From assembly GCA_963709425.1 (NCBI GenBank), contig CAVPWG010000006.1, positions 121,913-185,912 on the forward strand: 64,000 nucleotides of DNA, read 5' to 3'. How positions within the stretch are numbered: the first letter of the stretch is position 1; each line of letters opens with the position of its first letter. Shown piece after piece: positions 1 through 64,000 of this stretch. Source of the DNA: an uncultured Actinomycetes bacterium. Its GTDB lineage: Bacteria > Actinomycetota > Thermoleophilia > Gaiellales > JAICJC01. Made by a program: the position numbers and the translations under genes. A model generated the notes under the pieces. The model had not been told where the DNA came from, did not search any database, and saw only the letters and a program-made list of their open reading frames with translations.

Positions 1-968
1 ACCGCCGTCCCGAAGTGGCCGCCGACGAAGAGGCGCGTACCGTCGGGGGACATGACGAGGCTCTCGTCGTTTCCGACCGTGCTGAACCGCCAGACCTGCG
101 TGCCGACGCTGCCGTTGTCGAGCCGAAAGGCGGCCGAGTAGTTCGGGCCCCGGCCAAAGCCGCCATAAAGGCGGTTGCCGACCGGCAGGAGCGCCCAGGC
201 AACCTGCGGGGCGACGATGACGCCGGAAGGGATCGCCCACGGGTCGAGCGAACCGGTGTCGAGCGAGACACGGGCGACGGAGACGCGCGAGACGCCATCC
301 ATCGTCGTGAAGTTGCCGCCCACGAACAGCGTCGTGCCGTCGGGCGCGAGCGCCATCGAGCGGACGTTGTTGTTGGCGACCGCCGCGAACGTGCTCGAGA
401 CCGAGCCGTCCTGGTTCAACGCGACGATGTTGCCCTTCGGTTGTCCGTCCACTTGCTTGAACGCGCCGCCGACGTAGATCAGGTTCGGGCCGACCAGGAT
501 GACGTGCACCTGGTTCCCGAAGGCGTGCGTGAACGCGGGATCGACCGCGCCGGTGGTCGTCGACACCGCCGCGAAGTTCTTAACAGGTGTGCCATTGATG
601 AAATCGAACTTCCCGCCGATGTACAGCGTCGAGCCGTCGGCTGACACGCCGAGGGCGTTCACCTGACCGGCGGCGCCCGTGGACGTGGTGATGATCGGTC
701 CCCATCCGGGGATCCCGACTCCCGTCGTCGCGTCGATCTTACCGACGCTCTTCACCTTGATCTTCGGCGTCCCGCCCTGCGCACGCAGGAGGCCGAACTT
801 GCCGCCCACGTAAAGCGTGTTCCCGCTCAGGGTGAGCGCTTTCACCTTCCCGTTCGTCTCCCACGCCGACGTATCAGCCGTCGCGCTGAGCGCGAAGGCC
901 GGAGACGCGGTCGCTGCGACCGCGCCGACGGCGGCCATGGCAACAAGTGCCAGTCGCTTGACGGACAT
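1..968 (-). CDS. Secreted beta-propeller repeat protein (3' end outside the window); paralogue of 1759..2901
   Basis: Not in the ORF track. Manual translation from ATG 968 (RBS GAGGAGG upstream): MSVKRLALVAMAAVGAVAATASPAFA signal peptide, then repeated LY(V/I)GG(K/A/N)F blades; the frame stays open to the window edge. Confidence 0.8.
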   Translation of the reverse strand, partial: MSVKRLALVAMAAVGAVAATASPAFALSATADTSAWETNGKVKALTLSGNTLYVGGKFGLLRAQGGTPKIKVKSVGKIDATTGVGIPGWGPIITTSTGAAGQVNALGVSADGSTLYIGGKFDFINGTPVKNFAAVSTTTGAVDPAFTHAFGNQVHVILVGPNLIYVGGAFKQVDGQPKGNIVALNQDGSVSSTFAAVANNNVRSMALAPDGTTLFVGGNFTTMDGVSRVSVARVSLDTGSLDPWAIPSGVIVAPQVAWALLPVGNRLYGGFGRGPNYSAAFRLDNGSVGTQVWRFSTVGNDESLVMSPDGTRLFVGGHFGTA

Positions 969-1158
969 TCCGCTATTCCCCCTCCTCGAAACTCCCACAC
1001 ACACCGGCCTAGGCCAGCCCGACGCCGATCGGCCGCGAGGCGGATCTCTCGGCGCATCCATTTTGCGGCAAGTTTAGGAATCCGTCAACCAGTTGTTGTG
1101 AAAACGTGGGTTTCCACACCGAGGTCGCGAGGATGAGGGTCGGCGGTATCCTTGAACC

Positions 1159-1716
1159 GTGAGCGATCACGTGACTGCCGGGGAGGCAGGGTTCTTCGCG
1201 ACCCAGATGGGCGTCGGGCATCCCAACATCCTCCCGACGACGGTGTGCGCGGTCGTCGAGCACGGTGGCGAGCTCCTGATGGTCCGCCAGCTGAACCGCG
1301 ACGGTGAGGAGCGGTGGAACTTCCCGACCGGCTGGATGGAGCCCGTGGACGAGGATGGCCGCGTCCAGCTCCCCGAGCACTCGGTCAACCGAAACCTTCT
1401 CGTCGAGACCGGCTACGCCGCGTCCGACGCCCACCTGATCGGCGTCTCGCTCGTGCGTGAGCACGACCCGGACGGCCACCGGGTCGGCACGTCATTGCGC
1501 CTGAACTATGTGTGCGAGCAATTGCGCCAGACCAGCTACGCTGTCAACGACCCGGACATCCTGGGGGCACCGGAATGGTTCACGCCGGAGCAGATCGACG
1601 ACCTGATCGCACGGACACAGGTCAAGGGGGAGCTCACGGCGGCGGCTTTCCGCCACTGGCGGACCTACCGGGCGGGTGGGAAAATGTCTGCTGATATCGT
1701 TGACATTCCCAACTGA
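1159..1716 (+). CDS. Nudix-fold protein with degenerate Nudix box
   Basis: WNFPTGWME...VNRNLLVETGY resembles GX5EX7REUXEEXGU with Glu substitutions; TATCCT -10 box 6 nt before the GTG. Confidence 0.7.
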   Translation: MSDHVTAGEAGFFATQMGVGHPNILPTTVCAVVEHGGELLMVRQLNRDGEERWNFPTGWMEPVDEDGRVQLPEHSVNRNLLVETGYAASDAHLIGVSLVREHDPDGHRVGTSLRLNYVCEQLRQTSYAVNDPDILGAPEWFTPEQIDDLIARTQVKGELTAAAFRHWRTYRAGGKMSADIVDIPN

Positions 1717-1758
1717 CGCTTTAGTCTCGTTGTAACTGATAACCACGGGAGGGCAATC

Positions 1759-2901
1759 TTGCGGCGTGTTCTAATGATTATGGCTGCGGCCGGCTTTTTG
1801 GTCGCCGCGGCTCCGGCTCAGGCGGCGCTCGTGGGCGAGGCGCCCGCCAGCTCTTGGCAGACCGACGGCAAGGTGAACGCCATCGTCGTCGCCAACGGCA
1901 AGATCTACATCGGCGGCAGCTTCACGCACGTCACCCCGCCGGGAGGCGGCGCGGCCGTCGCCCGCAACCACCTGGCGGCGCTCGACGCGCACACGGGCGC
2001 CCTGAAGCCGTGGAACCCGGGCGCGAACGACATCGTGAACGCGCTCGCAGTGAAGCCGAACGGCAAGACCATCTACGCCGGCGGCCACTTCACGAAGGTG
2101 CACGGCGCCGCCCGGCTGCACGTGGCGGCGATCAACGCCACCTCGAGCACGCTGCGGCCCTGGAAGGCCAACGCTGGCGGCAAGGTCGACGTCATCGTGG
2201 CGACGAGGAGCCGCGTCTACATCGGCGGCACGTTCACGACGCTCAAGGGCCACACCCGCAACCGGCTGGGTGCCGTCTCCGCCGGCTCCTCGGCGGCGCT
2301 GATCGGTTGGACGCCCCATGCCAGCTCCGAGGTCTACTCGCTGCAGCTCTCTGCCACCGGCAAGCGCATCTATGTCGGCGGTGCCTTCGACCACATGAAC
2401 GGTAAGGCCGCCAACCACCTCTCCGCGATCAAGACGGCCGGCGCGGGCGCCATCGCCAAGAAGTTCCACTTCCACCCGAACTACCCGGTGTTCTCGCTGC
2501 GGCTCGCGGGCCAGACGCTGTACGTCGGCGGCGCCGGCAACGGCGGGCACGTCACGGCCGTCAACTTCAAGACCAGCCACGCCAGGTGGGACGTCCTCAC
2601 GGACGGCGACGTCCGGGCGATCACGCTCCGCCAGGGCATCGTCTACGTCGGCGGCCACTTCAACAACTACTGCCAGGGCCACACGGGCACCGGCACGCCG
2701 CTCACCTGCACCACCAACGTCGGGCGGCGCAAGTTCCTGGCGGTGAACCAGGCGACCGGTCACCTGACGAACTGGAACCCGGTCGGGAACAGCGTCCAGG
2801 GCGTGTTCGCGATCCGCAGCAACAAGTCCCAGGTCATGGCGGGCGGTTCGTTCACCTCCGTCCACGGCCAGGCGCAGCAGGGCTTCGTCCGCTTCACCTA
2901 G
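1759..2901 (+). CDS. Secreted beta-propeller repeat protein
   Basis: Signal peptide ending in AQA; about 7 repeats of (I/V)Y(I/V)GGxF; RBS GGGAGG before the TTG. Confidence 0.8.
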   Translation: MRRVLMIMAAAGFLVAAAPAQAALVGEAPASSWQTDGKVNAIVVANGKIYIGGSFTHVTPPGGGAAVARNHLAALDAHTGALKPWNPGANDIVNALAVKPNGKTIYAGGHFTKVHGAARLHVAAINATSSTLRPWKANAGGKVDVIVATRSRVYIGGTFTTLKGHTRNRLGAVSAGSSAALIGWTPHASSEVYSLQLSATGKRIYVGGAFDHMNGKAANHLSAIKTAGAGAIAKKFHFHPNYPVFSLRLAGQTLYVGGAGNGGHVTAVNFKTSHARWDVLTDGDVRAITLRQGIVYVGGHFNNYCQGHTGTGTPLTCTTNVGRRKFLAVNQATGHLTNWNPVGNSVQGVFAIRSNKSQVMAGGSFTSVHGQAQQGFVRFT

Positions 2902-2929
2902 GCCGGCGAGTCTGACACGAAGCGCACCA

Positions 2930-2956
2930 CGCGGCGGGGGCCCAGCCCCCGCCGCG
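2930..2956. terminator. GC-rich hairpin between convergent genes, probable bidirectional terminator
   Basis: CGCGGCGGGGGC-CCA-GCCCCCGCCGCG, a perfect 12-bp stem; no U-tract. Confidence 0.6.
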
Positions 2957-2961
2957 GCGCG

Positions 2962-4023
2962 TTAAGGGGCGTGTCCCTCGAGGCCGGCGATGACGTCGAG
3001 CAGGAAGGCCGTGGCCACCGCTCCGTCGACCACCCGGTGGTCGAACGTGCACGAGACGAGCCCGATGTCCCGCACCAGGATGGCTCCGTCGATCACCGCC
3101 GGCCGGGGGGCGATGCGGTGGACGCCGAGGATGGCAACCTCGGGGTGATTAACCAGCGGCGTGGCGAAGAGCCCGCCCAGGCGGCCGGCGCTCGAGACCG
3201 TGAACGTCGAGCCGCGCAGCTGCTCCGGCGTCAGCCTGCCCGCCGCAGCCGCCGCCCCGAGCGCCGAGACCTCGTCCGCGAGCTCGTCGACCGTCTTCGA
3301 TCGAGCGTCGCGCACGACGGGAACGACCAGCCCGGCCTCGGTCTGCATCGCGACGCCGAGGTGGGCGTCGTCGAGGTAGACGATCTCGTTGCGGTCGAGC
3401 CGGGCGTTCAAGGCCGGATGCCGGCCAAGGGCGTCGGCCGTGGCGTGCAACACGAACGGCAGGTAGCTGAGCTCGCCCCGTGTCAGCGAGAGGTGGGTGA
3501 AGTCGCACTCCTCGACCACGGTCACGGCCGGCACCTCGCGATGCGAGCGGGCCAGGTGCTCGGCGATCGCGCGCCTGACGCCGCGCAGCGGCTCGCGCCG
3601 CCCGCCCACCGGCCCAGACGCGGAACGCACGGCAGCCTCGGTCACCGGACCGTCCTCCGCCAGCGCCGCGAGGTCGACCCCCAGCTCCGCAGCGAGCCGG
3701 CGCACGGCCGGCGTCGCCTGCACGCGCGGGGGCGGCGACGCCGCGTCCGGCGCTGCAACATTGGGGTCTGACCCCGTCTTTGCATCGGCGGAGCCGATCA
3801 CGACGAGGAGCTCGCCCACCGGGACGACGGCGCCCTCCTCGGCGAGGATGCGGCTCACGACGCCGGCCGCCGGCGACGGCACCTCGACGGTCGCCTTGTC
3901 GGTCTGGATCTCGACGAGCAGGTCGTCCTCGGCGATCTCGTCGCCGACGGCGACCCGCCAGCGGACGATCTCGCCCTCGGCGACGCCCTCTCCCAGGTCG
4001 GGCATGCGGAACTCGTAGGGCAC
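2962..4023 (-). CDS. 2-oxoacid dehydrogenase E2 (dihydrolipoamide acyltransferase)
   Basis: Lipoyl domain (MPDLGEG...QTDKA), E3-binding ATPAVRRLA, catalytic DHRVVDG; GTG overlaps the E1beta stop. Confidence 0.92.
   Translation of the reverse strand: MPYEFRMPDLGEGVAEGEIVRWRVAVGDEIAEDDLLVEIQTDKATVEVPSPAAGVVSRILAEEGAVVPVGELLVVIGSADAKTGSDPNVAAPDAASPPPRVQATPAVRRLAAELGVDLAALAEDGPVTEAAVRSASGPVGGRREPLRGVRRAIAEHLARSHREVPAVTVVEECDFTHLSLTRGELSYLPFVLHATADALGRHPALNARLDRNEIVYLDDAHLGVAMQTEAGLVVPVVRDARSKTVDELADEVSALGAAAAAGRLTPEQLRGSTFTVSSAGRLGGLFATPLVNHPEVAILGVHRIAPRPAVIDGAILVRDIGLVSCTFDHRVVDGAVATAFLLDVIAGLEGHAP
3754..3784. repeat. Palindromic REP-like element (GGGGTCTGACCCC core), in frame within the E2 linker
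   Basis: Its reverse complement TGCAAAGACGGGGTCAGACCCC matches the copy at 46426 over 22 nt. Confidence 0.7.
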
Positions 4024-4985
4024 TAGAACGACAGTACCCGGTTCACCGCGTCGAGCACACGCTCCGGGGACGGCAGGTAGGCGTCCTCGATCGTCCAGTA
4101 CGGGTACGGGACGTCGTAGCCCGTCACGCGCACGATCGGTCCGCGCAGGTCGAGGATCGCCTTCTCGGCGAGGACGGCCGCGACCTCGGCCGCGAAGCCG
4201 GCGACGCGCGGAGCCTCGGCGACGACCACCGCACGGCCGGTGCGGCCCACCGACTCGAGCAGGGCCGGCTCGTCGAGCGGTTTCAGCGAGCGCAGGTCGA
4301 GCACCTCGACCGACGCGTCGGCTCGGTCGGCCGCCGCCTCGGCGACGGCGACCATGGCGCCGTAGGCGATCACCGTCACATCGGAGCCGGAGCGGGCGAT
4401 GCGGGCCTTCCCGAGCGGCACCACATGCTCGCCCTCCGGCACCTCGCCGCGCGCCGTCCGGTAGATGAGCTTGGGTTCGAGCACGACCACGGGATCGGCG
4501 TCGCGGATCGCCGCGGCGAGCAGGCCCTTGGCGTCGGCCGGCGTCGACGGGATCGCCACCTTGATCCCCGGTGTGTGCACGTAGTACGCCTCCGGCGAGT
4601 CGTCGTGCAGCTCCGGCGCGCGCACCCGCCCGCCGTACGGCATCCGCACGGTGATCGGGAATTCCATCGCGCCACCCGTGCGCCAGCGGTAGCGGCCGAC
4701 GTGGCAGATGAGCTGGTCGAGGCAGGGGTAGGAGAAGGCGTCGTACTGCATCTCGCACACGGGCCGGAAGCCCGCCATGGCGAGCCCGACGGCCGCCCCA
4801 AGGATGCCCGCCTCGGCGAGCGGCGTGTCGACGCAGCGGTCGCTCCCGAACCGGTCGCGTAGGCCGGCGGTGGCCCGGAACACCCCGCCCAGCGTCCCGA
4901 CGTCCTCGCCCATCACCATCACCGACGGGTCGCGCTCCATCTCGGTGTGGAGCCCGTCGTTGACCGCCTCGACGAGCGTCTTCAT
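4023..4985 (-). CDS. 2-oxoacid dehydrogenase E1 beta subunit
   Basis: GEDVG..GGVFRAT, DTPLAEAGI and EPK motifs; ATG overlaps the E1alpha stop. Confidence 0.93.
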   Translation of the reverse strand: MKTLVEAVNDGLHTEMERDPSVMVMGEDVGTLGGVFRATAGLRDRFGSDRCVDTPLAEAGILGAAVGLAMAGFRPVCEMQYDAFSYPCLDQLICHVGRYRWRTGGAMEFPITVRMPYGGRVRAPELHDDSPEAYYVHTPGIKVAIPSTPADAKGLLAAAIRDADPVVVLEPKLIYRTARGEVPEGEHVVPLGKARIARSGSDVTVIAYGAMVAVAEAAADRADASVEVLDLRSLKPLDEPALLESVGRTGRAVVVAEAPRVAGFAAEVAAVLAEKAILDLRGPIVRVTGYDVPYPYWTIEDAYLPSPERVLDAVNRVLSF

Positions 4986-6058
4986 TCGCCCTCCGCGAGG
5001 ATGCGCAGGAGCTCGGCGCGCTCGGCGACGAGCTGCGGCGGCGGCTCGGCATAGGCGGTGTCGAAGACCAGCGCCGGATCCGGGGCCGGCAGGGCCTCGG
5101 CAGCGGCGATCCCCTCCCGCATGGCGGCGAGCGCGTCGGCGCGCACGGCCTCGGTGAGCTCGTCGGTCAGGATCCCGCGCCGACGCAGGTAGCCCTCGTA
5201 GCGCGCCAGGCACTCGTTGCGGCGCTCCTCCTCGACCCGGGCCTCGTCGATGTAGAGCGACGGGTCATCGGCGGTCGCGTGCGGCGCCATGCGGTACGTC
5301 ACCGCCTCGATGAGGGTGGGCCCCTCCCCCGCCCGCGCGCGATCCACGGCCTGGCGGGTCGCCTCGTAGACCGCGAGCACGTCGCCGCCGTCGACTCGGA
5401 CGCCGGGCATCCCGTACCCGACCGCCTTGTCGGCCAGCGTCGCAGCCCGGGTCTGGGCGGCGATCGGCGTCGAGATCGCCCACCCGTTGTTGTTGCAGAG
5501 GAGCACGAGCGGGGCGTCCATCACCGCCGCGAAGTTGGCGCCCTCGTGGAAGGCCCCCTCCGACGTCGCGCCGTCGCCGAAGTAGCAGACCGCGCAGCTC
5601 CGCTCCCCGCGCAGGCGAAGGCCCCACGCCAGGCCCGCCGCGTGTGGCACGTGGGTCGCGATGGGCACGCAGATCGAGGCCACCTTCCGCTCGCGCGGGT
5701 CCCACCACCCGGCGGGATGCCCGCGCCACCAGGCCAGGATCGTGGCGGGCTCCATGCCGCGCAGAAGGCCGATCGCCGACTCGCGGTACGACGGGAACAC
5801 CCAGTCGTCGGCGCCGAGGGCGTGCACCGACCCGGCCTGGATCGCCTCGGTGCCCCAGAAGATCGCGTACGTGCCGATCCGGCCCTGGCGGTGGTAGGTC
5901 ACCGAGCGCTCGTCGTAGGTGCGAAGCAGCACCATCGACCGGTGGATTGCGAGAAGGCCGGCGTCGTCGAGACCCTCGACGTCGGCGTCCGGGTGCCCCG
6001 CACCATCGCCGATCACGCGACGCAGCTCGGGCACGGCCGGCGAGGGCTCCACGCGCAT
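4982..6058 (-). CDS. 2-oxoacid dehydrogenase E1 alpha subunit (ThDP-dependent)
   Basis: GDGATSEG...NNGWAIS ThDP motif, TYRMAPHATADDP; alternative start at 6070. Confidence 0.93.
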   Translation of the reverse strand: MRVEPSPAVPELRRVIGDGAGHPDADVEGLDDAGLLAIHRSMVLLRTYDERSVTYHRQGRIGTYAIFWGTEAIQAGSVHALGADDWVFPSYRESAIGLLRGMEPATILAWWRGHPAGWWDPRERKVASICVPIATHVPHAAGLAWGLRLRGERSCAVCYFGDGATSEGAFHEGANFAAVMDAPLVLLCNNNGWAISTPIAAQTRAATLADKAVGYGMPGVRVDGGDVLAVYEATRQAVDRARAGEGPTLIEAVTYRMAPHATADDPSLYIDEARVEEERRNECLARYEGYLRRRGILTDELTEAVRADALAAMREGIAAAEALPAPDPALVFDTAYAEPPPQLVAERAELLRILAEGE

Positions 6059-6067
6059 GCTGGCCCG

Positions 6068-6090
6068 CATCGTAGTCCGAGACTACGATG
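6068..6090. promoter_or_regulatory. Perfect inverted repeat forming back-to-back -10 boxes or an operator between divergent operons
   Basis: CATCGTAGTC-CGA-GACTACGATG; TACGAT occurs on both strands. Confidence 0.6.
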
Positions 6091-6996
6091 TGGTTCGTGA
6101 CCACCGAGGCCGAGTTCCTCGAGCACGTCCAGTCGGGAGGGGTCGTCGAGTCGGGCGACCCGATGCCCGACGAGTACCGCTCGCTGCTCGCGAAGTTCAT
6201 CGCCATGCACGGCAACTCGGAGCTGATGGGCGTCCTCCCCGAGCGCGACTGGATCCTGCGCGCGCCGACGCTCCAGCGCAAGCTCGCACTCACCGCCAAG
6301 GTGCAGGACGAGGTCGGTCACGCACAACTCATCTACCGGGTGTGCGAGGACCTCGGCACGCCCCGCGAGGCGCTGCTCGACGACCTGCTGGAGGGCCGGG
6401 CGAAGTTCCACAACGTCTTTCATTACCCAACTCGCACCTGGGGAGATGTCGGCGTCATCGCGTGGCTCATCGACGCCGCCGCGATCGTGTCGCAGAAGGC
6501 GCTCCTCAAGTGCTCGTACGCCCCGTACGCGCGGATCATGAAGAAGATCTGCTGGGAGGAGTCCTTCCACATCCTTCACGGCCGCGACGTGATCCTGGCC
6601 ATGATGAACGGGACCGACGAGCAGCGCGAGCTGGTGCAGGAGGCGGTCATCCGTTGGTGGGGGCCGATCATGCAGTTCCACGGCACCCGGATGCCGGCCG
6701 AGAGCGACCTCGTCCTCCAGTACCGCATCAAGACCAAGGACAACGAGTCGCTGCGGCAGGAGTTCCTGGACGGCTACGTCCCGCAGGTCCGCGAGCTCGG
6801 GCTCGAGATCCCCGACCCGGCCCTCCGCTACGACGACGGCCAGGGCCGGTGGCTCTACACCGAGCCCGACTGGGACGAGCTCCGCCGGGTGGTGTCGGGC
6901 CATGGGCCGGCGAGCGCCGACCGGCTCGAGCTGCGCCGGCGCATGCGCGACGCGAACGCCTGGGTGCGGCGCGCGGTGCTCGCCGACGCCGCATGA
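6088..6996 (+). CDS. paaA: Phenylacetyl-CoA 1,2-epoxidase subunit A (start may be GTG 6097)
   Basis: NSELMG, RAPTLQRK, AKVQDEVGH and EESFH diiron motifs. Confidence 0.93.
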   Translation: MWFVTTEAEFLEHVQSGGVVESGDPMPDEYRSLLAKFIAMHGNSELMGVLPERDWILRAPTLQRKLALTAKVQDEVGHAQLIYRVCEDLGTPREALLDDLLEGRAKFHNVFHYPTRTWGDVGVIAWLIDAAAIVSQKALLKCSYAPYARIMKKICWEESFHILHGRDVILAMMNGTDEQRELVQEAVIRWWGPIMQFHGTRMPAESDLVLQYRIKTKDNESLRQEFLDGYVPQVRELGLEIPDPALRYDDGQGRWLYTEPDWDELRRVVSGHGPASADRLELRRRMRDANAWVRRAVLADAA

Positions 6997-7271
6997 TCTG
7001 GGAGGTCTTCCGGCAGGAGCGGGACGGAGCCGCCTTCGCCCACGCCGGGTCGCTCGAGGCTGCCGACGAGGCGTTCGCACGAGCCTACGCGCACGAGCTC
7101 TACGGCCGCCGCAACGAGTCACGGGCGCTGTGGCTCGTCCCCCGCGGCGAGGTGCGGACCGTCGACGAGTTCATCGACGAGTTCGAGCGCAACTACCGGC
7201 GCGTGGATGGCTACTCGCTCAAGTCGCGGCTGCGGGAGGCGCGTGAGCGCGCGGGCACCCAGCCGGACTGA
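6993..7271 (+). CDS. paaB: Phenylacetyl-CoA epoxidase subunit B
   Basis: MIWEVFRQ...HAGSLEA...YGRRNE..LWLVPR; ATGA overlap with paaA. Confidence 0.88.
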   Translation: MIWEVFRQERDGAAFAHAGSLEAADEAFARAYAHELYGRRNESRALWLVPRGEVRTVDEFIDEFERNYRRVDGYSLKSRLREARERAGTQPD

Positions 7272-7929
7272 CCTCCTCCTCGCCGCCGCGGACGACGAGC
7301 TGATCCTGGGCTGGCGCGACTCGGAGTGGACCGGCATCGCCCCGTCGCTCGAGGAGGACGTCGCCTTCTCGTCGATCGCTCAGAACGAGATCGGCCACGC
7401 CCGGGCGCTGTACGAGCTGGCGGCGCGCGAGCTTGGAGGCGACGCCGACGCGCTCGCCTTCGACCGTCGGCCGGCAGACTACCGCTGCTGCCCGCTGGTC
7501 GAGCTGCGCCGGCTCGACTGGGCCGACACGATCGCCCGCCACTGGCTCTACGAGACGGCCGACGCCGTCCGCATCGAGGACATGGCCGCGTCCGACTGGC
7601 AGGAGCTCGCCGGCCTGGCCCGCAAGATCGAGCGCGAGGAGACCTATCACCGCCTGCACGCCGACATGTGGGTGCGGCGCCTCGGCAACGGCGAGGAGCG
7701 GCCGCGGATCCGGACGGCCCTCGACGCCCTCTGGCCCTACGCGCTGGGGATCCTCGACGGCGCGCTGCGCGAGCGGTTCCGCGAGCGCGTCGCCGGCGCG
7801 CTCGCGTGGTTCGACGTGGCCGGCGAGCCGGGCGCCGAGCACGCCCGCGGGACGCACACCGACGAGCTCGCGCCGTTGTGGGACGAGATGACCATGGTTC
7901 GCCGCTCGGTTCCCGGTGCGCAATGGTGA
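7243..7929 (+). CDS. paaC: Phenylacetyl-CoA epoxidase subunit C
   Basis: ADDELILG.RDSEWTG.AP.LEEDVA, NEIGHAR, EETYH. Confidence 0.92.
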   Translation: MSARAPSRTDLLLAAADDELILGWRDSEWTGIAPSLEEDVAFSSIAQNEIGHARALYELAARELGGDADALAFDRRPADYRCCPLVELRRLDWADTIARHWLYETADAVRIEDMAASDWQELAGLARKIEREETYHRLHADMWVRRLGNGEERPRIRTALDALWPYALGILDGALRERFRERVAGALAWFDVAGEPGAEHARGTHTDELAPLWDEMTMVRRSVPGAQW

Positions 7930-8408
7930 CGGCAGAGGGCGTGTGGGAAGCGCTGTCCGCGCTTCCCGATCCGGAGATCCCGGTGGTGTCGCTCGTCGAG
8001 CTCGGCGTCGTCCGCGACGTCGCCGTCGACGGCGACCAGGTCACGATCGAGTTCACGCCGACCTTCCTGGGCTGCCCCGCGCTCGAGGTGATGCGCGACC
8101 GCATGGCGGACGCCGTCCGCGACCTGGGCGGGACACCCGACGTCCGCGTGGTGCTCGACGATTCGTGGAGCACCGACCGGATCACCCCGGAGGGACGTGC
8201 CAAGCTGCGCGAGGCCGGCTTCGCGCCGCCCCTGCCCCGCGCCGCCGGCGAGCCGGCGCTCGTGCAGCTCCAGGCGAGAGCGTTTCGGTGCCCGTACTGC
8301 GGATCGGCCGAGACCCATCTCGAGAACCTGTTCGGGCCGACACCGTGCCGCTCGATCCGCTACTGCGACGCCTGCCGGCAGCCGTTCGAGCAGTTCAAGA
8401 CCATCTGA
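7923..8408 (+). CDS. paaD: Phenylacetyl-CoA epoxidase subunit D
   Basis: DPEIPV.S..ELG, TPTFLGCP, CPYCGS...CRS..YC..CRQPFE.FK. Confidence 0.92.
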   Translation: MVTAEGVWEALSALPDPEIPVVSLVELGVVRDVAVDGDQVTIEFTPTFLGCPALEVMRDRMADAVRDLGGTPDVRVVLDDSWSTDRITPEGRAKLREAGFAPPLPRAAGEPALVQLQARAFRCPYCGSAETHLENLFGPTPCRSIRYCDACRQPFEQFKTI

Positions 8409-8727
8409 GGGTACGTTTCAGGTTTCTTGGCCCATTTAGGCCCTTGTTGTCCGTGTCACTGGGCGGCAGCAGCAGCCCCTAACTGGACGGGGCAGGCCGA
8501 TGCTTGTCGAGATTACGAATCCGCGCCGAGGTGGATGTCGAACGCATAGATCGCATACGAGTCGATGCTGACACGAGCGTCCCCACCCTCTCAAGATGCG
8601 CGCCCAACACGGGTCGCCCCAACAGCGGTGATTCGCTCGTGGATTCACCCCGTGGCTGCCTGTGCGTTGGACGGGTGATGCGCCAACTGTGAACTGGACG
8701 GTCCGGAGCGAGCGGCTCAGGGTTGTG

Positions 8728-9942
8728 TCATTGGTCTGGGGCGGTGTCGATGGTCGGTGCGTGGGCGAGGTAGTGGCCGAGGTGGTGGGCGTCGATCTTT
8801 CCGCCTGGCCACCACAACGGTTCGGTGCTGGTGGTGGCCGTGTCGCCGCGGCCGCCGGTCACGTCCGCGTGCAGGTAGAGCGGTGTGCTGCCGGTGAGCA
8901 GCAGCGCGTGCAGGTGAAGGCGGAGCGGTGGTGGATCTTCGATTGGGGCGCCGGCGCGCTTGGCGACCAGGTGGGCGACGTGGTCGGCCTGCTGAGCGGC
9001 GATCCCGCCCTGCTTGATGGGGAACGTGGTGATGTCTCCGACGGCATAGACGTCAGGGCGACCGGTGACCTGTCCGAGCTCGTTGGTGGGCAGAAACCCG
9101 GCTGGGTTGTGCGGAAGCCCGCCGATCGCGGCGCCGCGCGCCTCAGGCATGCATACCACCCGGTCAACGGCGAGTGCGCGCGCCAGTGCCAGGATCAGGC
9201 GGTTCGGGTACACGCGCACGGGGTAGGTGGCCAGGTGCACGCGGATGTGGTGGTCGTGAAGTAGTTGGGATACCGTCGCACTTACATCCCCGCCGAACTG
9301 AGCGAGCGGTTGGGCCTCGGGGGTCACCAGCTCGAGCGAGACGGCTGGGAGCTTCTTCTGGGCGACGTGGGTGGCGGTCAACAGGGCGAGCTCATACAGC
9401 GGCAGCGCCCACGAGGCGCCGCGCGGAAGCGCGAACGCAACGCGCTTGACGGCCCCGTATTCGATCTGCCGCAGGAGGTCGCGAACGGCATCGGCGTCCG
9501 GCTCTCCGCGGAACGTGAGCGCCCCTTCCAGGACGGGCACGCGAAGAGCGCCGGTGGCGATGACGAGCACATCGTAGGCGAGCGATTCACGGGTATCGGT
9601 GACGGCGAGATGGTTCGTTGCGTCGACGCGTTCCAGCGACCCCGTGACGAGGCGCGCGCCGGCGGCAGCGGCCATGTCTGACAACGCGAAGCGATGAACC
9701 TGGCCGCTGCCGAACGGCACCGCGACCGATGCCGGCCGGTAGCGAAACTCGGACTCCGGCGTGAGCAGCGTGACCTCAACGCGCTCCTCAGCCAGATCAC
9801 GCAGCCCCAGCATCACCTCCAAGGCGCCGACACCGCCACCCACGATCGCCACCCTCAGTCCGCCGCGACCGGATGCGCCAGACAGCTCGGGACTATCGGC
9901 CACCAACGCTAACCATCCTATTTGTCGGCCGGCGCCAAGCAT
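8728..9942 (-). CDS. FAD-dependent oxidoreductase, sulfide:quinone oxidoreductase-like (start uncertain)
   Basis: VAIVGGGVGALE Rossmann motif, YDVLVIATGA, VYAVGD, IKQGGIAAQQAD. Confidence 0.8.
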   Translation of the reverse strand: MLGAGRQIGWLALVADSPELSGASGRGGLRVAIVGGGVGALEVMLGLRDLAEERVEVTLLTPESEFRYRPASVAVPFGSGQVHRFALSDMAAAAGARLVTGSLERVDATNHLAVTDTRESLAYDVLVIATGALRVPVLEGALTFRGEPDADAVRDLLRQIEYGAVKRVAFALPRGASWALPLYELALLTATHVAQKKLPAVSLELVTPEAQPLAQFGGDVSATVSQLLHDHHIRVHLATYPVRVYPNRLILALARALAVDRVVCMPEARGAAIGGLPHNPAGFLPTNELGQVTGRPDVYAVGDITTFPIKQGGIAAQQADHVAHLVAKRAGAPIEDPPPLRLHLHALLLTGSTPLYLHADVTGGRGDTATTSTEPLWWPGGKIDAHHLGHYLAHAPTIDTAPDQ

Positions 9943-10534
9943 ATCCGTGTTCGAGCACGTACGGCCGGCCGGCGATCGACCGCCTCCAGTCGGCCCCGGC
10001 CGTCCACACCGATGGGGTGTGCATCAGCTTCTCGACCGCATCCGCGACGTTCTCACCCCGGAAGATGAAAATGACGTGGTCACGGCCGACATACACGTCA
10101 TGCGACTCCAACTCGGACATCGCGACGGGGTCAAAGGGCGGGCCGTGGCGTACCAGTTCACGGACGCGAGCTCGGTGGTCGCGCCGGATCGGCACTTCCA
10201 CCGACACCCCCGTCGACATCCGAGGCGCCCTCCCGCTCAACTCCGCCGCAAGATTCGCGATCTCAAACAGCCTCCCCGCTCCGTCTAGCGCCACGACGCT
10301 CAACCAGGAACCGTCGTGCTGCTCGACAACCACAGAATGCGAGTCGTCGACGTCATCCCGCCCGGGACGCACCAGCCGCACCCGGACGATGTCATTCGGC
10401 CCCAGAACCCGGTCCCGGAACTCCCCCTCGGCGGAGGCCCCCCGCAGATGCAACCCCGCATCCTCGACGCTGAGCCTCCCCACAAACCGGGGCCCATCCG
10501 ACTCACACCACACCACCGCGAACCCTTCCGCCAT
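9893..10534 (-). CDS. Hypothetical protein; C-terminal domain homologous to the small protein at 16797..17089
   Basis: GPPFDP...ELESHDVYVG.DHVIFIFRG...YAWRR; GGGGG RBS before the ATG. Confidence 0.65.
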   Translation of the reverse strand: MAEGFAVVWCESDGPRFVGRLSVEDAGLHLRGASAEGEFRDRVLGPNDIVRVRLVRPGRDDVDDSHSVVVEQHDGSWLSVVALDGAGRLFEIANLAAELSGRAPRMSTGVSVEVPIRRDHRARVRELVRHGPPFDPVAMSELESHDVYVGRDHVIFIFRGENVADAVEKLMHTPSVWTAGADWRRSIAGRPYVLEHGYAWRRPTNRMVSVGGR

Positions 10535-11028
10535 CCCCCCACGCTACCCACACAGCGCGGGTCGAGCATCAGGGCGCACCCCGAACACCGATCCGTAGAA
10601 GCTCCCGCACCGCGACCGAATCTTCTGTGGATTTGTGGTCTTGCGCCGCGAACGTGCGTTGAAGCGGCTGTCCGCCGTGCACCGTGGCCGCTAAGACGAT
10701 CACCCCTGACAGCCGCCGGAGCTGCGCAAAGCGGCCGCCGGTAAGCTCGCGACTCGCGAAGCGGTCTCGGCCTCCAACCTGCTCAGGTCGGTGTGGATGG
10801 TCATGTGACTGCTCCTGTGCTGTGGCCGCGGGGGGCTACCTCGAGCCTGTTCTCGCCGAGCACGCGGCGATCGTGGACGCTCGAGGAGCGCGATGCGGCC
10901 CGGGCGGCCGAGGCGCTTGGCGAGCACTTGCACCGATCCGACTACTAGCCCCTACGAGGGGTTTCCCACAGCCGCGATCAGGCCCGGCCCCGATGCCGGA
11001 ACGGGGTGGTCTGCCGATACTGGGACCG

Positions 11029-11044
11029 GTGAGAGTTCTCTCAC
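11029..11044. promoter_or_regulatory. Palindrome GTGAGAG-TT-CTCTCAC (TGAGA-N4-TCTCA) upstream of the response regulator
   Basis: Perfect 7-bp inverted repeat 25 nt before ATG 11070; the same core occurs at 13137. Confidence 0.55.
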
Positions 11045-11069
11045 GTCTAGAGGCCACACTGAGAGCCAG

Positions 11070-11753
11070 ATGAACATCCTGGTCGTCGAGGACGAAGCCC
11101 TGATCACGGACTTCCTGCGCCGTGGGCTCGAGGCTGAGGGATACGCCGTCGACACGGCGGCGCGGGGCGAGGACGCCCTCGCCTGCCTGCGTGCGCGCCC
11201 GCCGGACCTCGTGATCCTGGACGTGATGCTCCCCGGCATGGATGGGTTCGAGGTCCTCGGCGCGATCCGCGCGAGCGACCCCGACCTGCCCGTCATCATG
11301 CTGACGGCCCGCGGCGAGGTCGCCGACCGGGTGCGCGGGCTCGACCTCGGCGCCACCGACTACCTCGGCAAGCCGTTCGCGTTCGCCGAGCTCCTGGCGC
11401 GGATACGCGCCCGCACCCGGAGTCCGGCGCAGAACGGAAAGCCCGCGTCGTCGCTCTCCGTCGGGCCCGTGACGCTCGACCTCCTGGCCCGCGAGGCCGA
11501 GCTCGACGGCCGCCGCGTCGAGCTCTCGGCCCGCGAGTTCGCGCTGCTCGCGTACCTCATGCGGCATCCGGGCCAGGTGCTGTCGCGCCAGCAGATCCTG
11601 AACGGCGTCTGGGGCTACACCTTCGACCCACGCTCGAACCTGGTCGACGTCTACGTCGGATACCTGCGCCGCAAGCTCACGACGAACGGCCGGTCGCCGA
11701 TCGAGACGGTGCGCGGCATGGGCTACAGGATGGCGCGCGAGAGGGCGGCGTGA
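11070..11753 (+). CDS. OmpR/PhoB-family response regulator (MprA/CusR-like)
   Basis: MNILVVEDE, LDVMLP, LTAR, KPF, winged helix ending TVRGMGY. Confidence 0.93.
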   Translation: MNILVVEDEALITDFLRRGLEAEGYAVDTAARGEDALACLRARPPDLVILDVMLPGMDGFEVLGAIRASDPDLPVIMLTARGEVADRVRGLDLGATDYLGKPFAFAELLARIRARTRSPAQNGKPASSLSVGPVTLDLLAREAELDGRRVELSAREFALLAYLMRHPGQVLSRQQILNGVWGYTFDPRSNLVDVYVGYLRRKLTTNGRSPIETVRGMGYRMARERAA

Positions 11754-13168
11754 AGGGCGGGCTCGCGATCCGCACCCGGCTTGCGATCGTGAGCGCCACG
11801 CTCGCGGTGGGAGTGCTCGCCGCCGGGCTGCTCACGGTCTATCTCATCGATCGCCGCCAGGTCGACCAGTCGCTCGCGGCCGATGCGCAGGGTGCGGCGC
11901 GAGATCTCGCCGGGTCAGGCCAGCGCACGGGCGACGCTGCCGACGAAACGAGGCCCGAGAACGACGACCGCCTCGTGACCGCCTATCTCCAGGCTCGGGG
12001 CGGGTCGGGACAGCTGCTGGCCATCATCCCGCCAAGCGGGTTGCCCAGGGCGAACAGCCACCTCGCGCAGCGGTTGTGGGCTCGCACCGATATCCCGGTC
12101 GGGGGGGCCAAGCGGGTCGAGATCGCCGGGGAGGAATACGTCGCGTCGGCGGCCCGCCGTGACGGAGCGCGGTTCGTGGCCGCCGTGCCCGCGGCCGAGG
12201 CCGAGGCCGGCGTCCGCACGCTGCTCGACGCGATGCTCATCGTCTGCCTCGTCGGCCTTGTTCCCGCCACCGGGGCGGCATGGCTCGTGACGCGCCGGGC
12301 CCTCGCCCCGCTGTCGCGCATCGCCCAGCGCGCGTCGCGCGTCACGGCCGGCGACCTCTCCGTGCGGATGGGGTCGGTGCGGTCGCACGACGAGATCGCC
12401 GACGTCGCGATCGCGATCGACGCCATGCTCGACCGTCTCGAGGGCGCGTTCGCCGCCCAGCGGCGCTTCGTCCACGACGCGTCGCACGAGCTGCGAACGC
12501 CGCTCACGATCGCGCGCGGACACCTCGAGACGGCGCTCGTTCCGGGCCACCACCCGGCCGAGCTCGACGCGGCCGTTCGCGTCGCGATCGCCGAGCTCGA
12601 CCGGATGGGACGGCTGGTCGAGAGCCTTTTGCGGCTGGCGCGCACCGGCGCCGACGGCCGGCCGACTCGCGAGCCCGTCGACGTCGGCGAGCTCGCCCGC
12701 CGAGTCGTGACGCGGTCCACGGTCCTCGGCGACCGGGCCTGGAGCGTGGACGCCGCGCCGAGCGCGGTGATCGAGGGCGACGGCGACGCCGTCGAGCAGG
12801 TGCTCCTGAACCTCATCTCGAACGCGGTGCGGCACACGGCCGCCGGGCAGGCGATCAGCGTGTGCGTCGAAGCGAACGGTGACACCGTCACCCTGGAGGT
12901 GGCTGACTCCGGGGAGGGGATCGACCCCGCCCTCCTGCCGACGCTCTTCGACCGGTTCACCAGGGCGGATGCCGCGCGTGGGCGCGCCACCGGCGGGACC
13001 GGCCTGGGGCTTGCGATCTGCCGCGCCATCGTCGAGGCGCACGGCGGGACGATCTCGGCCGCGAGCGCACCGGGACGCGGCGCGACGTTCACCGTCGAGC
13101 TGCCGCGGATGGCAATTGCGGGCCCCGCCGAGGCCATGAGAACCGTCTCACACCCGGCTCACGCCTAG
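11750..13168 (+). CDS. Sensor histidine kinase (2 TM, HAMP, HisKA, HATPase)
   Basis: DASHELRTPL H-box, NLISNAVRH, DSGEGI, GTGLGL. Confidence 0.93.
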   Translation: MKGGLAIRTRLAIVSATLAVGVLAAGLLTVYLIDRRQVDQSLAADAQGAARDLAGSGQRTGDAADETRPENDDRLVTAYLQARGGSGQLLAIIPPSGLPRANSHLAQRLWARTDIPVGGAKRVEIAGEEYVASAARRDGARFVAAVPAAEAEAGVRTLLDAMLIVCLVGLVPATGAAWLVTRRALAPLSRIAQRASRVTAGDLSVRMGSVRSHDEIADVAIAIDAMLDRLEGAFAAQRRFVHDASHELRTPLTIARGHLETALVPGHHPAELDAAVRVAIAELDRMGRLVESLLRLARTGADGRPTREPVDVGELARRVVTRSTVLGDRAWSVDAAPSAVIEGDGDAVEQVLLNLISNAVRHTAAGQAISVCVEANGDTVTLEVADSGEGIDPALLPTLFDRFTRADAARGRATGGTGLGLAICRAIVEAHGGTISAASAPGRGATFTVELPRMAIAGPAEAMRTVSHPAHA

Positions 13169-13173
13169 CTCAC
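13137..13173 (+). promoter_or_regulatory. Putative OmpR-family binding site: TGAGA-N4-TCTCA plus CTCAC direct repeats at 11-bp spacing
   Basis: CTCAC at 13147, 13158 and 13169, upstream of the apbE operon. Confidence 0.6.
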
Positions 13174-13240
13174 CCCCGCTTCGTACGGTGGGAGATGACG
13201 CCGCACGACCGCGGCGCCCCCGACCGTAGGAGGAACGTCC

Positions 13241-13609
13241 GTGACCGTCCACCCGTCAGTTGCCTTCGCGGCCTTCGCCGCCGGGCTTGTCGTCGGCGGC
13301 GGTGCCTACGCAGCGAGTCACGACCTCGGGCTCGGCGACGGCCTGGCGGCCTCCGCCGACGCCCGAGCGCGGCTCGGCCAGGACATGCCGGTCGGCCGCC
13401 ACGGCCGCCGCGTGCGCCTCCTGGGATGGCACGCCCCGCGTGTGCCCCACCTGAAGCCGCCCCGTCCACGCGCGCCGGTGCTTCAGGTCGTGTCGGCGCC
13501 GGCGGTTGCGCCGGCACCGGTCGCGGCACCGGTCACGAGCACGAGCCCGGCCCCGCCGGTCACGAGAACGAGCCCCACGGGCGGGGACGATGGAGGAGAG
13601 GATGACTAG
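13241..13609 (+). CDS. Small secreted/anchored Pro-rich protein with PVTSTS and PVTRTS motifs
   Basis: RBS AGGAGG; hydrophobic N-terminus; stop overlaps the next start. Confidence 0.7.
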   Translation: MTVHPSVAFAAFAAGLVVGGGAYAASHDLGLGDGLAASADARARLGQDMPVGRHGRRVRLLGWHAPRVPHLKPPRPRAPVLQVVSAPAVAPAPVAAPVTSTSPAPPVTRTSPTGGDDGGEDD

Positions 13610-13979
13610 CACCGGACTTCGCATCTATACGACCGTCATCGCGCTGATCTGCGGCGCCGCCGTGGCCTGGTCGATCCATCAGGCATCCATGGCCTCGTCG
13701 TGGCAGGCGGACGCCCGCTCGTGGCACGCGGTCGCCCAGCGCACGGTGACCCACGACCGCGTGACGACCAACCGGATGCGCCATCTGGTGATCCGGTACA
13801 ACACGCTCGTCGTCCGCACCCGGCGCTCCGAGCGGAAGCTGCTCGCAGGCATGCGCCGCGCGCAGACGGCCGGCGCTCAGCTGCCTTCGGTGCCCGCGTT
13901 CGCAAGCGCGGCGGCTCCGACATCGGCGGCGCCGGTTGCCGCGCCCGCCCCCGCCCCGCCGACCACGCACACGAGCTGA
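13602..13979 (+). CDS. Small membrane-anchored protein with helical region and Pro/Ala tail ending PTTHTS
   Basis: RBS GGAGGAG; N-terminal TM segment (IYTTVIALICGAAVAWSI); TGATG coupling to apbE. Confidence 0.72.
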   Translation: MTSTGLRIYTTVIALICGAAVAWSIHQASMASSWQADARSWHAVAQRTVTHDRVTTNRMRHLVIRYNTLVVRTRRSERKLLAGMRRAQTAGAQLPSVPAFASAAAPTSAAPVAAPAPAPPTTHTS

Positions 13980-14881
13980 TGCGGACGGCCGCGAACATCG
14001 AGACGACCGCCGCGTGGGAATGGCGCGCCACCGGCACCACCTGGCGCATCCATCACACCGGCGGCGTCGACTCCGGCCTGGCCGCGACGATCGCGCAGGC
14101 GGTCGAGCGCGACGAGGCCCGCTGGTCGCGCTTCCGGCCCGACAGCGAGGTCGCGCGCCTGAACGCGTCGGCCGGCCGGCCGGTGCCCGTCTCACCTGCG
14201 ACGCTCGACCTGGTCGAGGCGTGCGTGTACTGGATCCGGTCGACGGGCGGCGTCTTCCAGCCGCTCGTCGGCGGCGCGCTTGTCGCGTGGGGCTACCGCC
14301 GCAGCCTGGCCGACCGCAAGGCCTACGCCGAGTCGAGCCCCGACCCGCGCCGGCTGGAGGGCCGTCCCCAGGTCGACCGTGCCAGGGGAACGGTGCAGAT
14401 CCCGGCCGGGACGAGGCTCGACCTGGGAGGGATCGCAAAGAGCTGGATGGCGTGCCGGGCCGCGGCGCTCGTGCGCGGGCGGTGTGACGACCTCACGATC
14501 CTTGTCGACGCGGGCGGCGACCTCGTCGCGGCACGCGGCCGGCACCTCGTGGCGGTCGAGGACCCTCGCGACCACGACGCGCCGCCGATCGCCCGGGTCT
14601 GGGTCGGCGAGGGACAGGGGATCGCCACGTCCGGGTACGGCCGGCGCCGATGGCAGAACGGCGACGGCCGCCCGGCCCACCACCTGATCGATCCCGAGAC
14701 CGGTGCGCCCGGGCCGAGGACGCATGCCACGGTGATCTCCGACGATCCGGTCGCCGCGGACGTCCTGGCGAAGCTCCTCACGCTTCGGCCCGGGCGGATC
14801 GCCGCGCTGGACGAGGCCGCGATGGTGATGAGCGACGGCGTCCTGCGGACGACGGCCGCATGGACGGAGGTGGCGGAGTGA
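13979..14881 (+). CDS. apbE: FAD:protein FMN transferase (ApbE family)
   Basis: WSRFRPDSEVARLN, LDLGGIAKSW, VDAGGDL, IATSG, HHLIDPETG. Confidence 0.9.
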   Translation: MRTAANIETTAAWEWRATGTTWRIHHTGGVDSGLAATIAQAVERDEARWSRFRPDSEVARLNASAGRPVPVSPATLDLVEACVYWIRSTGGVFQPLVGGALVAWGYRRSLADRKAYAESSPDPRRLEGRPQVDRARGTVQIPAGTRLDLGGIAKSWMACRAAALVRGRCDDLTILVDAGGDLVAARGRHLVAVEDPRDHDAPPIARVWVGEGQGIATSGYGRRRWQNGDGRPAHHLIDPETGAPGPRTHATVISDDPVAADVLAKLLTLRPGRIAALDEAAMVMSDGVLRTTAAWTEVAE

Positions 14882-15456
14882 TCCTCTGGGATGTGGCCCG
14901 GGCAAGCGCCTTCGTCGCCTTCGCCTGCTACACGCTGGTCGTCGCCTGGGGGATCGCGCTGAGCGCTCGCGTATGGCGCCCGCCGGCTCCTCATATGGCC
15001 TACCACCGGTTCCTGGCGTCGCTCGGGCTGGTCGCGGTCGGGATCCACATCGGCGCGCTGATGCTCGACCGCTACGCGCGCGTGACGGTTGCGTCCCTGG
15101 TCGGGCTGGATCCGCGGCCGGGCGTGGTGGTCGGCGCCGCCGCGCTGTGGCTCGTGCTCGCGCTCCCGCTGTCGTTCAGGCTGAAGCAGGCGCGGTGGAT
15201 GAGCCAGCGGGCCTGGCGCTCGCTGCACTACTTCGGCTACGCGGTCTGGGCGCTCTCGCTGGTGCACGGCATCGCCGCCGGGACCGACTCGCGGTCGCTC
15301 TTCGCGCTCGTGATCTACGGCGCATCGGCCGCCATCGTCGGCGGGGCGGCGTGGTACCGATGGCTCGAGCGCCCGGCCCCCGCCCCCAGGCGTGCGCCCG
15401 CCCGTGACCGGCTGCCGGCCCGGGCGGCGCTCGAGATCGACGGGGGCGAGCAGTGA
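14878..15456 (+). CDS. Ferric reductase-like (MsrQ-like) heme membrane protein
   Basis: Multiple TM helices with four His (YHRF, IHIG, WRSLHYFGY, LVHGI). Confidence 0.82.
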   Translation: MILWDVARASAFVAFACYTLVVAWGIALSARVWRPPAPHMAYHRFLASLGLVAVGIHIGALMLDRYARVTVASLVGLDPRPGVVVGAAALWLVLALPLSFRLKQARWMSQRAWRSLHYFGYAVWALSLVHGIAAGTDSRSLFALVIYGASAAIVGGAAWYRWLERPAPAPRRAPARDRLPARAALEIDGGEQ

Positions 15457-16571
15457 GCGCGGCGCGGTCGGTGACGGTGGTCGGAAACGGCGTTGCCGGC
15501 TACGCCTGCGCGCGCCGCCTCGCCGAGAGCGGCGCAGCGGTGACGCTGATCGGCCCGGGCCTCCCGTGCGACCGGCCTCCGCTGTCGAAGCGGGCGCTCC
15601 TGCGCGGCTCGGCGCCGTACCTGGCGACGGCCGCCGGCCTCGTCGAGTCCGGCATCCGCCATCTCGACGGCTGGGCGATCGATCTCGACCTCCCCCGCCG
15701 GCGGCTCGGCGTGCAGTGCGCGGCGCGGGGCGAGATCCACGAGCACGTCTTCGAGGAGCTCGTGTGGGCGACCGGCCTGCGCCCGACGCGGCCCCCGATC
15801 CCCGGAATCGGGGTTGCCCACCAGAACGCCGACCCGGCAGGTCTCGAGGAGCTTCTTCCCCGCCTCGAGCGGCCGGGTCGGCGGGTGGCCGTCATCGGAG
15901 CCGGGCTGATCGGGACGGAGACCGCCGCCACGTTGTCGGCGGCGCATCGCGTCACGCTGGTCGAGAGGGCCGAGCTGCCGTTGAGCCGGTTCCACAGCGC
16001 CGTGGGAGCCGAGGCGAACCGGGTGCTCGCGGGCCTCGGCGTCGCGTTCGCCGGCGGCTGCAACCTCGAGCGCATCGTGCCGATTCACGGCGGATCGCAG
16101 ATCATCGAGACGTCGACCCACGGGCGGATCGCGGCCGACGTCGTGATCGTCGCCGCCGGGGTGGCCTCGACGCTGCCGCCCGCTCTCGGCCCCGGGCCGA
16201 CCGTCGACACCGACGAGACGCTCGCGGTCCGAGGCCTCGACGGCGTCTGGGCGTGCGGCGACACGGCGGCCTTCCCGCACCCGCGGTTCGGCCGCATCGC
16301 GATCCCGCACTGGGACAACGCGCGGGCCGGCGGCGACCACGTCGCGCGCGCGATCCTGGGGTCGCGTGCGCCGTTCGAGCGGGATCCGTACTGGTTCTCG
16401 GACATCGGCCCGCTGCGCGTGCAGCAGGTCGGCTTCGAGCCGGCCGTGTGTGAATGGTCCGTGCGCGACGGGCTCCACGTCGGTTGCGCCGGTGACGGCC
16501 GCACCGCGTGCGTCCTGCTTCTGAACTCCCCCCACCGATTGAACGATGCCCGCCGCCTGGTTGCGGCCTGA
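15453..16571 (+). CDS. FAD-dependent NAD(P)H:ferredoxin reductase (putidaredoxin-reductase type)
   Basis: VVGNGVAG, DRPPLSK, VIGAGLIGTE, VWACGD, HWDNA, PYWFSD. Confidence 0.88.
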   Translation: MSAARSVTVVGNGVAGYACARRLAESGAAVTLIGPGLPCDRPPLSKRALLRGSAPYLATAAGLVESGIRHLDGWAIDLDLPRRRLGVQCAARGEIHEHVFEELVWATGLRPTRPPIPGIGVAHQNADPAGLEELLPRLERPGRRVAVIGAGLIGTETAATLSAAHRVTLVERAELPLSRFHSAVGAEANRVLAGLGVAFAGGCNLERIVPIHGGSQIIETSTHGRIAADVVIVAAGVASTLPPALGPGPTVDTDETLAVRGLDGVWACGDTAAFPHPRFGRIAIPHWDNARAGGDHVARAILGSRAPFERDPYWFSDIGPLRVQQVGFEPAVCEWSVRDGLHVGCAGDGRTACVLLLNSPHRLNDARRLVAA

Positions 16572-16595
16572 CCACCCCCGAGAGGAGACGACCCG

Positions 16596-16790
16596 ATGGA
16601 CACCCAGCTCATCATCGACCCGGACGCCTGCGTCGGCTACGGCGAGTGCGTCGCCGAGGACGCCGCCGCCGTCGAGCTCGACGAGAGCGGCTGCGCGCGG
16701 GCCCTGGTGCAGCTGCTTCCCCGCGACCGGGCGGAGCGGCTCTGCGCCGCGTGCCCGGTCGGCGCCATCACTCTCAAGCCGGCGGCGTAG
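16596..16790 (+). CDS. Single-cluster ferredoxin (CxxYxxC...CP)
   Basis: DPDACVGYGECV...AACPVGAI; RBS GAGGAG. Confidence 0.88.
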   Translation: MDTQLIIDPDACVGYGECVAEDAAAVELDESGCARALVQLLPRDRAERLCAACPVGAITLKPAA

Positions 16791-16796
16791 CGCCGG

Positions 16797-17089
16797 CTAC
16801 CGTCGCCATTCGAACACGGCGGTCAGCGCCTCGGGCGCCTTGACCGCGCCGGCCAGCTCGATCGACCTGAAGCTGGAGGTCGTGGTCGTCCGCCAGGCGG
16901 CGCACGATGGCCTCCGGGTCCTTGCCCTCGAACAGGAAGGCGACGTGCCTGCGGGCCGATGAAGACCGTGTGCCGTTCGAGCTCGGTCGCCGCGATGTCG
17001 TACGGCGGATCGCCGGAGAACGTCTCGAGCAGCTCCTCGCGGCGGGCGGGGTCGATCTGAGCGACGTAGAGGATCTTGGTCGCGGCCAT
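16797..17089 (-). CDS. Small hypothetical protein with two apparent frameshifts; homologous to the C-terminus of 9893..10534
   Basis: Reassembled across three frames: MAATKILYVAQIDPARREELLETFSGDPPYDIAATELERHTVFIG/RHVAFLFEGKDPEAIVRRLADDHDLQLQ/ELAGAVKAPEALTAVFEWRR. Confidence 0.6.
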
Positions 17090-17137
17090 CCGCGGTCGAG
17101 GATAGCGCTGCGGCCGGGCGGTTGTGCGCGCCGGTGG

Positions 17138-18979
17138 TCATGCCGGCCGCCTCCCAGCGCCCGCAGCGCGTTCAGGATGACGGCGACGTCGATGACCTCC
17201 TGGAACACCGCGCCCGACACCGGCGGCAGGTATCCGGCGGCGGCGAGCGCCATCCCCAGGATGCTGAGCCCCAGACCGGCGATGACGCTCTGGCGGGCGA
17301 TCCGGATCGATCGCCGGCCGATGCTCACCGCGCGGGCCACGCGATCGATGCGGTCGACCGCGATCACCGCGTCGGCGGCCTCCGACGCGACGGTGGCGCC
17401 GGCCGCGCCGAGCGCGATGCCGACGTCCGCGAGCGCCAGGGCGGGCGCGTCGTTGATCCCGTCGCCGACCATCACGATCGGCGTCAGGTCCGTCGCGGGC
17501 GGCGAGCGCGCGGACGAGCTCGAGCTTGTCCTGGGCGACTGCCGGGCGTAGATCCGGTCGACGCCGGCCGCGAGGCCGACGGCCTCTGCGGTGGTCTCGA
17601 CGTCTCCCGTGGCGAGGGCGACGTATCGGATGCCCGACCTGCGCAGGTCGGCCACGAGTCCCGCCGCGTCGTCGCGCAGCCGGTCCGACATCACGATGAC
17701 GGCGACGACGCGGCCGTCGGCAGCCACCGTCACACGCGCCTCACCGGGCCCGGCGGCGGCTCATGGTCGCACAGGGCCTCCGGCTCGGTCGCGTGCGCCG
17801 CCACGAACGCCGAGCTCCCGACCGCGACCCGCCGGCCGTCGACGTCGCCCGCGATGCCCTGGCCGGCATCCTCGCGCACGCCGCTCGGCATGCTCAGCCG
17901 GAGTCCGCGAGTCCGACGCCTCCCGGACGAGCGCCGCGGCCATGGCGTGCGAGGAGAACTGGTCGAGCGACGCCGCGATCCGCAGCGCCTCGCCGGCCGG
18001 CACACCGTCGGTGGTCAGGATCCGGTCGACGTGCGCCGTCCCCAGCGTCAGCGTCCCGGTCTTGTCGAAGAGCACGGTGCGCGCCCGGCCCAGCGCCTCG
18101 ATGACGGCGCCGCCCTTCACGATCACGCCCTCGCGCGCCGCGCGGGAGACGCCCGCGATGAACGCGATCGGCGCCGCCAGGATCAGCGGGCACGGCGTCG
18201 CAACGACCAGCACTGCGACGGCCCGCCGAGGGCTGCCGCTCATCGCCCACGCCGAGCCGGCCACGACGAGCGTCAGCGGGCAGGAAGACGGCGGCGTAGC
18301 GGTCGGCCATCCGGACGAACGGCGCCTGGCTCCGTTCCGCGTCGCGCACGAGCCGCACGAGCGCGGCATACGCGCTGCCCGATGCCGGTGTCGCGGCCTC
18401 GAGCTCGAAGGCCTCGCCGGCGTTCGTGCAGCCGCCGCGCGCGGTCGCGCCGGCGTGCAGCGTGCGCGGCAGCGGCTCGCCGGTCAGCGCGGAGTCGTCG
18501 ACGATGGCCTCGGCGCTCAGGACGACGCCGTCGGTGGGGATCACCTCGCCGGCGCGGACGAGCAGGCGGTCTCCGATCTGCACCTGCTCGACTCCGATCC
18601 GTTCGACGGCCTCGCCGTCGATCCGGTTCGCCCACTTGGGCGCCCGGTCGACCAGGAGCGTCAGCTCCCGGCGGGCTCGCCCCTGCGCGAAGAGCTCGAG
18701 CGCGTTCCCGCCGGCGAGCATCAGCGCGATCACGGCCCCCGCCAGGTACTCGCCCAGCGCCAGCGCGCCGGCCATGGCGAGGAGCGCGATCGCATCGACG
18801 CCGACGTCACCGTGGAGCAGCGACCTGCCGACCGCGATGGTGAGCGGGATCAGGAGGGCGAGTGTCGACGCCGCCCAGATCGCGCTTGCGGCGAGGTCGT
18901 GGGCTCCCGCGAGCTCGAGCACGCCTCCCGCGACCAGGCTCGCGGTCGCCGCGCCCGGCAGGAGGAGGCGTGTCTCCAT
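17138..18979 (-). CDS. Heavy-metal P1B-type ATPase (P1B-5-like) with several frameshifts (probably artefacts; pseudogene possible)
   Basis: TGEP, VVATPCPLILAAP, DKTGTLT, MVGDGINDAPALA and FQEVIDVAVILNALRAL are spread over 4 frames; stop position inferred. Confidence 0.8.
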
Positions 18980-19016
18980 GGCCGTGCGCGGCAGACCGGG
19001 CATCGCGTCCTGGCGG

Positions 19017-19454
19017 TCAGGCCTCGATCGCAGACGACTCTGCGGTCTCGAGCCCGTGTCCGGTGTAGCCACCCGGGACGACGAGCACCGGGCAAGCAGC
19101 GATCGGCAGCAGGCGCTGCGTCGTGCTTCCCAGGAGCGCGCCGACGAACGGCGCTCGGCCGCGGCTGGCGATCACGATCAGGTCGGCCTCGGCTTCCCGG
19201 GCGACGTCGGAGAGCATCTCGGCCTCGTGGCCGACCAGCGAGTCGCGGATGATGATGGAGGTCTCGATGCCGGATCGGGCGAGGTGCTCGACGTGAGCGT
19301 GCAGCGAGGTCTCGATCGCGGTCTCCAGCGCGTGCGTCCGGGCATGTGCGACCACGATACGGGCGCCTTCCCGGCGTGCGTTTTCCTCGGCGACCGGGAT
19401 CGCCCGGTTGGAGCCTTCGGATTCATCGAGTGCGAGGATGATCGTGCGGTACAT
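19017..19454 (-). CDS. Universal stress protein
   Basis: TIILALDES, DLIVIASRGR...LLGSTTQRLL..A.CPVLVV. Confidence 0.9.
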   Translation of the reverse strand: MYRTIILALDESEGSNRAIPVAEENARREGARIVVAHARTHALETAIETSLHAHVEHLARSGIETSIIIRDSLVGHEAEMLSDVAREAEADLIVIASRGRAPFVGALLGSTTQRLLPIAACPVLVVPGGYTGHGLETAESSAIEA

Positions 19455-19646
19455 GGCGACACCTCCGTGTGGGTCTTACCATCGTCGCGTGCCGGCGTTC
19501 CGGCGGCATCGGGGCGCCTACGGTCCTCGTGTGCGGAGTTCCCGTATCGCGGTTCATGGCCGCCACGGCTCGCCGCCGCGTTTGGGGCCGACCCTAGCCT
19601 TGAGGTGACGCCGCCACGGCCCGCCAGCGCCGAGATGCTGGCGTCG

Positions 19647-22289
19647 CTACCACGACTTGAGCCGCGCGTGGGGCACGGTGTGTGCCACGCGGACGCGCGC
19701 ATCTACGGCCACGCAGTCGTCGGCGAGCGCGATCACCGGGTTCAGGTCGAGCTCGGCGACCTGCGGGAAGTCCTGTGCGAGCGCGGCGAGTCGAACGACG
19801 AGGTCGACAAGGGCGCCCGTGTCGGCCGCGGTCTTGCCGCGGAATCCGGCGACGAGCTCGCCGGCCTTGCCCGACGTCACGAGCTCGTGGGCGTCCACGT
19901 CGGTGAGTGGGAGTGTTGCGAATGCCGTGCCCCCGATCAGCTCGGCCATCGTGCCGCCTGGGCCGAACGCGACCACCGGCCCGAAGACCGGGTCTTGCAC
20001 GACTCCCGCCAGGAGCTCGATCCCTCCGGAGACCATCGGCTGGAGCACGGCCGGGTAGCCGACGCAGCCGAGGGCCGCGTCGAGCGCGGCGATGTCGCCG
20101 ACGCCCAGGATCACGCCGCCGCGGTCGACCTTGTGTACGCCCGCCTCGCCCATCTTGACGGCCAGCGGGTAGTGCAGCGCCTGGGCCGCCTCGAGCGCCT
20201 CGGGTCGGTTCGTGACCGTGCGCTGCGTGACGCACGGCACGCCGTAGGCGGTGAGGAGCCGGCGGGCGGCGTCTGCGGCCAGCCACGCGTCGGGGGCGGT
20301 CTCGAGCGCCGAGTCGACAACGGCCTGGGCCGCGGCCCGGTCGACGGCGGGCTCGTGGACGCGCCCATGTGGCCGGCGCAGCCATTCCGCTCGCTCGACG
20401 GCCCGGGCCAGAGCTCCGGCGGCCGCCTCCGGGTAGCGGTAGGACGGCACCGATCCGCCGTGGGGGGTGGCGCCGGGGGTGACGGCGAGGATCGGCTTTG
20501 TCGGCTCGTCGCGATCGTAGGCATCGGCGATGGCCCGCACCACGTCCTCGGGTATCGCCAGCGCCGTGGGCGCCGCGAGGACGACGAGCGCGTCGACGTC
20601 GGCATCGGCGAGGAGGAGCGGCACGACCGCGGCATACGTCGCGGCTGTCGCCGAGGCGATCATGTCGACGGGGTTGGCCACGGTCGCCTCGTCGGGAAGG
20701 AGCGCGGCGAGGTGCCCCCGCGTGTGCTCGTTGAGCGGCGCGAGCTCGAAGCCCAGCTCGGCACAGGCGTCGGCGCAGAGGATCGCGAGCCCGCCCGCGT
20801 TCGACAGGATCGCAACCCGGCGGCCGCGGGGCAGCGGCTGGGTCGCAACCAGCTGGAGGACGTCGCACAGCTCCTGCAGGGTGTGGGCCCGGATCACGCC
20901 CGACTGGCGAAACAGAGCCTCGGCCGCCCGATCGGACCCGGCCAGGGCGGCAGTGTGTGACAGCGCCGCCCGCTCCCCCATCGTGGTCGAGCCGCTCTTC
21001 AGCGCCACGATCGGCTTTCGCCTCGCGACCCGGCGGGCGATCCGTGCGAAGCGGCGGGGATTCCCGAACGACTCCAGGTAGAGCGCGATCGCGGCCGTGT
21101 CGTCGTCCTCTTCCCAGTACTCGAGCAGGTCGTTGGACGACACGTCCGCCTTATTGCCGATCGAGACAAACGCGGACATGCCCAAGCCGCGCTGGGAGGC
21201 CTCATCGATCACCGCCAGGCCGACGGCGCCGCTCTGCGACGAGATCGCGACGTTCCCCGGCTCGAACTGGCGGCGCGCGAACGTCGCGTTCAGCGCGGGC
21301 CCGGCGGCGAACACGCCGAGGCAGTTCGGTCCGACCATGCGCGCGCCGTGCGAGCGGACGAGTGCGAGCAGGTCGGCCTCGGCCTGTGCTCCGGCCGGGC
21401 CTGTCTCGGCGAATCCGGCAGAGATCACGCAGACCGCCTTTGCGCCGGCTGACAGCGCCTCGGCGACCGCACTCTGGACGGCGCCGGACGGCACCGCGAT
21501 GACCGCAAGGTCGATCGGCACCGGCAGCCCTGCGACCGAGGCGTGCGCCGGATGGCCGGCGACGGGCTCGCCCGAGCGGTTCACGGGAAACACCGAGCCC
21601 GTGTAGCCGGCCTCGAGGATGTTCCTGAAAACGGCGCCCCCGATCGAATCCTCGCGCGCGGACGCGCCGACGACGGCCACCGACGTCGGCTCGAGCACGG
21701 GCCGCAGCGACGGCCCCACCGCGGTGTGATCGCGAAGGTCGACGGCCTCCCGGTAGCGCTCGTCCGAGCGGATCGGGAACTCGACTCGGATCTCGCCGCC
21801 TTCGTCGCTGTGGCTGACCTTGAATCCGGAGTCCTCGAAGACCCGCAGCATCGGTCGGTTCTCGGGCAGCACCTCGGCGACGAAGCGTTCGATCCCGACT
21901 GTGCCGGCCTCCTCCGCGATCTGCTCGAGCAGCCGAGTGGCGATCCCGTCGGACTGTCGGTCGTCAGCCACGGCGAACGAGACTTCCGCCAGGCGGGGGT
22001 CGCGCAGGCGGATGAAGCTGGCGACGCCGATGACTCGGTCGCTCTCGTCCGGGCCCACGGCGCTGGCCAGGAGCACGCCTTCGTTCGTCCAGTCCGGGTC
22101 GAGGAAGCTCGCGACCATCGCATCGTCGACGCGGCGAACGCCGTGGAATCGCAGGCGCATGCTCGTGGGCGAGAGTTCCGCCAGGAACCGCCGCACGGCG
22201 TCCGCGTCGTCTTCTGAGGGCGGCCGCAGGCGAAGCGTGCGCCCGCCGCGGAGGATGACGTCGTGAACGCGTTGCCCGGTAGCGCTCAT
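19647..22289 (-). CDS. GNAT + NDP-forming acyl-CoA synthetase fusion (Pat/PatA-like)
   Basis: N-terminal GNAT (AEVSFAVADD..GIAT), CoA-binding VAVVGAS, GPNCLG, SQSG, SIGNKAD, SHTAALAG, ATP-grasp ELDLNPV. Confidence 0.9.
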   Translation of the reverse strand: MSATGQRVHDVILRGGRTLRLRPPSEDDADAVRRFLAELSPTSMRLRFHGVRRVDDAMVASFLDPDWTNEGVLLASAVGPDESDRVIGVASFIRLRDPRLAEVSFAVADDRQSDGIATRLLEQIAEEAGTVGIERFVAEVLPENRPMLRVFEDSGFKVSHSDEGGEIRVEFPIRSDERYREAVDLRDHTAVGPSLRPVLEPTSVAVVGASAREDSIGGAVFRNILEAGYTGSVFPVNRSGEPVAGHPAHASVAGLPVPIDLAVIAVPSGAVQSAVAEALSAGAKAVCVISAGFAETGPAGAQAEADLLALVRSHGARMVGPNCLGVFAAGPALNATFARRQFEPGNVAISSQSGAVGLAVIDEASQRGLGMSAFVSIGNKADVSSNDLLEYWEEDDDTAAIALYLESFGNPRRFARIARRVARRKPIVALKSGSTTMGERAALSHTAALAGSDRAAEALFRQSGVIRAHTLQELCDVLQLVATQPLPRGRRVAILSNAGGLAILCADACAELGFELAPLNEHTRGHLAALLPDEATVANPVDMIASATAATYAAVVPLLLADADVDALVVLAAPTALAIPEDVVRAIADAYDRDEPTKPILAVTPGATPHGGSVPSYRYPEAAAGALARAVERAEWLRRPHGRVHEPAVDRAAAQAVVDSALETAPDAWLAADAARRLLTAYGVPCVTQRTVTNRPEALEAAQALHYPLAVKMGEAGVHKVDRGGVILGVGDIAALDAALGCVGYPAVLQPMVSGGIELLAGVVQDPVFGPVVAFGPGGTMAELIGGTAFATLPLTDVDAHELVTSGKAGELVAGFRGKTAADTGALVDLVVRLAALAQDFPQVAELDLNPVIALADDCVAVDARVRVAHTVPHARLKSW

Positions 22290-22304
22290 AAAACCGCCCG
22301 TACC

Positions 22305-23126
22305 CTAGGCCGGACCAGACCGAATGACTAACACGGAGCATCCCGCGCGGTGTGCGGCGCGCTCGCTCACGCTGCCGAGCGCGTGGACCCCTGTCAGCCC
22401 GCGGCTGCCCAGCACCAAGAGGTCGGCGTCCACGTCTGAGAAGGCGTCGACGGGGTCGCGCGTGTCGTCAGTCAGGGGAAACCCGCCCGAGTCGGTCACG
22501 ATCGATCGCACCTCGCCGTAGTCGATGGCCGCCCCGCCCATCGCCACGAGCCCCGTCAGGGTCGCGCCCGTCCGCGCGGCGACCGCCACCGCATGGCGCG
22601 CGGCCTCACGCGACTGCGCCGAGCCGTCCAGGCCGACGACGACCGAGCGCGGGAACTCGTCCGTCTCTCCCGGGCGCGCGAGGAGCACCGAGCACGGCGC
22701 GGAGTGGACGAGCGCCGTCGCGACGCTGCCGAGCAGAATCCCCGGCATGCGCCGATGGCCGTGGCTGCCGATCGCAACGACGGTCGCGTTTCGCACCTTG
22801 GCCTCAACAACCGAGAGCGCCACCGGCGGCCCCGTCACGATCCCCGACTGCACGCTGACACCGGCGGGCAGCACCGCCCGTGCCGCCTCGATACCCGCCT
22901 CGATGGCTTCACGCGGGACCTTCGTTGCGTGCGCGATCGGCACCGCCGGCCAACCGATCGACACCGCGGCGTCCTCGTTGGCGACGCCGAACAGCGTCAC
23001 CTCGGCACCTGCGGCCACGAGTTTGGCCACCTGGCGAACCGTCCCGATGCTCGCCTCGGATCCGTCGATCCCGCACGCCACACGGGCGAACAGGTCGTCG
23101 GTCTCGAGGTTCGCTGGAGCGGTCAC
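22305..23126 (-). CDS. Tandem-domain universal stress protein
   Basis: Two USP domains (GIDGS...GSHG..LGSV; GLDGS...GSRG..LGSV). Confidence 0.88.
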   Translation of the reverse strand: MTAPANLETDDLFARVACGIDGSEASIGTVRQVAKLVAAGAEVTLFGVANEDAAVSIGWPAVPIAHATKVPREAIEAGIEAARAVLPAGVSVQSGIVTGPPVALSVVEAKVRNATVVAIGSHGHRRMPGILLGSVATALVHSAPCSVLLARPGETDEFPRSVVVGLDGSAQSREAARHAVAVAARTGATLTGLVAMGGAAIDYGEVRSIVTDSGGFPLTDDTRDPVDAFSDVDADLLVLGSRGLTGVHALGSVSERAAHRAGCSVLVIRSGPA

Positions 23127-23578
23127 GCCGACGCCTCTGCGGCGTCGGCTGGATCGTCTCGCACGACCACGACCGGGCACGGGGCGTGCTGCAGGACGCC
23201 CAGGGTGGTGCTCCCGAAGATCAGCGACATCATCGCTCCCCATCCGTGTGAGCCGAGAACGACCATGCTCGCCCGCCGCTCCTCGGCAGTCTCGCAGATG
23301 CCCTGCACAGCCGGGCCCTTCGCGACGACCGTCTCGACCTGGAGGCCCGCGGCGGCTGCCCGCGCCGAGGCGGCTTCGAGCGTCTCCGCCGCCCACGTCC
23401 GCTCGGCATCGATGAACTCCCGGTCGAGCTTCTCAGGCAACGGCACGCCGAAGCTCCCACGCAGAGGCGCCCAGACACACACGAACCCGGCCGTCGTACC
23501 ACGCGCCCGCGCAAGTTCGAGGCCGAGGGCCTCGGCCGCGCGGGCCGGAGCCGACCCATCGGTGGCGATCAGGATCAC
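23123..23578 (-). CDS. Universal stress protein
   Basis: ILIATDGS...VVLGSHG...FGSTT..VL.HAPCPVVVV. Confidence 0.88.
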   Translation of the reverse strand: MILIATDGSAPARAAEALGLELARARGTTAGFVCVWAPLRGSFGVPLPEKLDREFIDAERTWAAETLEAASARAAAAGLQVETVVAKGPAVQGICETAEERRASMVVLGSHGWGAMMSLIFGSTTLGVLQHAPCPVVVVRDDPADAAEASA

Positions 23579-23651
23579 GTGACAGCGGCCTCCTGGTCGT
23601 GCCTCGGGCTGGGCCCGCCCGTGCGGGTAGACCCAGCCGTCGGGTTCTCCG

Positions 23652-24122
23652 TCAGTTGACGGCGGCGGCCTCATGCGTCGCCGGGTCGCTGGCCGCACCT
23701 GCAGCCCTATCGGGAACGACAAGCACCGGGCAACGCGCAACGTGGAGCAGCCGCTGAGCGACGCTTCCGAGTAAGATGCCTGCCAGGGCGGTGTGGCCCC
23801 GCGTCCCTGTGACGATGACGTCCGCCGACTCCTTGGCGGCGGCATCCGCGATGATGAGAGCGGGGCCGCCGGTCATGCTGCTCGTGACCTGGAGCTTGGC
23901 CTCGATGCCATCGTCGTTCATCTGCTTGATCTGCCCGCGGATCTTTTCGAGCATCTGATCCTCGTCGACGTGGACCGGGCCTGCGGCGCGGCCGGCCATG
24001 ATCTCCTTCACGTGCACGGCCACGATCCGGCTTCCGGATTCCTTCGCCAGCCGAACGGCGTAGTCGACCGCCTTATCGGACGGCCGCGAGCCGTCAACGG
24101 CCAAAACGATCGTCCCAAACAT
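23652..24122 (-). CDS. Universal stress protein
   Basis: MFGTIVLAVDGS...VTGTRGH...LLGSVAQRLL..ARCPVLVV; RBS AGGAGG. Confidence 0.9.
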   Translation of the reverse strand: MFGTIVLAVDGSRPSDKAVDYAVRLAKESGSRIVAVHVKEIMAGRAAGPVHVDEDQMLEKIRGQIKQMNDDGIEAKLQVTSSMTGGPALIIADAAAKESADVIVTGTRGHTALAGILLGSVAQRLLHVARCPVLVVPDRAAGAASDPATHEAAAVN

Positions 24123-24207
24123 CGCGCACCTCCTGTGCTCTCGGGGTTGGTAGCACCAGTGTTGGCGCCCCGGCAAACGTCCGCATCCGGACGCCCGCGG
24201 ATTGCGC

Positions 24208-24224
24208 ATGCGGGAATCCCGCAT
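24208..24224. promoter_or_regulatory. Perfect palindrome ATGCGGGA-A-TCCCGCAT upstream of a USP operon
   Basis: 8-bp inverted repeat; similar site GTGCGGAGTTCCCGTAT at 19531 upstream of another USP operon. Confidence 0.5.
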
Positions 24225-24424
24225 TCTTTCACCGTGAGCGAGACTGCGCCAGACGATCGCCTCGATGTGCTGCTCGACGCCGGGTTGCGATCGTGCGCGG
24301 ACTCGAGGTGCCGCGCCGAACTGTTCATCCGCCATGAGTTTCGCGCATCCGCTGGTAGTTCGGCTGCCTGCGAGTGCCATGCGCGCACCCCAACTGACGT
24401 GACGTCTGGATGGCGGACAGACGC

Positions 24425-24988
24425 CTATGACCGCCCGGCCCGGGTTGGGCGGTGAGCGAGCCGCCACCATCCGTCTGAGGCCCGGCCTGTGGTGGCATCC
24501 GGGTCGAGCAGGTAATCCGATCGAGTCAATCCCGGCACTAGATGGGATCGCGCAGTTCCCCGGTTCGAGAACGGCGCGAGCAACCCGACCATTCGAGCCG
24601 CATAGTTGGCCGCGTCCCTCGCTCCGTCCCACTGGTACACGCCTCGGTAGATCCGCGTGTCCTCGTCCGCCAGCCACAGCTTCGAACGAAAGCCGCGGAA
24701 CCCGGCGAACAGTGGTGTATGGATCAGGCACTCGCGGCGAAACCCGGCATGCAGCGTCCCGAGGTCGTCAAGGAACGCGAGCCGAAATCCGATCACCAGT
24801 AGCACCGGATCGGCCGTCGTGGCACCGACGACGAGAGTCTCCCGGAACACCCGCGACGTCGTTCCGTCCCTGAAACCGAGCATTGCGCCGACGTGGTCCG
24901 CCGGCCGGGTCAGCCGGTGATGGGCTGACATGCGCATCCACTCGCGCGCGGACACGCCGTAGTCAGTGATCGCGGCGAGGGGGCTCAC
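24425..24988 (-). CDS. YdhR-like putative monooxygenase / dimeric alpha-beta barrel protein (start uncertain)
   Basis: FAGFRGFRSKLWL...YRGVYQWD...A..YA pattern; directly downstream of ackA. Confidence 0.55.
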   Translation of the reverse strand: MSPLAAITDYGVSAREWMRMSAHHRLTRPADHVGAMLGFRDGTTSRVFRETLVVGATTADPVLLVIGFRLAFLDDLGTLHAGFRRECLIHTPLFAGFRGFRSKLWLADEDTRIYRGVYQWDGARDAANYAARMVGLLAPFSNRGTARSHLVPGLTRSDYLLDPDATTGRASDGWWRLAHRPTRAGRS

Positions 24989-24998
24989 CCGGGACCCT

Positions 24999-26126
24999 TC
25001 ATTCGGCACGATTCGCTTCTGGGCTCGCCGGCCCGCTGCCGAGCGCGCGGCGCACGCCTCGCGCGATCTCGATGTCCTCCCGCGCCCGGATCGCGAAGAC
25101 CCGCACCCGCGCGTCCGCCGAGCCGATCTCGGAGTCGAGCTTCGCAGCGGCGTTCCGGTCTGGTGCGACCGTGACGCCCAGAAACCCGAGGCCATCGGCG
25201 GCACGCGCGCGGATGCTGGCGGCGTTCTCGCCCACGCCACCGGTGAAGACCAGCGCGTCGAGGCCACCCATGGCCGACGCCATCGCCGCGATGCCGGCGC
25301 GGAGGCGGTGCAGGTATACGGCGACCCCGAGCTCGGCGCGCGCGTCCCCGGCTTGCTCGGCTGCGAGCACGGCCTCCATCCCGGCGTTCCCGGCCAGACC
25401 GAGCAGCCCGGAGCGGTGCTCGAGCACGTCTTCGAGCTCAGCGGACGGCACGCCGGCGTGACCGGTGAGCCAGAGCATCAGCCCGGGATCGACCGAGCCG
25501 GACCGGGTCGCCATCACCAATCCTTCGAGTGGCGTGAAGCCCATCGTGGTGTCGACCGACCGCCCCCCGGCGACAGCCGCCAGGGAGGCGCCAGCGCCCA
25601 GATGGCAAGTGACGATCCGCATGGCCTCGACGGCCCGCCCGCTGAGCTCCGCCGCACGGGTCGAGGCGTAGGCGTGGGAGAGCCCGTGGAAGCCGAACCG
25701 GCGGAGGTTCCACCGCGAGCGCCACTCGAGCGGGAGGGCGTAGGTGGCTGCGGCGTCGGGGATGGACGCGTGAAACGCGGTGTCGAAGCAACCCACCTGT
25801 GGGATGCCGGGCAGGAGCCGGCCGACCAGCTCGAGCGCACGAAGCGCGGCGGGCTGATGGAGCGGCGCGAGGTCGGCCAAGGCGTACAACTGCCGCAGCA
25901 CCGCCGCGTCGATCTCGACCGGATCGACTAGCTCGCTGCCGCCGTGGACGATGCGGTGGCCGACGGCATCGAAACTGCCGCCCCGGTCGAGCTCCGCGCG
26001 GAGCGCCGCCTCGTCCACGTGCTCGGGCTGGAGCGGAACGTCGGCCGCATTGTGCAGGTGGTCGTGCTCGTCGAGGAGCGAGAGCTTGAGGCTGCTCGAG
26101 CCGGCGTTGACGACCAGGACGCGCAC
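24999..26126 (-). CDS. ackA: Acetate kinase
   Basis: VLVVNAGSSSLK, GHRIVHGG, DLAPLH, FDTAFH, GFHGLSH, HLGAGAS, TTMGFTPLEG, FTGGVGEN. Confidence 0.95.
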   Translation of the reverse strand: MRVLVVNAGSSSLKLSLLDEHDHLHNAADVPLQPEHVDEAALRAELDRGGSFDAVGHRIVHGGSELVDPVEIDAAVLRQLYALADLAPLHQPAALRALELVGRLLPGIPQVGCFDTAFHASIPDAAATYALPLEWRSRWNLRRFGFHGLSHAYASTRAAELSGRAVEAMRIVTCHLGAGASLAAVAGGRSVDTTMGFTPLEGLVMATRSGSVDPGLMLWLTGHAGVPSAELEDVLEHRSGLLGLAGNAGMEAVLAAEQAGDARAELGVAVYLHRLRAGIAAMASAMGGLDALVFTGGVGENAASIRARAADGLGFLGVTVAPDRNAAAKLDSEIGSADARVRVFAIRAREDIEIARGVRRALGSGPASPEANRAE

Positions 26127-28526
26127 TCAGCCCCCCATGGGATGCGGCCACGTCCAGTCCCGCACCTCAGGCGAATCGAGGCCCTCGATTCGCGTGTGCG
26201 CCCGGCAACGAAGGCGCTCGTCCGTCAGGCGCTGGCGCAGCTCCGCGGCGTGTGCCCCCAGCCCCGGCACGCGGTCGATCGCGTCCATCACGAGGTGGAA
26301 CCGGTCGAGGTCGTTCAGCATGACCATGTCGAACGGCGTGGTGGTCGTGCCCTCCTCCTTGTAGCCGCGGACGTGGAAGTTGCGGTGGTTGGTGCGTCGG
26401 TACGTGAGCCGATGGATCAGCCAGGGATAGCCGTGGTAGGCGAAGACCACCGGCCGATCGGCTGTGAACAGGGTGTCGAAGTCGCGGTCGGAGAGGCCGT
26501 GCGGGTGCTCGCTGTCGGGCTCGAGCCGCATCAGGTCGACGACGTTGATGACGCGAACCCGCAGGTCGGGCAGCTCGCGGCGGAGGATGTCGACGGCGGC
26601 CAGCGTCTCCAGGGTGGGCACCTCGCCGCAGCAGGCCATCACCACGTCCGGGTCTCCCTCATCGTTTGAGGCCCACTCCCAGATGCCGAGCCCGCGCGTG
26701 CAGTGCATTATGGCGTCGTCGATCGAGAGGTAGTTGAGCGCGGGCTGCTTGCCGGCGACGATCACGTTCACGTAGTGACGTGACTCCAGGCAGTGGGCTG
26801 CCACAGACAGCAGGCAGTTGGCGTCCGGCGGCAGGTAGACGCGGATGATCTCCGCCTTCTTGTTCACGACGTGGTCCATGAAGCCGGGGTCCTGATGTGA
26901 GAAGCCGTTGTGGTCCTGCCGCCAGACATGAGAGCTGAGCAGGTAGTTGAGTGAGGCGACCGGGCGCCGCCAGGGGATGCCGCGCGTTACCTTCAGCCAC
27001 TTGGCGTGCTGGTTGAACATCGAGTCGACGACATGGATGAACGCCTCGTAGCTGGTGAAGAGGCCATGCCGGCCCGTCAGCAGATAGCCCTCGAGCCAGC
27101 CCTGGCACTGATGCTCGGAGAGCACTTCCATCACCCGGCCGGTGGTCGCGAGGTGGTCGTCGCTCTCGAGCCGTGACGCGTCCCAGGCGCGGTCGGTGGC
27201 TTCGAACACCGCCGACAGCCGGTTGGAGGCGGTCTCGTCCGGTCCGAAGAGGCGGAACCGATCCGGGTTGCGCACAATCACGTCACGCAGGTAGGAGCCG
27301 AGTACCCGCGTCGCCTCGCTCAGCGTCGTGGCCGGTGACGGCACGTCGACCGCGTAGGAGCGGAAGTCGGGGAGGTCGAGCTCCTCAAGCAACAGTCCAC
27401 CGTTGGCGTGAGGGTTGGCGCTCATCCGCCGACGCCCGCGCGGAGGGAGGGCGGACAGCTCCGGCGCGAGCGCCCCGACCTCGTCGAACAGCTCATGAGG
27501 CCGGTAGCTGCGAAGCCACTCCTCGAGCTGCGCCAGGTGACGCGGGTTCGTCCGCACCTCGGCGAGCGGCACCTGGTGCGACCGCCAGGTTCCCTCCGCG
27601 GGCAGTCCGTCCACCATCTTCGGGCCGGTCCAGCCCTTGGGCGTACGTAGTACGATCATCGGCCAGCGCGGACGCTCGGTTAGTCCCTCGACGCGGGCGG
27701 CGTGCTGGAGCGATGCGATCTCGCCGGCAACCGTCTCGAGGACGCTCGCCATCCGCTCATGCATCGGCCCCGGCTCGTCGCCGTCCACCCAGTGCACCGT
27801 GTGGCCGTACCCCTCCAAGAGCGACGTCAGCTCGCGGTCGCCGATGCGGGCCAGCACGGCTGGGTTGGCGATCTTATAGCCGTTCAGATGCAGGATCGGG
27901 AGCACGGCTCCGTCGCCGACGGGGTCGAGAAACTTGTTGGAGTGCCAGCCGGTGGCGAGCGGGCCGGTCTCCGCCTCGCCGTCGCCGACGATGCAGCAGA
28001 CGACGAGGTCGGGGTTGTCGAAGGCGGCCCCGTAGGCGTGCGAGAGCGAGTAGCCGAGCTCGCCGCCCTCGTGGATCGATCCGGGGGTCTCGGGGGCCAC
28101 GTGCGACGGGATGCCGCCGGGGAACGAGAACTGCCGGAACAGCTGACGCAGGCCTGCCTCGTCGCGGCCGATGTGGGGATAGACCTGGCTGTAGGTCCCC
28201 TCCAGGTAGGCGTTCGCGACAGCCGCAGGGCCGCCGTGGCCAGGCCCAATCACGTAGATCATGTCCAGATCGCGGCTGCGGATCAGCCGATTCAGGTGCG
28301 CGTAGATGAAGTTCAACCCGGGCGTGGTTCCCCAGTGACCGATCAGGCGCGGCTTCACCTGGTTTGGCTGCAAGGGCTCTCGCAGGAGCGGGTTGTCGAG
28401 CAGGTAGATCTGGCCGACAGACACGTAGTTGGCGGCCCGCCAGTAGGCGTCGATTAGGCCGAGCTCGTCGCGGCTCGCAGCCGTCCCGCCCCGCTCGGGC
28501 GCATCCTGTGCTGATCGCTGGCTCAT
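26127..28526 (-). CDS. xfp: Xylulose-5-phosphate/fructose-6-phosphate phosphoketolase
   Basis: [59 protein letters not shown]. Confidence 0.96.
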
Positions 28527-29160
28527 CGCATCACGTTCTCGGTCTCCCGCCCGCCGCTGTGCGGATCTTCGCGCAGCACAGTCCAGGGTCGCGTCGATCG
28601 ACACCTTGCCCTCACCGGGTCGGTGGTGCTCATCGGCGTTGTCGCGGGCTCTGCACCGCCGGGGGATCATCGCGCACGGGCTCACCGCTGGCATCTGCGA
28701 TCTCGCCGACCATCAGTGCGGGGCGACAAAGACCGGCGGGAGAAACCGCGAGGACGGTTCGGTGGAACTCCCGGTGCCGGTTCGCTGCCGAGTGTCCTTC
28801 CCCAAAAGGGTCGATGGGACCCAAAGTCCAGGCGGATCCGCGTTTGCGCAGACCCGGGCAGGCAACCGCCATCGGCCAGCTCAAGGATGTGCTGCACGGC
28901 GAAGCAGCACGATCGTGAGCCTCGACACCGGTTGGCCTGGAGTACGCCCCGCGAACAGTCGCGCGACCCACAGCGGCGCTTAGTAGCGGTCTGCCAACCC
29001 GTCTCGGGCCGGCCTGGCAGGCGAAGGCCTTTAGCGCGTGGACGCGATCCTGCGGGCGAATCCGTGGTTTCGACGGATAAGGTCTGCGGTATCCGCTGAT
29101 GCGGGAGGGTTGGCGGCCTGGCGAGGATCGGGTGTCCGACTCCCGATGGAGGTGGTGACC

Positions 29161-30561
29161 GTGTCGGCTGAAGTGTCGTATCCGCTCGAGGTGGAGGGTA
29201 GGCTCGATCCGCGGCTCAGCCGTTGGCTGTGGCTCGTCAAGTGGCTGCTCGCTATCCCGCACTTCGTCGTGTTGGCGTTCCTGTGGATCGCGTTCTTCGT
29301 GCTCACCTTCGTGGCGCTGGTCGCGATCGTCTTCACCGGCCGCTACCCCCGGTCGCTGTTTGAGTTCAACGTGGGTGTGCTCCGCTGGAGCTGGCGCGTT
29401 GGCTTCTACACGTTCGCTGCGCTCGGCACTGACCGGTATCCGCCGTTCACGCTCGGACCGGCGCTTGATTACCCGGCCAGGCTGGACGTGGTGTACCCGG
29501 TGCAGCTGTCTCGCGGGCTGGCGCTGGTCAAGTGGTGGCTGCTCGCTATACCCCAGTACGTGATCGTCGCCTTCCTCCTGGGCGGAGGTGCGCGGTGGAG
29601 GTGGGTCACATCGGGTGTCGGTCTGATCGACGTGCTCGTTCTTTTCGGCGGCATCGCCCTGCTGTTCACGGGTCGCTATCCCCAGGGCATCTTCGACCTG
29701 GTGGTCGGACTCGATCGATGGGCGTTGCGCGTCGCCGCGTACGCCGGGCTGATGACCGACCGCTACCCGCCATTCCGACTCGACATGGGCGGCACCGAGC
29801 CCGCGGCCCAGCGCGCGGCGCCCGAGGCCGCGCCGTCAGGGGCGGCCCCGGTGGCCGGCGCGCGCCGCTGGACATTCGGCAGGGTGGTGCTGGTGGTGCT
29901 GGGCAGCCTGGCGGCGCTGCTGGCTCTCGGCCTCGCCACCAGCGGCGCTGCCGCCCTCGTCGTCGACCACACCCAGCGCGACGGCGACGGCTATCTCATG
30001 AGCCCGAGCAAGCATCTGTCGACCGGCAGCTACGCCCTCGTATCCCAGCCCACGACTCTGGGCAGCGACGTGACAGGACGCGACTTCCTCGGCACCGTGC
30101 GCGTCCGTACCGAGAGCGACAGGCGAGTGTTCGTCGGCATCGCCCGGTCGGCCGCCGCGGCCGCCTACCTGGACGGCATGCGCCGCGCGGAGGTCAGCGA
30201 GATCGGGCCCTGGCACGTCGGCTACGACCTGCAAACCGGTGGCCCGCCACCCACACCGCCCGCTTCGCAGACCTTCTGGTCCGCGTCCGCCACCGGGACG
30301 GGAAACCAGGTGCTGGACTGGAAGCCCACGGGCGGCACTTGGAGGGTTGTAGTGATGAACGCCGACGGCTCACCCCGCGTAGCCGTCGATGCCAGCATCG
30401 GCGCCAAGCTCGACGACTGGTTCTGGGTCGGCGTCGGCTTGCTCATCGCCGGACTCCTGTTCGCCCTCGCTGCCGCCGGCCTGATCCACCTCGGAGTCAG
30501 GCGCACCCAGGCACCAGCCCAGCCGGAACTCGTTAATGACGGCCACGGCGACACCAGGTAG
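29161..30561 (+). CDS. DUF4389-like membrane protein with C-terminal extracytoplasmic domain
   Basis: Two repeats LSR.L.LVKWLLAIP...TGRYP...TDRYPPF; RBS GGAGG before the GTG. Confidence 0.8.
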   Translation: MSAEVSYPLEVEGRLDPRLSRWLWLVKWLLAIPHFVVLAFLWIAFFVLTFVALVAIVFTGRYPRSLFEFNVGVLRWSWRVGFYTFAALGTDRYPPFTLGPALDYPARLDVVYPVQLSRGLALVKWWLLAIPQYVIVAFLLGGGARWRWVTSGVGLIDVLVLFGGIALLFTGRYPQGIFDLVVGLDRWALRVAAYAGLMTDRYPPFRLDMGGTEPAAQRAAPEAAPSGAAPVAGARRWTFGRVVLVVLGSLAALLALGLATSGAAALVVDHTQRDGDGYLMSPSKHLSTGSYALVSQPTTLGSDVTGRDFLGTVRVRTESDRRVFVGIARSAAAAAYLDGMRRAEVSEIGPWHVGYDLQTGGPPPTPPASQTFWSASATGTGNQVLDWKPTGGTWRVVVMNADGSPRVAVDASIGAKLDDWFWVGVGLLIAGLLFALAAAGLIHLGVRRTQAPAQPELVNDGHGDTR

Positions 30562-30952
30562 AGGCACCGGGGACACGGTCGATCTCGTCACCAGAGCCGT
30601 TTCCAGCCAGCGCGCCGGGCCGGGACGCGACGCGACATTGCGCTGAGGTGACGTCAAGGTGACCCTCGGCGCGCTGAGGTGCCTACTTAGCGAAATTGAA
30701 GCACGGGCATCGGCGGACGGGCCGCCCCGGCCGGTGTGAAGAGGTGGTGGGCGATCGGGATTTCCGACCTGATCATGGTCGACGCGAGGCGCTGGATGCC
30801 CCCGAGAAGCGCACCGCCGTCCGCGCCCGTACGCGGCAGCCGCTGGCCAATTGTTCGCGCTCTGTCAAGGTTTCTGTCACAGCCTTGACCGAGATACGGG
30901 CCATGCCGTTATTAAGAGCGAGGGCAACGATTCACAAGGGGGCTGAATCACC

Positions 30953-31114
30953 ATGAACAACGCAGACATTCGGGCACTCGATCGGCTCATCGCCGACATC
31001 CAGTTCTCGTGCTGGCACGGGTCGGAGGTCGACTGGAACGGGCGGCCTGCTCCGCTGAGCACGCGGCGCGCCATCGCGCGGCGCACGAAGGCCGTGCTGG
31101 TCGGAGCCAAGTAG
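30953..31114 (+). CDS. Small protein (53 aa) missing from the ORF track
   Basis: MNNADIRALDRLIADIQFSCWHGSEVDWNGRPAPLSTRRAIARRTKAVLVGAK; RBS AAGGGGG; GC-rich third codon positions; stop abuts the paaG stop. Confidence 0.55.
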   Translation: MNNADIRALDRLIADIQFSCWHGSEVDWNGRPAPLSTRRAIARRTKAVLVGAK

Positions 31115-31120
31115 GCGGGG

Positions 31121-31885
31121 TCAGCCGCCGCCGAAGCGCGGCGGGCGCTTCTCGCGGAACGCGGCGACACCCTCGGCGAAGTCGGCCGATCGGGCCGCGG
31201 CCGACTGCATCTGGGCCTCCAGCTCCAGTTGCTCGTCGAGGGTGGTTCGCGCGGCAAGGTCGAAGAGGCGCTTGTGCATCGCGATGGCGCGGGTCGCCAT
31301 CGCGGCCAGGGTCGCCGCCTGCTCCGCCGCGCGAGCGGGCAGGTCGGCGGCCGGCACAACCTCGGACACGAGGCCCCAGGCGAGCGCCTCGTCAGCGCTC
31401 AGGCGGCGGCCGGAGAGCATCCACTCCGCCGCCCTGGCCGGCCCCAGGATCCGGGTGAGGAAGTGCGAGCCGCCGGAGTCGGGCACGAGCCCGACGTTCA
31501 CGAAGGCGGGCACGAACGACGCCGAGCCGGCGGCGATGCGGATGTCGCACGCCATCGCGAGCGAGAGCCCGGCGCCGGCCGCCGCGCCGTTCACCGCGGC
31601 GAGCACAGGCTTCTCGAGCGCCCGAAGGGCGCGGATGTTCGGGTGATACGTCTCGCGCAGGAGCGACCCGACGTCGCGGCCGCCCGTGAACGAGGCCAGA
31701 TCCTGCCCGACGCAGAAGCCGCGGCCCGCGCCCGTGAGCACGACGGCCCGCACGTCGTCATCGCGGGCCACCTTGAGTGCGTCGCGGAAGCCGGCGTGCA
31801 TGGCGTCGTCGAACGCATTCAGCTTGTCGGGCCGGTTGAGCGTCAGGGTGAGGACGGCACCGTCGCGGGCTACTTCGACTTCCAC
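31121..31885 (-). CDS. paaG: Enoyl-CoA isomerase, probable PaaG (ring-1,2-epoxyphenylacetyl-CoA isomerase)
   Basis: LNRPDKLNAF, GRGFCVGQDL, VNGAAAGAGLSLA, GLVPDSGG; paa context. Confidence 0.78.
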   Translation of the reverse strand: MEVEVARDGAVLTLTLNRPDKLNAFDDAMHAGFRDALKVARDDDVRAVVLTGAGRGFCVGQDLASFTGGRDVGSLLRETYHPNIRALRALEKPVLAAVNGAAAGAGLSLAMACDIRIAAGSASFVPAFVNVGLVPDSGGSHFLTRILGPARAAEWMLSGRRLSADEALAWGLVSEVVPAADLPARAAEQAATLAAMATRAIAMHKRLFDLAARTTLDEQLELEAQMQSAAARSADFAEGVAAFREKRPPRFGGG

Positions 31886-32637
31886 TCGGGCCTCCTCTTC
31901 TCGACGAACGCGCTCAGGCCCTCGCGCGCGTCCTCCGACGCGAAGGCCAGGTAGAGCGCCTTCCGCTCGAAATCGAGCCCGGAGTCGAGGCCGGTCTCGA
32001 ACGCGCGGTCGACGGCCTCCCGCGCCAGCCGCTGCGCCACCGGCGCGCGAGCGCCGATCTCGGCGGCGACGCGGCGGGCCTCGTCGAGCCACGCCTCCCT
32101 TGTCACCACGCGGGCCACCAGCCCGGCCGCAAGCGCCTCGTGCGCGGTCAGGATCCGGCCCGTCAGCACCATGTCCATCGCGAGCGCCTTCCCGACCGCC
32201 CGCGCCAGACGCTGCGTCCCGCCGGCGCCGGGGATGATGCCGAGCCCCGTCTCGGGCTGCCCGAACCGGGCCGTGTCCGACGCGATGATGAGGTCGCAGG
32301 TCATCGCGAGCTCGCACCCGCCGCCCAGGCACCAGCCCGAGACTGCCGCGACGAGGGGCGTCGAGAGCTTCCGGATCGCATCCCAGCGCGCCACGCGCGG
32401 AGCCTGGTAGAGCTCGACCGCCGTCGCGGCTGCGAGCTCCGCGATGTCGGCGCCCGCGGCGAACGCCCGCTCGTCGCCGGCGAGCACGATGCAGTGCACA
32501 TCCCCGTCGGCATCCAGCTCGGCGAGCCTGGCGACGAGCTCGTCCATGAGCGCGTCGGAGAGCGCGTTTCGGGCCTCCGGCCGGTTCAGGCGAACGACCG
32601 CGATCGGGGTGTCGCGCTCGACCAGGACGAGGCTCAT
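31870..32637 (-). CDS. paaF: Enoyl-CoA hydratase, probable PaaF
   Basis: LNRPEARNALS, FAAGADI, GGGCELA, FGQPE..GIIPGAGGTQRL. Confidence 0.8.
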   Translation of the reverse strand: MSLVLVERDTPIAVVRLNRPEARNALSDALMDELVARLAELDADGDVHCIVLAGDERAFAAGADIAELAAATAVELYQAPRVARWDAIRKLSTPLVAAVSGWCLGGGCELAMTCDLIIASDTARFGQPETGLGIIPGAGGTQRLARAVGKALAMDMVLTGRILTAHEALAAGLVARVVTREAWLDEARRVAAEIGARAPVAQRLAREAVDRAFETGLDSGLDFERKALYLAFASEDAREGLSAFVEKRRPEWKSK

Positions 32638-33446
32638 GGGCGCCGGTCCAGGAACGCCCGCACCGCCTCGGCAGGCTCGTCGGTCGCCATCGAGAGCGCC
32701 AGCCAGTCGCGCGCATGCCCGACGGTCTGGTGCCAGGCCAGGTCGCGCCAGAAGTTGAGCTGCTGCTTCGTGTAGCGCATCGTCTGCGGCAGCTTGCGCG
32801 CCAGCGACTCCACCAGCTCGCCGACGACCCGGTCGAGCTCCGCCGCCGGCACCGCGCGGTTCACGAGCCCCCACTCCGCCGCCTGCGCCGCCGGGATCTC
32901 GTCGCACAGCATCAGGATCTCGCGCGCGCGGCGGTCGCCGACCATCACCGGCAGCCACTGTGTCGCTCCGCCCGCCGGCACCGAGCCGTGCTCGGGCCCG
33001 ACGTGGCGGATGAACGCGTCGTCCACCATCACCGCCAGGTCGCACGCCATCTGGAGCTCGTTGCCGCCGCCGACGCAGATGCCGTTGATGCGCGCGACGG
33101 TCGGCTTGCCGATCTCGCGGAGCCGGTCGTGGGCGTCCTTGAACGCCCCGAACCACTTCCAGTACTCGCCGGGCCTGCCGAGGTAGTCGGCCTGCCAGCT
33201 CTTGAGGTCGGCGCCGACGCAGAACGCTCGCCCGGTCCCGGTCACGACGACCACCCGGACGTCGTCGTCCCACGAGGCGTCCTCGGCGGCCCGCGCGATC
33301 TCGCGCAGCATGCGGAAGTCGAACGCGTTCAGCACCTCGGGGCGGTTCAGCGTGATCGTCGCGCGGGGCGGATCCTTGGCGTAGACGATGGCCTCGAAGC
33401 CGAGGTCGGCCGGGGCGCGCGGTGTGGGGTGGGTCGGCTCGGTCAA
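32634..33446 (-). CDS. Crotonase-family enzyme resembling ring-opening hydrolases (Oah/BadI/MenB-like)
   Basis: FCVGADL, NGICVGGGNELQMACD, HVGPEHGSVPAGGATQWLP. Confidence 0.7.
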   Translation of the reverse strand: MTEPTHPTPRAPADLGFEAIVYAKDPPRATITLNRPEVLNAFDFRMLREIARAAEDASWDDDVRVVVVTGTGRAFCVGADLKSWQADYLGRPGEYWKWFGAFKDAHDRLREIGKPTVARINGICVGGGNELQMACDLAVMVDDAFIRHVGPEHGSVPAGGATQWLPVMVGDRRAREILMLCDEIPAAQAAEWGLVNRAVPAAELDRVVGELVESLARKLPQTMRYTKQQLNFWRDLAWHQTVGHARDWLALSMATDEPAEAVRAFLDRRP

Positions 33447-33721
33447 TTCACGTCGCAGAAGTGCACCCGAAACGCGATCCCCATCTCGGCCGCATCCGTG
33501 CCCGTGGCGGCGAACTCGGGTGTCCGCGTCGCCGACTTGAACGCATCCATGTCGGGAAAGCGCCACTGGGCTGCATACGCGAACGCCGGGTCGCCCATCG
33601 GGCTCCCGAACACCGGGCCGTGGACGAACTCGCCGCCGGGCACGGCGTGACACAGCGCGGCGTGCTCGGCGTAGCGGTCGGGGTCGGGCAGCTCGTCGTA
33701 GGTGACCAGCACGATGACCAC
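33443..33721 (-). CDS. EthD-like small dimeric alpha-beta barrel protein
   Basis: Y..H..L...VPG...GSPMGDP.F...A...FPDMDAFK.A...PE....G.DA. Confidence 0.7.
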   Translation of the reverse strand: MVIVLVTYDELPDPDRYAEHAALCHAVPGGEFVHGPVFGSPMGDPAFAYAAQWRFPDMDAFKSATRTPEFAATGTDAAEMGIAFRVHFCDVN

Positions 33722-33731
33722 GGCCCGCAGC

Positions 33732-35187
33732 CTACAGGCCGAACGGGTTGGACGGCCGGGATCCGGCGGCCACGATCACGGACTTCTCCTCGAGATACTC
33801 CTCGAGCGCGCCGGCCGACAGCTCGCGCCCGAAGCCCGACTGCTTGAAGCCGCCGAACGCCACGCCCGGAAACGCGCTGTACGGCATGTTGAGGCCGATC
33901 GTGCCGGCGTCGATGCGACGGGCCAGGCGCTGCGCCCGGTTGGGATCGCCGGTCCAGACCGTGGCCATGAGCCCGTAGCGCACGCCGTTTGCGACCGTGA
34001 CCGCCTCCCCCTCGTCCTCGAAGGGCGTGACCGTCACCACCGGGCCGAAGATCTCCTCCTGCGCCGCCTCCGAGGACGCGTCGACGTTGGCGACGACCGT
34101 GGCCGGGTAGAAGGCGCCCGGGCCCTCCGGCACCTCGCCGCCCAGGACGACCTCGCCCGCCGGCGCCGGCCGCGCGCTCGACGTACCCGTGGACGCGATC
34201 CCGATGGCCGGCATCGATGAGCGAGCCCATGTGGGTGTCGCCGTCGAGCGGATCGCCGACCCGCAGGCGGCCGGCCGCCTCGGCGAACCGCGACACGACC
34301 TCGTCGTAGACCGAGGCCTCGACCAGGAGGCGCGACCGCGCCTCGCAGCTCTGGCCGGCCGAGTAGTAGATCGACCACACCGAGGCGGGGATCGCCTCGT
34401 CGAGGTTCGCGTCGGCGAAGACGATGCTCGGGCTCTTGCCACCCAGCTCCAGCGTGACGCGCTTGATCGGGTCGGCGCAGAGGCGCATGATCTCGCCGCC
34501 CGTGGCGGTCGAGCCGGTGAACGCCACCTTCTGGACGCCGGGATGGCCGACCAGGTAGCTGCCCACGGACGGGCCGTCGGCCGGGAGGACGTTCACGACG
34601 CCGGCCGGGATCCCGACCTCGACCGCGAGCTCGGCCAGCCACAGTGCCGACAGCGGCGTGCGCGGATCGGGCTTGAGCACGGTCGTGCACCCGGCCGCCA
34701 GCGCCGGGGCGAGCTTCCAGGCCGCCATCATCAACGGGTAGTTCCAGGGGACGATCTGGGCGCACACGCCGACCGGCTGTTTCAGCGAGTAGTGGGTCAG
34801 CGACCCGCCGAGCGTGCCGGTGCGGCCCGACGGCGCCGCAGCAACGGACGCGTAGAAGCGGAACGTCTCGATCGCCGCCGCCAGCTCGGCGTTCACCGAG
34901 CCGATCGCCTTCCCCACGTTCTGCGCCTCGAGCGTGGCGAGCTCCGACCTGCCCGCCCGGATCCCGTCGGCGAGCGCGTGCAGCAGGCGCGAGCGCTCGG
35001 TGGCCGGCGCCCGGGCCCAGTCGCCGACGAGCGCGGCGCCCGCCGCCGCCACGGCCGCGTCGACGTCGGCCTCACCCGCGAGCGACACGTTCGCCAGCGG
35101 CTCACCGGTCGCCGGCTCGGTCAGGGCGGCGTCGCCGCCGCCGCCCGAGCGGGTCTCGCCGCCGATGTGCACGCCGGTCTCGATCAT
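33732..35187 (-). CDS. Aldehyde dehydrogenase (one frameshift near 34165)
   Basis: [25 protein letters not shown], then EEIFGPV and [12 protein letters not shown] in the next frame. Confidence 0.88.
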
Positions 35188-36356
35188 GCCGCCTCGAAGA
35201 TCGCCGCCTGGCCCTGCCCGACGCCCACGCACAGCATGGCCATGCCGTAGCGGCCGCCGCGGCGGCGCAGCTCGTGCACGAGCGAGACCACGAGCCGGGC
35301 GCCGCTCATCCCCAGCGGATGGCCGATGGCGATCGCACCGCCGTTCGGGTTCACACGCTCCGGGTCGAGGCCCAGCTCGCGGATGACGGCCACGCTCTGG
35401 GATGCGAAGGCCTCGTTCAGCTCGACCACGTCGAGGTCGCCCGGCTCGAGGCCGGCCCGGGCGAGCGCCTTGCGGGCGGCCGGCATCGGCCCGACCCCCA
35501 TCACCCGCGGGTCGACGCCGGCAACGCCGCCGGCGATGTACCGGGCCAGCGGCGAGGCTCCCAGCTCCGCCGCGCGCTCGGCGCTCGCGACGACGAGCGC
35601 CGCCGCGCCGTCGTTGATCCCCGACGAGTTCCCGGCCGTGACGCTTCCACCCTGGCGGAACGCCGGCTTGAGCGCCGCCAGCTTCTCCGCATCGGTGTCG
35701 GCGCGGGGGTGCTCGTCGCGCTCCACGTCGGCGACCGCGACCAGCTCGTCGCCGAAGCGCCCCGCCTCGTCGGCCGCCGCCCAGCGGCGCTGGCTCTCGA
35801 GCGCGAACGCGTCCTGGTCCTCGCGGCTCACCGACCAGCGCTCGGCCACGTTCTCGCCGGTCTCGCCCATCGACTCGAGCGGGAACATCGACTCCATCCG
35901 CGGGTTCGGAAACCGCCACCCGAGCGTGGAGTCATAGAGCGTCCGGTCGCCGCGCGGAAATGCCCGCTCGGGCTTGGCCGTGACGAGAGGGGCGCGGCTC
36001 ATCGACTCGACGCCGCCCGCGACGAAGAGGTCGCCGTCGCCGGCCCGCACGGCGTGGCAGGCCGCCGTCACGGCGGCGAGGCCCGACGCGCACAGCCGGT
36101 TCAGGGTCACGCCGGCGACGGAGTCGGGGAGGCCCGCGAGCAGCACCGCCATCCGGGCGACGTTGCGGTTGTCCTCGCCAGCCTGGTTCGCGCAGCCCAT
36201 GTAGACGTCCTCGACGTCGGCCGCCGGGACGCCGGCCCGCTCGACCGCAGCCGCGATCGCGAGCGCCGCCAGGTCGTCGGGGCGGACCGCGGACAGGGCG
36301 CCGCCGTAGCGACCGACGGGCGTCCGGACCGCCGACAGGATCACCGCCTCGGGCAT
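35184..36356 (-). CDS. paaJ: Thiolase (3-oxoadipyl-CoA/PaaJ-PcaF type)
   Basis: [44 protein letters not shown]. Confidence 0.85.
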
Positions 36357-36528
36357 CGGGTCGCAGTGTACGCTCGCGGGTCGTGGCAGCTGCCGGTGAG
36401 ACCGTCCGCCGAGCGGATGCCGCCGAGGCGGGCCGGATCGCCTCCGTGATCCACGCGGCGTTCGCGCAGCACACCGGCTCGCCGGTCCCCACGTTCGCGT
36501 GGTTCGAGAAGCCGGTAGTGTCAGGCGC

Positions 36529-37383
36529 GTGACGCACGGAATCCGCACGGTCGGCGTGGTCGGGCTCGGCACGATGGGCGCCGGGATCGCGCAGGTCGTC
36601 GCCCACCACGGCTACGGCGTCGTGGCCTGCGAGGTGTCGAACGATCTCGTGCAGGCCGGCCTGGCGCGGATCGGCGCCGGCCTCGGCCGCCACGTCGAGC
36701 GCGGCCGGATGACGGCCGCCGAGCGCGAGGCCGCGCTGGCACACGTCGCCGGGACGACCGACCTCGACGCCTTCGGCAGCTGCGACCTGGTCGTCGAGGC
36801 GATCGTCGAGGACATGGACGCCAAGCGCCAGCTCTTCGCCCGGCTCGAGGAGATCTGCCGCCCCGACGCGATCCTGGCGACGAACACATCGGCGCTCTCG
36901 GTCACCGAGATCGCTGCGGCGACGTCCACGGCGGAGCGCGTCGTCGGGATGCACTTCTTCAACCCCGCCCCGGTGCTGCCGCTCGTCGAGGTCATCGTCG
37001 GCGACCGGACGTCGGCCACCGTGGCCGAGCGCGTACGGGAGTTCGCGGAGGCCATCGGCAAGCGCCCGGTCGTCTGCCCCGACCGTCCCGGCTTCGTCGT
37101 GAACCGCATCCTCATCCCGCTCCTCAACGACTGCGTGCGCCTCTACGAGCAGGGCGGCATCTCGGCTGACGACCTCGACCAGGCGATGACGGCGGGGCTC
37201 AACTGGCCGATCGGGCCGCTCCGGCTGATCGACCTGATCGGCGCGGACGTCCACGTCCACGCCTCCGAGGCGCTGTGGCAGGCCTATCGCGAGCCGCGCT
37301 TCGCCCCGCCGCCGTCGCTCGTCCGCATGGTCGAGTCGGGGCGCCTGGGCCGCAAGGCCGGCGCGGGCTTCTACACGTACTGA
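36529..37383 (+). CDS. 3-hydroxyacyl-CoA dehydrogenase (PaaH/Hbd-like)
   Basis: [45 protein letters not shown]. Confidence 0.9.
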
Positions 37384-37396
37384 CCGATCTGGCCGG

Positions 37397-38854
37397 TCAC
37401 GGCGATCCGAACCACGTCGAGAGCGCGTCGCGCAACCCGCGGTCGGTGCCGTCGCCCACCCAGGCGACGTGTCCGTCGGGCCGGATCAACACCGCTGTGG
37501 GAGCGGTGACCTCGCCGAGCGCCGGGAGCTCCCAGATACCACCGTACTCGGCATCGATCAGCTGGACCCGATCCGCCCATGGAGCGATGTCGAAGCCGCC
37601 GGGCTTGCCGAGGTTGAGCAGCACCGGCCGGGCACCGTGCAGGAGGGTGAAGACGCGCGTCGGGGCGCCCGAGGCGACCAGGTCGAGGTCGGGCATGCGC
37701 CGCCCGAGCAGCGGGTGCCCCTCACCGAGGTCGTAGTGGATGTCCAGGCCGGACTGCATCGCGGCGACCCGCGTGCGAGGCTCGTCCATGCTCAGCATCT
37801 CGGCCATGGTGTCGCGGACGGCGTCGATGCGCGCATCGGAGCGGGCGAGCGCCGTCTGCGCCATCGTGGTCCGTAACACGCGGGCACCGACCGGATGCCG
37901 CTCGGCGTGGTAGGTATCCAGGAGGCCTCCTGGCGATGTCCCCTTGACCACCTGGGCCAGCTTCCAGCCCAGGTTCACCGCATCCTGCACACCGGTGTTG
38001 AGGCCCTGCCCGCCCACCGGGTAATGCACGTGCGCGGCGTCGCCCGCCAGCAGCACCCGCCCCTCCCTGTAGGTCGCCGCCTGCCGGGTCATGTCCGTGA
38101 ACCGCGAGATCCAGGCCGGGCTGTGCGCCCCGTAGTCCGTCCCCCATACAGCGATCAGCGCGCGGCTGAGATCACGCAGGGTCGGCTCACCGGCCTGCCC
38201 CGCATACCGCTGACTCACCACCACGCCTACCCGCTTCCCGTCCTCCAGCCGGCCCAGGGCTTGCGTGCCGTTCTCGTCGTGGCGGATCCCAAACTCCGGC
38301 TCCTCGGTCATCTCGACCTCGGCGATCAGCGAGCTGACTGACGGATCCCAGCCGGGGAACTCGATGCCGGCGGCCTTTCGGATCAGGCTGCGACCGCCAT
38401 CGCACCCGACCAGGTATTCGGCCTGTAGCGACCCGCCGTCGGACAGCTCGACGTCGACGCCGGTGTCGTGCTGCGCGAAGCCCGTCACCTCACGTTCGCG
38501 AGCGATCGGCACGCCCAGCTCGCTGACCCAGGCGGCCAGGATGCGCTCGAACTGGTTCTGCGGGAGGGCGAGGCCGTAGTTGTGCCGGGTGGGAAACGCG
38601 CTGATGTCCAGCCGCACCCCGGCGAAGCTCTGAACCTGCATCGCCTGCCCCTCGGCGAGGAACCGGTCGGCGATCCCCCGCTGATCCAGCACCTCGATGG
38701 TGCGTGACTGGAGACCGCGCGCGCGCGACCCGGTGAGCTCCTGGCTCGGGCGCCGCTCGACGATGGCAACGTCGACCCTCGCCAGTGCCAGCTCGCCGGC
38801 CAGCATCATCCCCGTCGGGCCGCCGCCGGCTACGACTACCGAATGTTCGGCCAT
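37397..38854 (-). CDS. FAD-dependent monooxygenase (group A aromatic hydroxylase; rifampin monooxygenase-like)
   Basis: VAGGGPTG, GCDGGRS, AGDAAHVH.P.GGQGLNTG.QDA.NLGWK, LIRPDGHVAW. Confidence 0.88.
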   Translation of the reverse strand: MAEHSVVVAGGGPTGMMLAGELALARVDVAIVERRPSQELTGSRARGLQSRTIEVLDQRGIADRFLAEGQAMQVQSFAGVRLDISAFPTRHNYGLALPQNQFERILAAWVSELGVPIAREREVTGFAQHDTGVDVELSDGGSLQAEYLVGCDGGRSLIRKAAGIEFPGWDPSVSSLIAEVEMTEEPEFGIRHDENGTQALGRLEDGKRVGVVVSQRYAGQAGEPTLRDLSRALIAVWGTDYGAHSPAWISRFTDMTRQAATYREGRVLLAGDAAHVHYPVGGQGLNTGVQDAVNLGWKLAQVVKGTSPGGLLDTYHAERHPVGARVLRTTMAQTALARSDARIDAVRDTMAEMLSMDEPRTRVAAMQSGLDIHYDLGEGHPLLGRRMPDLDLVASGAPTRVFTLLHGARPVLLNLGKPGGFDIAPWADRVQLIDAEYGGIWELPALGEVTAPTAVLIRPDGHVAWVGDGTDRGLRDALSTWFGSP

Positions 38855-38863
38855 ACGCCCGTT

Positions 38864-38974
38864 CTAGCGCACCGGATGACCCCGAAGCCGCTCATGGTGG
38901 CGGCCGAAGGCCATGGTGACCATCGAAGCAGCGAGACCTGCAATGACACGAATGATCAGGAGCCCAACCGTCAT
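38864..38974 (-). pseudogene. Short ORF resembling a truncated DoxX-like membrane-protein N-terminus
   Basis: Strong RBS AAGGGAGGTG, then MTVGLLIIRVIAGL...; 36 aa. Confidence 0.35.
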
Positions 38975-39028
38975 CCGGGCACCTCCCTTGGGTCGCTTCG
39001 CAGGTCCCGTTCCCCGATGCTTGCGTTC

Positions 39029-39535
39029 TCAACCATTCAGGACGGTGGCGACGAGCGCGTCGGCCGCGCCGTTCTGATCGGCCGGCACCCAGCGGTAGGT
39101 GACGGTGCCGATCCGCATCGCCAGGTCACGGGCCTCGGCGTGAAGCGGCGCGACCGACCGGCTCCTGACCGGAGCATCGCCGGTCATCTGCGCGACGACG
39201 AGGCGCGAGTCGGTCCGCACCTCGACGGCCGCCAGGCCGTGCTCGGAGACGGCGTGCAGGCCTGCCACGAGCGCCCGGTACTCGGCAACGGCGACGGTGG
39301 CCCGGCGGATTGGCGTCGCGGCGGATGCCAATTGGCGCCCGTCCGTGTCCTCGAGCACGAACCCGCAGGCCGCCGGGCCGGGGTTCCCGCGCGAGCCGCC
39401 GTCACACCACAGGGTGGCCGCACCGCCCGGTGCTCTCTTCGGTGCCGGCGTCCGAGCCGCCCGGCGGGCCTTTCCGAGCCGACGCCGCTCCGCGTCGGTC
39501 AGCGTCTTCCCCGACCGGCGGACGCCCTTGGTCAC
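39029..39535 (-). CDS. Ribonuclease HI with basic N-terminal extension
   Basis: CDGGSRGNPGPAA, AEYRAL, RTDSRLVV.QM.G, WVP...N..ADAL; acidic catalytic residues present. Confidence 0.88.
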   Translation of the reverse strand: MTKGVRRSGKTLTDAERRRLGKARRAARTPAPKRAPGGAATLWCDGGSRGNPGPAACGFVLEDTDGRQLASAATPIRRATVAVAEYRALVAGLHAVSEHGLAAVEVRTDSRLVVAQMTGDAPVRSRSVAPLHAEARDLAMRIGTVTYRWVPADQNGAADALVATVLNG

Positions 39536-39975
39536 GCCGGACGCTCGTCGCAGACGAAGTGCTGCAGCGGGCGCTTGAAGCCCGTCTCGAGATCGAACGT
39601 CACCGCCTCGGCGACGTCCGGCGGCAGCAGCGGCCCGGGCGTGGACGAGGGCGGGTGCCACTCGTGGTTTCGCAGGTCGACGGGCGGCGTCTCGAGCCGC
39701 GCGTGGATGGCAGCGAGGAAGTACAGGATCACCTCGTGGCGGTACTCGCCCGACTCGACGAACAGGTTCTCGGACAGGTAGAGCGGCTTCAGGACGTCGA
39801 TCTGGACCGCCGCCTCCTCGACCAGCTCGCGCTTCACAGCCTCCTCGGCCGTCTCGCCCGGCTCGACGCCGCCTCCCGGAAACCAGTAGAAGGCGTCCTT
39901 CGCCGGATGGTGCGTGCGGTCGAGCAGCACCCGGCCCTCGGTGTCGGGGATGACAGCCCTGGCCCGCAGGGTCAT
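39532..39975 (-). CDS. Nudix hydrolase
   Basis: FPGGGVEPGETAEEAVKRELVEEAA, a near-canonical Nudix box. Confidence 0.88.
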   Translation of the reverse strand: MTLRARAVIPDTEGRVLLDRTHHPAKDAFYWFPGGGVEPGETAEEAVKRELVEEAAVQIDVLKPLYLSENLFVESGEYRHEVILYFLAAIHARLETPPVDLRNHEWHPPSSTPGPLLPPDVAEAVTFDLETGFKRPLQHFVCDERPA

Positions 39976-39988
39976 GTCGGGCGGGCCG

Positions 39989-42847
<2,859 letters not shown>

Positions 42848-42875
42848 TGCCTCAACGCTAGCAGGCGGCCGACCG

Positions 42876-42891
42876 TCGAACAAGTGTTCGG
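42876..42891. promoter_or_regulatory. LexA (SOS/Cheo) box upstream of uvrA
   Basis: TCGAAC-AAGT-GTTCGG matches the Gram-positive/actinobacterial CGAAC-N4-GTTCG consensus. Confidence 0.85.
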
Positions 42892-43082
42892 GGTGATACA
42901 GTTTCGGGCGTGACCGGATTCACGTAGCGCTGGACCCAGACAGGCTGCCCCCGCGCGCCCGAGCGGCGCGTCCGTGGGCCTCCCCGCCGGCCTCTGCCCA
43001 CGCAGCGATCCGCTCGCCCGTGCCCGGCGGCCAGGGCGCGATCGAGCACCTGGTCCATGCTCGCACGGCGGAGTCGGGTGAT

Positions 43083-44441
43083 CTACGGACAGCTCGGGTG
43101 GCCCGCGCAGAAGGCGGCCCTGACCAGCAGATCGTGCAGGTGCTGGACGCGGGGGTCGTTGGTCGTCGTGCTGTCGTGCAGGAGGTTGTGGAGCTCGTAC
43201 GGGTCGGTCCGCAGGTCATAGTACTCGCGCCAGACCGTGTGCTCGGGGAAGGTCTGGGACAGCCACTCGATGAACTGGAAGTCGCCGTTTCGGATCGACC
43301 GCCACGGCGGCTCCCAGTGCTTGTCGGGGCGCACGTTGTAGGACTCCTCGTACTGGTACTTCCGCTTCCACGACCCGTCGAGCAGCGAGTAGCCGTCGAG
43401 CGGGTAGCGGAGCGCGGCGCCCGGGTCGGCGGCGGCCAGGATCGTGGGCGCGACGTCGACGTTCGAGACCAGCCGGGTGTCGACCGTCCCGGCCGGGATC
43501 CGCCCCGGCGCCGCCATCGCGAACGGGACGCTCGTCGCCTCGGTGTAGGGGAGGCGCTTCCCCTCCAGGCGGTGCTCGCCGAGCAGCAATCCGTTGTCCG
43601 ACATGTAGACGACGATCGTGTTGTCGAGGTCGCCCCTCGCATCGAGCGCCTGCCGGATCTGCTCGACCTCCGAGTCGACCGTCCGCAGCATCCGGATCTG
43701 GCCGTCCCAGACCCGCGAGTCGTAGGCGGGGACGTTCGCGTGCTCCCGGACGACGTCGTACATCCCGGACAGGTCGGTCTGGCCAACGGCGGGGCTGATC
43801 GTCGGCGGCGGCACCGGAGCGTTGGCGACGGCGGGAAGCGGCGTGTACGGCGAGTGCGGCGCCATCAGCGAGACGGTCATGAACCACGGGCCGTCTCCCG
43901 CCTTGGTCTTCAGGAAGTCGAGGGCGCGGCCGGTCACATAGGTGTCGTCCCAGCCGGCCGGCGTCACCTCCCCGTCGTTCGTGCGGAAGTCCAGGCCGTA
44001 GTGCTGCTCGCCCGGCGTGATCGCATACCGGTCGGTGCAGGGCGGGCTGCGGCCGTAGTTCCACCCGTTCAGGTACTTGCCGAAGAAGGCCGTCGTGTAC
44101 CCGGCGTCGTGGAGGTAGCACTGGACCGTGCTCTTCATGTCCGGGTGAAACGAGATCCGGCTCGAGAGGTTGTCGATCACCCCGGTGTTGTGGGCGTAGC
44201 GGCCGGTCATGATCGTCATCCGCGAGGGACAGCACAGCGGATCCGAGATCGAGAAGTTGGGGTAGGTGCGGCCGCCCTGCCACAGCCAGCGCCAGGTGTT
44301 CGGCATGGTCTCCCGGCTGACCGTGCCCGCGGTCTGGTCGTCGGTGATGAAGACGAGGACGTTCGGGCGGCTCGAGCCGCCTCCCAACCCGGGCGAGCAT
44401 GCCCCGCCCGCGGCAGCGAGCAGGACGATGAGAAGCACCAT
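43083..44441 (-). CDS. Secreted or lipoprotein sulfatase (formylglycine-dependent)
   Basis: PNVLVFITDD, CCPSR (CxPxR), FFGKYLN, SDNG...GEH; hydrophobic N-terminus ending in GACS. Confidence 0.9.
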   Translation of the reverse strand: MVLLIVLLAAAGGACSPGLGGGSSRPNVLVFITDDQTAGTVSRETMPNTWRWLWQGGRTYPNFSISDPLCCPSRMTIMTGRYAHNTGVIDNLSSRISFHPDMKSTVQCYLHDAGYTTAFFGKYLNGWNYGRSPPCTDRYAITPGEQHYGLDFRTNDGEVTPAGWDDTYVTGRALDFLKTKAGDGPWFMTVSLMAPHSPYTPLPAVANAPVPPPTISPAVGQTDLSGMYDVVREHANVPAYDSRVWDGQIRMLRTVDSEVEQIRQALDARGDLDNTIVVYMSDNGLLLGEHRLEGKRLPYTEATSVPFAMAAPGRIPAGTVDTRLVSNVDVAPTILAAADPGAALRYPLDGYSLLDGSWKRKYQYEESYNVRPDKHWEPPWRSIRNGDFQFIEWLSQTFPEHTVWREYYDLRTDPYELHNLLHDSTTTNDPRVQHLHDLLVRAAFCAGHPSCP

Positions 44442-44709
44442 GCGGAGTTTCGGGGGCGTGAGTGGCTCTCCTAGCCTCGGAGGATCGTCGCGAGCGCGAC
44501 GAGCACGACCGGGAGAGCGGCCCACGTGACAGCCGTCAGCCCGATCGCGACGAGGGCGATGGTATCCGCGTCGTCCTCCGGAGGGCGCCCGCAGTGGCCG
44601 ATCGTCTCATGGAGCGCTCACATCGGCTGACTGCCGACGATCGTCGCCCGGCGGCGCCCCAGCCCCGCTCCCTGGAGCACGAAGACGCTGCTCCTCGTCC
44701 ACGGCTCAG

Positions 44710-45270
44710 CTACACCGCGGCGACCGGCACGCCGCCCGGCGTGACCCGCCCACGCGGCGGCGAGCACGACTCCGGCAGGTCGTCCGCGAGGCCGAGGAGC
44801 AGCCCGAACAGGAGGTCGGGATCGGGCAGCCGCCTGAGCCCGAACATGAGGTCACGGCGGCCGCCGGTGCTCACGATCAGGCCCCCGTAGTGCAGGATCC
44901 AGCCCGGCCGGGCCCGGACGATCTCGAGGTCGTGGATCGCATCGAGTGGCAGGGCGGCGGTACGGCGGGAGATGCCGCCGTGCACGAGGATGGCCCGGCG
45001 GTCGGTGACCACGAGCACCCGCCGCTGCCACCGGCCGACCGCGCGGGCCAGCCGCACGAGCGTGCGCGCCGCGATCACGCCGAGGACGCCGACGCCGAGG
45101 ACGCGCAGGGGCAGCGGCACCCCGGTCGCGGCGACCCTGACGGCGGTGTACGCGCAGGCGGTGAGCAGGACGCACGCCCGCAGGAACGGGCCCACGAGCA
45201 CGACCTCGTGCTCTCGGCTCACGAGATGGACGTGCTCGTCGCGGTCCAGCAGGCGGTCGATGTGCGGCAT
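44710..45270 (-). CDS. Membrane-flanked bacterial PH-domain protein
   Basis: Two TM helices, then VVTDRR...G.ISR....LPL..I..L....ILHYG.L.V. Confidence 0.72.
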   Translation of the reverse strand: MPHIDRLLDRDEHVHLVSREHEVVLVGPFLRACVLLTACAYTAVRVAATGVPLPLRVLGVGVLGVIAARTLVRLARAVGRWQRRVLVVTDRRAILVHGGISRRTAALPLDAIHDLEIVRARPGWILHYGGLIVSTGGRRDLMFGLRRLPDPDLLFGLLLGLADDLPESCSPPRGRVTPGGVPVAAV

Positions 45271-45307
45271 CGCACTCGCACCGTTCGCGCTTGGCGCCGG
45301 GGTTCCT

Positions 45308-46423
45308 CTAGCGCCACATGCGCAGCGGGAGCCGGTTCAGCACCCGAGCGCCGGCCGCCGTGACGGCGATCATCTGCTCGTGCACGACGCCGGCCGCCCC
45401 GGGCAGGAGCACTCCGGGCTCGATGCACAGCACCATCCCCTCGCAGAGCTCGCACGCCGGGTCGCGGTCGCCGTACGGCGGCTCGTGCTGGCCGGTGCCG
45501 GCGCCGTGCGGCATGAACTCGCCCCACCACGACTCGCCAAGGCCCGCGTCGACGACCGCGGAGCGGGCCGCCTCGCGCAGATCGGCGACGACGGCGCCGG
45601 GCCGGGCCGCAGCCGTGCCGGCCTCGACGGCCGCCGCGACGGCCTCCAGCGCCCGCTCGAGCTCCGGAGGCGGCTCGCCGACGGCGACGGTGCGGCACAT
45701 GTCTCCGTGATAGCCGTGAACGCGCGCGCCGCAGTCGAGCAGGACGGCGTCGCCGGATCGCATCGGGCGGTCCTCCGGCAGGAACGTCCCGAGCGCCGTC
45801 CGCCGGCCGGCCCCGGCGACGGTCGTGAAGCTGAGCTCGGCGCCGGCCGCGCGGATCGCGTGCTCGGCCGCCGCCGCCATCTCGACCTCGCGTGCGCCGT
45901 CGGCGACAACGGCGAGCCCGGCCGCCATCCCGAGGTCCGAGATGCGGGCGGCCTCGGCCAGGAGCTCGAGCTCGGCGGGGCTCTTGACCATGCGAAGCGC
46001 AGTCGTGATCGCGGAGGCGTCTTCCAGGCGGGGGCCGCTGCGGAGGGCGTCCATCGCAGCAGCCGGGAGGACCCGGCCTCCGGTGAGTCCGACGGCCCTG
46101 CACCCGCGCAGTCGGGCGGCGACCGCCGGCCCAAGGTCGCCGGCGTGGGCAACCTCGTCGCACACCGCCCGCTCCCGGGCCCGGTCGAGGTCGGCCGCCG
46201 AGTCGGTGAGCAGCACGACCGGCCCTTCGGCCGGCACGACCAGCATCGCCTGCTCCTCCTCGATGCAGAACCAGTCGGCCAGGTATCGCAGGTCGCCGGG
46301 CGCGTAGTCGACGTGGGCGCCGTAGCAGACGAGCGCGTCGAGCCCCCGGCCGGCCATCCCGCTCGCGCACCCGCGCGATGCGCTCGCCGAATTCCCCCGA
46401 GCGATCGGCGCAGCCGCACTCAC
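45308..46423 (-). CDS. Xaa-Pro peptidase (M24 family)
   Basis: LRMVKSPAEL, LLDCGA...YHGDMCRT, HGAGTGQHEPP, IEPG; the N-terminus has compensating indels. Confidence 0.88.
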   Translation of the reverse strand: MSAAAPIARGNSASASRGCASGMAGRGLDALVCYGAHVDYAPGDLRYLADWFCIEEEQAMLVVPAEGPVVLLTDSAADLDRARERAVCDEVAHAGDLGPAVAARLRGCRAVGLTGGRVLPAAAMDALRSGPRLEDASAITTALRMVKSPAELELLAEAARISDLGMAAGLAVVADGAREVEMAAAAEHAIRAAGAELSFTTVAGAGRRTALGTFLPEDRPMRSGDAVLLDCGARVHGYHGDMCRTVAVGEPPPELERALEAVAAAVEAGTAAARPGAVVADLREAARSAVVDAGLGESWWGEFMPHGAGTGQHEPPYGDRDPACELCEGMVLCIEPGVLLPGAAGVVHEQMIAVTAAGARVLNRLPLRMWR

Positions 46424-46424
46424 G

Positions 46425-46457
46425 GTGCAAAGACGGGGTCAGACCCCGTCATTGCAC
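46425..46457. repeat. Palindromic REP-like element overlapping the uvrB stop
   Basis: GTGCAAAGACGGGGTC-A-GACCCCGTCATTGCAC, a 16-bp stem with 1 mismatch. Confidence 0.7.
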
Positions 46458-48454
46458 GCGCGCGGCGTCGAGGTCTCGGCGCAGCTCCTTGATCTCGTCG
46501 CGGAGCTTGGCGGCGTACTCGAACCGGAGCTCCTCAGCCGCCGCGAACATCTCCTCCTCGAGCTCGACGACCAGCTTCTCGATCTCGCTCGGCGTCATGC
46601 CCTCGTCGCCGCCCTTGCCGCGCCGGCGCCGGCCGGGGACGTGCGGCTGTGTGTCGAGCGAGAGGAACTCGGCGATGTCGGAGACGCCCTTCTTGATCGA
46701 CTCGGGCGTGATGCCGTGCTCCTCGTTGTAGGCGATCTGGATGTCGCGCCGCCGGCCCGGTCTCGTCGATCGCCACGCGGATCGCCTCGGTCATCTTGTC
46801 GGCGTACATGATCACGCGGCCGTTGACGTTGCGGGCGGCGCGGCCGATGGTCTGGATGAGCGCCGTCTGGCCGCGGAGGAAGCCCTCCTTGTCGGCGTCG
46901 AGGATCGCCACCAGCGAGACCTCGGGCAGGTCGAGGCCCTCGCGGAGCAGGTTCACGCCGACGAGCACGTCGAAGTCGCCGAGGCGCAGCTCGCGGATCA
47001 CCTTGATCCGCTCGAGCGTGTCGATCTCGGAGTGCAGGTAGCGGGTGCGGATCCCCGACTCGAGCAGGTAGTCGGTCAGGTCCTCGGCCATCTTCTTGGT
47101 GAGCGTGGTGACGAGCACGCGCTCACCGGCCTCGGAGCGGGCCTTGATCTCGGCGATCAGGTCGTCGATCTGGTGGCGCGTCGGGCGCACCTCGACCTCG
47201 GGGTCGACGAGGCCGGTCGGGCGGATGATCTGCTCGGCGACGTGGGTGGACTGGCGCAGCTCGAACGCCGCCGGCGTGGCCGACACGAACATCACCTGGT
47301 GGGCGCGCTCGAGGAACTCGTCGAACCGGAGCGGCCGGTTGTCGAGCGCCGACGGCAGCCGGAACCCGTACTCGACGAGCGTCTGCTTGCGCGACCGGTC
47401 GCCCTCGTACATGCCGCCGATCTGCGGGACAGTCTGGTGCGACTCGTCGATGATGATCAGATAGTCGTCGGGGAAGTAGTCGAGCAGCGTGTGCGGCGGC
47501 GTGCCCGGCTCGCGCCCGTCGAGGTGGCGCGAGTAGTTCTCGATGCCGTTGCAGAAGCCCATCTCGCGCAGCATCTCCATGTCGTACTCCGTGCGCGAGC
47601 GGAGCCGGTGGGCCTCGAGCATCTTGCCCTCGACCTCGAGCTCGGGCAGACGCGTGCGCAGCTCGGCGTCGATCGACTTGACGGCCGCCTCGAGCGCGCT
47701 TCGCTCCATGGCGTAGTGCGTGGCGGGATAGACGGCCAGGTGGTCGAGCCGTGCGTAGACCTCACCGGTCAGCGGGTCGAAGTGCGTGATCGACTCGATC
47801 TCGTCGCCGAAGAGGCGAGATCCGATAGGCGGACTCGGTGTCGGCCGGCTGCACCTCGATCACGTCGCCGCGAACCCGGAACCGGCCGCGGCCCATGACG
47901 ACGTCGTTTCGCTGGTAGTGGATGTCGACCAGCTTGGTCAGGATCGACTCGCGCGGGCGCTCGTCGCCGACCGACACGAAGCACACCATGTCGGAGTAGC
48001 TCTCGGGCGAGCCGATGCCGTAGATGCACGACACCGAGGCGACGATGACGACGTCGCGGCGGGCGAAGAGCGCCGCGGTGGCGGCGTGCCGGAGCCGGTC
48101 GATGTCGTCGTTGATCGAGGAGTCCTTCTCGATGTACGTGTCGGACGACGGCAGGTACGCCTCGGGCTGGTAGTAGTCGTAGTAGCTCACGAAGTACTCG
48201 ACGGCGTTCGTCGGGAAGTACTCGCGAAATTCGTTGCAGAGCTGGGCGGCGAGCGTCTTGTTGTGGGCGATGACCAGGGTCGGCTTCTGGACCTTCTCGA
48301 TCACGCGCGCCATGGTGTGCGTCTTGCCGGTGGCCGTGGCCCCGAGCAGCGTCTGGTACTGGTCGCCGCGGGTGATCGTCTCGGCGAGCTCGCCGATCGC
48401 GCGCGGCTGGTCGCCGGTCGGCTGATAGGCGGCGGAGACGTGCAGACCGGGCAT
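46449..48454 (-). CDS. uvrB: Excinuclease ABC subunit B (about 4 frameshifts, likely sequence errors)
   Basis: [48 protein letters not shown] and QTIGRAARN across frames. Confidence 0.93.
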
Positions 48455-48469
48455 GGACTTGAGTCTAGC

Positions 48470-48483
48470 CGAACGTGTGTACG
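48470..48483. promoter_or_regulatory. Imperfect LexA box in the divergent uvrB/GNAT promoter
   Basis: CGAAC-GTGT-GTACG (1 mismatch) between -10 boxes TAGACT (-) and TACGAT (+). Confidence 0.55.
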
Positions 48484-48491
48484 ATGCCCGC

Positions 48492-49052
48492 GTGAGCCGC
48501 CCGATCGTGCTCCCGGACCCGCCGCTCACCGACGGCCGGGTCACGCTCCGGGCGTGGGAGGCCCGCGACGTGCCGGCGATCGTGGCCATGTGCGAGGAGC
48601 CGGAGGTGATCAGGTTCACGAGCGTGCCGGTGCCGTACTCCGCCGACGACGCCCAGCTGTGGCTCGACCTGCACCCCGGCCGGCTGGCCGCGGGCGACGG
48701 CGCGGCGTTCGCGATCACGGAGGGCGGCGACGACCGTCCGGTGGGATCGATCGGCGTGCGCGTGCTGCACGACCAGGGCTCGGCCGAGACCGGCTACCAC
48801 GTCGTCCGCGAGGCGCGCGGGCGCGGCCTCGCGACCGCCGCGCTGCGACTGCTCGCGCGCTGGACGTTCGCCGAGCTCGAGGTCGGGCGGCTCCAGCTCA
48901 CGACCCATCTCGACAACCCGGCCTCGCAGCGGGTCGCCGAGAAGGCCGGGTTCACCCGCGAGGGCGTGCTGCGGGCCTGGGCCGATCAGCGCGGTGAGCG
49001 GGTCGATCTCATGATGTGGTCGCTCCTGCCGGGCGATCCGACGACCCCGTAG
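48492..49052 (+). CDS. RimJ/RimL-family GNAT N-acetyltransferase
   Basis: [36 protein letters not shown]. Confidence 0.88.
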
Positions 49053-49064
49053 GATGCGGGCTGC

Positions 49065-49502
49065 ATGCCCGTCGTCGAGTCACATGCGGCCGTCGCCGCC
49101 CCGCCCGCGGACGTCTTCGCGTTCCTGCACGACCCCGCCCAGCGGCCGGTGTGGGACGTCTCCGTCGACCTCTGCAATCTCGAGGGCGAGAGCGGTCGCG
49201 GCCGGCAGCCGGCTCCACCTGCGCGGCCGCCGCAAGGCGCCCTCGTGGGTGGGCGAGTACGTAGCAGGTCGACCGCGCCGCGGCGGTCGGTGCTGCGCCT
49301 CGTCGACGGTGTCGGCATGCCGTTCTCGGACTACCGGCAGACGATCGAGGTCGCCGGGGACGGCGGCGGGACGACCGTCACGCTCAGGCTCGAATACGCC
49401 GTCCGGGGGCCGCTCGTCCTGATCGAGCGGTTCACGGTGCGCGGGAGGCTCGCCCGCGCCCTGCACGACTCGGCCCGGAAGGTCGAGATGCGGTTCGCGT
49501 GA
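49065..49502 (+). CDS. SRPBCC/polyketide cyclase-like protein (compensating frameshifts ~49198-49270)
   Basis: V.APPADVFAFL.DP..RP.W N-terminus; GTTVTLRLEY. Confidence 0.65.
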   Translation: MPVVESHAAVAAPPADVFAFLHDPAQRPVWDVSVDLCNLEGESGRGRQPAPPARPPQGALVGGRVRSRSTAPRRSVLRLVDGVGMPFSDYRQTIEVAGDGGGTTVTLRLEYAVRGPLVLIERFTVRGRLARALHDSARKVEMRFA

Positions 49503-49503
49503 C

Positions 49504-50085
49504 TCAGCCCTGTTCCAGGTCGTCGCCGTACGCCTTGCGGTAGAGCGACTCGAGGTGGTGGACGTCGTCCACGTAGTCGCGCGTCGCGGGGAAGCGCACG
49601 ACGACGCGCTGGCCCGCGGGCGTCTCGCGGATCCAGTCGTCGACGTTCGTCTGGCCGGCGTTGTATGCCGCCAGCGCCAGGTCGCCGCCGTTCGGGCGAC
49701 CGGCGTACTTCTGCCGCAGGTGGGCCAGGTACCAGCTCCCGTAGCGGAGGTTCAGGTCGGCGTCGTAGAGGTCGTGGCGCGGGTCGAACTTCGTCCCGCC
49801 GGTGTGCGTCGCGATGCCCTTGGCCGTCGACGGCAGGAGCTGCATGAGGCCGATGGCGCCGGCGCTCGACTTCGAGTTCGCCTTGAATCGCGACTCTTCG
49901 TAGACGACGGCCGCGATCAGCGCCGGGTCGAGGTGGTACTTGTGGCCGTACCCGACGATGCTGTCGCGGTAGTAGAGCGGGTAGCGCAGACGCACCCACC
50001 ACGCCGGCTGGGTGTGATCGACCCAGGCGTACGCCACGCCGCCGACGACGACCAGCGCGACCAGCGCGACGACCGCCCGCCTCAC
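49504..50085 (-). CDS. Lytic transglycosylase (SLT domain)
   Basis: LIAAVVYEESRF, AIGLMQL.P.TA, ALAAYNAG; N-terminal TM segment. Confidence 0.9.
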   Translation of the reverse strand: MRRAVVALVALVVVGGVAYAWVDHTQPAWWVRLRYPLYYRDSIVGYGHKYHLDPALIAAVVYEESRFKANSKSSAGAIGLMQLLPSTAKGIATHTGGTKFDPRHDLYDADLNLRYGSWYLAHLRQKYAGRPNGGDLALAAYNAGQTNVDDWIRETPAGQRVVVRFPATRDYVDDVHHLESLYRKAYGDDLEQG

Positions 50086-50657
50086 CGCCGCAGCATCCGC
50101 TCGACGAGGCCGGCGACGAAGGCATCGAGCTCCTCGAGCGTGCCGGAGTTCTCGTAGACGACGTCCGCCCGGGCGGCCTTCTCGGCCTCGGGGAGCTGGT
50201 GCGTCATCCGCTCGGCCGCGCCCGGCCGGCGGCTTTCGCGCACTCCGGCCGGAGCGGTGATGGCGACGATGGTGTCGTAGCGGTCCTCCACTCCCGCCTC
50301 GAACAGCGTCGGCGCCTCGTGGACGAGGAGCGGCGTGCCCATGCGCTCATGGTGGTCGCGCCAGCGGACGAACTCCTCCGAGACCAGCGGCAGCACGAGC
50401 CGCTCGAGCCAGCGCAGCTCGGTCGCATCGGCGAACACGATCCGTCCGAGCGCGCCCCGGTTCACCTCGCCGTCGGCGGTGAGGATCCGGCGGCCGAACC
50501 GGTCGACGACGGCGTCGCGCACCTCGGGTCGCGAGTAGAGCTCCCGGACCACGTCGTCACTCGAGAGGGTCGCGGCGCCGTGGCGCTCGAAGGCACGAAG
50601 CGCCTCGGACTTGCCGGCGCCGATGCCGCCGGTCAGTCCGACGACGACGCTACTCGT
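50082..50657 (-). CDS. coaE: Dephospho-CoA kinase (no canonical start codon; ACG at 50657)
   Basis: VGLTGGIGAGKS, R.ALG..VF, EAPTLFE, ADVVYENSG. Confidence 0.88.
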   Translation of the reverse strand, partial: TSSVVVGLTGGIGAGKSEALRAFERHGAATLSSDDVVRELYSRPEVRDAVVDRFGRRILTADGEVNRGALGRIVFADATELRWLERLVLPLVSEEFVRWRDHHERMGTPLLVHEAPTLFEAGVEDRYDTIVAITAPAGVRESRRPGAAERMTHQLPEAEKAARADVVYENSGTLEELDAFVAGLVERMLRR

Positions 50658-52157
50658 CGGCGGAGTCGCCCTCGCCCTCCGGGGCGCCGGGCTCGGCCGC
50701 CGCCTCGGCTTCGGGCTCAGCTTCGGCCTCTGGCGCAGCTTCGGCTTCGGGCTCAGCTTCGGCCTCGGCCTCCGGCTCTGCCTCGGCCTCGGGCTCTGCG
50801 TCGACCTCGACCTCCGGCTCCGGCTCTGCCTCGGGCTCGTGCCTCGCCTCGGCCTCGGGCTCCGCCTCGGCCTCGGGCTCCGCGTCGGCTCAGCTTCGGC
50901 CGCGGGCTCCGCGTCGGGCTCGGCGGCCGCCTCGGCTTCGGCTTCGGGCTCCGCCTCAGCCTCCGGCTCGGCAGGCGTGTCGGCGAAGACCTCCTCCGAC
51001 AGCCCGAGGTCCGGGACCGCGGGCGCGGCAGCCGGTCCGGGCATGCCCATGTCGATCGCCTTCACCGGATCGTCCGGCTCGACCCGCCGCAGCGAGAGCG
51101 AGAGCCGGCGCCGCTCCGGGTCGATCTCGACGATCTTCACGTTCACGTCCTGGCCCTGCTGGACGACCTCGCGCGGGTTCTCGACGTGGTGCTCGGCGAG
51201 CTCCGAGATGTGGATGAGGCCCTCGACGCCCGAGACGATCTCGGCGAATGCGCCGAACGTGACGACCTTGGTGATGCGGCCGGCGACGACGTCGCCCTGG
51301 CTGCACTCGTCCATGAGCCGCTGCCACGGGTCGGTCTGCGTCTGCTTCAGTCCGAGCGAGATGCGCTGACGGTCGCGGTCGACGTCGAGCACCTTCACGC
51401 GGACGCGCTGGCCGATCTCGAGCACCTCGGACGGATGGTTCACGTGGCTCCACGACAGCTCCGAGATGTGGATCAGGCCGTCGATGCCGTCGAGGTCGAC
51501 GAACGCGCCGAAGTCGACGATGTTCGAGATCTGGCCCTCGACCTCGACGCCGGGGCTCAGCCGGTCGAGGATCTGCTGGCGGGCCTCCTTGCGCTCCTCC
51601 TCGAGCACGGCGCGGCGCGACAGGACGACGTTGTTGCGGCTGCGGTTGAGCTCGATGACCTTGCACAGAAGCACCTGGTCGCGGTACTCCTCGAGATCCT
51701 GGACGCGGCGGATGTCGACGAGCGACGCGGGCAGGAAGCCGCGTACGCCGAGGTCGATGATGAGCCCGCCCTTCACGACCTCGATGACGTGGCCCTCGAC
51801 GGGCTCGCCGCTCTCGGCCGCAGCCTCGATCCGCTTCCACGCCTTCTCGAACCGCGCACGCTTCTTCGACAGGATCAGGCGCCCGTCGGCATCCTCCTTC
51901 TGGAGCACGAGCGCGTCGATCTCGTCACCGACGGTGACCTCCTCGTCGGGGTTCACCGACCGGCGGATGCTGAGCTCGGCGACCGGGATGACCCCTTCCG
52001 ACTTGTAGCCGATGTCGACCAGGATCTCGTCCTTGTCCACGCGGACCACGGTGCCCGTCACCACGTCGCCCTCGCTGAAGTCGGTCAGCGTGCGGTCGTA
52101 GTCCGGGACGAGCACCCCGTCCACTTCGATCATCCACGTGTCGTCAGTTGAAGCCAT
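50650..52157 (-). CDS. rpsA: 30S ribosomal protein S1 with acidic EPEAEA tail (frameshift near 50885)
   Basis: S1 repeats (DIGYKSEG, GFLPASLVD, FGAFVDL..IDGLIHISELSW); the tail frame ends GDSADE-TAG at 50650. Confidence 0.93.
50690..50970 (-). repeat. Low-complexity coding tandem repeat (GAGCCCGAGGCCGAGGCG-like; EPEAEA)
   Basis: Degenerate 6/18-nt periodicity. Confidence 0.8.
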
Positions 52158-52273
52158 GTCCGTCAGGGTTGGATCCTCTCACATGAAGTCATGCGGCAGC
52201 CGGCCTGGTTTGGCCGGCCGGTAGTATACAAACGCCGTGCCAGCAAGCCGGTGCAAGCAGGCGGCGCGCCCGG

Positions 52274-53399
52274 TCAGTAACTCGTCACGAGCCGGCTCCC
52301 GAGGGCGATCGCCGCGCCTCCCGCCGGAAGCGTGATCGGGCCGGCGGTTCCGAGGCTGACGTCCGTCGGCAGGTCGGACGGGTTGACCGCCACGACGCCG
52401 TGTGGATATGTCCGCGTCCACGCCTCGCCGACCTTCTCGGCGAGCACGTCCGGGTCTGGGGCGCCCAGGTCGAGGTCGTAGAGCGGCGTGACGGCGCTGC
52501 CGGGCGCGAGGGCGTAGGCGCCCCGAGGCGTCGCGACGAGCAGATATCCGGCCAGCCCGTAGACATCCCGTTTCGGGCTCGGGTCCGGCTCCGTCTCGAA
52601 GACGAACGCGGCCACGCGTTCGCGCTGCACCTGAAGGTAGTAGTCGAGGAGACCGGTCCACGCTGCGCCGCGCAGGCGCGCGAACCCCGTCCCGGCGGTG
52701 ACGGCGTCGGCCGAGTTGATCTGGGCCGGCTCGACGATGCCGGGCGGCCCGTTCTGGGCGAGCAGGAAGAACCCCTGCGTGCGCATCGCCGCGTGGACGA
52801 GGCTCAGGGCCTGGGCGAGGTAGGTGGCGCGATCGTCGGGCTCGAGCTCCGCGCCCGTGCGCGGGTCGACCGGCGTTCCCGACCATTCGGGCTCGTTCCC
52901 GGCGTCGGCGACGTCGACGCCCGTCCAGCCGCCGTCGGTGAGGCTCTGCTCGACGCGCAGCGACCAAGCGCTCTGGTAGCCGGCGTCGCCGAAGTCGAGC
53001 AGCACCCAGCCCGGGTGCTCGTCGGGGTGGATCTCGGCGCCGTCGGCGGTGCGGAGGATCCATTCGGGGTGGTGCCCGCGGATCCACGGCAGCCGAAACG
53101 GCGCGGCATCGCAGCGGTCGCAGCTGTAGAGCAGCGAGCGCTCCTGCCACACCTGGACGTCGGGGTCAGCCGCGCGAAGCTCCTTCGGCATCGCCCCCCA
53201 CGCCGCCGACGCGAACACGGCGCTGGTAGCTCACGAGCGGGCAGATGGGCGGGGGCTCGACCGTCGGGCGCGCCGGGAGGCGGATGGCGAGCGGGATGCC
53301 GACGTCGGCCGCGGCGGGACACCGCGGCGACGACACCCCGGTGCCCGCGCCGCCGCCTGCGCTGCAGGCCGTGACGAACGCGGCCAGCAGCGCAGCCAC
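52274..53399 (-). CDS. Putative lipoprotein, glycoside-hydrolase-like (GHL15-like TIM barrel); frameshift near 53220
   Basis: VAALLAAFVTAC lipobox-like N-terminus; HPEWIL...LLDFGDAGYQ.AW...GWTGV; W.RTY..GVVAVNP. Confidence 0.5.
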
Positions 53400-53842
53400 T
53401 ACTCCTTGCCGCACGCCCCGCAATGCGTCTGGGGCGTGCCGATGACGCCTCCGTCGGGCGGAGTGATCACCGAGACGACGTCGACCTGGAGCTCCGCCCC
53501 GCAGTGCCGGCAGAAGCCGCCGTCCGCCGGGTGGCCGCTCAGCGTGAACCGGATGTCGGCATCGAGGCCGGGGCCGGTCGCCGAGACGACGCCGCGGCCG
53601 TCCCGCACGCGCCCGAACTGCAGGCGGACGTCGCCCGTCCACTCGCTGTCCATCACCCGCACCGTCCCGACCGCGATGCCGAGCGCCGAGTCGAGCTCGT
53701 CCGCCGCCACCGCCGGGAGGAAGAGCTCGGCCGTCATCTGCTCGTGCCGCTCGCCCGCGCGGATCCAGAGGTAGGCGCCCGGCTCGTCGCCCCGGCGCGC
53801 GGGGAGCGCACTGAGCTCACCGTCCACCTGCGTCCACGTCAT
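53399..53842 (-). CDS. Hypothetical protein with C-terminal zinc ribbon
   Basis: CRHC...CGAC; ATG overlaps the polA stop. Confidence 0.7.
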   Translation of the reverse strand: MTWTQVDGELSALPARRGDEPGAYLWIRAGERHEQMTAELFLPAVAADELDSALGIAVGTVRVMDSEWTGDVRLQFGRVRDGRGVVSATGPGLDADIRFTLSGHPADGGFCRHCGAELQVDVVSVITPPDGGVIGTPQTHCGACGKE

Positions 53843-56424
53843 TTCGCCTCCAGCCAGGTCGAGCCCGTCCCGATGTCGATCTCGAGCGGCGGGTCGAGCG
53901 GGTATGCGGAGACCATGGCCTCGCCGGCAAGCGCTCTGAGCGCCGTCATCTCGCCGTCGGCCGCCTCGAAAAGGAGCTCGTCATGGATCTGGAGCACGAG
54001 CCGCGACCGCCGGCCGGCGTCGCGCAGGCGCCCGTGGCAGGAGATCATCGCCACCTTGATGATGTCGGCGGCGCTTCCCTGCATCACCGTGTTCACCGCG
54101 AGCCGCTCGCCGAGGGTGCGGGTTTGGTAGTTCGACGCGCGCAGCTCCGGGATCGGCCGGCGCCGACCGAAGAGCGTTGTGACGTAGCCGAGCTCCTTCG
54201 CCGAGGCGATCGTGCGTGCGATGAACTCGTTCACGCGCGGGAAGCGGGCCAGATACGTGTCGATGTAGACCTGCGCCTCCTCGCGCGAGATGCCGAGCTG
54301 CTCGGAGAGCCCGAACGAGCTGATGCCGTAGATGATGCCGAAGTTGACGGCCTTCGCACGGTTTCGCTCGTCGCGCGTGAGCGTCTCTGCCGGCTTTCCG
54401 AGCACCTCCGCCGCGGTGACCCGGTGGATGTCCTCGCCGCGCGCGAAGGCGTCCTTGAGCGCCGGCTCCTCGGAGAGGTGGGCGAGAATCCGAAGCTCCA
54501 CCTGCGAATAGTCGGCCGAGAGCAGCGTGTAGCCGTCGCCGGCGACGAACGCGCTTCGGATCTCGCGCCCGAGCGGCGTCCGGATGGGGATGTTCTGGAG
54601 GTTGGGGCGGATCGACGACAGCCGGCCGGTGGCGGCGGTGGTCTGGCTGAACGTCGTGTGCAGGCGCCCGTCGACGGGATCGATCAGGTCAGGGAGCGGC
54701 TGGAGATACGTGTTCAGGAGCTTCGACTGCTCCCGCCACTGCTCGACGACGTCGACGATGGGGTGCAGCTCGCGGATCTTGGCGAGCACGCGCGCGTCCG
54801 TGGAGTACCCGGTCTTGCCCTTGCGGTCGGCGGGCAGGCCGAGGCGATCGAACAGGACCTCGCCGAGCTGCTTGGGCGACCCGATCACGAACGGCCCTCC
54901 GGCCAGCTCGTAGCAGCGTGCCTCGAGCTCCTCCACCTGATCCGCGAGCTTCGCGGCGATCTCGGCCAGGCGGTAGGTGTCGACGCGGATGCCCACCGCC
55001 TCCATGGCGCCGAGCACCGGGATCAACGGGAGCTCGATGCTCTCGTACAGGCCGATCAGGTCGCGGTCGGCCAGCTTCCCGTAGAGGCCGGGGTGCAACC
55101 GCCGAGCAGCTGCGGCGGCCCGGACGATCGCCGCGGTCTCCTCGTCGGCGCCGACCTGGACACCCACACCGGACTCCTCGGCAAGGTCGTCGATCTCGTA
55201 GCCGGACCGGCCCGGATCGAGCAGGTACGCGGCGATCGCCGTATCGCCCGCAGGCTCGAGCGCCGGCTGCTTCAGCCCATGCGTGATGACGCGCGTGTCG
55301 CGGAGCGCCTCAACGACGCGGGCCGCCGGCGCTGTCACCACAACCGCCGACTCGCCGTCGGAGACCGCGAGCCGGTCGCCCGCCGCGGCAACGCCGACCT
55401 CGGTGCCGAGCGAGCGCAGCTGTTCGGGACCACCCTCGCGCCACGCGATCTCGACGACCTCGGACGGCTCCGCCGGCAGCGCTCCGGGCAGCACCTCCTC
55501 CAGCTCGTCCACCCGCTTCAGGAGCGCGCGGAACTCGAGCTTGCGGAAGAGCTCCTTCATCGTCGAGCGGTCGGGCGGCTCGACGACAAGCGCGTCGAAG
55601 TCGACGTCGAGCGGGATCTCGCGGTCGATCGTCGCGAGCCGCTTCGAGTCGGCCGCGTCCTTCGCGGCGTCGGCCAGCGACTGGCGCCGCTTCGTGCCCG
55701 ACACGGCGTCGAGGTTGGCGTAGACGCCCTCCATGCTGCCGAACTGGACGAGGAGCTCGGCGGCCGTCTTGTCGCCTATCCCCGGGACGCCGGCGATGTT
55801 GTCGGACGTGTCGCCCTTGAGGCCGATGAAGTCGGGGATCACGTCCGGCCCGATCCCGTAGCGCTGGATGATGCGCTCCGGCGTGTAGACGACGACGTCC
55901 TGCACGCCGCGCGGGGTCATCATGATGCAGATGTTGTCGGAGGCGAGCTGGAACGCGTCGCGGTCGGTCGAGACCACGCAGACCTTGTGCCCGGCGTCCT
56001 CCGCCATCCGCGCGAGGGTGCCGATGACGTCGTCGGCCTCCTTCCCCTCGACCTTCAGGTTGCGGTACCCGAACGCCTCGACGACCGGCTCGAACCACGG
56101 CTGCTGCTGCCGCAGGAGATCGGGCATCGGCTTTCGGTGCGCCTTGTAGTCGGCCGCGATCTCGAGCCGGCCCGTCGGCTTGGAGTCCCACGCCACGAGC
56201 ACGGTCCGCGGCCGGTAGTCCATGAGCATCCGCATGAACATGTTGCCCAGGCCCAGGAGGGCGTTCGTCGGGAGGCCCTCCACCGTCTGGAGCTCCTCGG
56301 GCAGGGCGTAGAACGCCCGGTACGCAAGCCCGTTGCCGTCGACCAGGAAGACGTCGCACTGCTTGGCGGGCGCGTCGTCGAGGTTCAGGTCCTTCGGCTG
56401 GGACTGCTTGACGGTCGCCACCAT
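53839..56424 (-). CDS. polA: DNA polymerase I
   Basis: 5'-3' exonuclease (LVDGN, EADD, GDTSDNI.GVPGIG.KTA), SADYSQVELR, KAVNFGIIYG, LQIHDEL. Confidence 0.97.
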   Translation of the reverse strand: MVATVKQSQPKDLNLDDAPAKQCDVFLVDGNGLAYRAFYALPEELQTVEGLPTNALLGLGNMFMRMLMDYRPRTVLVAWDSKPTGRLEIAADYKAHRKPMPDLLRQQQPWFEPVVEAFGYRNLKVEGKEADDVIGTLARMAEDAGHKVCVVSTDRDAFQLASDNICIMMTPRGVQDVVVYTPERIIQRYGIGPDVIPDFIGLKGDTSDNIAGVPGIGDKTAAELLVQFGSMEGVYANLDAVSGTKRRQSLADAAKDAADSKRLATIDREIPLDVDFDALVVEPPDRSTMKELFRKLEFRALLKRVDELEEVLPGALPAEPSEVVEIAWREGGPEQLRSLGTEVGVAAAGDRLAVSDGESAVVVTAPAARVVEALRDTRVITHGLKQPALEPAGDTAIAAYLLDPGRSGYEIDDLAEESGVGVQVGADEETAAIVRAAAAARRLHPGLYGKLADRDLIGLYESIELPLIPVLGAMEAVGIRVDTYRLAEIAAKLADQVEELEARCYELAGGPFVIGSPKQLGEVLFDRLGLPADRKGKTGYSTDARVLAKIRELHPIVDVVEQWREQSKLLNTYLQPLPDLIDPVDGRLHTTFSQTTAATGRLSSIRPNLQNIPIRTPLGREIRSAFVAGDGYTLLSADYSQVELRILAHLSEEPALKDAFARGEDIHRVTAAEVLGKPAETLTRDERNRAKAVNFGIIYGISSFGLSEQLGISREEAQVYIDTYLARFPRVNEFIARTIASAKELGYVTTLFGRRRPIPELRASNYQTRTLGERLAVNTVMQGSAADIIKVAMISCHGRLRDAGRRSRLVLQIHDELLFEAADGEMTALRALAGEAMVSAYPLDPPLEIDIGTGSTWLEAK

Positions 56425-56483
56425 GAGAAGCGTATCCGAGGGGATGGTCGGCCGGCCGAGGCGGCGATAGGCTTCGCCGCGAG

Positions 56484-57919
<1,436 letters not shown>

Positions 57920-57929
<10 letters not shown>

Positions 57930-58159
57930 GCGCCCTCGTACGGGTCGTCTGGAAGCGACGCCGAGCGCTCCGCTGTGGGAACGGCCGGCGCGGTCCTCCG
58001 TGCCCGTCGGCGGCGTAGGTAGCGCCGTCCGAGGTCGGCGAAGGTGACCACCGCCAGCACATCCCACAGCCACCACGGCCCCTGCGAGACCACCACGAAG
58101 AACACGGCCGACAGGGCGACCATGACCAGGATGTACGTTCGCCGGCTGAGCCGCTGCAC
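57920..58159 (-). CDS. Small membrane protein
   Basis: Two hydrophobic segments; TACACT 7 nt before the GTG. Confidence 0.6.
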
Positions 58160-58186
58160 GATCCCGAGTGTAGCCACCGACCGGGC

Positions 58187-59104
58187 TCAGGCGGGTTGCG
58201 CGACCCAGAGGCGGGGATCGCCGTCGCCGAGATCGGCGATACCCGCGTCGATGAGCGCGCCGCAGACCAGGGTTCGCCGGTGGGCGGCGAAGGTGAGCAC
58301 GTGGGCGACCACGCCACCGTAGGTGAAGACCGCGGGCGGATCGCAGGTCGTGTCGATGAACGTCTCCTCGAGCCGGTCCTCGTCCACGATCGCGCGGACG
58401 TCGGTGAGGAACCCCGAGCCGGCGTCGGCGAGCCGCCGGCGCATCGAGGCGGTGGTCTCGTCGTGCTCAACGGCGAAGTCATACCGACGCTGGTTGATCG
58501 ACTCGTGCCACATCGCAAGCTGGCCCACGAGCCGGGACAGCAGGGAGCGCAGCGTCGGCGCGTCGTCGATGTCCTCGACTGAGACCACGATCGGGCGGTC
58601 GAGGGAGTCGTCGTCGAGGCCGTCGGCCCGCTCGATCATCTCGCCGACCAGCCACACGTGGTGCTCCACCATGCGGATGAGCAGATCCATGCTCGTCACC
58701 GTCCTCTCAGCGGGCAGCAAGAGGCCGCCCGGCGGGTTGAAGTGCACAGCGGCCGCCGCTCCGATCCGAAAGCTCGCCGGCCGAGCCCGCCAGCGTGACG
58801 GCGTGCGGCCGTACGCTCGCCTGAAGGCACGCGTGAACGCCTCGTGCGAGGCATAGCCGGCCTCCAGCGCGACGGAGAGCACGTGATCTTCCGTGCTGGT
58901 CAGGCGGTATGCGGCGCGTTCGAGCAGGATCCTCCGACGCAGGGTGGCCGGCGGCTCACCGAGCGCCGCCGACACCAGCCGGTCGACGTAGAACCGCGAC
59001 ATGTGGAGCCTCGCCGCCAGCCGTGTCGAGCTTGAGTCCTCGTCATCCAGCCCATCGGCAAGCTGGTCGAGAAACCGCGCCAGGGTGTCGGTCGCCAGGC
59101 TCAC
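58187..59104 (-). CDS. AraC-family HTH regulator fused to a DinB-like domain
   Basis: VALEAGYASHEAFTRAFRRAYG..P; C-terminal HHVW...HVLTFAAHRR. Confidence 0.85.
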   Translation of the reverse strand: MSLATDTLARFLDQLADGLDDEDSSSTRLAARLHMSRFYVDRLVSAALGEPPATLRRRILLERAAYRLTSTEDHVLSVALEAGYASHEAFTRAFRRAYGRTPSRWRARPASFRIGAAAAVHFNPPGGLLLPAERTVTSMDLLIRMVEHHVWLVGEMIERADGLDDDSLDRPIVVSVEDIDDAPTLRSLLSRLVGQLAMWHESINQRRYDFAVEHDETTASMRRRLADAGSGFLTDVRAIVDEDRLEETFIDTTCDPPAVFTYGGVVAHVLTFAAHRRTLVCGALIDAGIADLGDGDPRLWVAQPA

Positions 59105-59171
59105 CCCGTGATCGTGCCACCCCAGCGCGGCACCCGCTTGATCGCGCTTGCGAAGTTGCCCGAGGCCCGGG

Positions 59172-60899
59172 TCAGTCGCCCTCTGCCGGAAGCGCGAGCT
59201 CGCCGTCGAGCGACTCGGCCGGGATCGCGCGGTGCGGCTCCATGTCGTGCACGTACCGGCCGCCGCGCATCCACGACGCGCCCGCGGCGATCAGGCAGGC
59301 GAGGATCGCGAAGTCGAACGCCTCGTCGAGGCCGGACGAGAACGGGCCTGACATCAGGCTCGGGAAGAACGAGCGGCCCGTGAGGTAGGCGGCGTTCGCG
59401 GCCGGGAGGTGGTGCACCGCCGGGCCGAGCAGCTGGCCGACCGGGTTCAGGCCGAGGAACGAGGCGAACAGGAGCCCGACCGGCGGCAGGTGCGCCACGC
59501 GGTGCGCGTCGGCCGGCGTGACGCCCTGCGCGATCAGGCCGTGGCTGAGCGTCGCGGGCAGGCTCGCCGCGAGGCCCACCACCATCAGCGTGAAGAAGAC
59601 GCCGATCGACAGCACCATCGCCGAGTTCTGGAACGTCGCGCTCATCCCGGCCCCCACCCCACGCCGGTGCGGCGGCAGGCTGTTCATGATCCCGGTCTGG
59701 TTGGGCGACGCGAACAGGCCCATCGCAAGCCCGATCAGGAGCAGGAGCGCGGCGAACGCCCGGTAGTCGAAGTCGACGGGCAGAAGCTCGAGCAGGAAGA
59801 ACGCGAGCGCGGCGAGCAGCATGCCGCCCGTTGCGAACGGCCGCGCGCCGAACCGGTCTGAGAGCCAGCCGGACGCCGGCCCGGCGATCAGGAACCCGAC
59901 GGTCAGCGGCAGCATGTAGATGCCCGCCCAGAGCGGCGTCTCGGCGAACGAATAACCGTGCAGCGGAAGCCAGATGCCCTGGAGCCAGATGATCAGCATG
60001 AACATGAGCCCGCCTCGTCCGAGCGACGCCAGCAGGCTCGCGATGCTTCCCGCCGTGAAGGCCCGGATGCGGAAGAGGCCGAGCCGGAACATCGGCTCCT
60101 CGGTGCGCAGCTCGATGAGGACGAAGACGCCCAGCACGGCAAGCCCGCCGAAGAGCTCGGCAAGCACGGTCGGGTTCGTCCACCCCATCGTGTGCCCGCC
60201 GTACGGCTGGATCCCGTAGGTGATCCCGACGAGCACCAGGATGAGGCCGACGGCGAACGTGAGGTTGCCCCACCAGTCGATGCGGGCCGGATGCCGCTCG
60301 CCGCGCTCCTCGAGCCTCCACCACGACCAGGCGGTGCCGGCGATCCCGACGGGCACCGAGACCAGGAACACGAGCCGCCACGAGATCGGCGCCAGGACGC
60401 CGCCCAGCACGAGGCCGATGAACGAGCCGGCGATGGCCGAGACGGCGTTGATCCCCAGCGCCAGGCCGCGCTCGTTCGGCGGGAAGGCGTCGGTCAGGAT
60501 CGCCGAGGAGTTGGCCATGAGGAGCGCGCCGCCGACGCCCTGGACGATGCGCATCGCGATCAGCCAGCGTGCGGCGGCGGCGCCGTCCATCCACGTGAGC
60601 GAGAGCAGGATCGAGCCGGCCGTGAAGATCGCGAACCCGAAGTTGAACATGCGCACCCGGCCGTACATGTCGCCGATCCGCCCGAAGCTGACGACGAGTA
60701 CCGCGGTCGCGACGAGGAACCCCATGAGCATCCAGAGCAGGTAGCCGGAGTTGTCCGGCTCGAGCGGATCGAGGTGGATGCCGCGGAAGATGTCGGGCAG
60801 CGCGATCAGCACGATCGACGAGTTGATCGTCGCCATCAGCATGCCGATGGTCGTGTTCGAGAGCGCGATCCACTTGTACCGATCGGCCCGCCCCGTCAC
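59172..60899 (-). CDS. MFS transporter, DHA2 (14-TM) drug efflux type
   Basis: [42 protein letters not shown]. Confidence 0.9.
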
Positions 60900-61351
60900 G
60901 GCGCGGTCGACCCCTCGTCGAGCTCGTGCAGGACGTCGCGCACCCGGCGGCGCTTCGAGACGAGCTCGTCCTCGAGCTGCTCGAGCGCCACCCGCCTGGC
61001 CCGGACCAGTGCGAGCTGGGTGTCGAGCGGCTCCCGCGCCTCGGCGGCGATCTGGGCTCGGTCGGCATCGCTCGGGTCGGCCGCCCACCGCTCGCGAAGC
61101 GCGGCCCGGGCCTCCTCGGCGGCGGCCCACGACCGCAGGTCGGCGAGCGAGAGGCCGAGCAGGTCGCGGATCCGGATCAGCTCGGCGAGCCGGGACTCGT
61201 CGTCGGCGTCGTAGAGCCGGTGGCTGCCGTGGCGCCGGCCGTGGCCGCGGAGGAGCCCCAGCTCCTCGTAGTACCGCACCGTTCGGGGGGTCGCGCCGAC
61301 ACGGCGGGCGAGCTCGCCGATGCGGATGTGTGTGGGAGCAATCGCAGCCAT
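60896..61351 (-). CDS. MerR-family transcriptional regulator
   Basis: [24 protein letters not shown]...RLY. Confidence 0.9.
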
Positions 61352-61352
61352 G

Positions 61353-61414
61353 AACCTTCCGTTCACGTTATATTATCAGGCGGATACTCCGTCAAGAACC
61401 TGATGTTCACGTCA
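61353..61414. promoter_or_regulatory. Duplicated putative MerR-type operator in the divergent intergenic region
   Basis: AACCTTCCGTTCACGTTA (61353) and AACCTGATGTTCACGTCA (61397). Confidence 0.5.
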
Positions 61415-61433
61415 TGATCGGGAGGAATTTGCA

Positions 61434-62105
61434 GTGATCATCCGCTGGCACGGGCAGTCCGCCTACACCCTCACGGGCCGCGAGCACACCGTCGCGATCG
61501 ACCCATTCGGCCCGTTCCCGGCCGAGGTGGCGGCGCGGATCACGTTCGGCTACCCGCCGATCGCGCCCCACGACGCGCACCTCCTCCTCGTGACCCACGA
61601 GCACCGCGACCACAACGCCGTCGAGGTCGTCACGGGCGAGCCGAAGGTGATCCGCTCCACGGCCGGCCGCTTCGAGTCACCCGTCGGCGAGGTCGTGGCG
61701 GTCGCCGCGGAGCACGACGACGCGGCCGGGACGATCCGCGGCCCGAACACGATCTTCGTGTTCTCGCTCGACGGCGTCCGCGTCGCCCACCTCGGGGACT
61801 TCGGCCAGGCCGGCCTGCGCCCCGAGCAGCGCGCGGCCATCGGGGATGTCGACCTCCTGTTCGTGCCCGTTGGCGGCGGCCCGACTGCCGACGCGGACGC
61901 CGCCGCCGAGATCGTGGGCGAGCTCCGGCCCGCCTTCGTGATCCCGATGCACTACCGCACGCCGGCGGTCGATTTCCTCGAGCCGCCCGACCGGTTCCTC
62001 GCGCTGTTCGACGACGTCGACCACGTCCAGGGACAGGAGTGGTCCCTGCCCGGGGAGCGACCCTCCGGACCCCGGGTCGTCGTGCTTCAGCCGCCCGTCG
62101 GCTGA
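61434..62105 (+). CDS. Metallo-beta-lactamase-fold hydrolase
   Basis: IRWHGQS, IDPF, VTHEHRDHN, HLGD, IPMHY. Confidence 0.88.
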   Translation: MIIRWHGQSAYTLTGREHTVAIDPFGPFPAEVAARITFGYPPIAPHDAHLLLVTHEHRDHNAVEVVTGEPKVIRSTAGRFESPVGEVVAVAAEHDDAAGTIRGPNTIFVFSLDGVRVAHLGDFGQAGLRPEQRAAIGDVDLLFVPVGGGPTADADAAAEIVGELRPAFVIPMHYRTPAVDFLEPPDRFLALFDDVDHVQGQEWSLPGERPSGPRVVVLQPPVG

Positions 62106-62109
62106 GCCC

Positions 62110-63435
62110 TCAGAAGCGATCCATGTACTGGCGGATCTCCCAGTCGTGGACCTGCTCGTTGTAGGACGCCCACTCCTCGCGCTTCAGGCCGACGTACTCG
62201 GTGAAAATGTGATCGCCCAGCGCCTGGCGCATGACGTTGTCGGCCTCGAGCGCATCGAGCGCGTGTGACAGGTCGTGCGGCAGGCTGCCGATCCCGAGCT
62301 CGCGGGACTCCGCCTCGGTCATGTGGTAGATGTTGCGGTTCACCGGCTCGGGCGGCTTGAGCCCGCGCTTGATGCCGTCGAGGCCGGCCGCCAGCATGCA
62401 GGCGAGGGCCAGGTACGGGTTCGCGGTCGGGTCGGGCGTCCGCAGCTCGATTCGCGTGGAGCGGCCGCGCTTGGCCGGCACGCGGATCGCCGCAGACCGG
62501 TTGCCGGGGGACCAGGCGATGTAGACGGGTGCCTCGTAGCCCGGCAGGAGCCGCTTGTAGGAGTTGACCGTCGGGTTGGCCACCGCGGTGATGGCCGGGA
62601 TGTGCTCGAGGATGCCGGCGATGTAGGCGCGGCACTCGGTCGAGAGCTGGAGGTCGTCGCCCTCGTCGAGGAAGGCGTTCTCGTCGCCCCGGGCCAGCGA
62701 CTGGTTGATGTGCATGCCCGAGCCGTTCTCGCCGTGGATCGGCTTGGCCATGAACGTGGCGTGCATCCCGTGGCGGGCGGCGATCGTCTTGACCACCATC
62801 CGGAACGTGATCAGGTTGTCGGCGGTGGCGAGCGCATCAGCGTGGCGGAAGTCGATCTCGTGCTGGCCGATCGCGACCTCGTGGTGCGCGGCCTCGATCT
62901 GGAAGCCCATCTGCTGGAGCGTGACCTCGATGTCGCGCCGGCAGTCCTCGCCGCGGTCGATCGGGGCGACGTCGAAGTACGTCGCGGCGTCGTGCGGGTC
63001 GACGGTCGGGTTGCCGTCCCCGTCGAGCTTGAAGAGGAAGAACTCGGCCTCGGGGCCGACGTTCATCGTGTAGCCCAGGTCGGCGGCCTCCTTCAGCACC
63101 CGGCGCAGGTTGGTGCGCGGATCGCCGGCGAAGGGCTGGCCGTCGGGGTCGGCGACGTCGCAGATCAACCTGGCGGTGCGGGCCGACTCGGTGCCGCGCC
63201 ACGGGAGCACCGCATACGTCGCCGGGTCCGGCAAGAAGTACATGTCAGACTGCTCGATCCGCTTGAATCCGCGGATCGACGAGCCGTCGAACATCAGCTC
63301 GTTGTCGAGCGCCTTCTCGAGCTCGTCGACGGGGATGGAAACGTTCTTGACGGCGCCGTATGGCTCGGTGAACTGGAGGCGCACGAAGGCAACGCTGTCG
63401 CGCGCGCACTGCTCCAAGACCTCGTGCTTGTCCAT
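62110..63435 (-). CDS. glnA: Glutamine synthetase type I (GSI-alpha); alternative start 63471
   Basis: FDGSSI, GPEAEFF, HHEVAIGQHEI, KPIHGENGSGMH, NSYKRL.PGYEAP, NRSA.IRVP, ELR.PD. Confidence 0.95.
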   Translation of the reverse strand: MDKHEVLEQCARDSVAFVRLQFTEPYGAVKNVSIPVDELEKALDNELMFDGSSIRGFKRIEQSDMYFLPDPATYAVLPWRGTESARTARLICDVADPDGQPFAGDPRTNLRRVLKEAADLGYTMNVGPEAEFFLFKLDGDGNPTVDPHDAATYFDVAPIDRGEDCRRDIEVTLQQMGFQIEAAHHEVAIGQHEIDFRHADALATADNLITFRMVVKTIAARHGMHATFMAKPIHGENGSGMHINQSLARGDENAFLDEGDDLQLSTECRAYIAGILEHIPAITAVANPTVNSYKRLLPGYEAPVYIAWSPGNRSAAIRVPAKRGRSTRIELRTPDPTANPYLALACMLAAGLDGIKRGLKPPEPVNRNIYHMTEAESRELGIGSLPHDLSHALDALEADNVMRQALGDHIFTEYVGLKREEWASYNEQVHDWEIRQYMDRF

Positions 63436-63552
63436 GGCCGTCCTTCCGCTGTATTCCGGAGCGAGCGTCATCCCTGTGTCCTTCCGCCTGGAGGTACCGA
63501 CCGGAGCGAGTCTATAGCGTGCTCCGGATGATCCCTCCTCGGTCCCAGGGCT

Positions 63553-64000
63553 ATGACGAGGGTCGCCGAAAAATTCCCCGCAACGTGCGGGCAATGGGCT
63601 GGACGAGCCTCGTGAACGACGCCGCGTCGGAGCTCCTCTACCCGGTCCTGCCGCTGTTTCTCGTCGTCACGCTGCACGCCCCGGCGGCGGCTGTCGGCCT
63701 CGTCGAGGGAGCCGCCGGGGCGGCCTCACAGATCGTCGGCTACGTCGTGGGCCGGCGGTCGGATCGCATCCATCGGCGGCTCCCGTTCGTATGGGTCGGC
63801 TACACCCTTTCGAACATCGCGAAGCCGCTTGTCGCGCTCGCCCCGGCGTGGGGCTGGGTGCTCGGCGCGCGTGTGCTCGACCGCACCGGGAAAGGCATCC
63901 GTACCGCGCCGCGCGACGCGCTCCTGCGCGACTCGTCCGACCCCGACCGCGCCGGCGCGACGTTCGGGTACCACCGCTTCATGGATTCGGCCGGTGCGAC
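63553..64000 (+). CDS. MFS transporter (3' end outside the window; probable frameshift near the start)
   Basis: Not in the ORF track: MGWTSLVNDAASELLYPVLPLF...GRRSDR..RR.P...DRTGKGIRTAPRDAL. Confidence 0.8.

What the first reader, a model, noticed from the sequence alone, without database searches (positions are those of the whole stretch)
11029..16790. Two-component-regulated ApbE / MsrQ-like / ferredoxin operon: candidate trans-membrane electron conduit to non-canonical flavinylated surface proteins
Seen: a tightly coupled operon of two small anchored Pro/Thr-rich proteins, apbE, a 4-His ferric-reductase-like membrane protein, an NAD(P)H ferredoxin reductase and a ferredoxin, directly behind an OmpR-type pair. 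Known: ApbE attaches FMN to [S/T]GA[S/T] motifs of extracytosolic proteins, and apbE often clusters with MsrQ-like heme proteins. Here there is no FMN_bind domain, and the small proteins have no such motif. Inference: electrons flow NAD(P)H -> reductase -> ferredoxin -> diheme membrane protein -> FMN on flexible, stalk-displayed peptides, giving a minimal extracellular redox system with a new substrate class.
Basis: partly seen in the sequence, partly recalled or inferred. Interest (0 to 1): 0.85.

Follow-up and report, generated by a model that had tools for sequence, protein, structure and literature searches.

The report
ApbE electron conduit with tail-tagged proteins
A soil actinobacterium carries a conserved operon for moving electrons across its membrane, in which the flavin-attaching enzyme ApbE has no known target and is instead always paired with tiny stalk proteins ending in a conserved serine tail, which may be a new kind of flavin carrier.

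Summary
Window 11070-16790 (+) holds RR, HK, two small single-pass proteins (sp1, sp2), ApbE, a 4-His membrane protein, a ferredoxin reductase and a ferredoxin. Five junctions overlap and two have short gaps. The host is an uncultured Gaiellales bacterium.

The complete genome has one ApbE and none of the known ApbE substrate families in usable form. FMN_bind was found in 0 of 25 genomes of the genus.

The small ORFs are real. A small single-pass ORF abuts the apbE start in 22 of 23 modules from 20 Thermoleophilia genomes, and also in Chloroflexota. In an alignment of 18 such proteins, the only invariant residues are Met1 and the C-terminal Ser, within [ST]-x-x-S. This reads THTS here, mostly T[RK]TS elsewhere, and SGGS in some lineages. 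Codon usage shows the selection acts on the protein.

The membrane protein has the NOX-type bis-heme histidine spacing.

Best reading (about 0.5): a split NOX-like transmembrane reductase fed by NAD(P)H, reductase and ferredoxin, whose small stalk proteins are domain-less ApbE substrates. Nothing shows flavinylation. Every ApbE of this clade lacks a signal peptide, so the side of the membrane is unresolved.

I rate it a new variant of a known kind, and interesting.

The parts
11070..11753 (+). OmpR-type response regulator
   Evidence: Response_reg E 1.1e-32 and Trans_reg_C E 4.3e-28. Best NCBIfam hit is heavy-metal cztR/silR/copR, 215.7 bits, below its 279.2 cut-off.
11750..13168 (+). Sensor histidine kinase
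   Evidence: HAMP, HisKA and HATPase_c. Best NCBIfam hit is cztS/silS/copS, 236.2 bits, below its 292.55 cut-off. 4-nt overlap with the RR gene.
13241..13609 (+). sp1: small single-pass protein with an acidic tail (type A), 122 aa
   Evidence: No Pfam or NCBIfam family. Conserved in 10 same-genus loci. Invariant H4-P5-S6, H27-D28, W63-H64 and the C-terminal PVT(R)TSPxGGDDGG-DD.
13562..13573 (+). sp1 motif T108-R109-T110-S111
   Evidence: T108, T110, S111 and P112 are invariant in alignment A2 of 11 sequences.
13602..13979 (+). sp2: small single-pass stalk protein (type B), 125 aa
   Evidence: 107 metagenome cluster representatives: wherever a source gives a name it is 'hypothetical protein', and none carries a Pfam domain. 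AlphaFold2 model is one helix over residues 3-92 plus a 33-residue unstructured tail, pLDDT 83.8. A profile of 18 relatives finds 364 representative clusters.
13965..13976 (+). sp2 C-terminal motif T122-H123-T124-S125, the candidate flavinylation site
   Evidence: S125 is the only invariant residue besides M1 in 18 type-B proteins. 90 of 107 close homologues end in T[RHK]TS(PxP). Ser is encoded by both AGC and TCN across loci.
13979..14881 (+). ApbE-family FAD:protein FMN transferase, 300 aa, no signal peptide
   Evidence: PF02424 E 7.7e-41. Aligns to solved ApbEs from their mature N-termini. S218 and H235 are invariant; the position aligned to the catalytic Asp reads D or E. It is the only ApbE in the genome.
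14878..15456 (+). Ferric-reductase-domain-like membrane protein, 192 aa, 5 predicted helices, 4 invariant His
   Evidence: PF01794 matches full length but at only 16 bits, E 0.028. NCBIfam MsrQ E 2.8e-4. H43, H57, H117 and H130 are invariant. Model pLDDT 68.7. Best structural matches are cyt b561, STEAP1/4, SpNOX and NOX5, Z about 10.
15453..16571 (+). NAD(P)H:ferredoxin reductase-type flavoprotein, 372 aa
   Evidence: Pyr_redox_2 E 3.6e-39. Weak NCBIfam hits to ferredoxin-NAD+ reductases AndAa and HcaD.
16596..16790 (+). Small single-cluster ferredoxin, 64 aa
   Evidence: Fer4_15 E 4.6e-6.
16774..19072 (-). Conserved neighbour: P1B-type heavy-metal ATPase, interrupted in this window
   Evidence: E1-E2_ATPase and Hydrolase pieces in three ORFs. 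Best NCBIfam hit TIGR01512/TIGR01525. The gene neighbours the operon in both genus subclades and is in a single frame in L033.

Best explanation
The locus is a two-component-regulated, split NOX-type transmembrane electron conduit. Cytoplasmic NAD(P)H reduces the flavoprotein reductase, which reduces the small ferredoxin. The ferredoxin reduces the inner heme of a five-helix bis-heme membrane protein, and electrons leave through the outer heme. ApbE, the only one in the genome and with no known substrate family available, attaches FMN to the C-terminal Ser (or a neighbouring Thr) of the small stalk proteins. These are sp2 (...PTTHTS-COOH) and probably sp1 (...PVTRTSP followed by an acidic tail). 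The flavin would then ride on a flexible Pro/Ala-rich tail at the end of a long helix beside the heme protein. Shown here: gene identities, operon structure, conservation, absence of known substrates, and protein-level selection on the tail motif. Inferred: heme binding, the direction of electron flow, flavinylation, and which side of the membrane carries the flavin. The final acceptor is unknown. A metal ion is the leading guess, given the heavy-metal-type sensor pair, the conserved P1B ATPase neighbour and the Asp/Glu/His-rich tails of type-A proteins.
For: (1) The genome is 100% complete and has one ApbE. It has 0 FMN_bind, 0 DUF2271, 0 DUF3570, 0 NqrB/RnfD and 0 Flavodoxin_4. It has 2 FMN_red proteins, neither with a motif. 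D..[ST]GA[ST] occurs 7 times in about 772,000 residues of likely ORFs; I judge this to be about chance level, but no expectation was computed. (2) FMN_bind was found in 0 of 25 genomes of the genus, although they hold up to 7 ApbE matches each. 5 of 7 ApbE genes in G004 and 4 of 4 in G011 sit beside a copy of the membrane protein. (3) The ApbE keeps the ATSG Ser and the HHLIDP His, both invariant in 19 clade members. The position aligned to the catalytic Asp (AAD) reads D or E (triad named in review PMC12052999, passages read). (4) In 20 loci from 20 Thermoleophilia genomes, ApbE abuts the membrane protein in 19 loci. This gives 23 ApbE modules, with FMN_bind in 0 of 20 loci. A small single-pass ORF stops within -12 to +34 nt of the apbE start in 22 of 23 modules, and all 22 end in [ST]-x-x-S within 4 residues of the C-terminus. 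SGGS is found in L130, L133, L134 and L135. The same pair is seen in Chloroflexota loci L083, L085 and L086. (5) Only M1 and the terminal Ser are invariant in 18 type-B proteins. Of the best 150 of 364 profile hits, 111 end in S and 79 in T[KRH][TS]S. The Ser is encoded by both AGC and TCN. (6) FMN_bind sites of same-order relatives read [SG]GA[ST]-x-T-S in 6 of 6 cases, so the tails share the [ST]-x-T-S half. (7) His spacing is 14 and 13, the spacing given for E. coli MsrQ and its NOX counterparts in PMC12525009 (section read). The top structural matches are two-heme or heme-flavin transmembrane reductases. (8) Reductase and ferredoxin genes recur in 3 of 7 fetched paralogous modules. A reductase recurs in 9 of 20 class-wide loci. 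(9) Precedents: engineered flavin-tags work best at protein termini (review PMC12052999), and FMN_red substrates are flavinylated on an unstructured C-terminal extension (PMC11334425, passages read).
Against: There is no experimental evidence of flavinylation. Most tails lack the G-A core. The review reports that G-to-A and A-to-V substitutions lower flavinylation. [ST]-x-x-S is a low-information pattern in Ser/Thr-rich tails. The genomes compared are kin, so the counts are not independent events. All ApbEs of the clade lack a signal peptide, whereas flanking charges weakly place the tails outside the cell. No profile homology was detected between the tail proteins and FMN_bind (hhalign probability 0.03) or between sp2 and the paralogous type-B proteins (0.17). 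The membrane protein misses the Pfam cut-off (16 versus 28 bits), its model is of moderate confidence (pLDDT 68.7), and Z about 10 is not decisive for a helical bundle. A flavin without a binding domain would be exposed and reactive with oxygen.
Confidence: 0.5

Rival explanations
1. Same conduit, but the tethered flavin is cytoplasmic. The stalk proteins would be N-out/C-in, the signal-less ApbE would modify their tails in the cytoplasm, and the FMN would stand in for the missing NOX dehydrogenase-domain flavin, passing electrons from ferredoxin or another reductase to the inner heme. This is a sub-variant of the best explanation that differs from the first reader's surface-display model.
For: ApbE has no signal peptide in any module. 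The C-terminal parts of type-B proteins carry +10 to +23 positive charges against 2 to 10 negative ones in 16 of 18 sequences; the other two carry +7 and +8. FAD is available in the cytoplasm. E. coli MsrQ holds a cytoplasm-facing FMN that relays electrons from a cytosolic reductase (PMC12525009, abstract and section 6 read).
Against: The membrane protein has His at the position where MsrQ has Arg77, so its inner site is probably a heme, not a flavin pocket (PMC12525009). A ferredoxin is a one-electron donor and needs no flavin adaptor. Paralogous type-B proteins have signal-peptide-like N-termini. The positive charge of the N-flank equals or exceeds that of the C-flank in 15 of 18 sequences. 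The Chloroflexota modules add an exported c-type heme protein that has the same acidic tail.
Confidence: 0.22
2. ApbE does not act on the small proteins. It either flavinylates the membrane protein itself or handles flavin without covalent transfer (FAD hydrolysis or FMN delivery). The small proteins would be structural or assembly subunits, or metal-binding accessories.
For: Ftp/ApbE of Treponema pallidum is a FAD pyrophosphatase (PMC4767422, abstract seen). MsrQ-family proteins can bind FMN non-covalently (PMC12525009). The type-A tails are Asp/Glu/His-rich, as expected for metal binding.
Against: The membrane protein has no conserved [ST]GA[ST]-like site. Its conserved G-T/S/A-D loop is also present in the canonical FNR-fused relative of G025. 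This reading does not explain an invariant C-terminal Ser translationally coupled to apbE across phyla.
Confidence: 0.18
3. The conserved Thr/Ser tail is a site for another modification (O-glycosylation or phosphorylation of a Pro/Thr-rich linker) or a docking peptide, and its link to ApbE is only operon membership.
For: Pro/Ala/Thr-rich segments are typical O-glycosylated linkers in Actinobacteria (recalled, not from a call). The motif lacks the G-A core.
Against: Linker glycosylation would not require an invariant terminal Ser or a fixed [ST]-x-x-S register that becomes SGGS in some lineages. No glycosyltransferase or kinase gene was seen in the operon or in the orthologous loci mapped with the eight operon proteins; those loci were not scanned for other families.
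Confidence: 0.1

Closest known systems
Actinobacterial 'MsrQ-like' flavinylation gene clusters (Meheust et al. 2021, eLife, PMC8238504; passages read)
   Same: apbE sits beside a six-helix-type, two-heme ferric-reductase-family membrane protein. NAD(P)H is the presumed cytosolic donor. A role in extracytosolic or metal reduction is suspected. A canonical example lies in a same-order relative: G025 has the membrane protein fused to an FNR module, a 2xFMN_bind protein and ApbE.
   Different: There is no FMN_bind protein. The membrane protein lacks the fused NAD-binding domain and misses the PF01794 cut-off. A separate reductase and ferredoxin are present instead. ApbE lacks a signal peptide, so that study's filter would have dropped it. 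Two small single-pass proteins with conserved tails are part of the module.
E. coli MsrQ with the flavin reductase Fre (two-component NOX-like system; PMC12525009, abstract and section 6 read)
   Same: A split system: a soluble cytosolic reductase feeds a ferric-reductase-family membrane protein. The His spacing is 14 and 13.
   Different: MsrQ has one heme plus a non-covalent cytoplasmic FMN (Arg77 and His151). Here all four His are present, as in NOX, which implies two hemes. There is no MsrP partner, and an ApbE is present.
SpNOX, NOX5 and STEAP transmembrane reductases
   Same: They are the best structural matches: SpNOX has Foldseek probability 1.00, TMq 0.53 and E 0.15; STEAP1, STEAP4 and SpNOX have Z 10.1-10.2. 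The four-His pattern is shared.
   Different: Here there is no fused dehydrogenase domain and only five helices. The matches are not statistically decisive.
ApbE-flavinylated FMN_red proteins with C-terminal extensions (Huang et al. 2024, PMC11334425; passages read) and the engineered 7-residue Flavin-tag (review PMC12052999; passages read)
   Same: The flavin is attached on an unstructured terminal tail, so a short linear motif is enough for ApbE.
   Different: Those tails carry a canonical [ST]GA[ST]-like motif. In FMN_red the tail folds back onto a flavin-binding domain. Here the motif is T-[RKH]-[TS]-S and no flavin-binding domain is present.

Membership tests
ApbE / FAD:protein FMN transferase (PF02424) | Sequence match to the family model | tested here: met
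   E 7.7e-41, 140.8 bits against a 25.6-bit cut-off. phmmer hits to 13 solved ApbE sequences, best 1.5e-19.
ApbE / FAD:protein FMN transferase (PF02424) | Conserved Ser-His-Asp of the active site (V. cholerae S241, H257, D285, per review PMC12052999) | tested here: met
   ATSG Ser218 and HHLIDP His235 are invariant in 19 clade members. The AAD position reads D or E. Equivalence rests on alignment only.
ApbE / FAD:protein FMN transferase (PF02424) | N-terminal lipoprotein or secretion signal (typical, not universal) | tested here: not met
   The start overlaps the sp2 stop. The domain aligns from residues 12-40 to mature solved chains. The upstream in-frame stretch has no hydrophobic segment. 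The same holds in all 23 modules.
ApbE / FAD:protein FMN transferase (PF02424) | FMN transfer to a Thr/Ser of a target protein | not testable with these tools
   Needs co-expression and mass spectrometry.
Known ApbE substrate families (FMN_bind, DUF2271, DUF3570, NqrB/RnfD, Flavodoxin_4, FMN_red with tail) | A member with a [ST]GA[ST] site encoded in the cluster or the genome | tested here: not met
   0 hits for PF04205, PF10029, PF12094, PF03116 and PF12682. 2 FMN_red proteins without a motif. hhalign of the tail proteins against FMN_bind gives probability 0.03.
Ferric reductase domain family (PF01794; MsrQ/NOX/STEAP) | Match to the family model above the curated cut-off | tested here: not met
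   16 bits, E 0.028, over profile positions 3-120 of 121, against a 28-bit cut-off. NCBIfam MsrQ E 2.8e-4, 20.5 bits against a 130-bit cut-off.
Ferric reductase domain family (PF01794; MsrQ/NOX/STEAP) | Two His pairs on two helices, spaced 14 and 13 | tested here: met
   H43/H57 and H117/H130 are invariant in 14 sequences. The spacing equals MsrQ R77/H91 and H151/H164 (PMC12525009).
Ferric reductase domain family (PF01794; MsrQ/NOX/STEAP) | Fold | tested here: inconclusive
   Model pLDDT 68.7. No Foldseek match at E <= 0.001; the best is SpNOX at E 0.15. By VIA-align, cyt b561 scores Z 10.9 and STEAP1, STEAP4 and SpNOX score 10.1-10.2, below the roughly 13 advised for helical bundles.
'MsrQ-like flavinylated system' as defined by Meheust et al. 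2021 | A PF01794 gene within a cluster holding a signal-peptide-bearing ApbE or FMN-binding protein | tested here: not met
   PF01794 is below cut-off, ApbE has no signal peptide, and there is no FMN_bind protein. It works like such a system but fails the operational definition.
Class-I-type three-component donor (reductase plus ferredoxin) | A Pyr_redox_2 flavoprotein with two dinucleotide-binding sites next to a small Fe-S ferredoxin | tested here: met
   Pyr_redox_2 E 3.6e-39, Pyr_redox E 4.3e-11, Fer4_15 E 4.6e-6. The pair recurs beside the membrane protein in L092, L095, L096 and L043.

The most novel reading that the evidence does not exclude
The sp2-type and sp1-type proteins are natural 'flavin-tagged' stalks. 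This would be a new ApbE substrate class with no flavin-binding domain. A signal-less ApbE, translationally coupled to its substrate, would put FMN on the very C-terminal Ser of a T-[RKH]-[TS]-S tail. This could happen before the last residues are exported, which would explain the terminal position and remove the need for FAD export. Alternatively it could happen in the cytoplasm, as a stand-in for the NOX dehydrogenase flavin. The tethered flavin would act as a swinging arm between a bis-heme membrane protein and a metal or other acceptor. The module is multi-copy in Gaiellales and reaches Chloroflexota and Dormibacterota.
Probability: 0.4. Interest if true: 0.9.

Novelty: new variant of a known kind. 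Interest (0 to 1): 0.8.

Why it matters
Meheust et al. 2021 left about 4% of apbE genomes as 'orphans' with no identified substrate. This module gives a concrete and testable candidate for one such class. It is a 4-residue C-terminal tail on a roughly 100-150 aa stalk protein family with 364 representative clusters and no annotation.

If it is confirmed, three things would follow. The ApbE recognition rule would widen beyond [ST]GA[ST]. Covalent flavin could be shown to work without a binding domain. An abundant but almost uncultured soil lineage (Gaiellales/Thermoleophilia) would gain a multi-copy transmembrane redox system, possibly tied to metal handling. The tail would also be a ready-made natural flavin-tag for protein engineering.

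Tried and rejected
1. 'Mini-FMN_bind' idea. I asked whether the beta-hairpin units of the paralogous type-B proteins are cut-down FMN_bind domains. hhalign gave probability 0.03. sp2 against the paralogous type-B proteins gave 0.17. No homology is detectable with these small alignments, so the idea was dropped.

2. Pfam at E up to 10 on nine small proteins gave only noise. The ESM Atlas returned only unnamed 'hypothetical' clusters.

3. Complex prediction of ApbE + FAD + 2 Mg + sp2 residues 86-125 gave no verdict. The score was 0.95, but unrelated control partners scored 0.76 and 0.90. I do not use it as evidence either way.

4. sp2-ApbE fusion. Two long database proteins (P0227, P0240) combine a type-B N-terminus with a partial ApbE domain, but both have junk C-termini. 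They look like frameshifted gene calls, not true fusions.

5. Nucleotide-level explanation of the tail (a Shine-Dalgarno site for apbE). This was rejected as the main cause, because the invariant Ser uses both AGC and TCN codons and Arg uses CGG, CGC, AGG and AGA. AGG codons in 5 loci may additionally serve as a ribosome-binding site.

6. Promoter and terminator consensus scans of 10400-17200 found 0 sites. This is uninformative in this high-GC organism.

7. Genome-wide scans for [PA][TVS]T.TS (8 hits) and T[RHK]TS (20 hits) gave no convincing extra substrate. My GC filter also dropped sp1 and sp2 themselves from that ORF set.

8. RNA libraries. Four soil or paddy RNA-Seq runs hold 5-7% of the sampled words. 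Once laid, the contigs are from relatives (about 92-99% identity), mostly on the regulator genes. In X3, low-depth pieces (about 3) span the sp1/sp2 and ApbE/membrane-protein junctions. DNA carry-over cannot be excluded, so this is only a weak hint of transcription. Uncovered parts mean nothing.

Supplementary file 1 of Meheust et al. 2021 (gene-cluster tables) may list related clusters and could not be checked.

11. Literature. Searches found no paper on ApbE with such small tail proteins or on ApbE in Gaiellales, Thermoleophilia or Chloroflexota. That is the whole basis for 'not in print'.

12. Genome G015 is flagged unpublished. It is one of the 41 genomes behind the tallies (ApbE in 32 of 41; FMN_bind in 0 of 25 in the genus). 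No other claim rests on it.

13. The 20 class-wide loci were picked by me from the top matches, one per genome over seven families. They are not a random draw.

Full report
**What is there.** On the + strand of the window lie eight genes:
- an OmpR-type response regulator (11070-11753);
- a HAMP/HisKA/HATPase_c histidine kinase (11750-13168);
- two small ORFs, sp1 (13241-13609, 122 aa) and sp2 (13602-13979, 125 aa);
- an ApbE-family protein (13979-14881; PF02424, E 7.7e-41);
- a 192-aa membrane protein with four histidines (14878-15456);
- a Pyr_redox_2 flavoprotein of the ferredoxin-reductase type (15453-16571);
- a 64-aa Fer4_15 ferredoxin (16596-16790).

Five junctions are stop/start overlaps. 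The kinase-sp1 gap is 72 nt and the reductase-ferredoxin gap is 24 nt. GC3 supports every frame except sp1, for which it is ambiguous. sp1 is instead supported by its AGGAGG site and by conservation.

**Organism and conservation.** Contig titles of related loci name uncultured Gaiellales (Thermoleophilia) soil MAGs. The complete eight-gene order recurs in 11 same-genus genomes of the 41 relatives searched. Identities are ApbE 65-95%, sp1 48-92% and sp2 56-80%. sp2 has 107 cluster representatives in metagenomes; every source name given is 'hypothetical protein', and none has a Pfam domain.

**ApbE is an orphan here.** The genome is 100% complete and has one ApbE. It has no FMN_bind, DUF2271, DUF3570, NqrB/RnfD or Flavodoxin_4. 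Its two FMN_red proteins lack any motif. D..[ST]GA[ST] occurs only 7 times genome-wide, which I judge to be about chance level, though no expectation was computed.

FMN_bind was found in 0 of 25 genomes of the genus, including unpublished G015. These genomes nevertheless hold up to seven ApbE matches. 5 of 7 in G004 and 4 of 4 in G011 sit next to a copy of the membrane protein. Three of seven fetched paralogous modules also carry a reductase and ferredoxin, and two carry a sensor pair.

The enzyme looks competent. The ATSG serine and the HHLIDP histidine are invariant in 19 clade members, and the aspartate position reads D or E. The triad is as named in the ApbE review PMC12052999 (passages read).

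**The membrane protein.** Pfam Ferric_reduct matches end to end, but at only 16 bits against a 28-bit cut-off. Four histidines (H43, H57, H117, H130) are invariant in 14 sequences. Their spacing of 14 and 13 is that of E. coli MsrQ R77/H91 and H151/H164. His43 stands where MsrQ has Arg77 and where NOX has its inner-heme ligand (PMC12525009, section 6 read). This points to a NOX-type two-heme core rather than the one-heme-plus-FMN core of MsrQ and STEAP.

The AlphaFold2 model (pLDDT 68.7, five helices) best matches SpNOX by Foldseek (E 0.15, TMq 0.53). By VIA-align it best matches cytochrome b561, STEAP1, STEAP4, SpNOX and NOX5 (Z 10-11). This is suggestive but not decisive for a helical bundle.

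A profile of this protein finds matches in 133 of 301 Thermoleophilia genomes, with up to seven copies per genome.

**The small proteins are the key.** In 20 loci from 20 genomes of seven Thermoleophilia families:
- ApbE abuts the membrane protein in 19 loci, giving 23 modules;
- an FMN_bind profile finds nothing in any of the 20 loci;
- a reductase is nearby in 9 loci.

In 22 of 23 modules a small single-pass ORF ('type B') stops within -12 to +34 nt of the estimated apbE start, usually as TGATG. All 22 end in [ST]-x-x-S within four residues of the C-terminus. The endings are TKTS, TRTS or TRSS in 11 modules, SGGS in L130, L133, L134 and L135, TGGS in L132 and TSGS in L131.

A second small protein ('type A') is present in 18 of 23 modules. 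It has a membrane anchor, a basic helix and an Asp/Glu/His-rich tail ending in Asp.

The same A/B pair precedes apbE in Chloroflexota loci, with tails PVTRTRGS, PITRTRRS and PVARTRSSR. Paralogous Gaiellales modules carry non-homologous type-B proteins with one or two HATT[QR]TSP sites.

In this window sp2 is type B (...PTTHTS). sp1 is type A and also carries PVTRTSP.

In an alignment of 18 type-B proteins, only Met1 and the terminal Ser are invariant. The profile finds 364 representative clusters. Of the best 150, 111 end in Ser and 79 in T[KRH][TS]S. The Ser is encoded by both AGC and TCN, and Arg by four different codons, so selection acts on the peptide.

FMN_bind sites in same-order relatives read [SG]GA[ST]-x-T-S in 6 of 6 cases. 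The tails therefore keep the two hydroxyl positions of [ST]GA[ST], and in some lineages the glycines as well.

The sp2 model is one 90-residue helix followed by a 33-residue unstructured tail (pLDDT 83.8).

**Most likely mechanism.**
- Shown: a conserved, translationally coupled module of orphan ApbE, bis-heme-type membrane protein, reductase, ferredoxin and tail proteins, behind a sensor pair.
- Inferred: NAD(P)H reduces the reductase, which reduces the ferredoxin, which reduces the inner heme and then the outer heme. ApbE places FMN on the terminal Ser (or an adjacent Thr) of sp2, and probably of sp1. The result is a tethered flavin on a stalk.
- Precedents: engineered flavin-tags work best at termini (PMC12052999), and FMN_red substrates are flavinylated on C-terminal extensions (PMC11334425).
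- Acceptor: a metal acceptor is a guess. It rests on three points: the best regulator and kinase matches are heavy-metal types but below cut-off; a P1B heavy-metal ATPase neighbours the operon in both genus subclades; and the type-A tails are acidic and His-rich.

**The main open problem.** No ApbE of this clade has a signal peptide. Neither does the canonical ApbE beside an exported 2xFMN_bind protein in relative G025. Flanking charges weakly favour N-in/C-out for the small proteins, but their C-terminal parts are strongly basic. The Chloroflexota modules add an exported Haem_bd c-type heme protein with a similar acidic tail, which favours an outside location.

Three possibilities remain: the flavin is outside the cell, the tail is modified before export, or the flavin is cytoplasmic and stands in for the NOX dehydrogenase flavin. 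These tools cannot decide between them.

**Comparison and novelty.** The system works like the actinobacterial 'MsrQ-like' flavinylation clusters of Meheust et al. 2021 (PMC8238504), but it fails their operational definition. It has no signal peptide on ApbE, no FMN_bind, and a PF01794 match below cut-off. It also replaces the fused NAD-binding domain with a separate reductase and ferredoxin.

That paper notes that about 4% of apbE genomes remain orphans. My literature searches found nothing on these tail proteins. I rate it a new variant of a known kind, with a candidate new substrate class.

**Limits.**
- There is no biochemical evidence.
- [ST]-x-x-S is a weak pattern.
- The genomes compared are related, and the 20 loci were hand-picked from top matches.
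- The complex prediction gave no verdict.
- The RNA evidence is weak.

Noticed in passing
window 16774-19072 (-): A P1B-type heavy-metal ATPase is split over three ORFs: one frameshift near 18300-18370 and an in-frame stop at 17761-17763. The orthologue in L033 reads in a single frame. This is either a pseudogene or long-read indel or base errors in the MAG.
   Followed up: partly
window 19017-19454 (-): Universal stress protein (Usp, E 1.5e-23). It is conserved next to the ATPase in the close subclade (L032-L035, L054-L057, L061).
   Followed up: partly
window 8728-9942 (-) and 9893-10534 (-): A Pyr_redox_2 flavoprotein with weak likeness to type III sulfide:quinone reductase (55.9 bits against a 525-bit cut-off), next to a 213-aa ORF with no Pfam or NCBIfam family. 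A relative of the former also lies near the operon in several orthologous loci.
   Followed up: partly
window 19647-22289 (-): An 880-aa ORF that by eye looks like a GNAT acetyltransferase fused to CoA-binding and ATP-grasp domains (Pat-like or ADP-forming acyl-CoA synthetase type). Not scanned against any library.
   Followed up: no
L089 about 3700-4620 (-) (G025:C6): The canonical ApbE encoded directly after an anchored 2xFMN_bind protein and an FNR-fused MsrQ-like protein also has no signal peptide. Signal-less ApbE beside seemingly exported substrates may be general in this order.
   Followed up: partly
L085 7385-7849 (+); L086 has the same layout: Chloroflexota versions of the module hold an extra membrane-anchored Haem_bd (PF14376, E 1.7e-35) CXXCH protein between apbE and the membrane protein. 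It ends in an acidic ...ENDDD tail like the type-A proteins.
   Followed up: partly
G004, G011, G014, G017, G020 (same genus): The ApbE/membrane-protein module is present in 4-5 paralogous copies per genome, some with their own reductase, ferredoxin and sensor pair. The window's genome has a single copy.
   Followed up: partly
L130-L132 (family f7), type-A genes: Type-A proteins of this family carry an extra roughly 80-aa beta-rich domain (motif ...TVTF...TYVF...ARV..PVT.V) with no Pfam match, before the acidic tail.
   Followed up: no
L054 (contig of a near-identical MAG): The kinase and ApbE match in several out-of-frame pieces, consistent with indel errors in long-read MAG assemblies. Caution is needed for any single-genome frameshift call in this group.
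   Followed up: no

Follow-up and report, generated by a model that had tools for sequence, protein, structure and literature searches.

Introduction

The FAD:protein FMN transferase ApbE has D-x-x-[S/T]-G-A-[S/T] as its canonical acceptor motif, and the substrates treated in the sections of PMC8238504 and PMC12052999 drawn on here (the FMN_bind proteins NqrC, RnfG and PplA, together with NqrB/RnfD, DUF2271 and DUF3570) are encoded beside apbE and associated with a membrane electron-transfer protein. According to the same sections of PMC12052999, seven residues of the motif are enough and work best at a protein terminus, replacement of the conserved Asp by Ala has only a minor effect, and G-to-A and A-to-V substitutions retain ~50% of flavinylation. 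The engineered Flavin-tag (Tong et al. 2021, as cited in that part of PMC12052999) indicates that a short, linear, terminal peptide of canonical sequence suffices and that no fold is needed. In the excerpted text of Huang et al. 2024 (PMC11334425), FMN_red proteins are flavinylated on an unstructured C-terminal extension by way of a canonical-like motif, sometimes present in two copies, and the flavin enters a binding site that the protein already possesses. ApbE is normally membrane-anchored, and the portion of PMC12052999 devoted to this subject also describes cytosolic enzymes; that of Klebsiella pneumoniae lacks a signal peptide, and its intracellular target is a soluble fumarate reductase with the canonical motif in an FMN_bind domain.

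In the 'MsrQ-like' clusters of Actinobacteria (Meheust et al. 2021, the pertinent part of PMC8238504), apbE adjoins the gene of a PF01794-type haem membrane protein, typically together with a gene for an FMN-binding domain, and the MsrQ-like protein often carries a fused NAD-binding domain. In the parts cited, the survey kept only components bearing signal peptides, discarded ApbEs without one, recorded 'orphan' apbE in 4% of genomes (670) and stated that less prevalent substrates are still unidentified. Our literature search found no paper on fold-less or disordered substrates of ApbE flavinylation, and among the papers listed for ApbE with MsrQ-like proteins none describes tails of this kind.

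Here we describe a locus of the order Gaiellales, contained in a window (the whole stretch of DNA that was analysed) of 64,000 nucleotides, in which two small proteins, ORF A and ORF B, carry a shared Thr/Ser motif upstream of apbE. Like the known substrates, both are encoded next to apbE and accompany a membrane electron-transfer protein. Unlike the published substrates compared, as far as the sections cited describe them, neither protein has a folded flavin-binding domain, and ORF B, a helix followed by a linker, bears its motif at the very C-terminus and has a partner ApbE that is without an export signal. The FMN_red tails resemble A and B in placing the acceptor, sometimes twice, on a floppy C-terminal tail, but their canonical-like motif and own binding site have no equivalent in A and B. 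The Gaiellales tail, T-T-[HRKQ]-T-S, would be a natural counterpart of the Flavin-tag. The ApbE of the window shares with the K. pneumoniae enzyme the lack of a signal peptide, its candidate target being a membrane-anchored tail instead of a soluble reductase. Finally, the window resembles the MsrQ-like clusters in joining apbE to what may be a PF01794-type haem membrane protein, but differs from them in having no FMN_bind gene, a separate ferredoxin reductase and ferredoxin, a leaderless ApbE and a weak PF01794 match. We propose that the short, strongly conserved Thr/Ser tail of A and B probably serves as a new and unusual site at which flavin is covalently attached, and this would explain the target of the only ApbE of the genome.

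Organization of the locus

All genes described below lie on the + strand. An OmpR-type response regulator (11070..11753; Pfam Response_reg 1.1e-32, Trans_reg_C 4.3e-28), which probably starts at the ATG at 11070 (the longest ORF runs from 10893), is followed by a sensor histidine kinase (11750..13168; Pfam HAMP, HisKA and HATPase_c), and in other families of the order, too, this pair is found in synteny with the module. ORF A (13241..13609, 122 aa) starts with a GTG located 6 nt past AGGAGG and overlaps ORF B (13602..13979, 125 aa) by 8 nt (ATGACTAG). The stop of ORF B (TGA, 13977-13979) and the ATG of apbE (13979-13981) have one A in common, which bears out the coupling of the C-terminal motif to the apbE start that an earlier note on this DNA had reported. 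The apbE gene (13979..14881; PF02424 3.3e-41) is in turn overlapped at its stop by the GTG start (GTGA) of a gene for a ferric-reductase-like (MsrQ-like) membrane protein (14878..15456). Downstream are an FAD-dependent ferredoxin-reductase-like oxidoreductase (15453..16571; Pfam Pyr_redox_2 3.6e-39, with NCBIfam ferredoxin--NAD(+) reductase families matching at ~1e-18) and a small single-cluster ferredoxin (16596..16790; Pfam Fer4_15 4.6e-6).

The ferric-reductase-like protein matches PF01794 and NCBIfam MsrQ only weakly. For PF01794 the window copy gives E 0.021 and 15.3 bits against a cut-off of 28, and the match is weak in 21/21 members of its family (best 5.2e-7); a profile of the family found nothing meaningful among PDB sequences (best E 0.25). 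Four histidines (H43, H57, H117 and H130) are invariant, and their spacings of 14 and 13 residues presumably fit the two-haem pattern of the superfamily. Taken together, the weak Pfam matches and the His pattern indicate that the protein is probably a two-haem cytochrome b.

ORF A combines a hydrophobic anchor or signal at its N-terminus with a conserved segment (W-H-A-P-R-V-P), a Pro/Ala linker, the motif in two copies and an acidic tail of sequence GGDDGGEDD, and GC content by codon position agrees with its frame. The first copy, PVTSTS, occupies 13529..13546 (aa 97-102) and the second, PVTRTS followed by P, 13556..13573 (aa 106-111). ORF B consists of an N-terminal transmembrane helix that runs on as one long helix (residues 3-90) and then a disordered Pro/Ala linker; AlphaFold2 assigns the helix a pLDDT of 81-96 (10-residue block means) and the tail 47-58. 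The third copy, PTTHTS (13959..13976), makes up the last six residues (aa 120-125), of which Ser125, or else Thr122, is the candidate FMN acceptor. The three copies thus lie where the earlier note had placed them, each after a Pro/Ala-rich stretch, and its view that the two proteins are otherwise unrelated is upheld by BLASTP, which returned no alignment of A with B at E <= 100. Pfam and NCBIfam had no match for either protein, and the look-alikes of ORF B in the ESM Atlas were all clusters of 'hypothetical protein' without a name.

A leaderless and solitary ApbE

The PF02424 match of ApbE scores 142 bits (curated cut-off 25.6), its sequence matches PDB ApbE chains at 1e-22 to 1e-32, and three motifs, DLGGIAK, ATSG and HHLIDPxTG, show no variation. 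Alignment by HMM to 6nxi makes S218, H235 and D261 the equivalents of Ser241, His257 and Asp285 of Vibrio cholerae ApbE, the residue names being those in the cited part of PMC12052999 and the numbering offset of 16 for 6nxi being inferred; S218 and H235 are invariant, and D261 occurs in at least 90% of 15 ApbE sequences. The enzyme has no signal peptide and no lipobox, and 12 residues precede its first conserved Trp (W13). A signal peptide encoded further upstream was considered and rejected, the apbE frame being Arg-rich there and without a hydrophobic stretch. No export signal was found in ApbE at any locus examined, whether in the same genus, at 25 loci outside it or at the other ApbE loci of the order.

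The genome, which is 100% complete, has a single ApbE and no match to FMN_bind (PF04205), DUF2271 (PF10029) or NqrB/RnfD (PF03116); DUF3570 (PF12094) gave 0 matches as well, an uninformative result because the control genomes also gave 0. The pattern [ST]G[AS][ST] is absent from all 8 proteins of the operon.

What does accompany this ApbE is the B family, whose genes immediately precede leaderless apbE genes in three families of the order. The B-tail/apbE arrangement is present in 13/13 intact same-genus loci. At the 25 loci outside the genus the motif ends 27 of 31 B-like ORFs, and in 18 of these 31 cases the match to ApbE begins 12-42 nt past the B stop. A search of 40 relatives detected B (E <= 1e-5) in 16, each of which also has ApbE (16/16), and in none of the 9 genomes that lack ApbE. 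Counting against the flavin-acceptor reading, a quick tree places among the B-linked ApbEs a clade of paralogues that have no B-like neighbour.

Conservation of the C-terminal tail

The ORF B family comprises 82 representatives (50%-identity clusters) in a set of 1.84 billion. Fifty-one of them, those whose match reaches the C-terminal end of the profile, were counted: in 40 the last four residues are exactly [TS]x[TA]S, preceded by a Pro/Ala linker that varies, in 5 the motif lies 2-4 residues short of the end, 4 agree with it loosely and 2 do not agree. Of 107 close homologues, 98 finish with P[TSA]T.TS, to which some attach a further P-[AV]-P. When 37 B-family sequences are aligned, P120 and S125 do not vary and T122 and T124 each persist in at least 90%, while the linker is variable. 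Within the genus, where ORF A orthologues are found in 13/24 genomes, all 13 intact loci (the window and one locus of the unpublished genome G015 included) retain the B motif and the second A motif between variable linkers.

The copies of ORF A are less constant. The second reads P-[VT]-T-[RS]-T-S-P at 12/13 intact same-genus loci and has one Thr more (PVTTRTSP) at the remaining one (L012, genome G014); the first is kept in one subclade and in G004 and is degenerate (PVATS) in the other subclade. Outside the genus the A-like proteins retain the motif at only 4 of ~20 loci. The earlier note had treated the motif as common property of the two proteins, which holds within the genus; beyond it this poor survival of the A copies singles out ORF B as the core carrier.

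When the tail is set in register with the canonical motif, the last-position Ser/Thr is matched by S125 (invariant in 37/37) and the Ser/Thr at -3 by T122 (T in 29 and S in 11 of the 40 strict representatives). The remaining positions depart from it. Gly at -2 and Ala at -1 are His and Thr in the window, and the strict representatives have G at -2 in 6/40 and A at -1 in 8/40; the canonical Asp at -6 is Pro in the window and Asp in 1/40, and position -5 is Pro in 39/40. The missing Gly-Ala core, with bulky His/Arg/Lys at -2 and Thr at -1, counts against flavinylation, as do the absent Asp at -6 (a residue of minor effect according to PMC12052999), the lack of a flavin-binding fold around the site and two B tails of genome G033 with Ala at -3 (PAAAAS and PTAKAS). 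Tails of a B' subgroup read VVTGSTVVSY, some of them directly upstream of apbE in G048; their 'TGST/TGAT' segment was considered as a canonical site and set aside as evidence, because the homologue in G031 reads VVVGQPIITY there.

Conservation so close to a gene junction might instead reflect a constraint on the nucleotides, through translational coupling or re-initiation, an extended apbE frame or a frameshift fusion of B with ApbE. The motif codons do directly precede the overlapping stop and start, and the apbE frame is open upstream, where it reads a recurring peptide, DHxH[EQ]LM. However, the Thr codons of the motif alternate between ACC and ACG, third-position changes that are synonymous in the B frame and cause A/P and E/Q replacements in the overlapping apbE frame, so that selection acts on the protein at the B tail. 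The motif moreover occurs in ORF A well upstream of any start, in B-like genes without a downstream apbE, and in small proteins ending in ATTRTSPVGAG (described below) that precede the ferric-reductase-like gene and not apbE. No slippery heptamer is present, the B-apbE gap extends to 475 nt at locus L053, and the three 'longer' homologues that suggested a fusion are frameshifted assemblies. We regard a junction constraint as very improbable.

Recurrence beside other ApbE clades

Forty-eight other ApbE stretches of the order were examined (44 fetched for the count and 4 obtained earlier), and ApbE was detected in 47. We searched them for a small membrane-protein ORF that lies on the same strand within the 800 nt preceding apbE and has [APQ][TSV]T.TS at most 5 residues before its stop. 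Such an ORF was found at 14 of the 47 loci, or at 15 when L059, which ends in PTTRSS, is included, whereas the background of such ORF ends in the window genome is 0.0018 per 800-nt window. The corresponding P is ~1e-27 with the loci taken as independent and ~3e-6 if only two families are counted. The motif is enriched beside apbE, as the idea of the earlier note required. These tails belong to two small membrane-protein families, unrelated to A and B, that end in HATTRTS or in ATTRTSPVGAG and share the tail ATT[RKQ]TS; they stand beside two other ApbE clades, and the quick tree sets the ApbEs concerned apart from the B-linked ones.

Genome-wide, P[VTSA]T.TS was seen 9 times against 2.8 expected from composition in 2851 coding ORFs, a set that was filtered crudely and from which ORF A and ORF B themselves were left out. 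Most of the 9 matches resemble off-frame junk, and the only other real protein ending in this way is a polysaccharide deacetylase (PATQTSSSS). Chance likeness in low-complexity Pro/Thr/Ser sequence has in its favour that the linkers are compositionally biased, a match by chance being estimated by hand at a few percent per linker. It is nonetheless the least credible of the explanations weighed here and is already contradicted, because the motif of the B tail stays constant next to a variable linker and recurs on unrelated families beside apbE. Judged from the sequences, the shared motif is more than chance, with conservation the stronger argument.

Pro/Ala/Thr/Ser-rich linkers of exported actinobacterial proteins are classical sites of O-mannosylation, and the motif could accordingly serve another modification (O-glycosylation or Ser/Thr phosphorylation) or the structure of an exported linker, with no relation to ApbE. 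The extracytoplasmic appearance of the A-like proteins, set against a leaderless ApbE, speaks for this. Nevertheless, no gene of the PMT family (PF02366), the glycosyltransferase family searched, was found in the complete genome, while control genomes gave matches, and O-mannosylation was rejected on that ground. Sites of glycosylation are also not normally fixed at an exact C-terminus with an invariant last residue. The near-absence of the motif from other real proteins of the genome, its enrichment beside apbE and the co-folding result given below argue in the same direction, and we consider a modification unrelated to ApbE improbable.

Co-folding of ApbE with the B tail

Prediction of ApbE with the tail peptide, named in the earlier note as a check, gave a positive result. 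When ApbE was co-folded with FAD, Mg and the B segment 94-125, the score was 0.94 in three of three runs, the best control reaching 0.10. The mark applied is attained by 116/157 solved complexes and 2/215 mismatched pairs, counts that are only a rough guide here, where our own alignments were used and small molecules were included. At least 94% of contacts agree between runs, and the pLDDT of the partner is at least 64. The predicted interface joins B 108-125 (18 residues) to ApbE 8-26, 175-182, 189-196 and 215-223 by ~100 contacts and lies against conserved ApbE motifs. Every sequence-matched PDB entry is named as ApbE alone, and memory of a solved enzyme-substrate complex is therefore an unlikely source of the result. 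The contacts of lowest error run from T122 to the GGD (180-182) and IATS (215-218) segments. That the best-defined contacts fall on T122 and not on the invariant S125 counts against the flavin-acceptor reading, and so does the position of H235, the equivalent of the catalytic His, outside the listed interface.

An interface of this size exceeds what a transient substrate needs, and it is conceivable that the tail is a docking peptide or pseudo-substrate, itself unmodified, that tethers the leaderless ApbE to the membrane by its real target (e.g., the ferric-reductase-like protein). ApbE is normally membrane-anchored, as noted in the cited part of PMC12052999, and the enzyme of the window has no anchor of its own; in addition, B-like genes adjoin the ferric-reductase-like gene with no apbE between at loci L029, L052 and L054. 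Several features are nevertheless at odds with docking. What is conserved, S/T at -3 and Ser at 0, coincides precisely with the pair of hydroxyl residues in the acceptor motif already known, and the canonical motif is missing from every other operon protein. The tail motif is moreover found at internal positions and in two copies per protein (in ORF A and in the second small-protein family), neither of which a single anchor needs. We judge docking rather unlikely, if less so than the other alternatives.

Proposed function and topology

Attachment of flavin to the tail thus remains our preferred reading. The FMN-attachment proposal in the earlier note is supported, since all the computational tests carried out tie the motif to ApbE, by gene linkage, conservation, recurrence, the missing canonical substrate and the co-fold. 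Its novelty has to be qualified: the tail is a divergent variant of [S/T]-G-A-[S/T] in identical register and not an unrelated motif. On this reading ORF B, and in the genus also ORF A, would be a small membrane-anchored protein without a flavin-binding fold, and its P-x-[T/S]-x-[T/A]-S tail (PTTHTS in B, PVT[R/S]TSP in A) would be the place at which the leaderless ApbE encoded downstream recognizes the protein and attaches FMN. ApbE would move the FMN part of FAD to a hydroxyl of the tail, most likely that of the invariant last Ser, S125, with Thr122 as the alternative, given that the register is as in the known motif. This would leave the flavin fastened to a flexible arm of Pro and Ala, from which electrons could pass to and from the ferric-reductase-like, presumably two-haem membrane protein encoded in the operon. 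NAD(P)H may supply that protein with electrons by way of the ferredoxin reductase and ferredoxin, and the adjacent two-component system would control the whole module. We somewhat favour the view that A and B are such fold-less carriers of tethered FMN, working with the ferric-reductase-like protein.

The topology of such carriers is less straightforward. In the B family K+R average 1.57 (N-flank) and 1.80 (C-flank), the net charge of the N-flank is the higher in 31/46, and the C-terminal part has a net charge of ~+8; orientation deduced from charge counts is therefore ambiguous. The A-like proteins, with a positive N-flank, an acidic C-flank and, in G048 and G031, Cys-containing Ig-like domains, look exported, and to set these proteins against a leaderless ApbE creates an apparent topology problem, not seen in the earlier note, that counts against the flavin-acceptor reading.

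A wider and more tentative reading, which we hold as possible but doubtful, would unite these observations in a rewired ApbE code of the Gaiellales, [A/P]-T-T-x-T-S at or near the C-terminus. It would involve at least two deeply separated clades of leaderless ApbE and at least three unrelated, fold-less, membrane-anchored carriers. Flavin would be attached to the floppy tail in the cytoplasm, and the tail would then be exported or used on the cytoplasmic face; to flavinylate first and export afterwards would remove the need for export of FAD. The resulting swinging-arm flavin would shuttle electrons to or from the two-haem ferric-reductase-like cytochrome, and the A-like partners may present the metal or another acceptor on their acidic or His-rich tails.

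The locus offers a concrete and directly testable class of substrates for orphan or leaderless ApbEs. If the attachment reading is true, the specificity of ApbE would be wider than [S/T]GA[S/T], and surveys based on that motif would under-count flavinylated proteins. How an enzyme of the cytoplasm reaches carriers of exported appearance would then become a question in its own right. A redox flavin would be carried without a flavin-binding fold, in a manner comparable to the swinging arms of lipoyl and phosphopantetheine, and the pair of tail and enzyme would provide a second, orthogonal tag-enzyme pair for flavin-tagging.

Operon organization

Eight co-directional genes lie at positions 11070-16790 of the window, which has a GC content of 71%. 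The first two encode an OmpR-type response regulator and a histidine kinase. These are followed by ORF A (13241-13609), ORF B (13602-13979), the FAD:protein FMN transferase ApbE (13979-14881), a ferric-reductase-like membrane protein (14878-15456), a ferredoxin-reductase-like flavoenzyme (15453-16571), and a small ferredoxin (16596-16790). Since A and B overlap by 8 nt, B and apbE by 1 nt, and the next two junctions (apbE to the ferric-reductase-like gene, and that gene to the ferredoxin reductase) by 4 nt each, the five genes from A through the ferredoxin reductase look translationally coupled. From its hydrophobic N-terminal segment, ORF A continues through a conserved W-H-A-P-R-V-P and a Pro/Ala linker to two motif copies (PVTSTS and PVTRTS) and an acidic end (GGDDGGEDD). 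ORF B terminates in PTTHTS.

Two neighboring features were recorded on the minus strand. A 213-aa ORF that matched no Pfam family (9893-10534) is divergent from the response regulator, and a P-type (E1-E2) ATPase gene (16774-19072) is split over three reading frames. ORF 17894-19072 holds positions 4-124 of E1-E2_ATPase, ORF 17761-18369 holds positions 129-180 and the start of the Hydrolase domain, and ORF 16774-17733 holds the remainder of that domain. Either two frameshifts have made this gene a pseudogene or the assembly is in error here.

Conservation of the motif in ORFs A and B

The earlier note had described three copies of a P-[V/T]-T-x-T-S motif in two otherwise unrelated proteins. 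All three were confirmed in the sequence where it had placed them, and BLASTP of A against B gave no alignment. Neither ORF matched a Pfam or NCBIfam family. In the AlphaFold2 model of ORF B, residues 3-90 form a single extended helix that takes in the membrane helix, and the Pro/Ala linker after it is disordered. Two close homologues of B carry the source label Gaiellales MAG protein, which makes the bacterium a probable member of this order. Only 82 members of the B family were recovered when 1.84 billion cluster representatives were searched by profile.

Adjacent A-B pairs were present in 13 of 24 other genomes of the genus, including the unpublished genome G015. Linkers varied, and tails followed ...PVT[RS]TSP.GGDDGG.DD in A and ...P[TS]T[HK]TS or ...PTTHTSPAP in B, in each case up to the stop codon. 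The Thr codons of the B motif switch between ACC and ACG, changes that are silent in B and produce A/P and E/Q replacements in the overlapping apbE frame, so that selection is on the B protein and not on the junction DNA or an extended apbE frame. Among 107 close B homologues, 98 had P[TSA]T.TS at or beside the C-terminus; the other 9 were truncated or frameshifted. An alignment of 37 B-family sequences, which takes in members from other families of the order, revealed invariant W41, Y66, P120, and S125, with T122 and T124 nearly so. An exact [TS]-x-[TA]-S ending was found in 40 of the 51 cluster representatives whose match extends to the end of the profile, the remainder having the motif 2-4 residues from the end (5), a loose fit (4), or no fit (2). 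Counting back from the last motif residue, Pro occupied position -5 in 39 of these 40 strict representatives and position -2 was free (H, K, G, R, Q, S, T, or A). The motif was not a general feature of the genome's proteome. Outside the genus, only 4 of about 20 A-like proteins (relatives of ORF A) had copies of it, and the acidic tail was general among them.

Genome G022 contains a second A-B-ApbE copy (locus L014, G022:C9:5221-8580) that is 96-97% identical to that of the window and full of frameshifts, together with a more divergent one; a second strain in the bin, or poor polishing of the contig, probably accounts for L014.

Recurrence of the motif beside apbE

Enrichment near apbE, which the earlier note had proposed as a test, was borne out. 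We compiled 48 ApbE loci (44 newly taken from the genus and two other families of the order, plus 4 earlier ones), ApbE being detected in 47, and searched up to 800 nt upstream on the same strand for small membrane-protein ORFs with [APQ][TSV]T.TS at most 5 residues from the stop. Such ORFs occurred at 14 of the 47 loci, or 15 counting L059 (ending PTTRSS), against a background of 0.0018 per window in this genome (16 in six frames, mostly off-frame junk). The other 32 loci represent different ApbE types and had none. Because the loci are kin they are not independent; treating them as such gives P ~1e-27, and counting two families gives P ~3e-6. The motif-bearing ORFs define two families, both unrelated to A and B. 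The first has two modules (...HATTQTSP... and a terminal ...HATTRTS) and directly precedes apbE; the second ends in ...ATTRTSPVGAG and precedes a ferric-reductase-like and apbE gene pair. In a quick tree, the ApbEs encoded beside these ORFs formed a starred clade (100% SH-aLRT) that falls in one of two main groups and the B-linked clade in the other, the fork between groups being weakly supported.

At six loci (L055, L056, L058, L084, L093, and L094) the stretch upstream of the small motif-bearing ORFs also encodes another small protein, which has a single hydrophobic segment and an acidic end (...VEPGG, ...EDGEST, ...ENERGDS). Several have S-R-R-x-[LF], resembling a twin-arginine signal, and the layout resembles that of ORF A.

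Relation to the known acceptor site

According to passages of a review (PMC12052999), the known motif is D-x-x-[S/T]-G-A-[S/T], with FMN carried by its last residue; seven residues are enough for ApbE, the tag is most effective at a protein terminus, about half of flavinylation is retained after G-to-A or A-to-V substitution, and cytosolic ApbEs exist. When S125 is set on the acceptor, T122 falls on the conserved S/T at -3, and these are the best-kept hydroxyl positions of the B family. However, the B tail has no Gly-Ala, and we know of no ApbE shown to accept a motif without it. Deeper B branches come near the canonical core (...SGTS, ...SAAS, ...SQAS). Huang et al. (PMC11334425) showed that FMN_red proteins are flavinylated on an unstructured C-terminal extension. 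The matching register, the near-canonical deeper branches, and this precedent suggest a variant of the known site, and the tail is best described as a putative divergent, terminal, fold-less version of it.

We co-folded ApbE (15-sequence alignment) with FAD, Mg, and B residues 94-125 (37-sequence alignment), a prediction also proposed in the earlier note. All three runs scored 0.94, the best control reaching 0.10. That mark is attained by 116 of 157 solved complexes and 2 of 215 mismatched pairs, a rough guide here given our own alignments and the small molecules included. Runs shared at least 94% of contacts, with partner pLDDT of at least 64. Modelled B residues 108-125 run along the N-terminal strand of ApbE (8-26) and reach 175-182, 189-196, and 215-223, the tightest contacts being those of T122 with GGD (180-182) and IATS (215-218). 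Catalytic residues of Vibrio cholerae ApbE, as named in the review cited above (PMC12052999), map to S218, H235, and D261, all conserved, when traced through an alignment with 6nxi and a presumed numbering offset of 16. S218 lies within the interface; H235 is not among the listed interface residues. PDB chains matched by the ApbE sequence were all named as ApbE only. The model supports binding of the B tail to ApbE but does not prove it. On the evidence as a whole, we consider it fairly probable that the motif is the FMN-attachment site that this enzyme uses.

Proposed function and topology

ApbE would attach FMN to the tail, and the flavin on its Pro/Ala arm may then exchange electrons with the membrane cytochrome; electrons from NAD(P)H would presumably enter through the ferredoxin reductase and ferredoxin. 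Four His are invariant in the cytochrome (the ferric-reductase-like protein), spaced 14 and 13 residues apart, and all 21 family members gave weak PF01794 matches. Judged by loop charges, the inner pair would be H43 and H117 and the outer pair H57 and H130. A leaderless ApbE fits poorly with exported-looking A-like proteins, and charge counts do not clearly favor either orientation of B. Two arrangements are left: cytoplasmic tails, or modification before export, which is conceivable, if speculative, when the adduct is small and the C-terminus flexible.

The locus would work like an MsrQ-like flavinylation cluster but departs from two features of that class, having no FMN_bind gene and no exported components. 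In the literature searched, neither ApbE carriers lacking a fold nor a P-x-T-x-T-S-type motif was described; the case adds a motif outside the canonical pattern, recurring on several families of candidate carriers.

Linkage of ApbE and the B family

The genome of the window is 100% complete and encodes a single ApbE; no FMN_bind, DUF2271, or NqrB/RnfD gene was found in it, and [ST]G[AS][ST] is absent from all eight operon proteins. A DUF3570 search was uninformative, its control matching in no control genome. On these results it counts as an 'orphan' ApbE as Meheust et al. (PMC8238504) use the term. Within the order, 55 of 401 profile-searched genomes encode a B-family member, distributed by family as 36/64, 16/37, 2/14, 0/276, and 0/9. 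The 25 loci examined beyond the genus contain 31 B-like ORFs; 27 end in the motif, and 18 of the 31 are followed by an ApbE match starting 12-42 nt past the stop, while most of the rest adjoin a ferric-reductase-like gene. No ApbE of these or of the same-genus loci had a signal peptide.

A paralogous leaderless ApbE clade (L031, L033, L034, L072, and L079; e.g., G013:C5:121744-122640) is nested among B-linked ones and had no B-like neighbor at these loci. By our reading of the sequences, not tool matches, it is flanked by genes for a ~600-aa methionine synthase/homocysteine methyltransferase-like protein and a b-type-cytochrome-like membrane protein. Duplicated copies of the module occur in two further families of the order (L051, G048:C1:40000-53000; L028, G031:C2:223000-233000). 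There, A-like proteins have Pro- and Gly/Thr-rich linkers and Cys-containing Ig-like domains, and a B subgroup (B') ends in ...VVTGSTVVSY... in place of the Thr/Ser tail.
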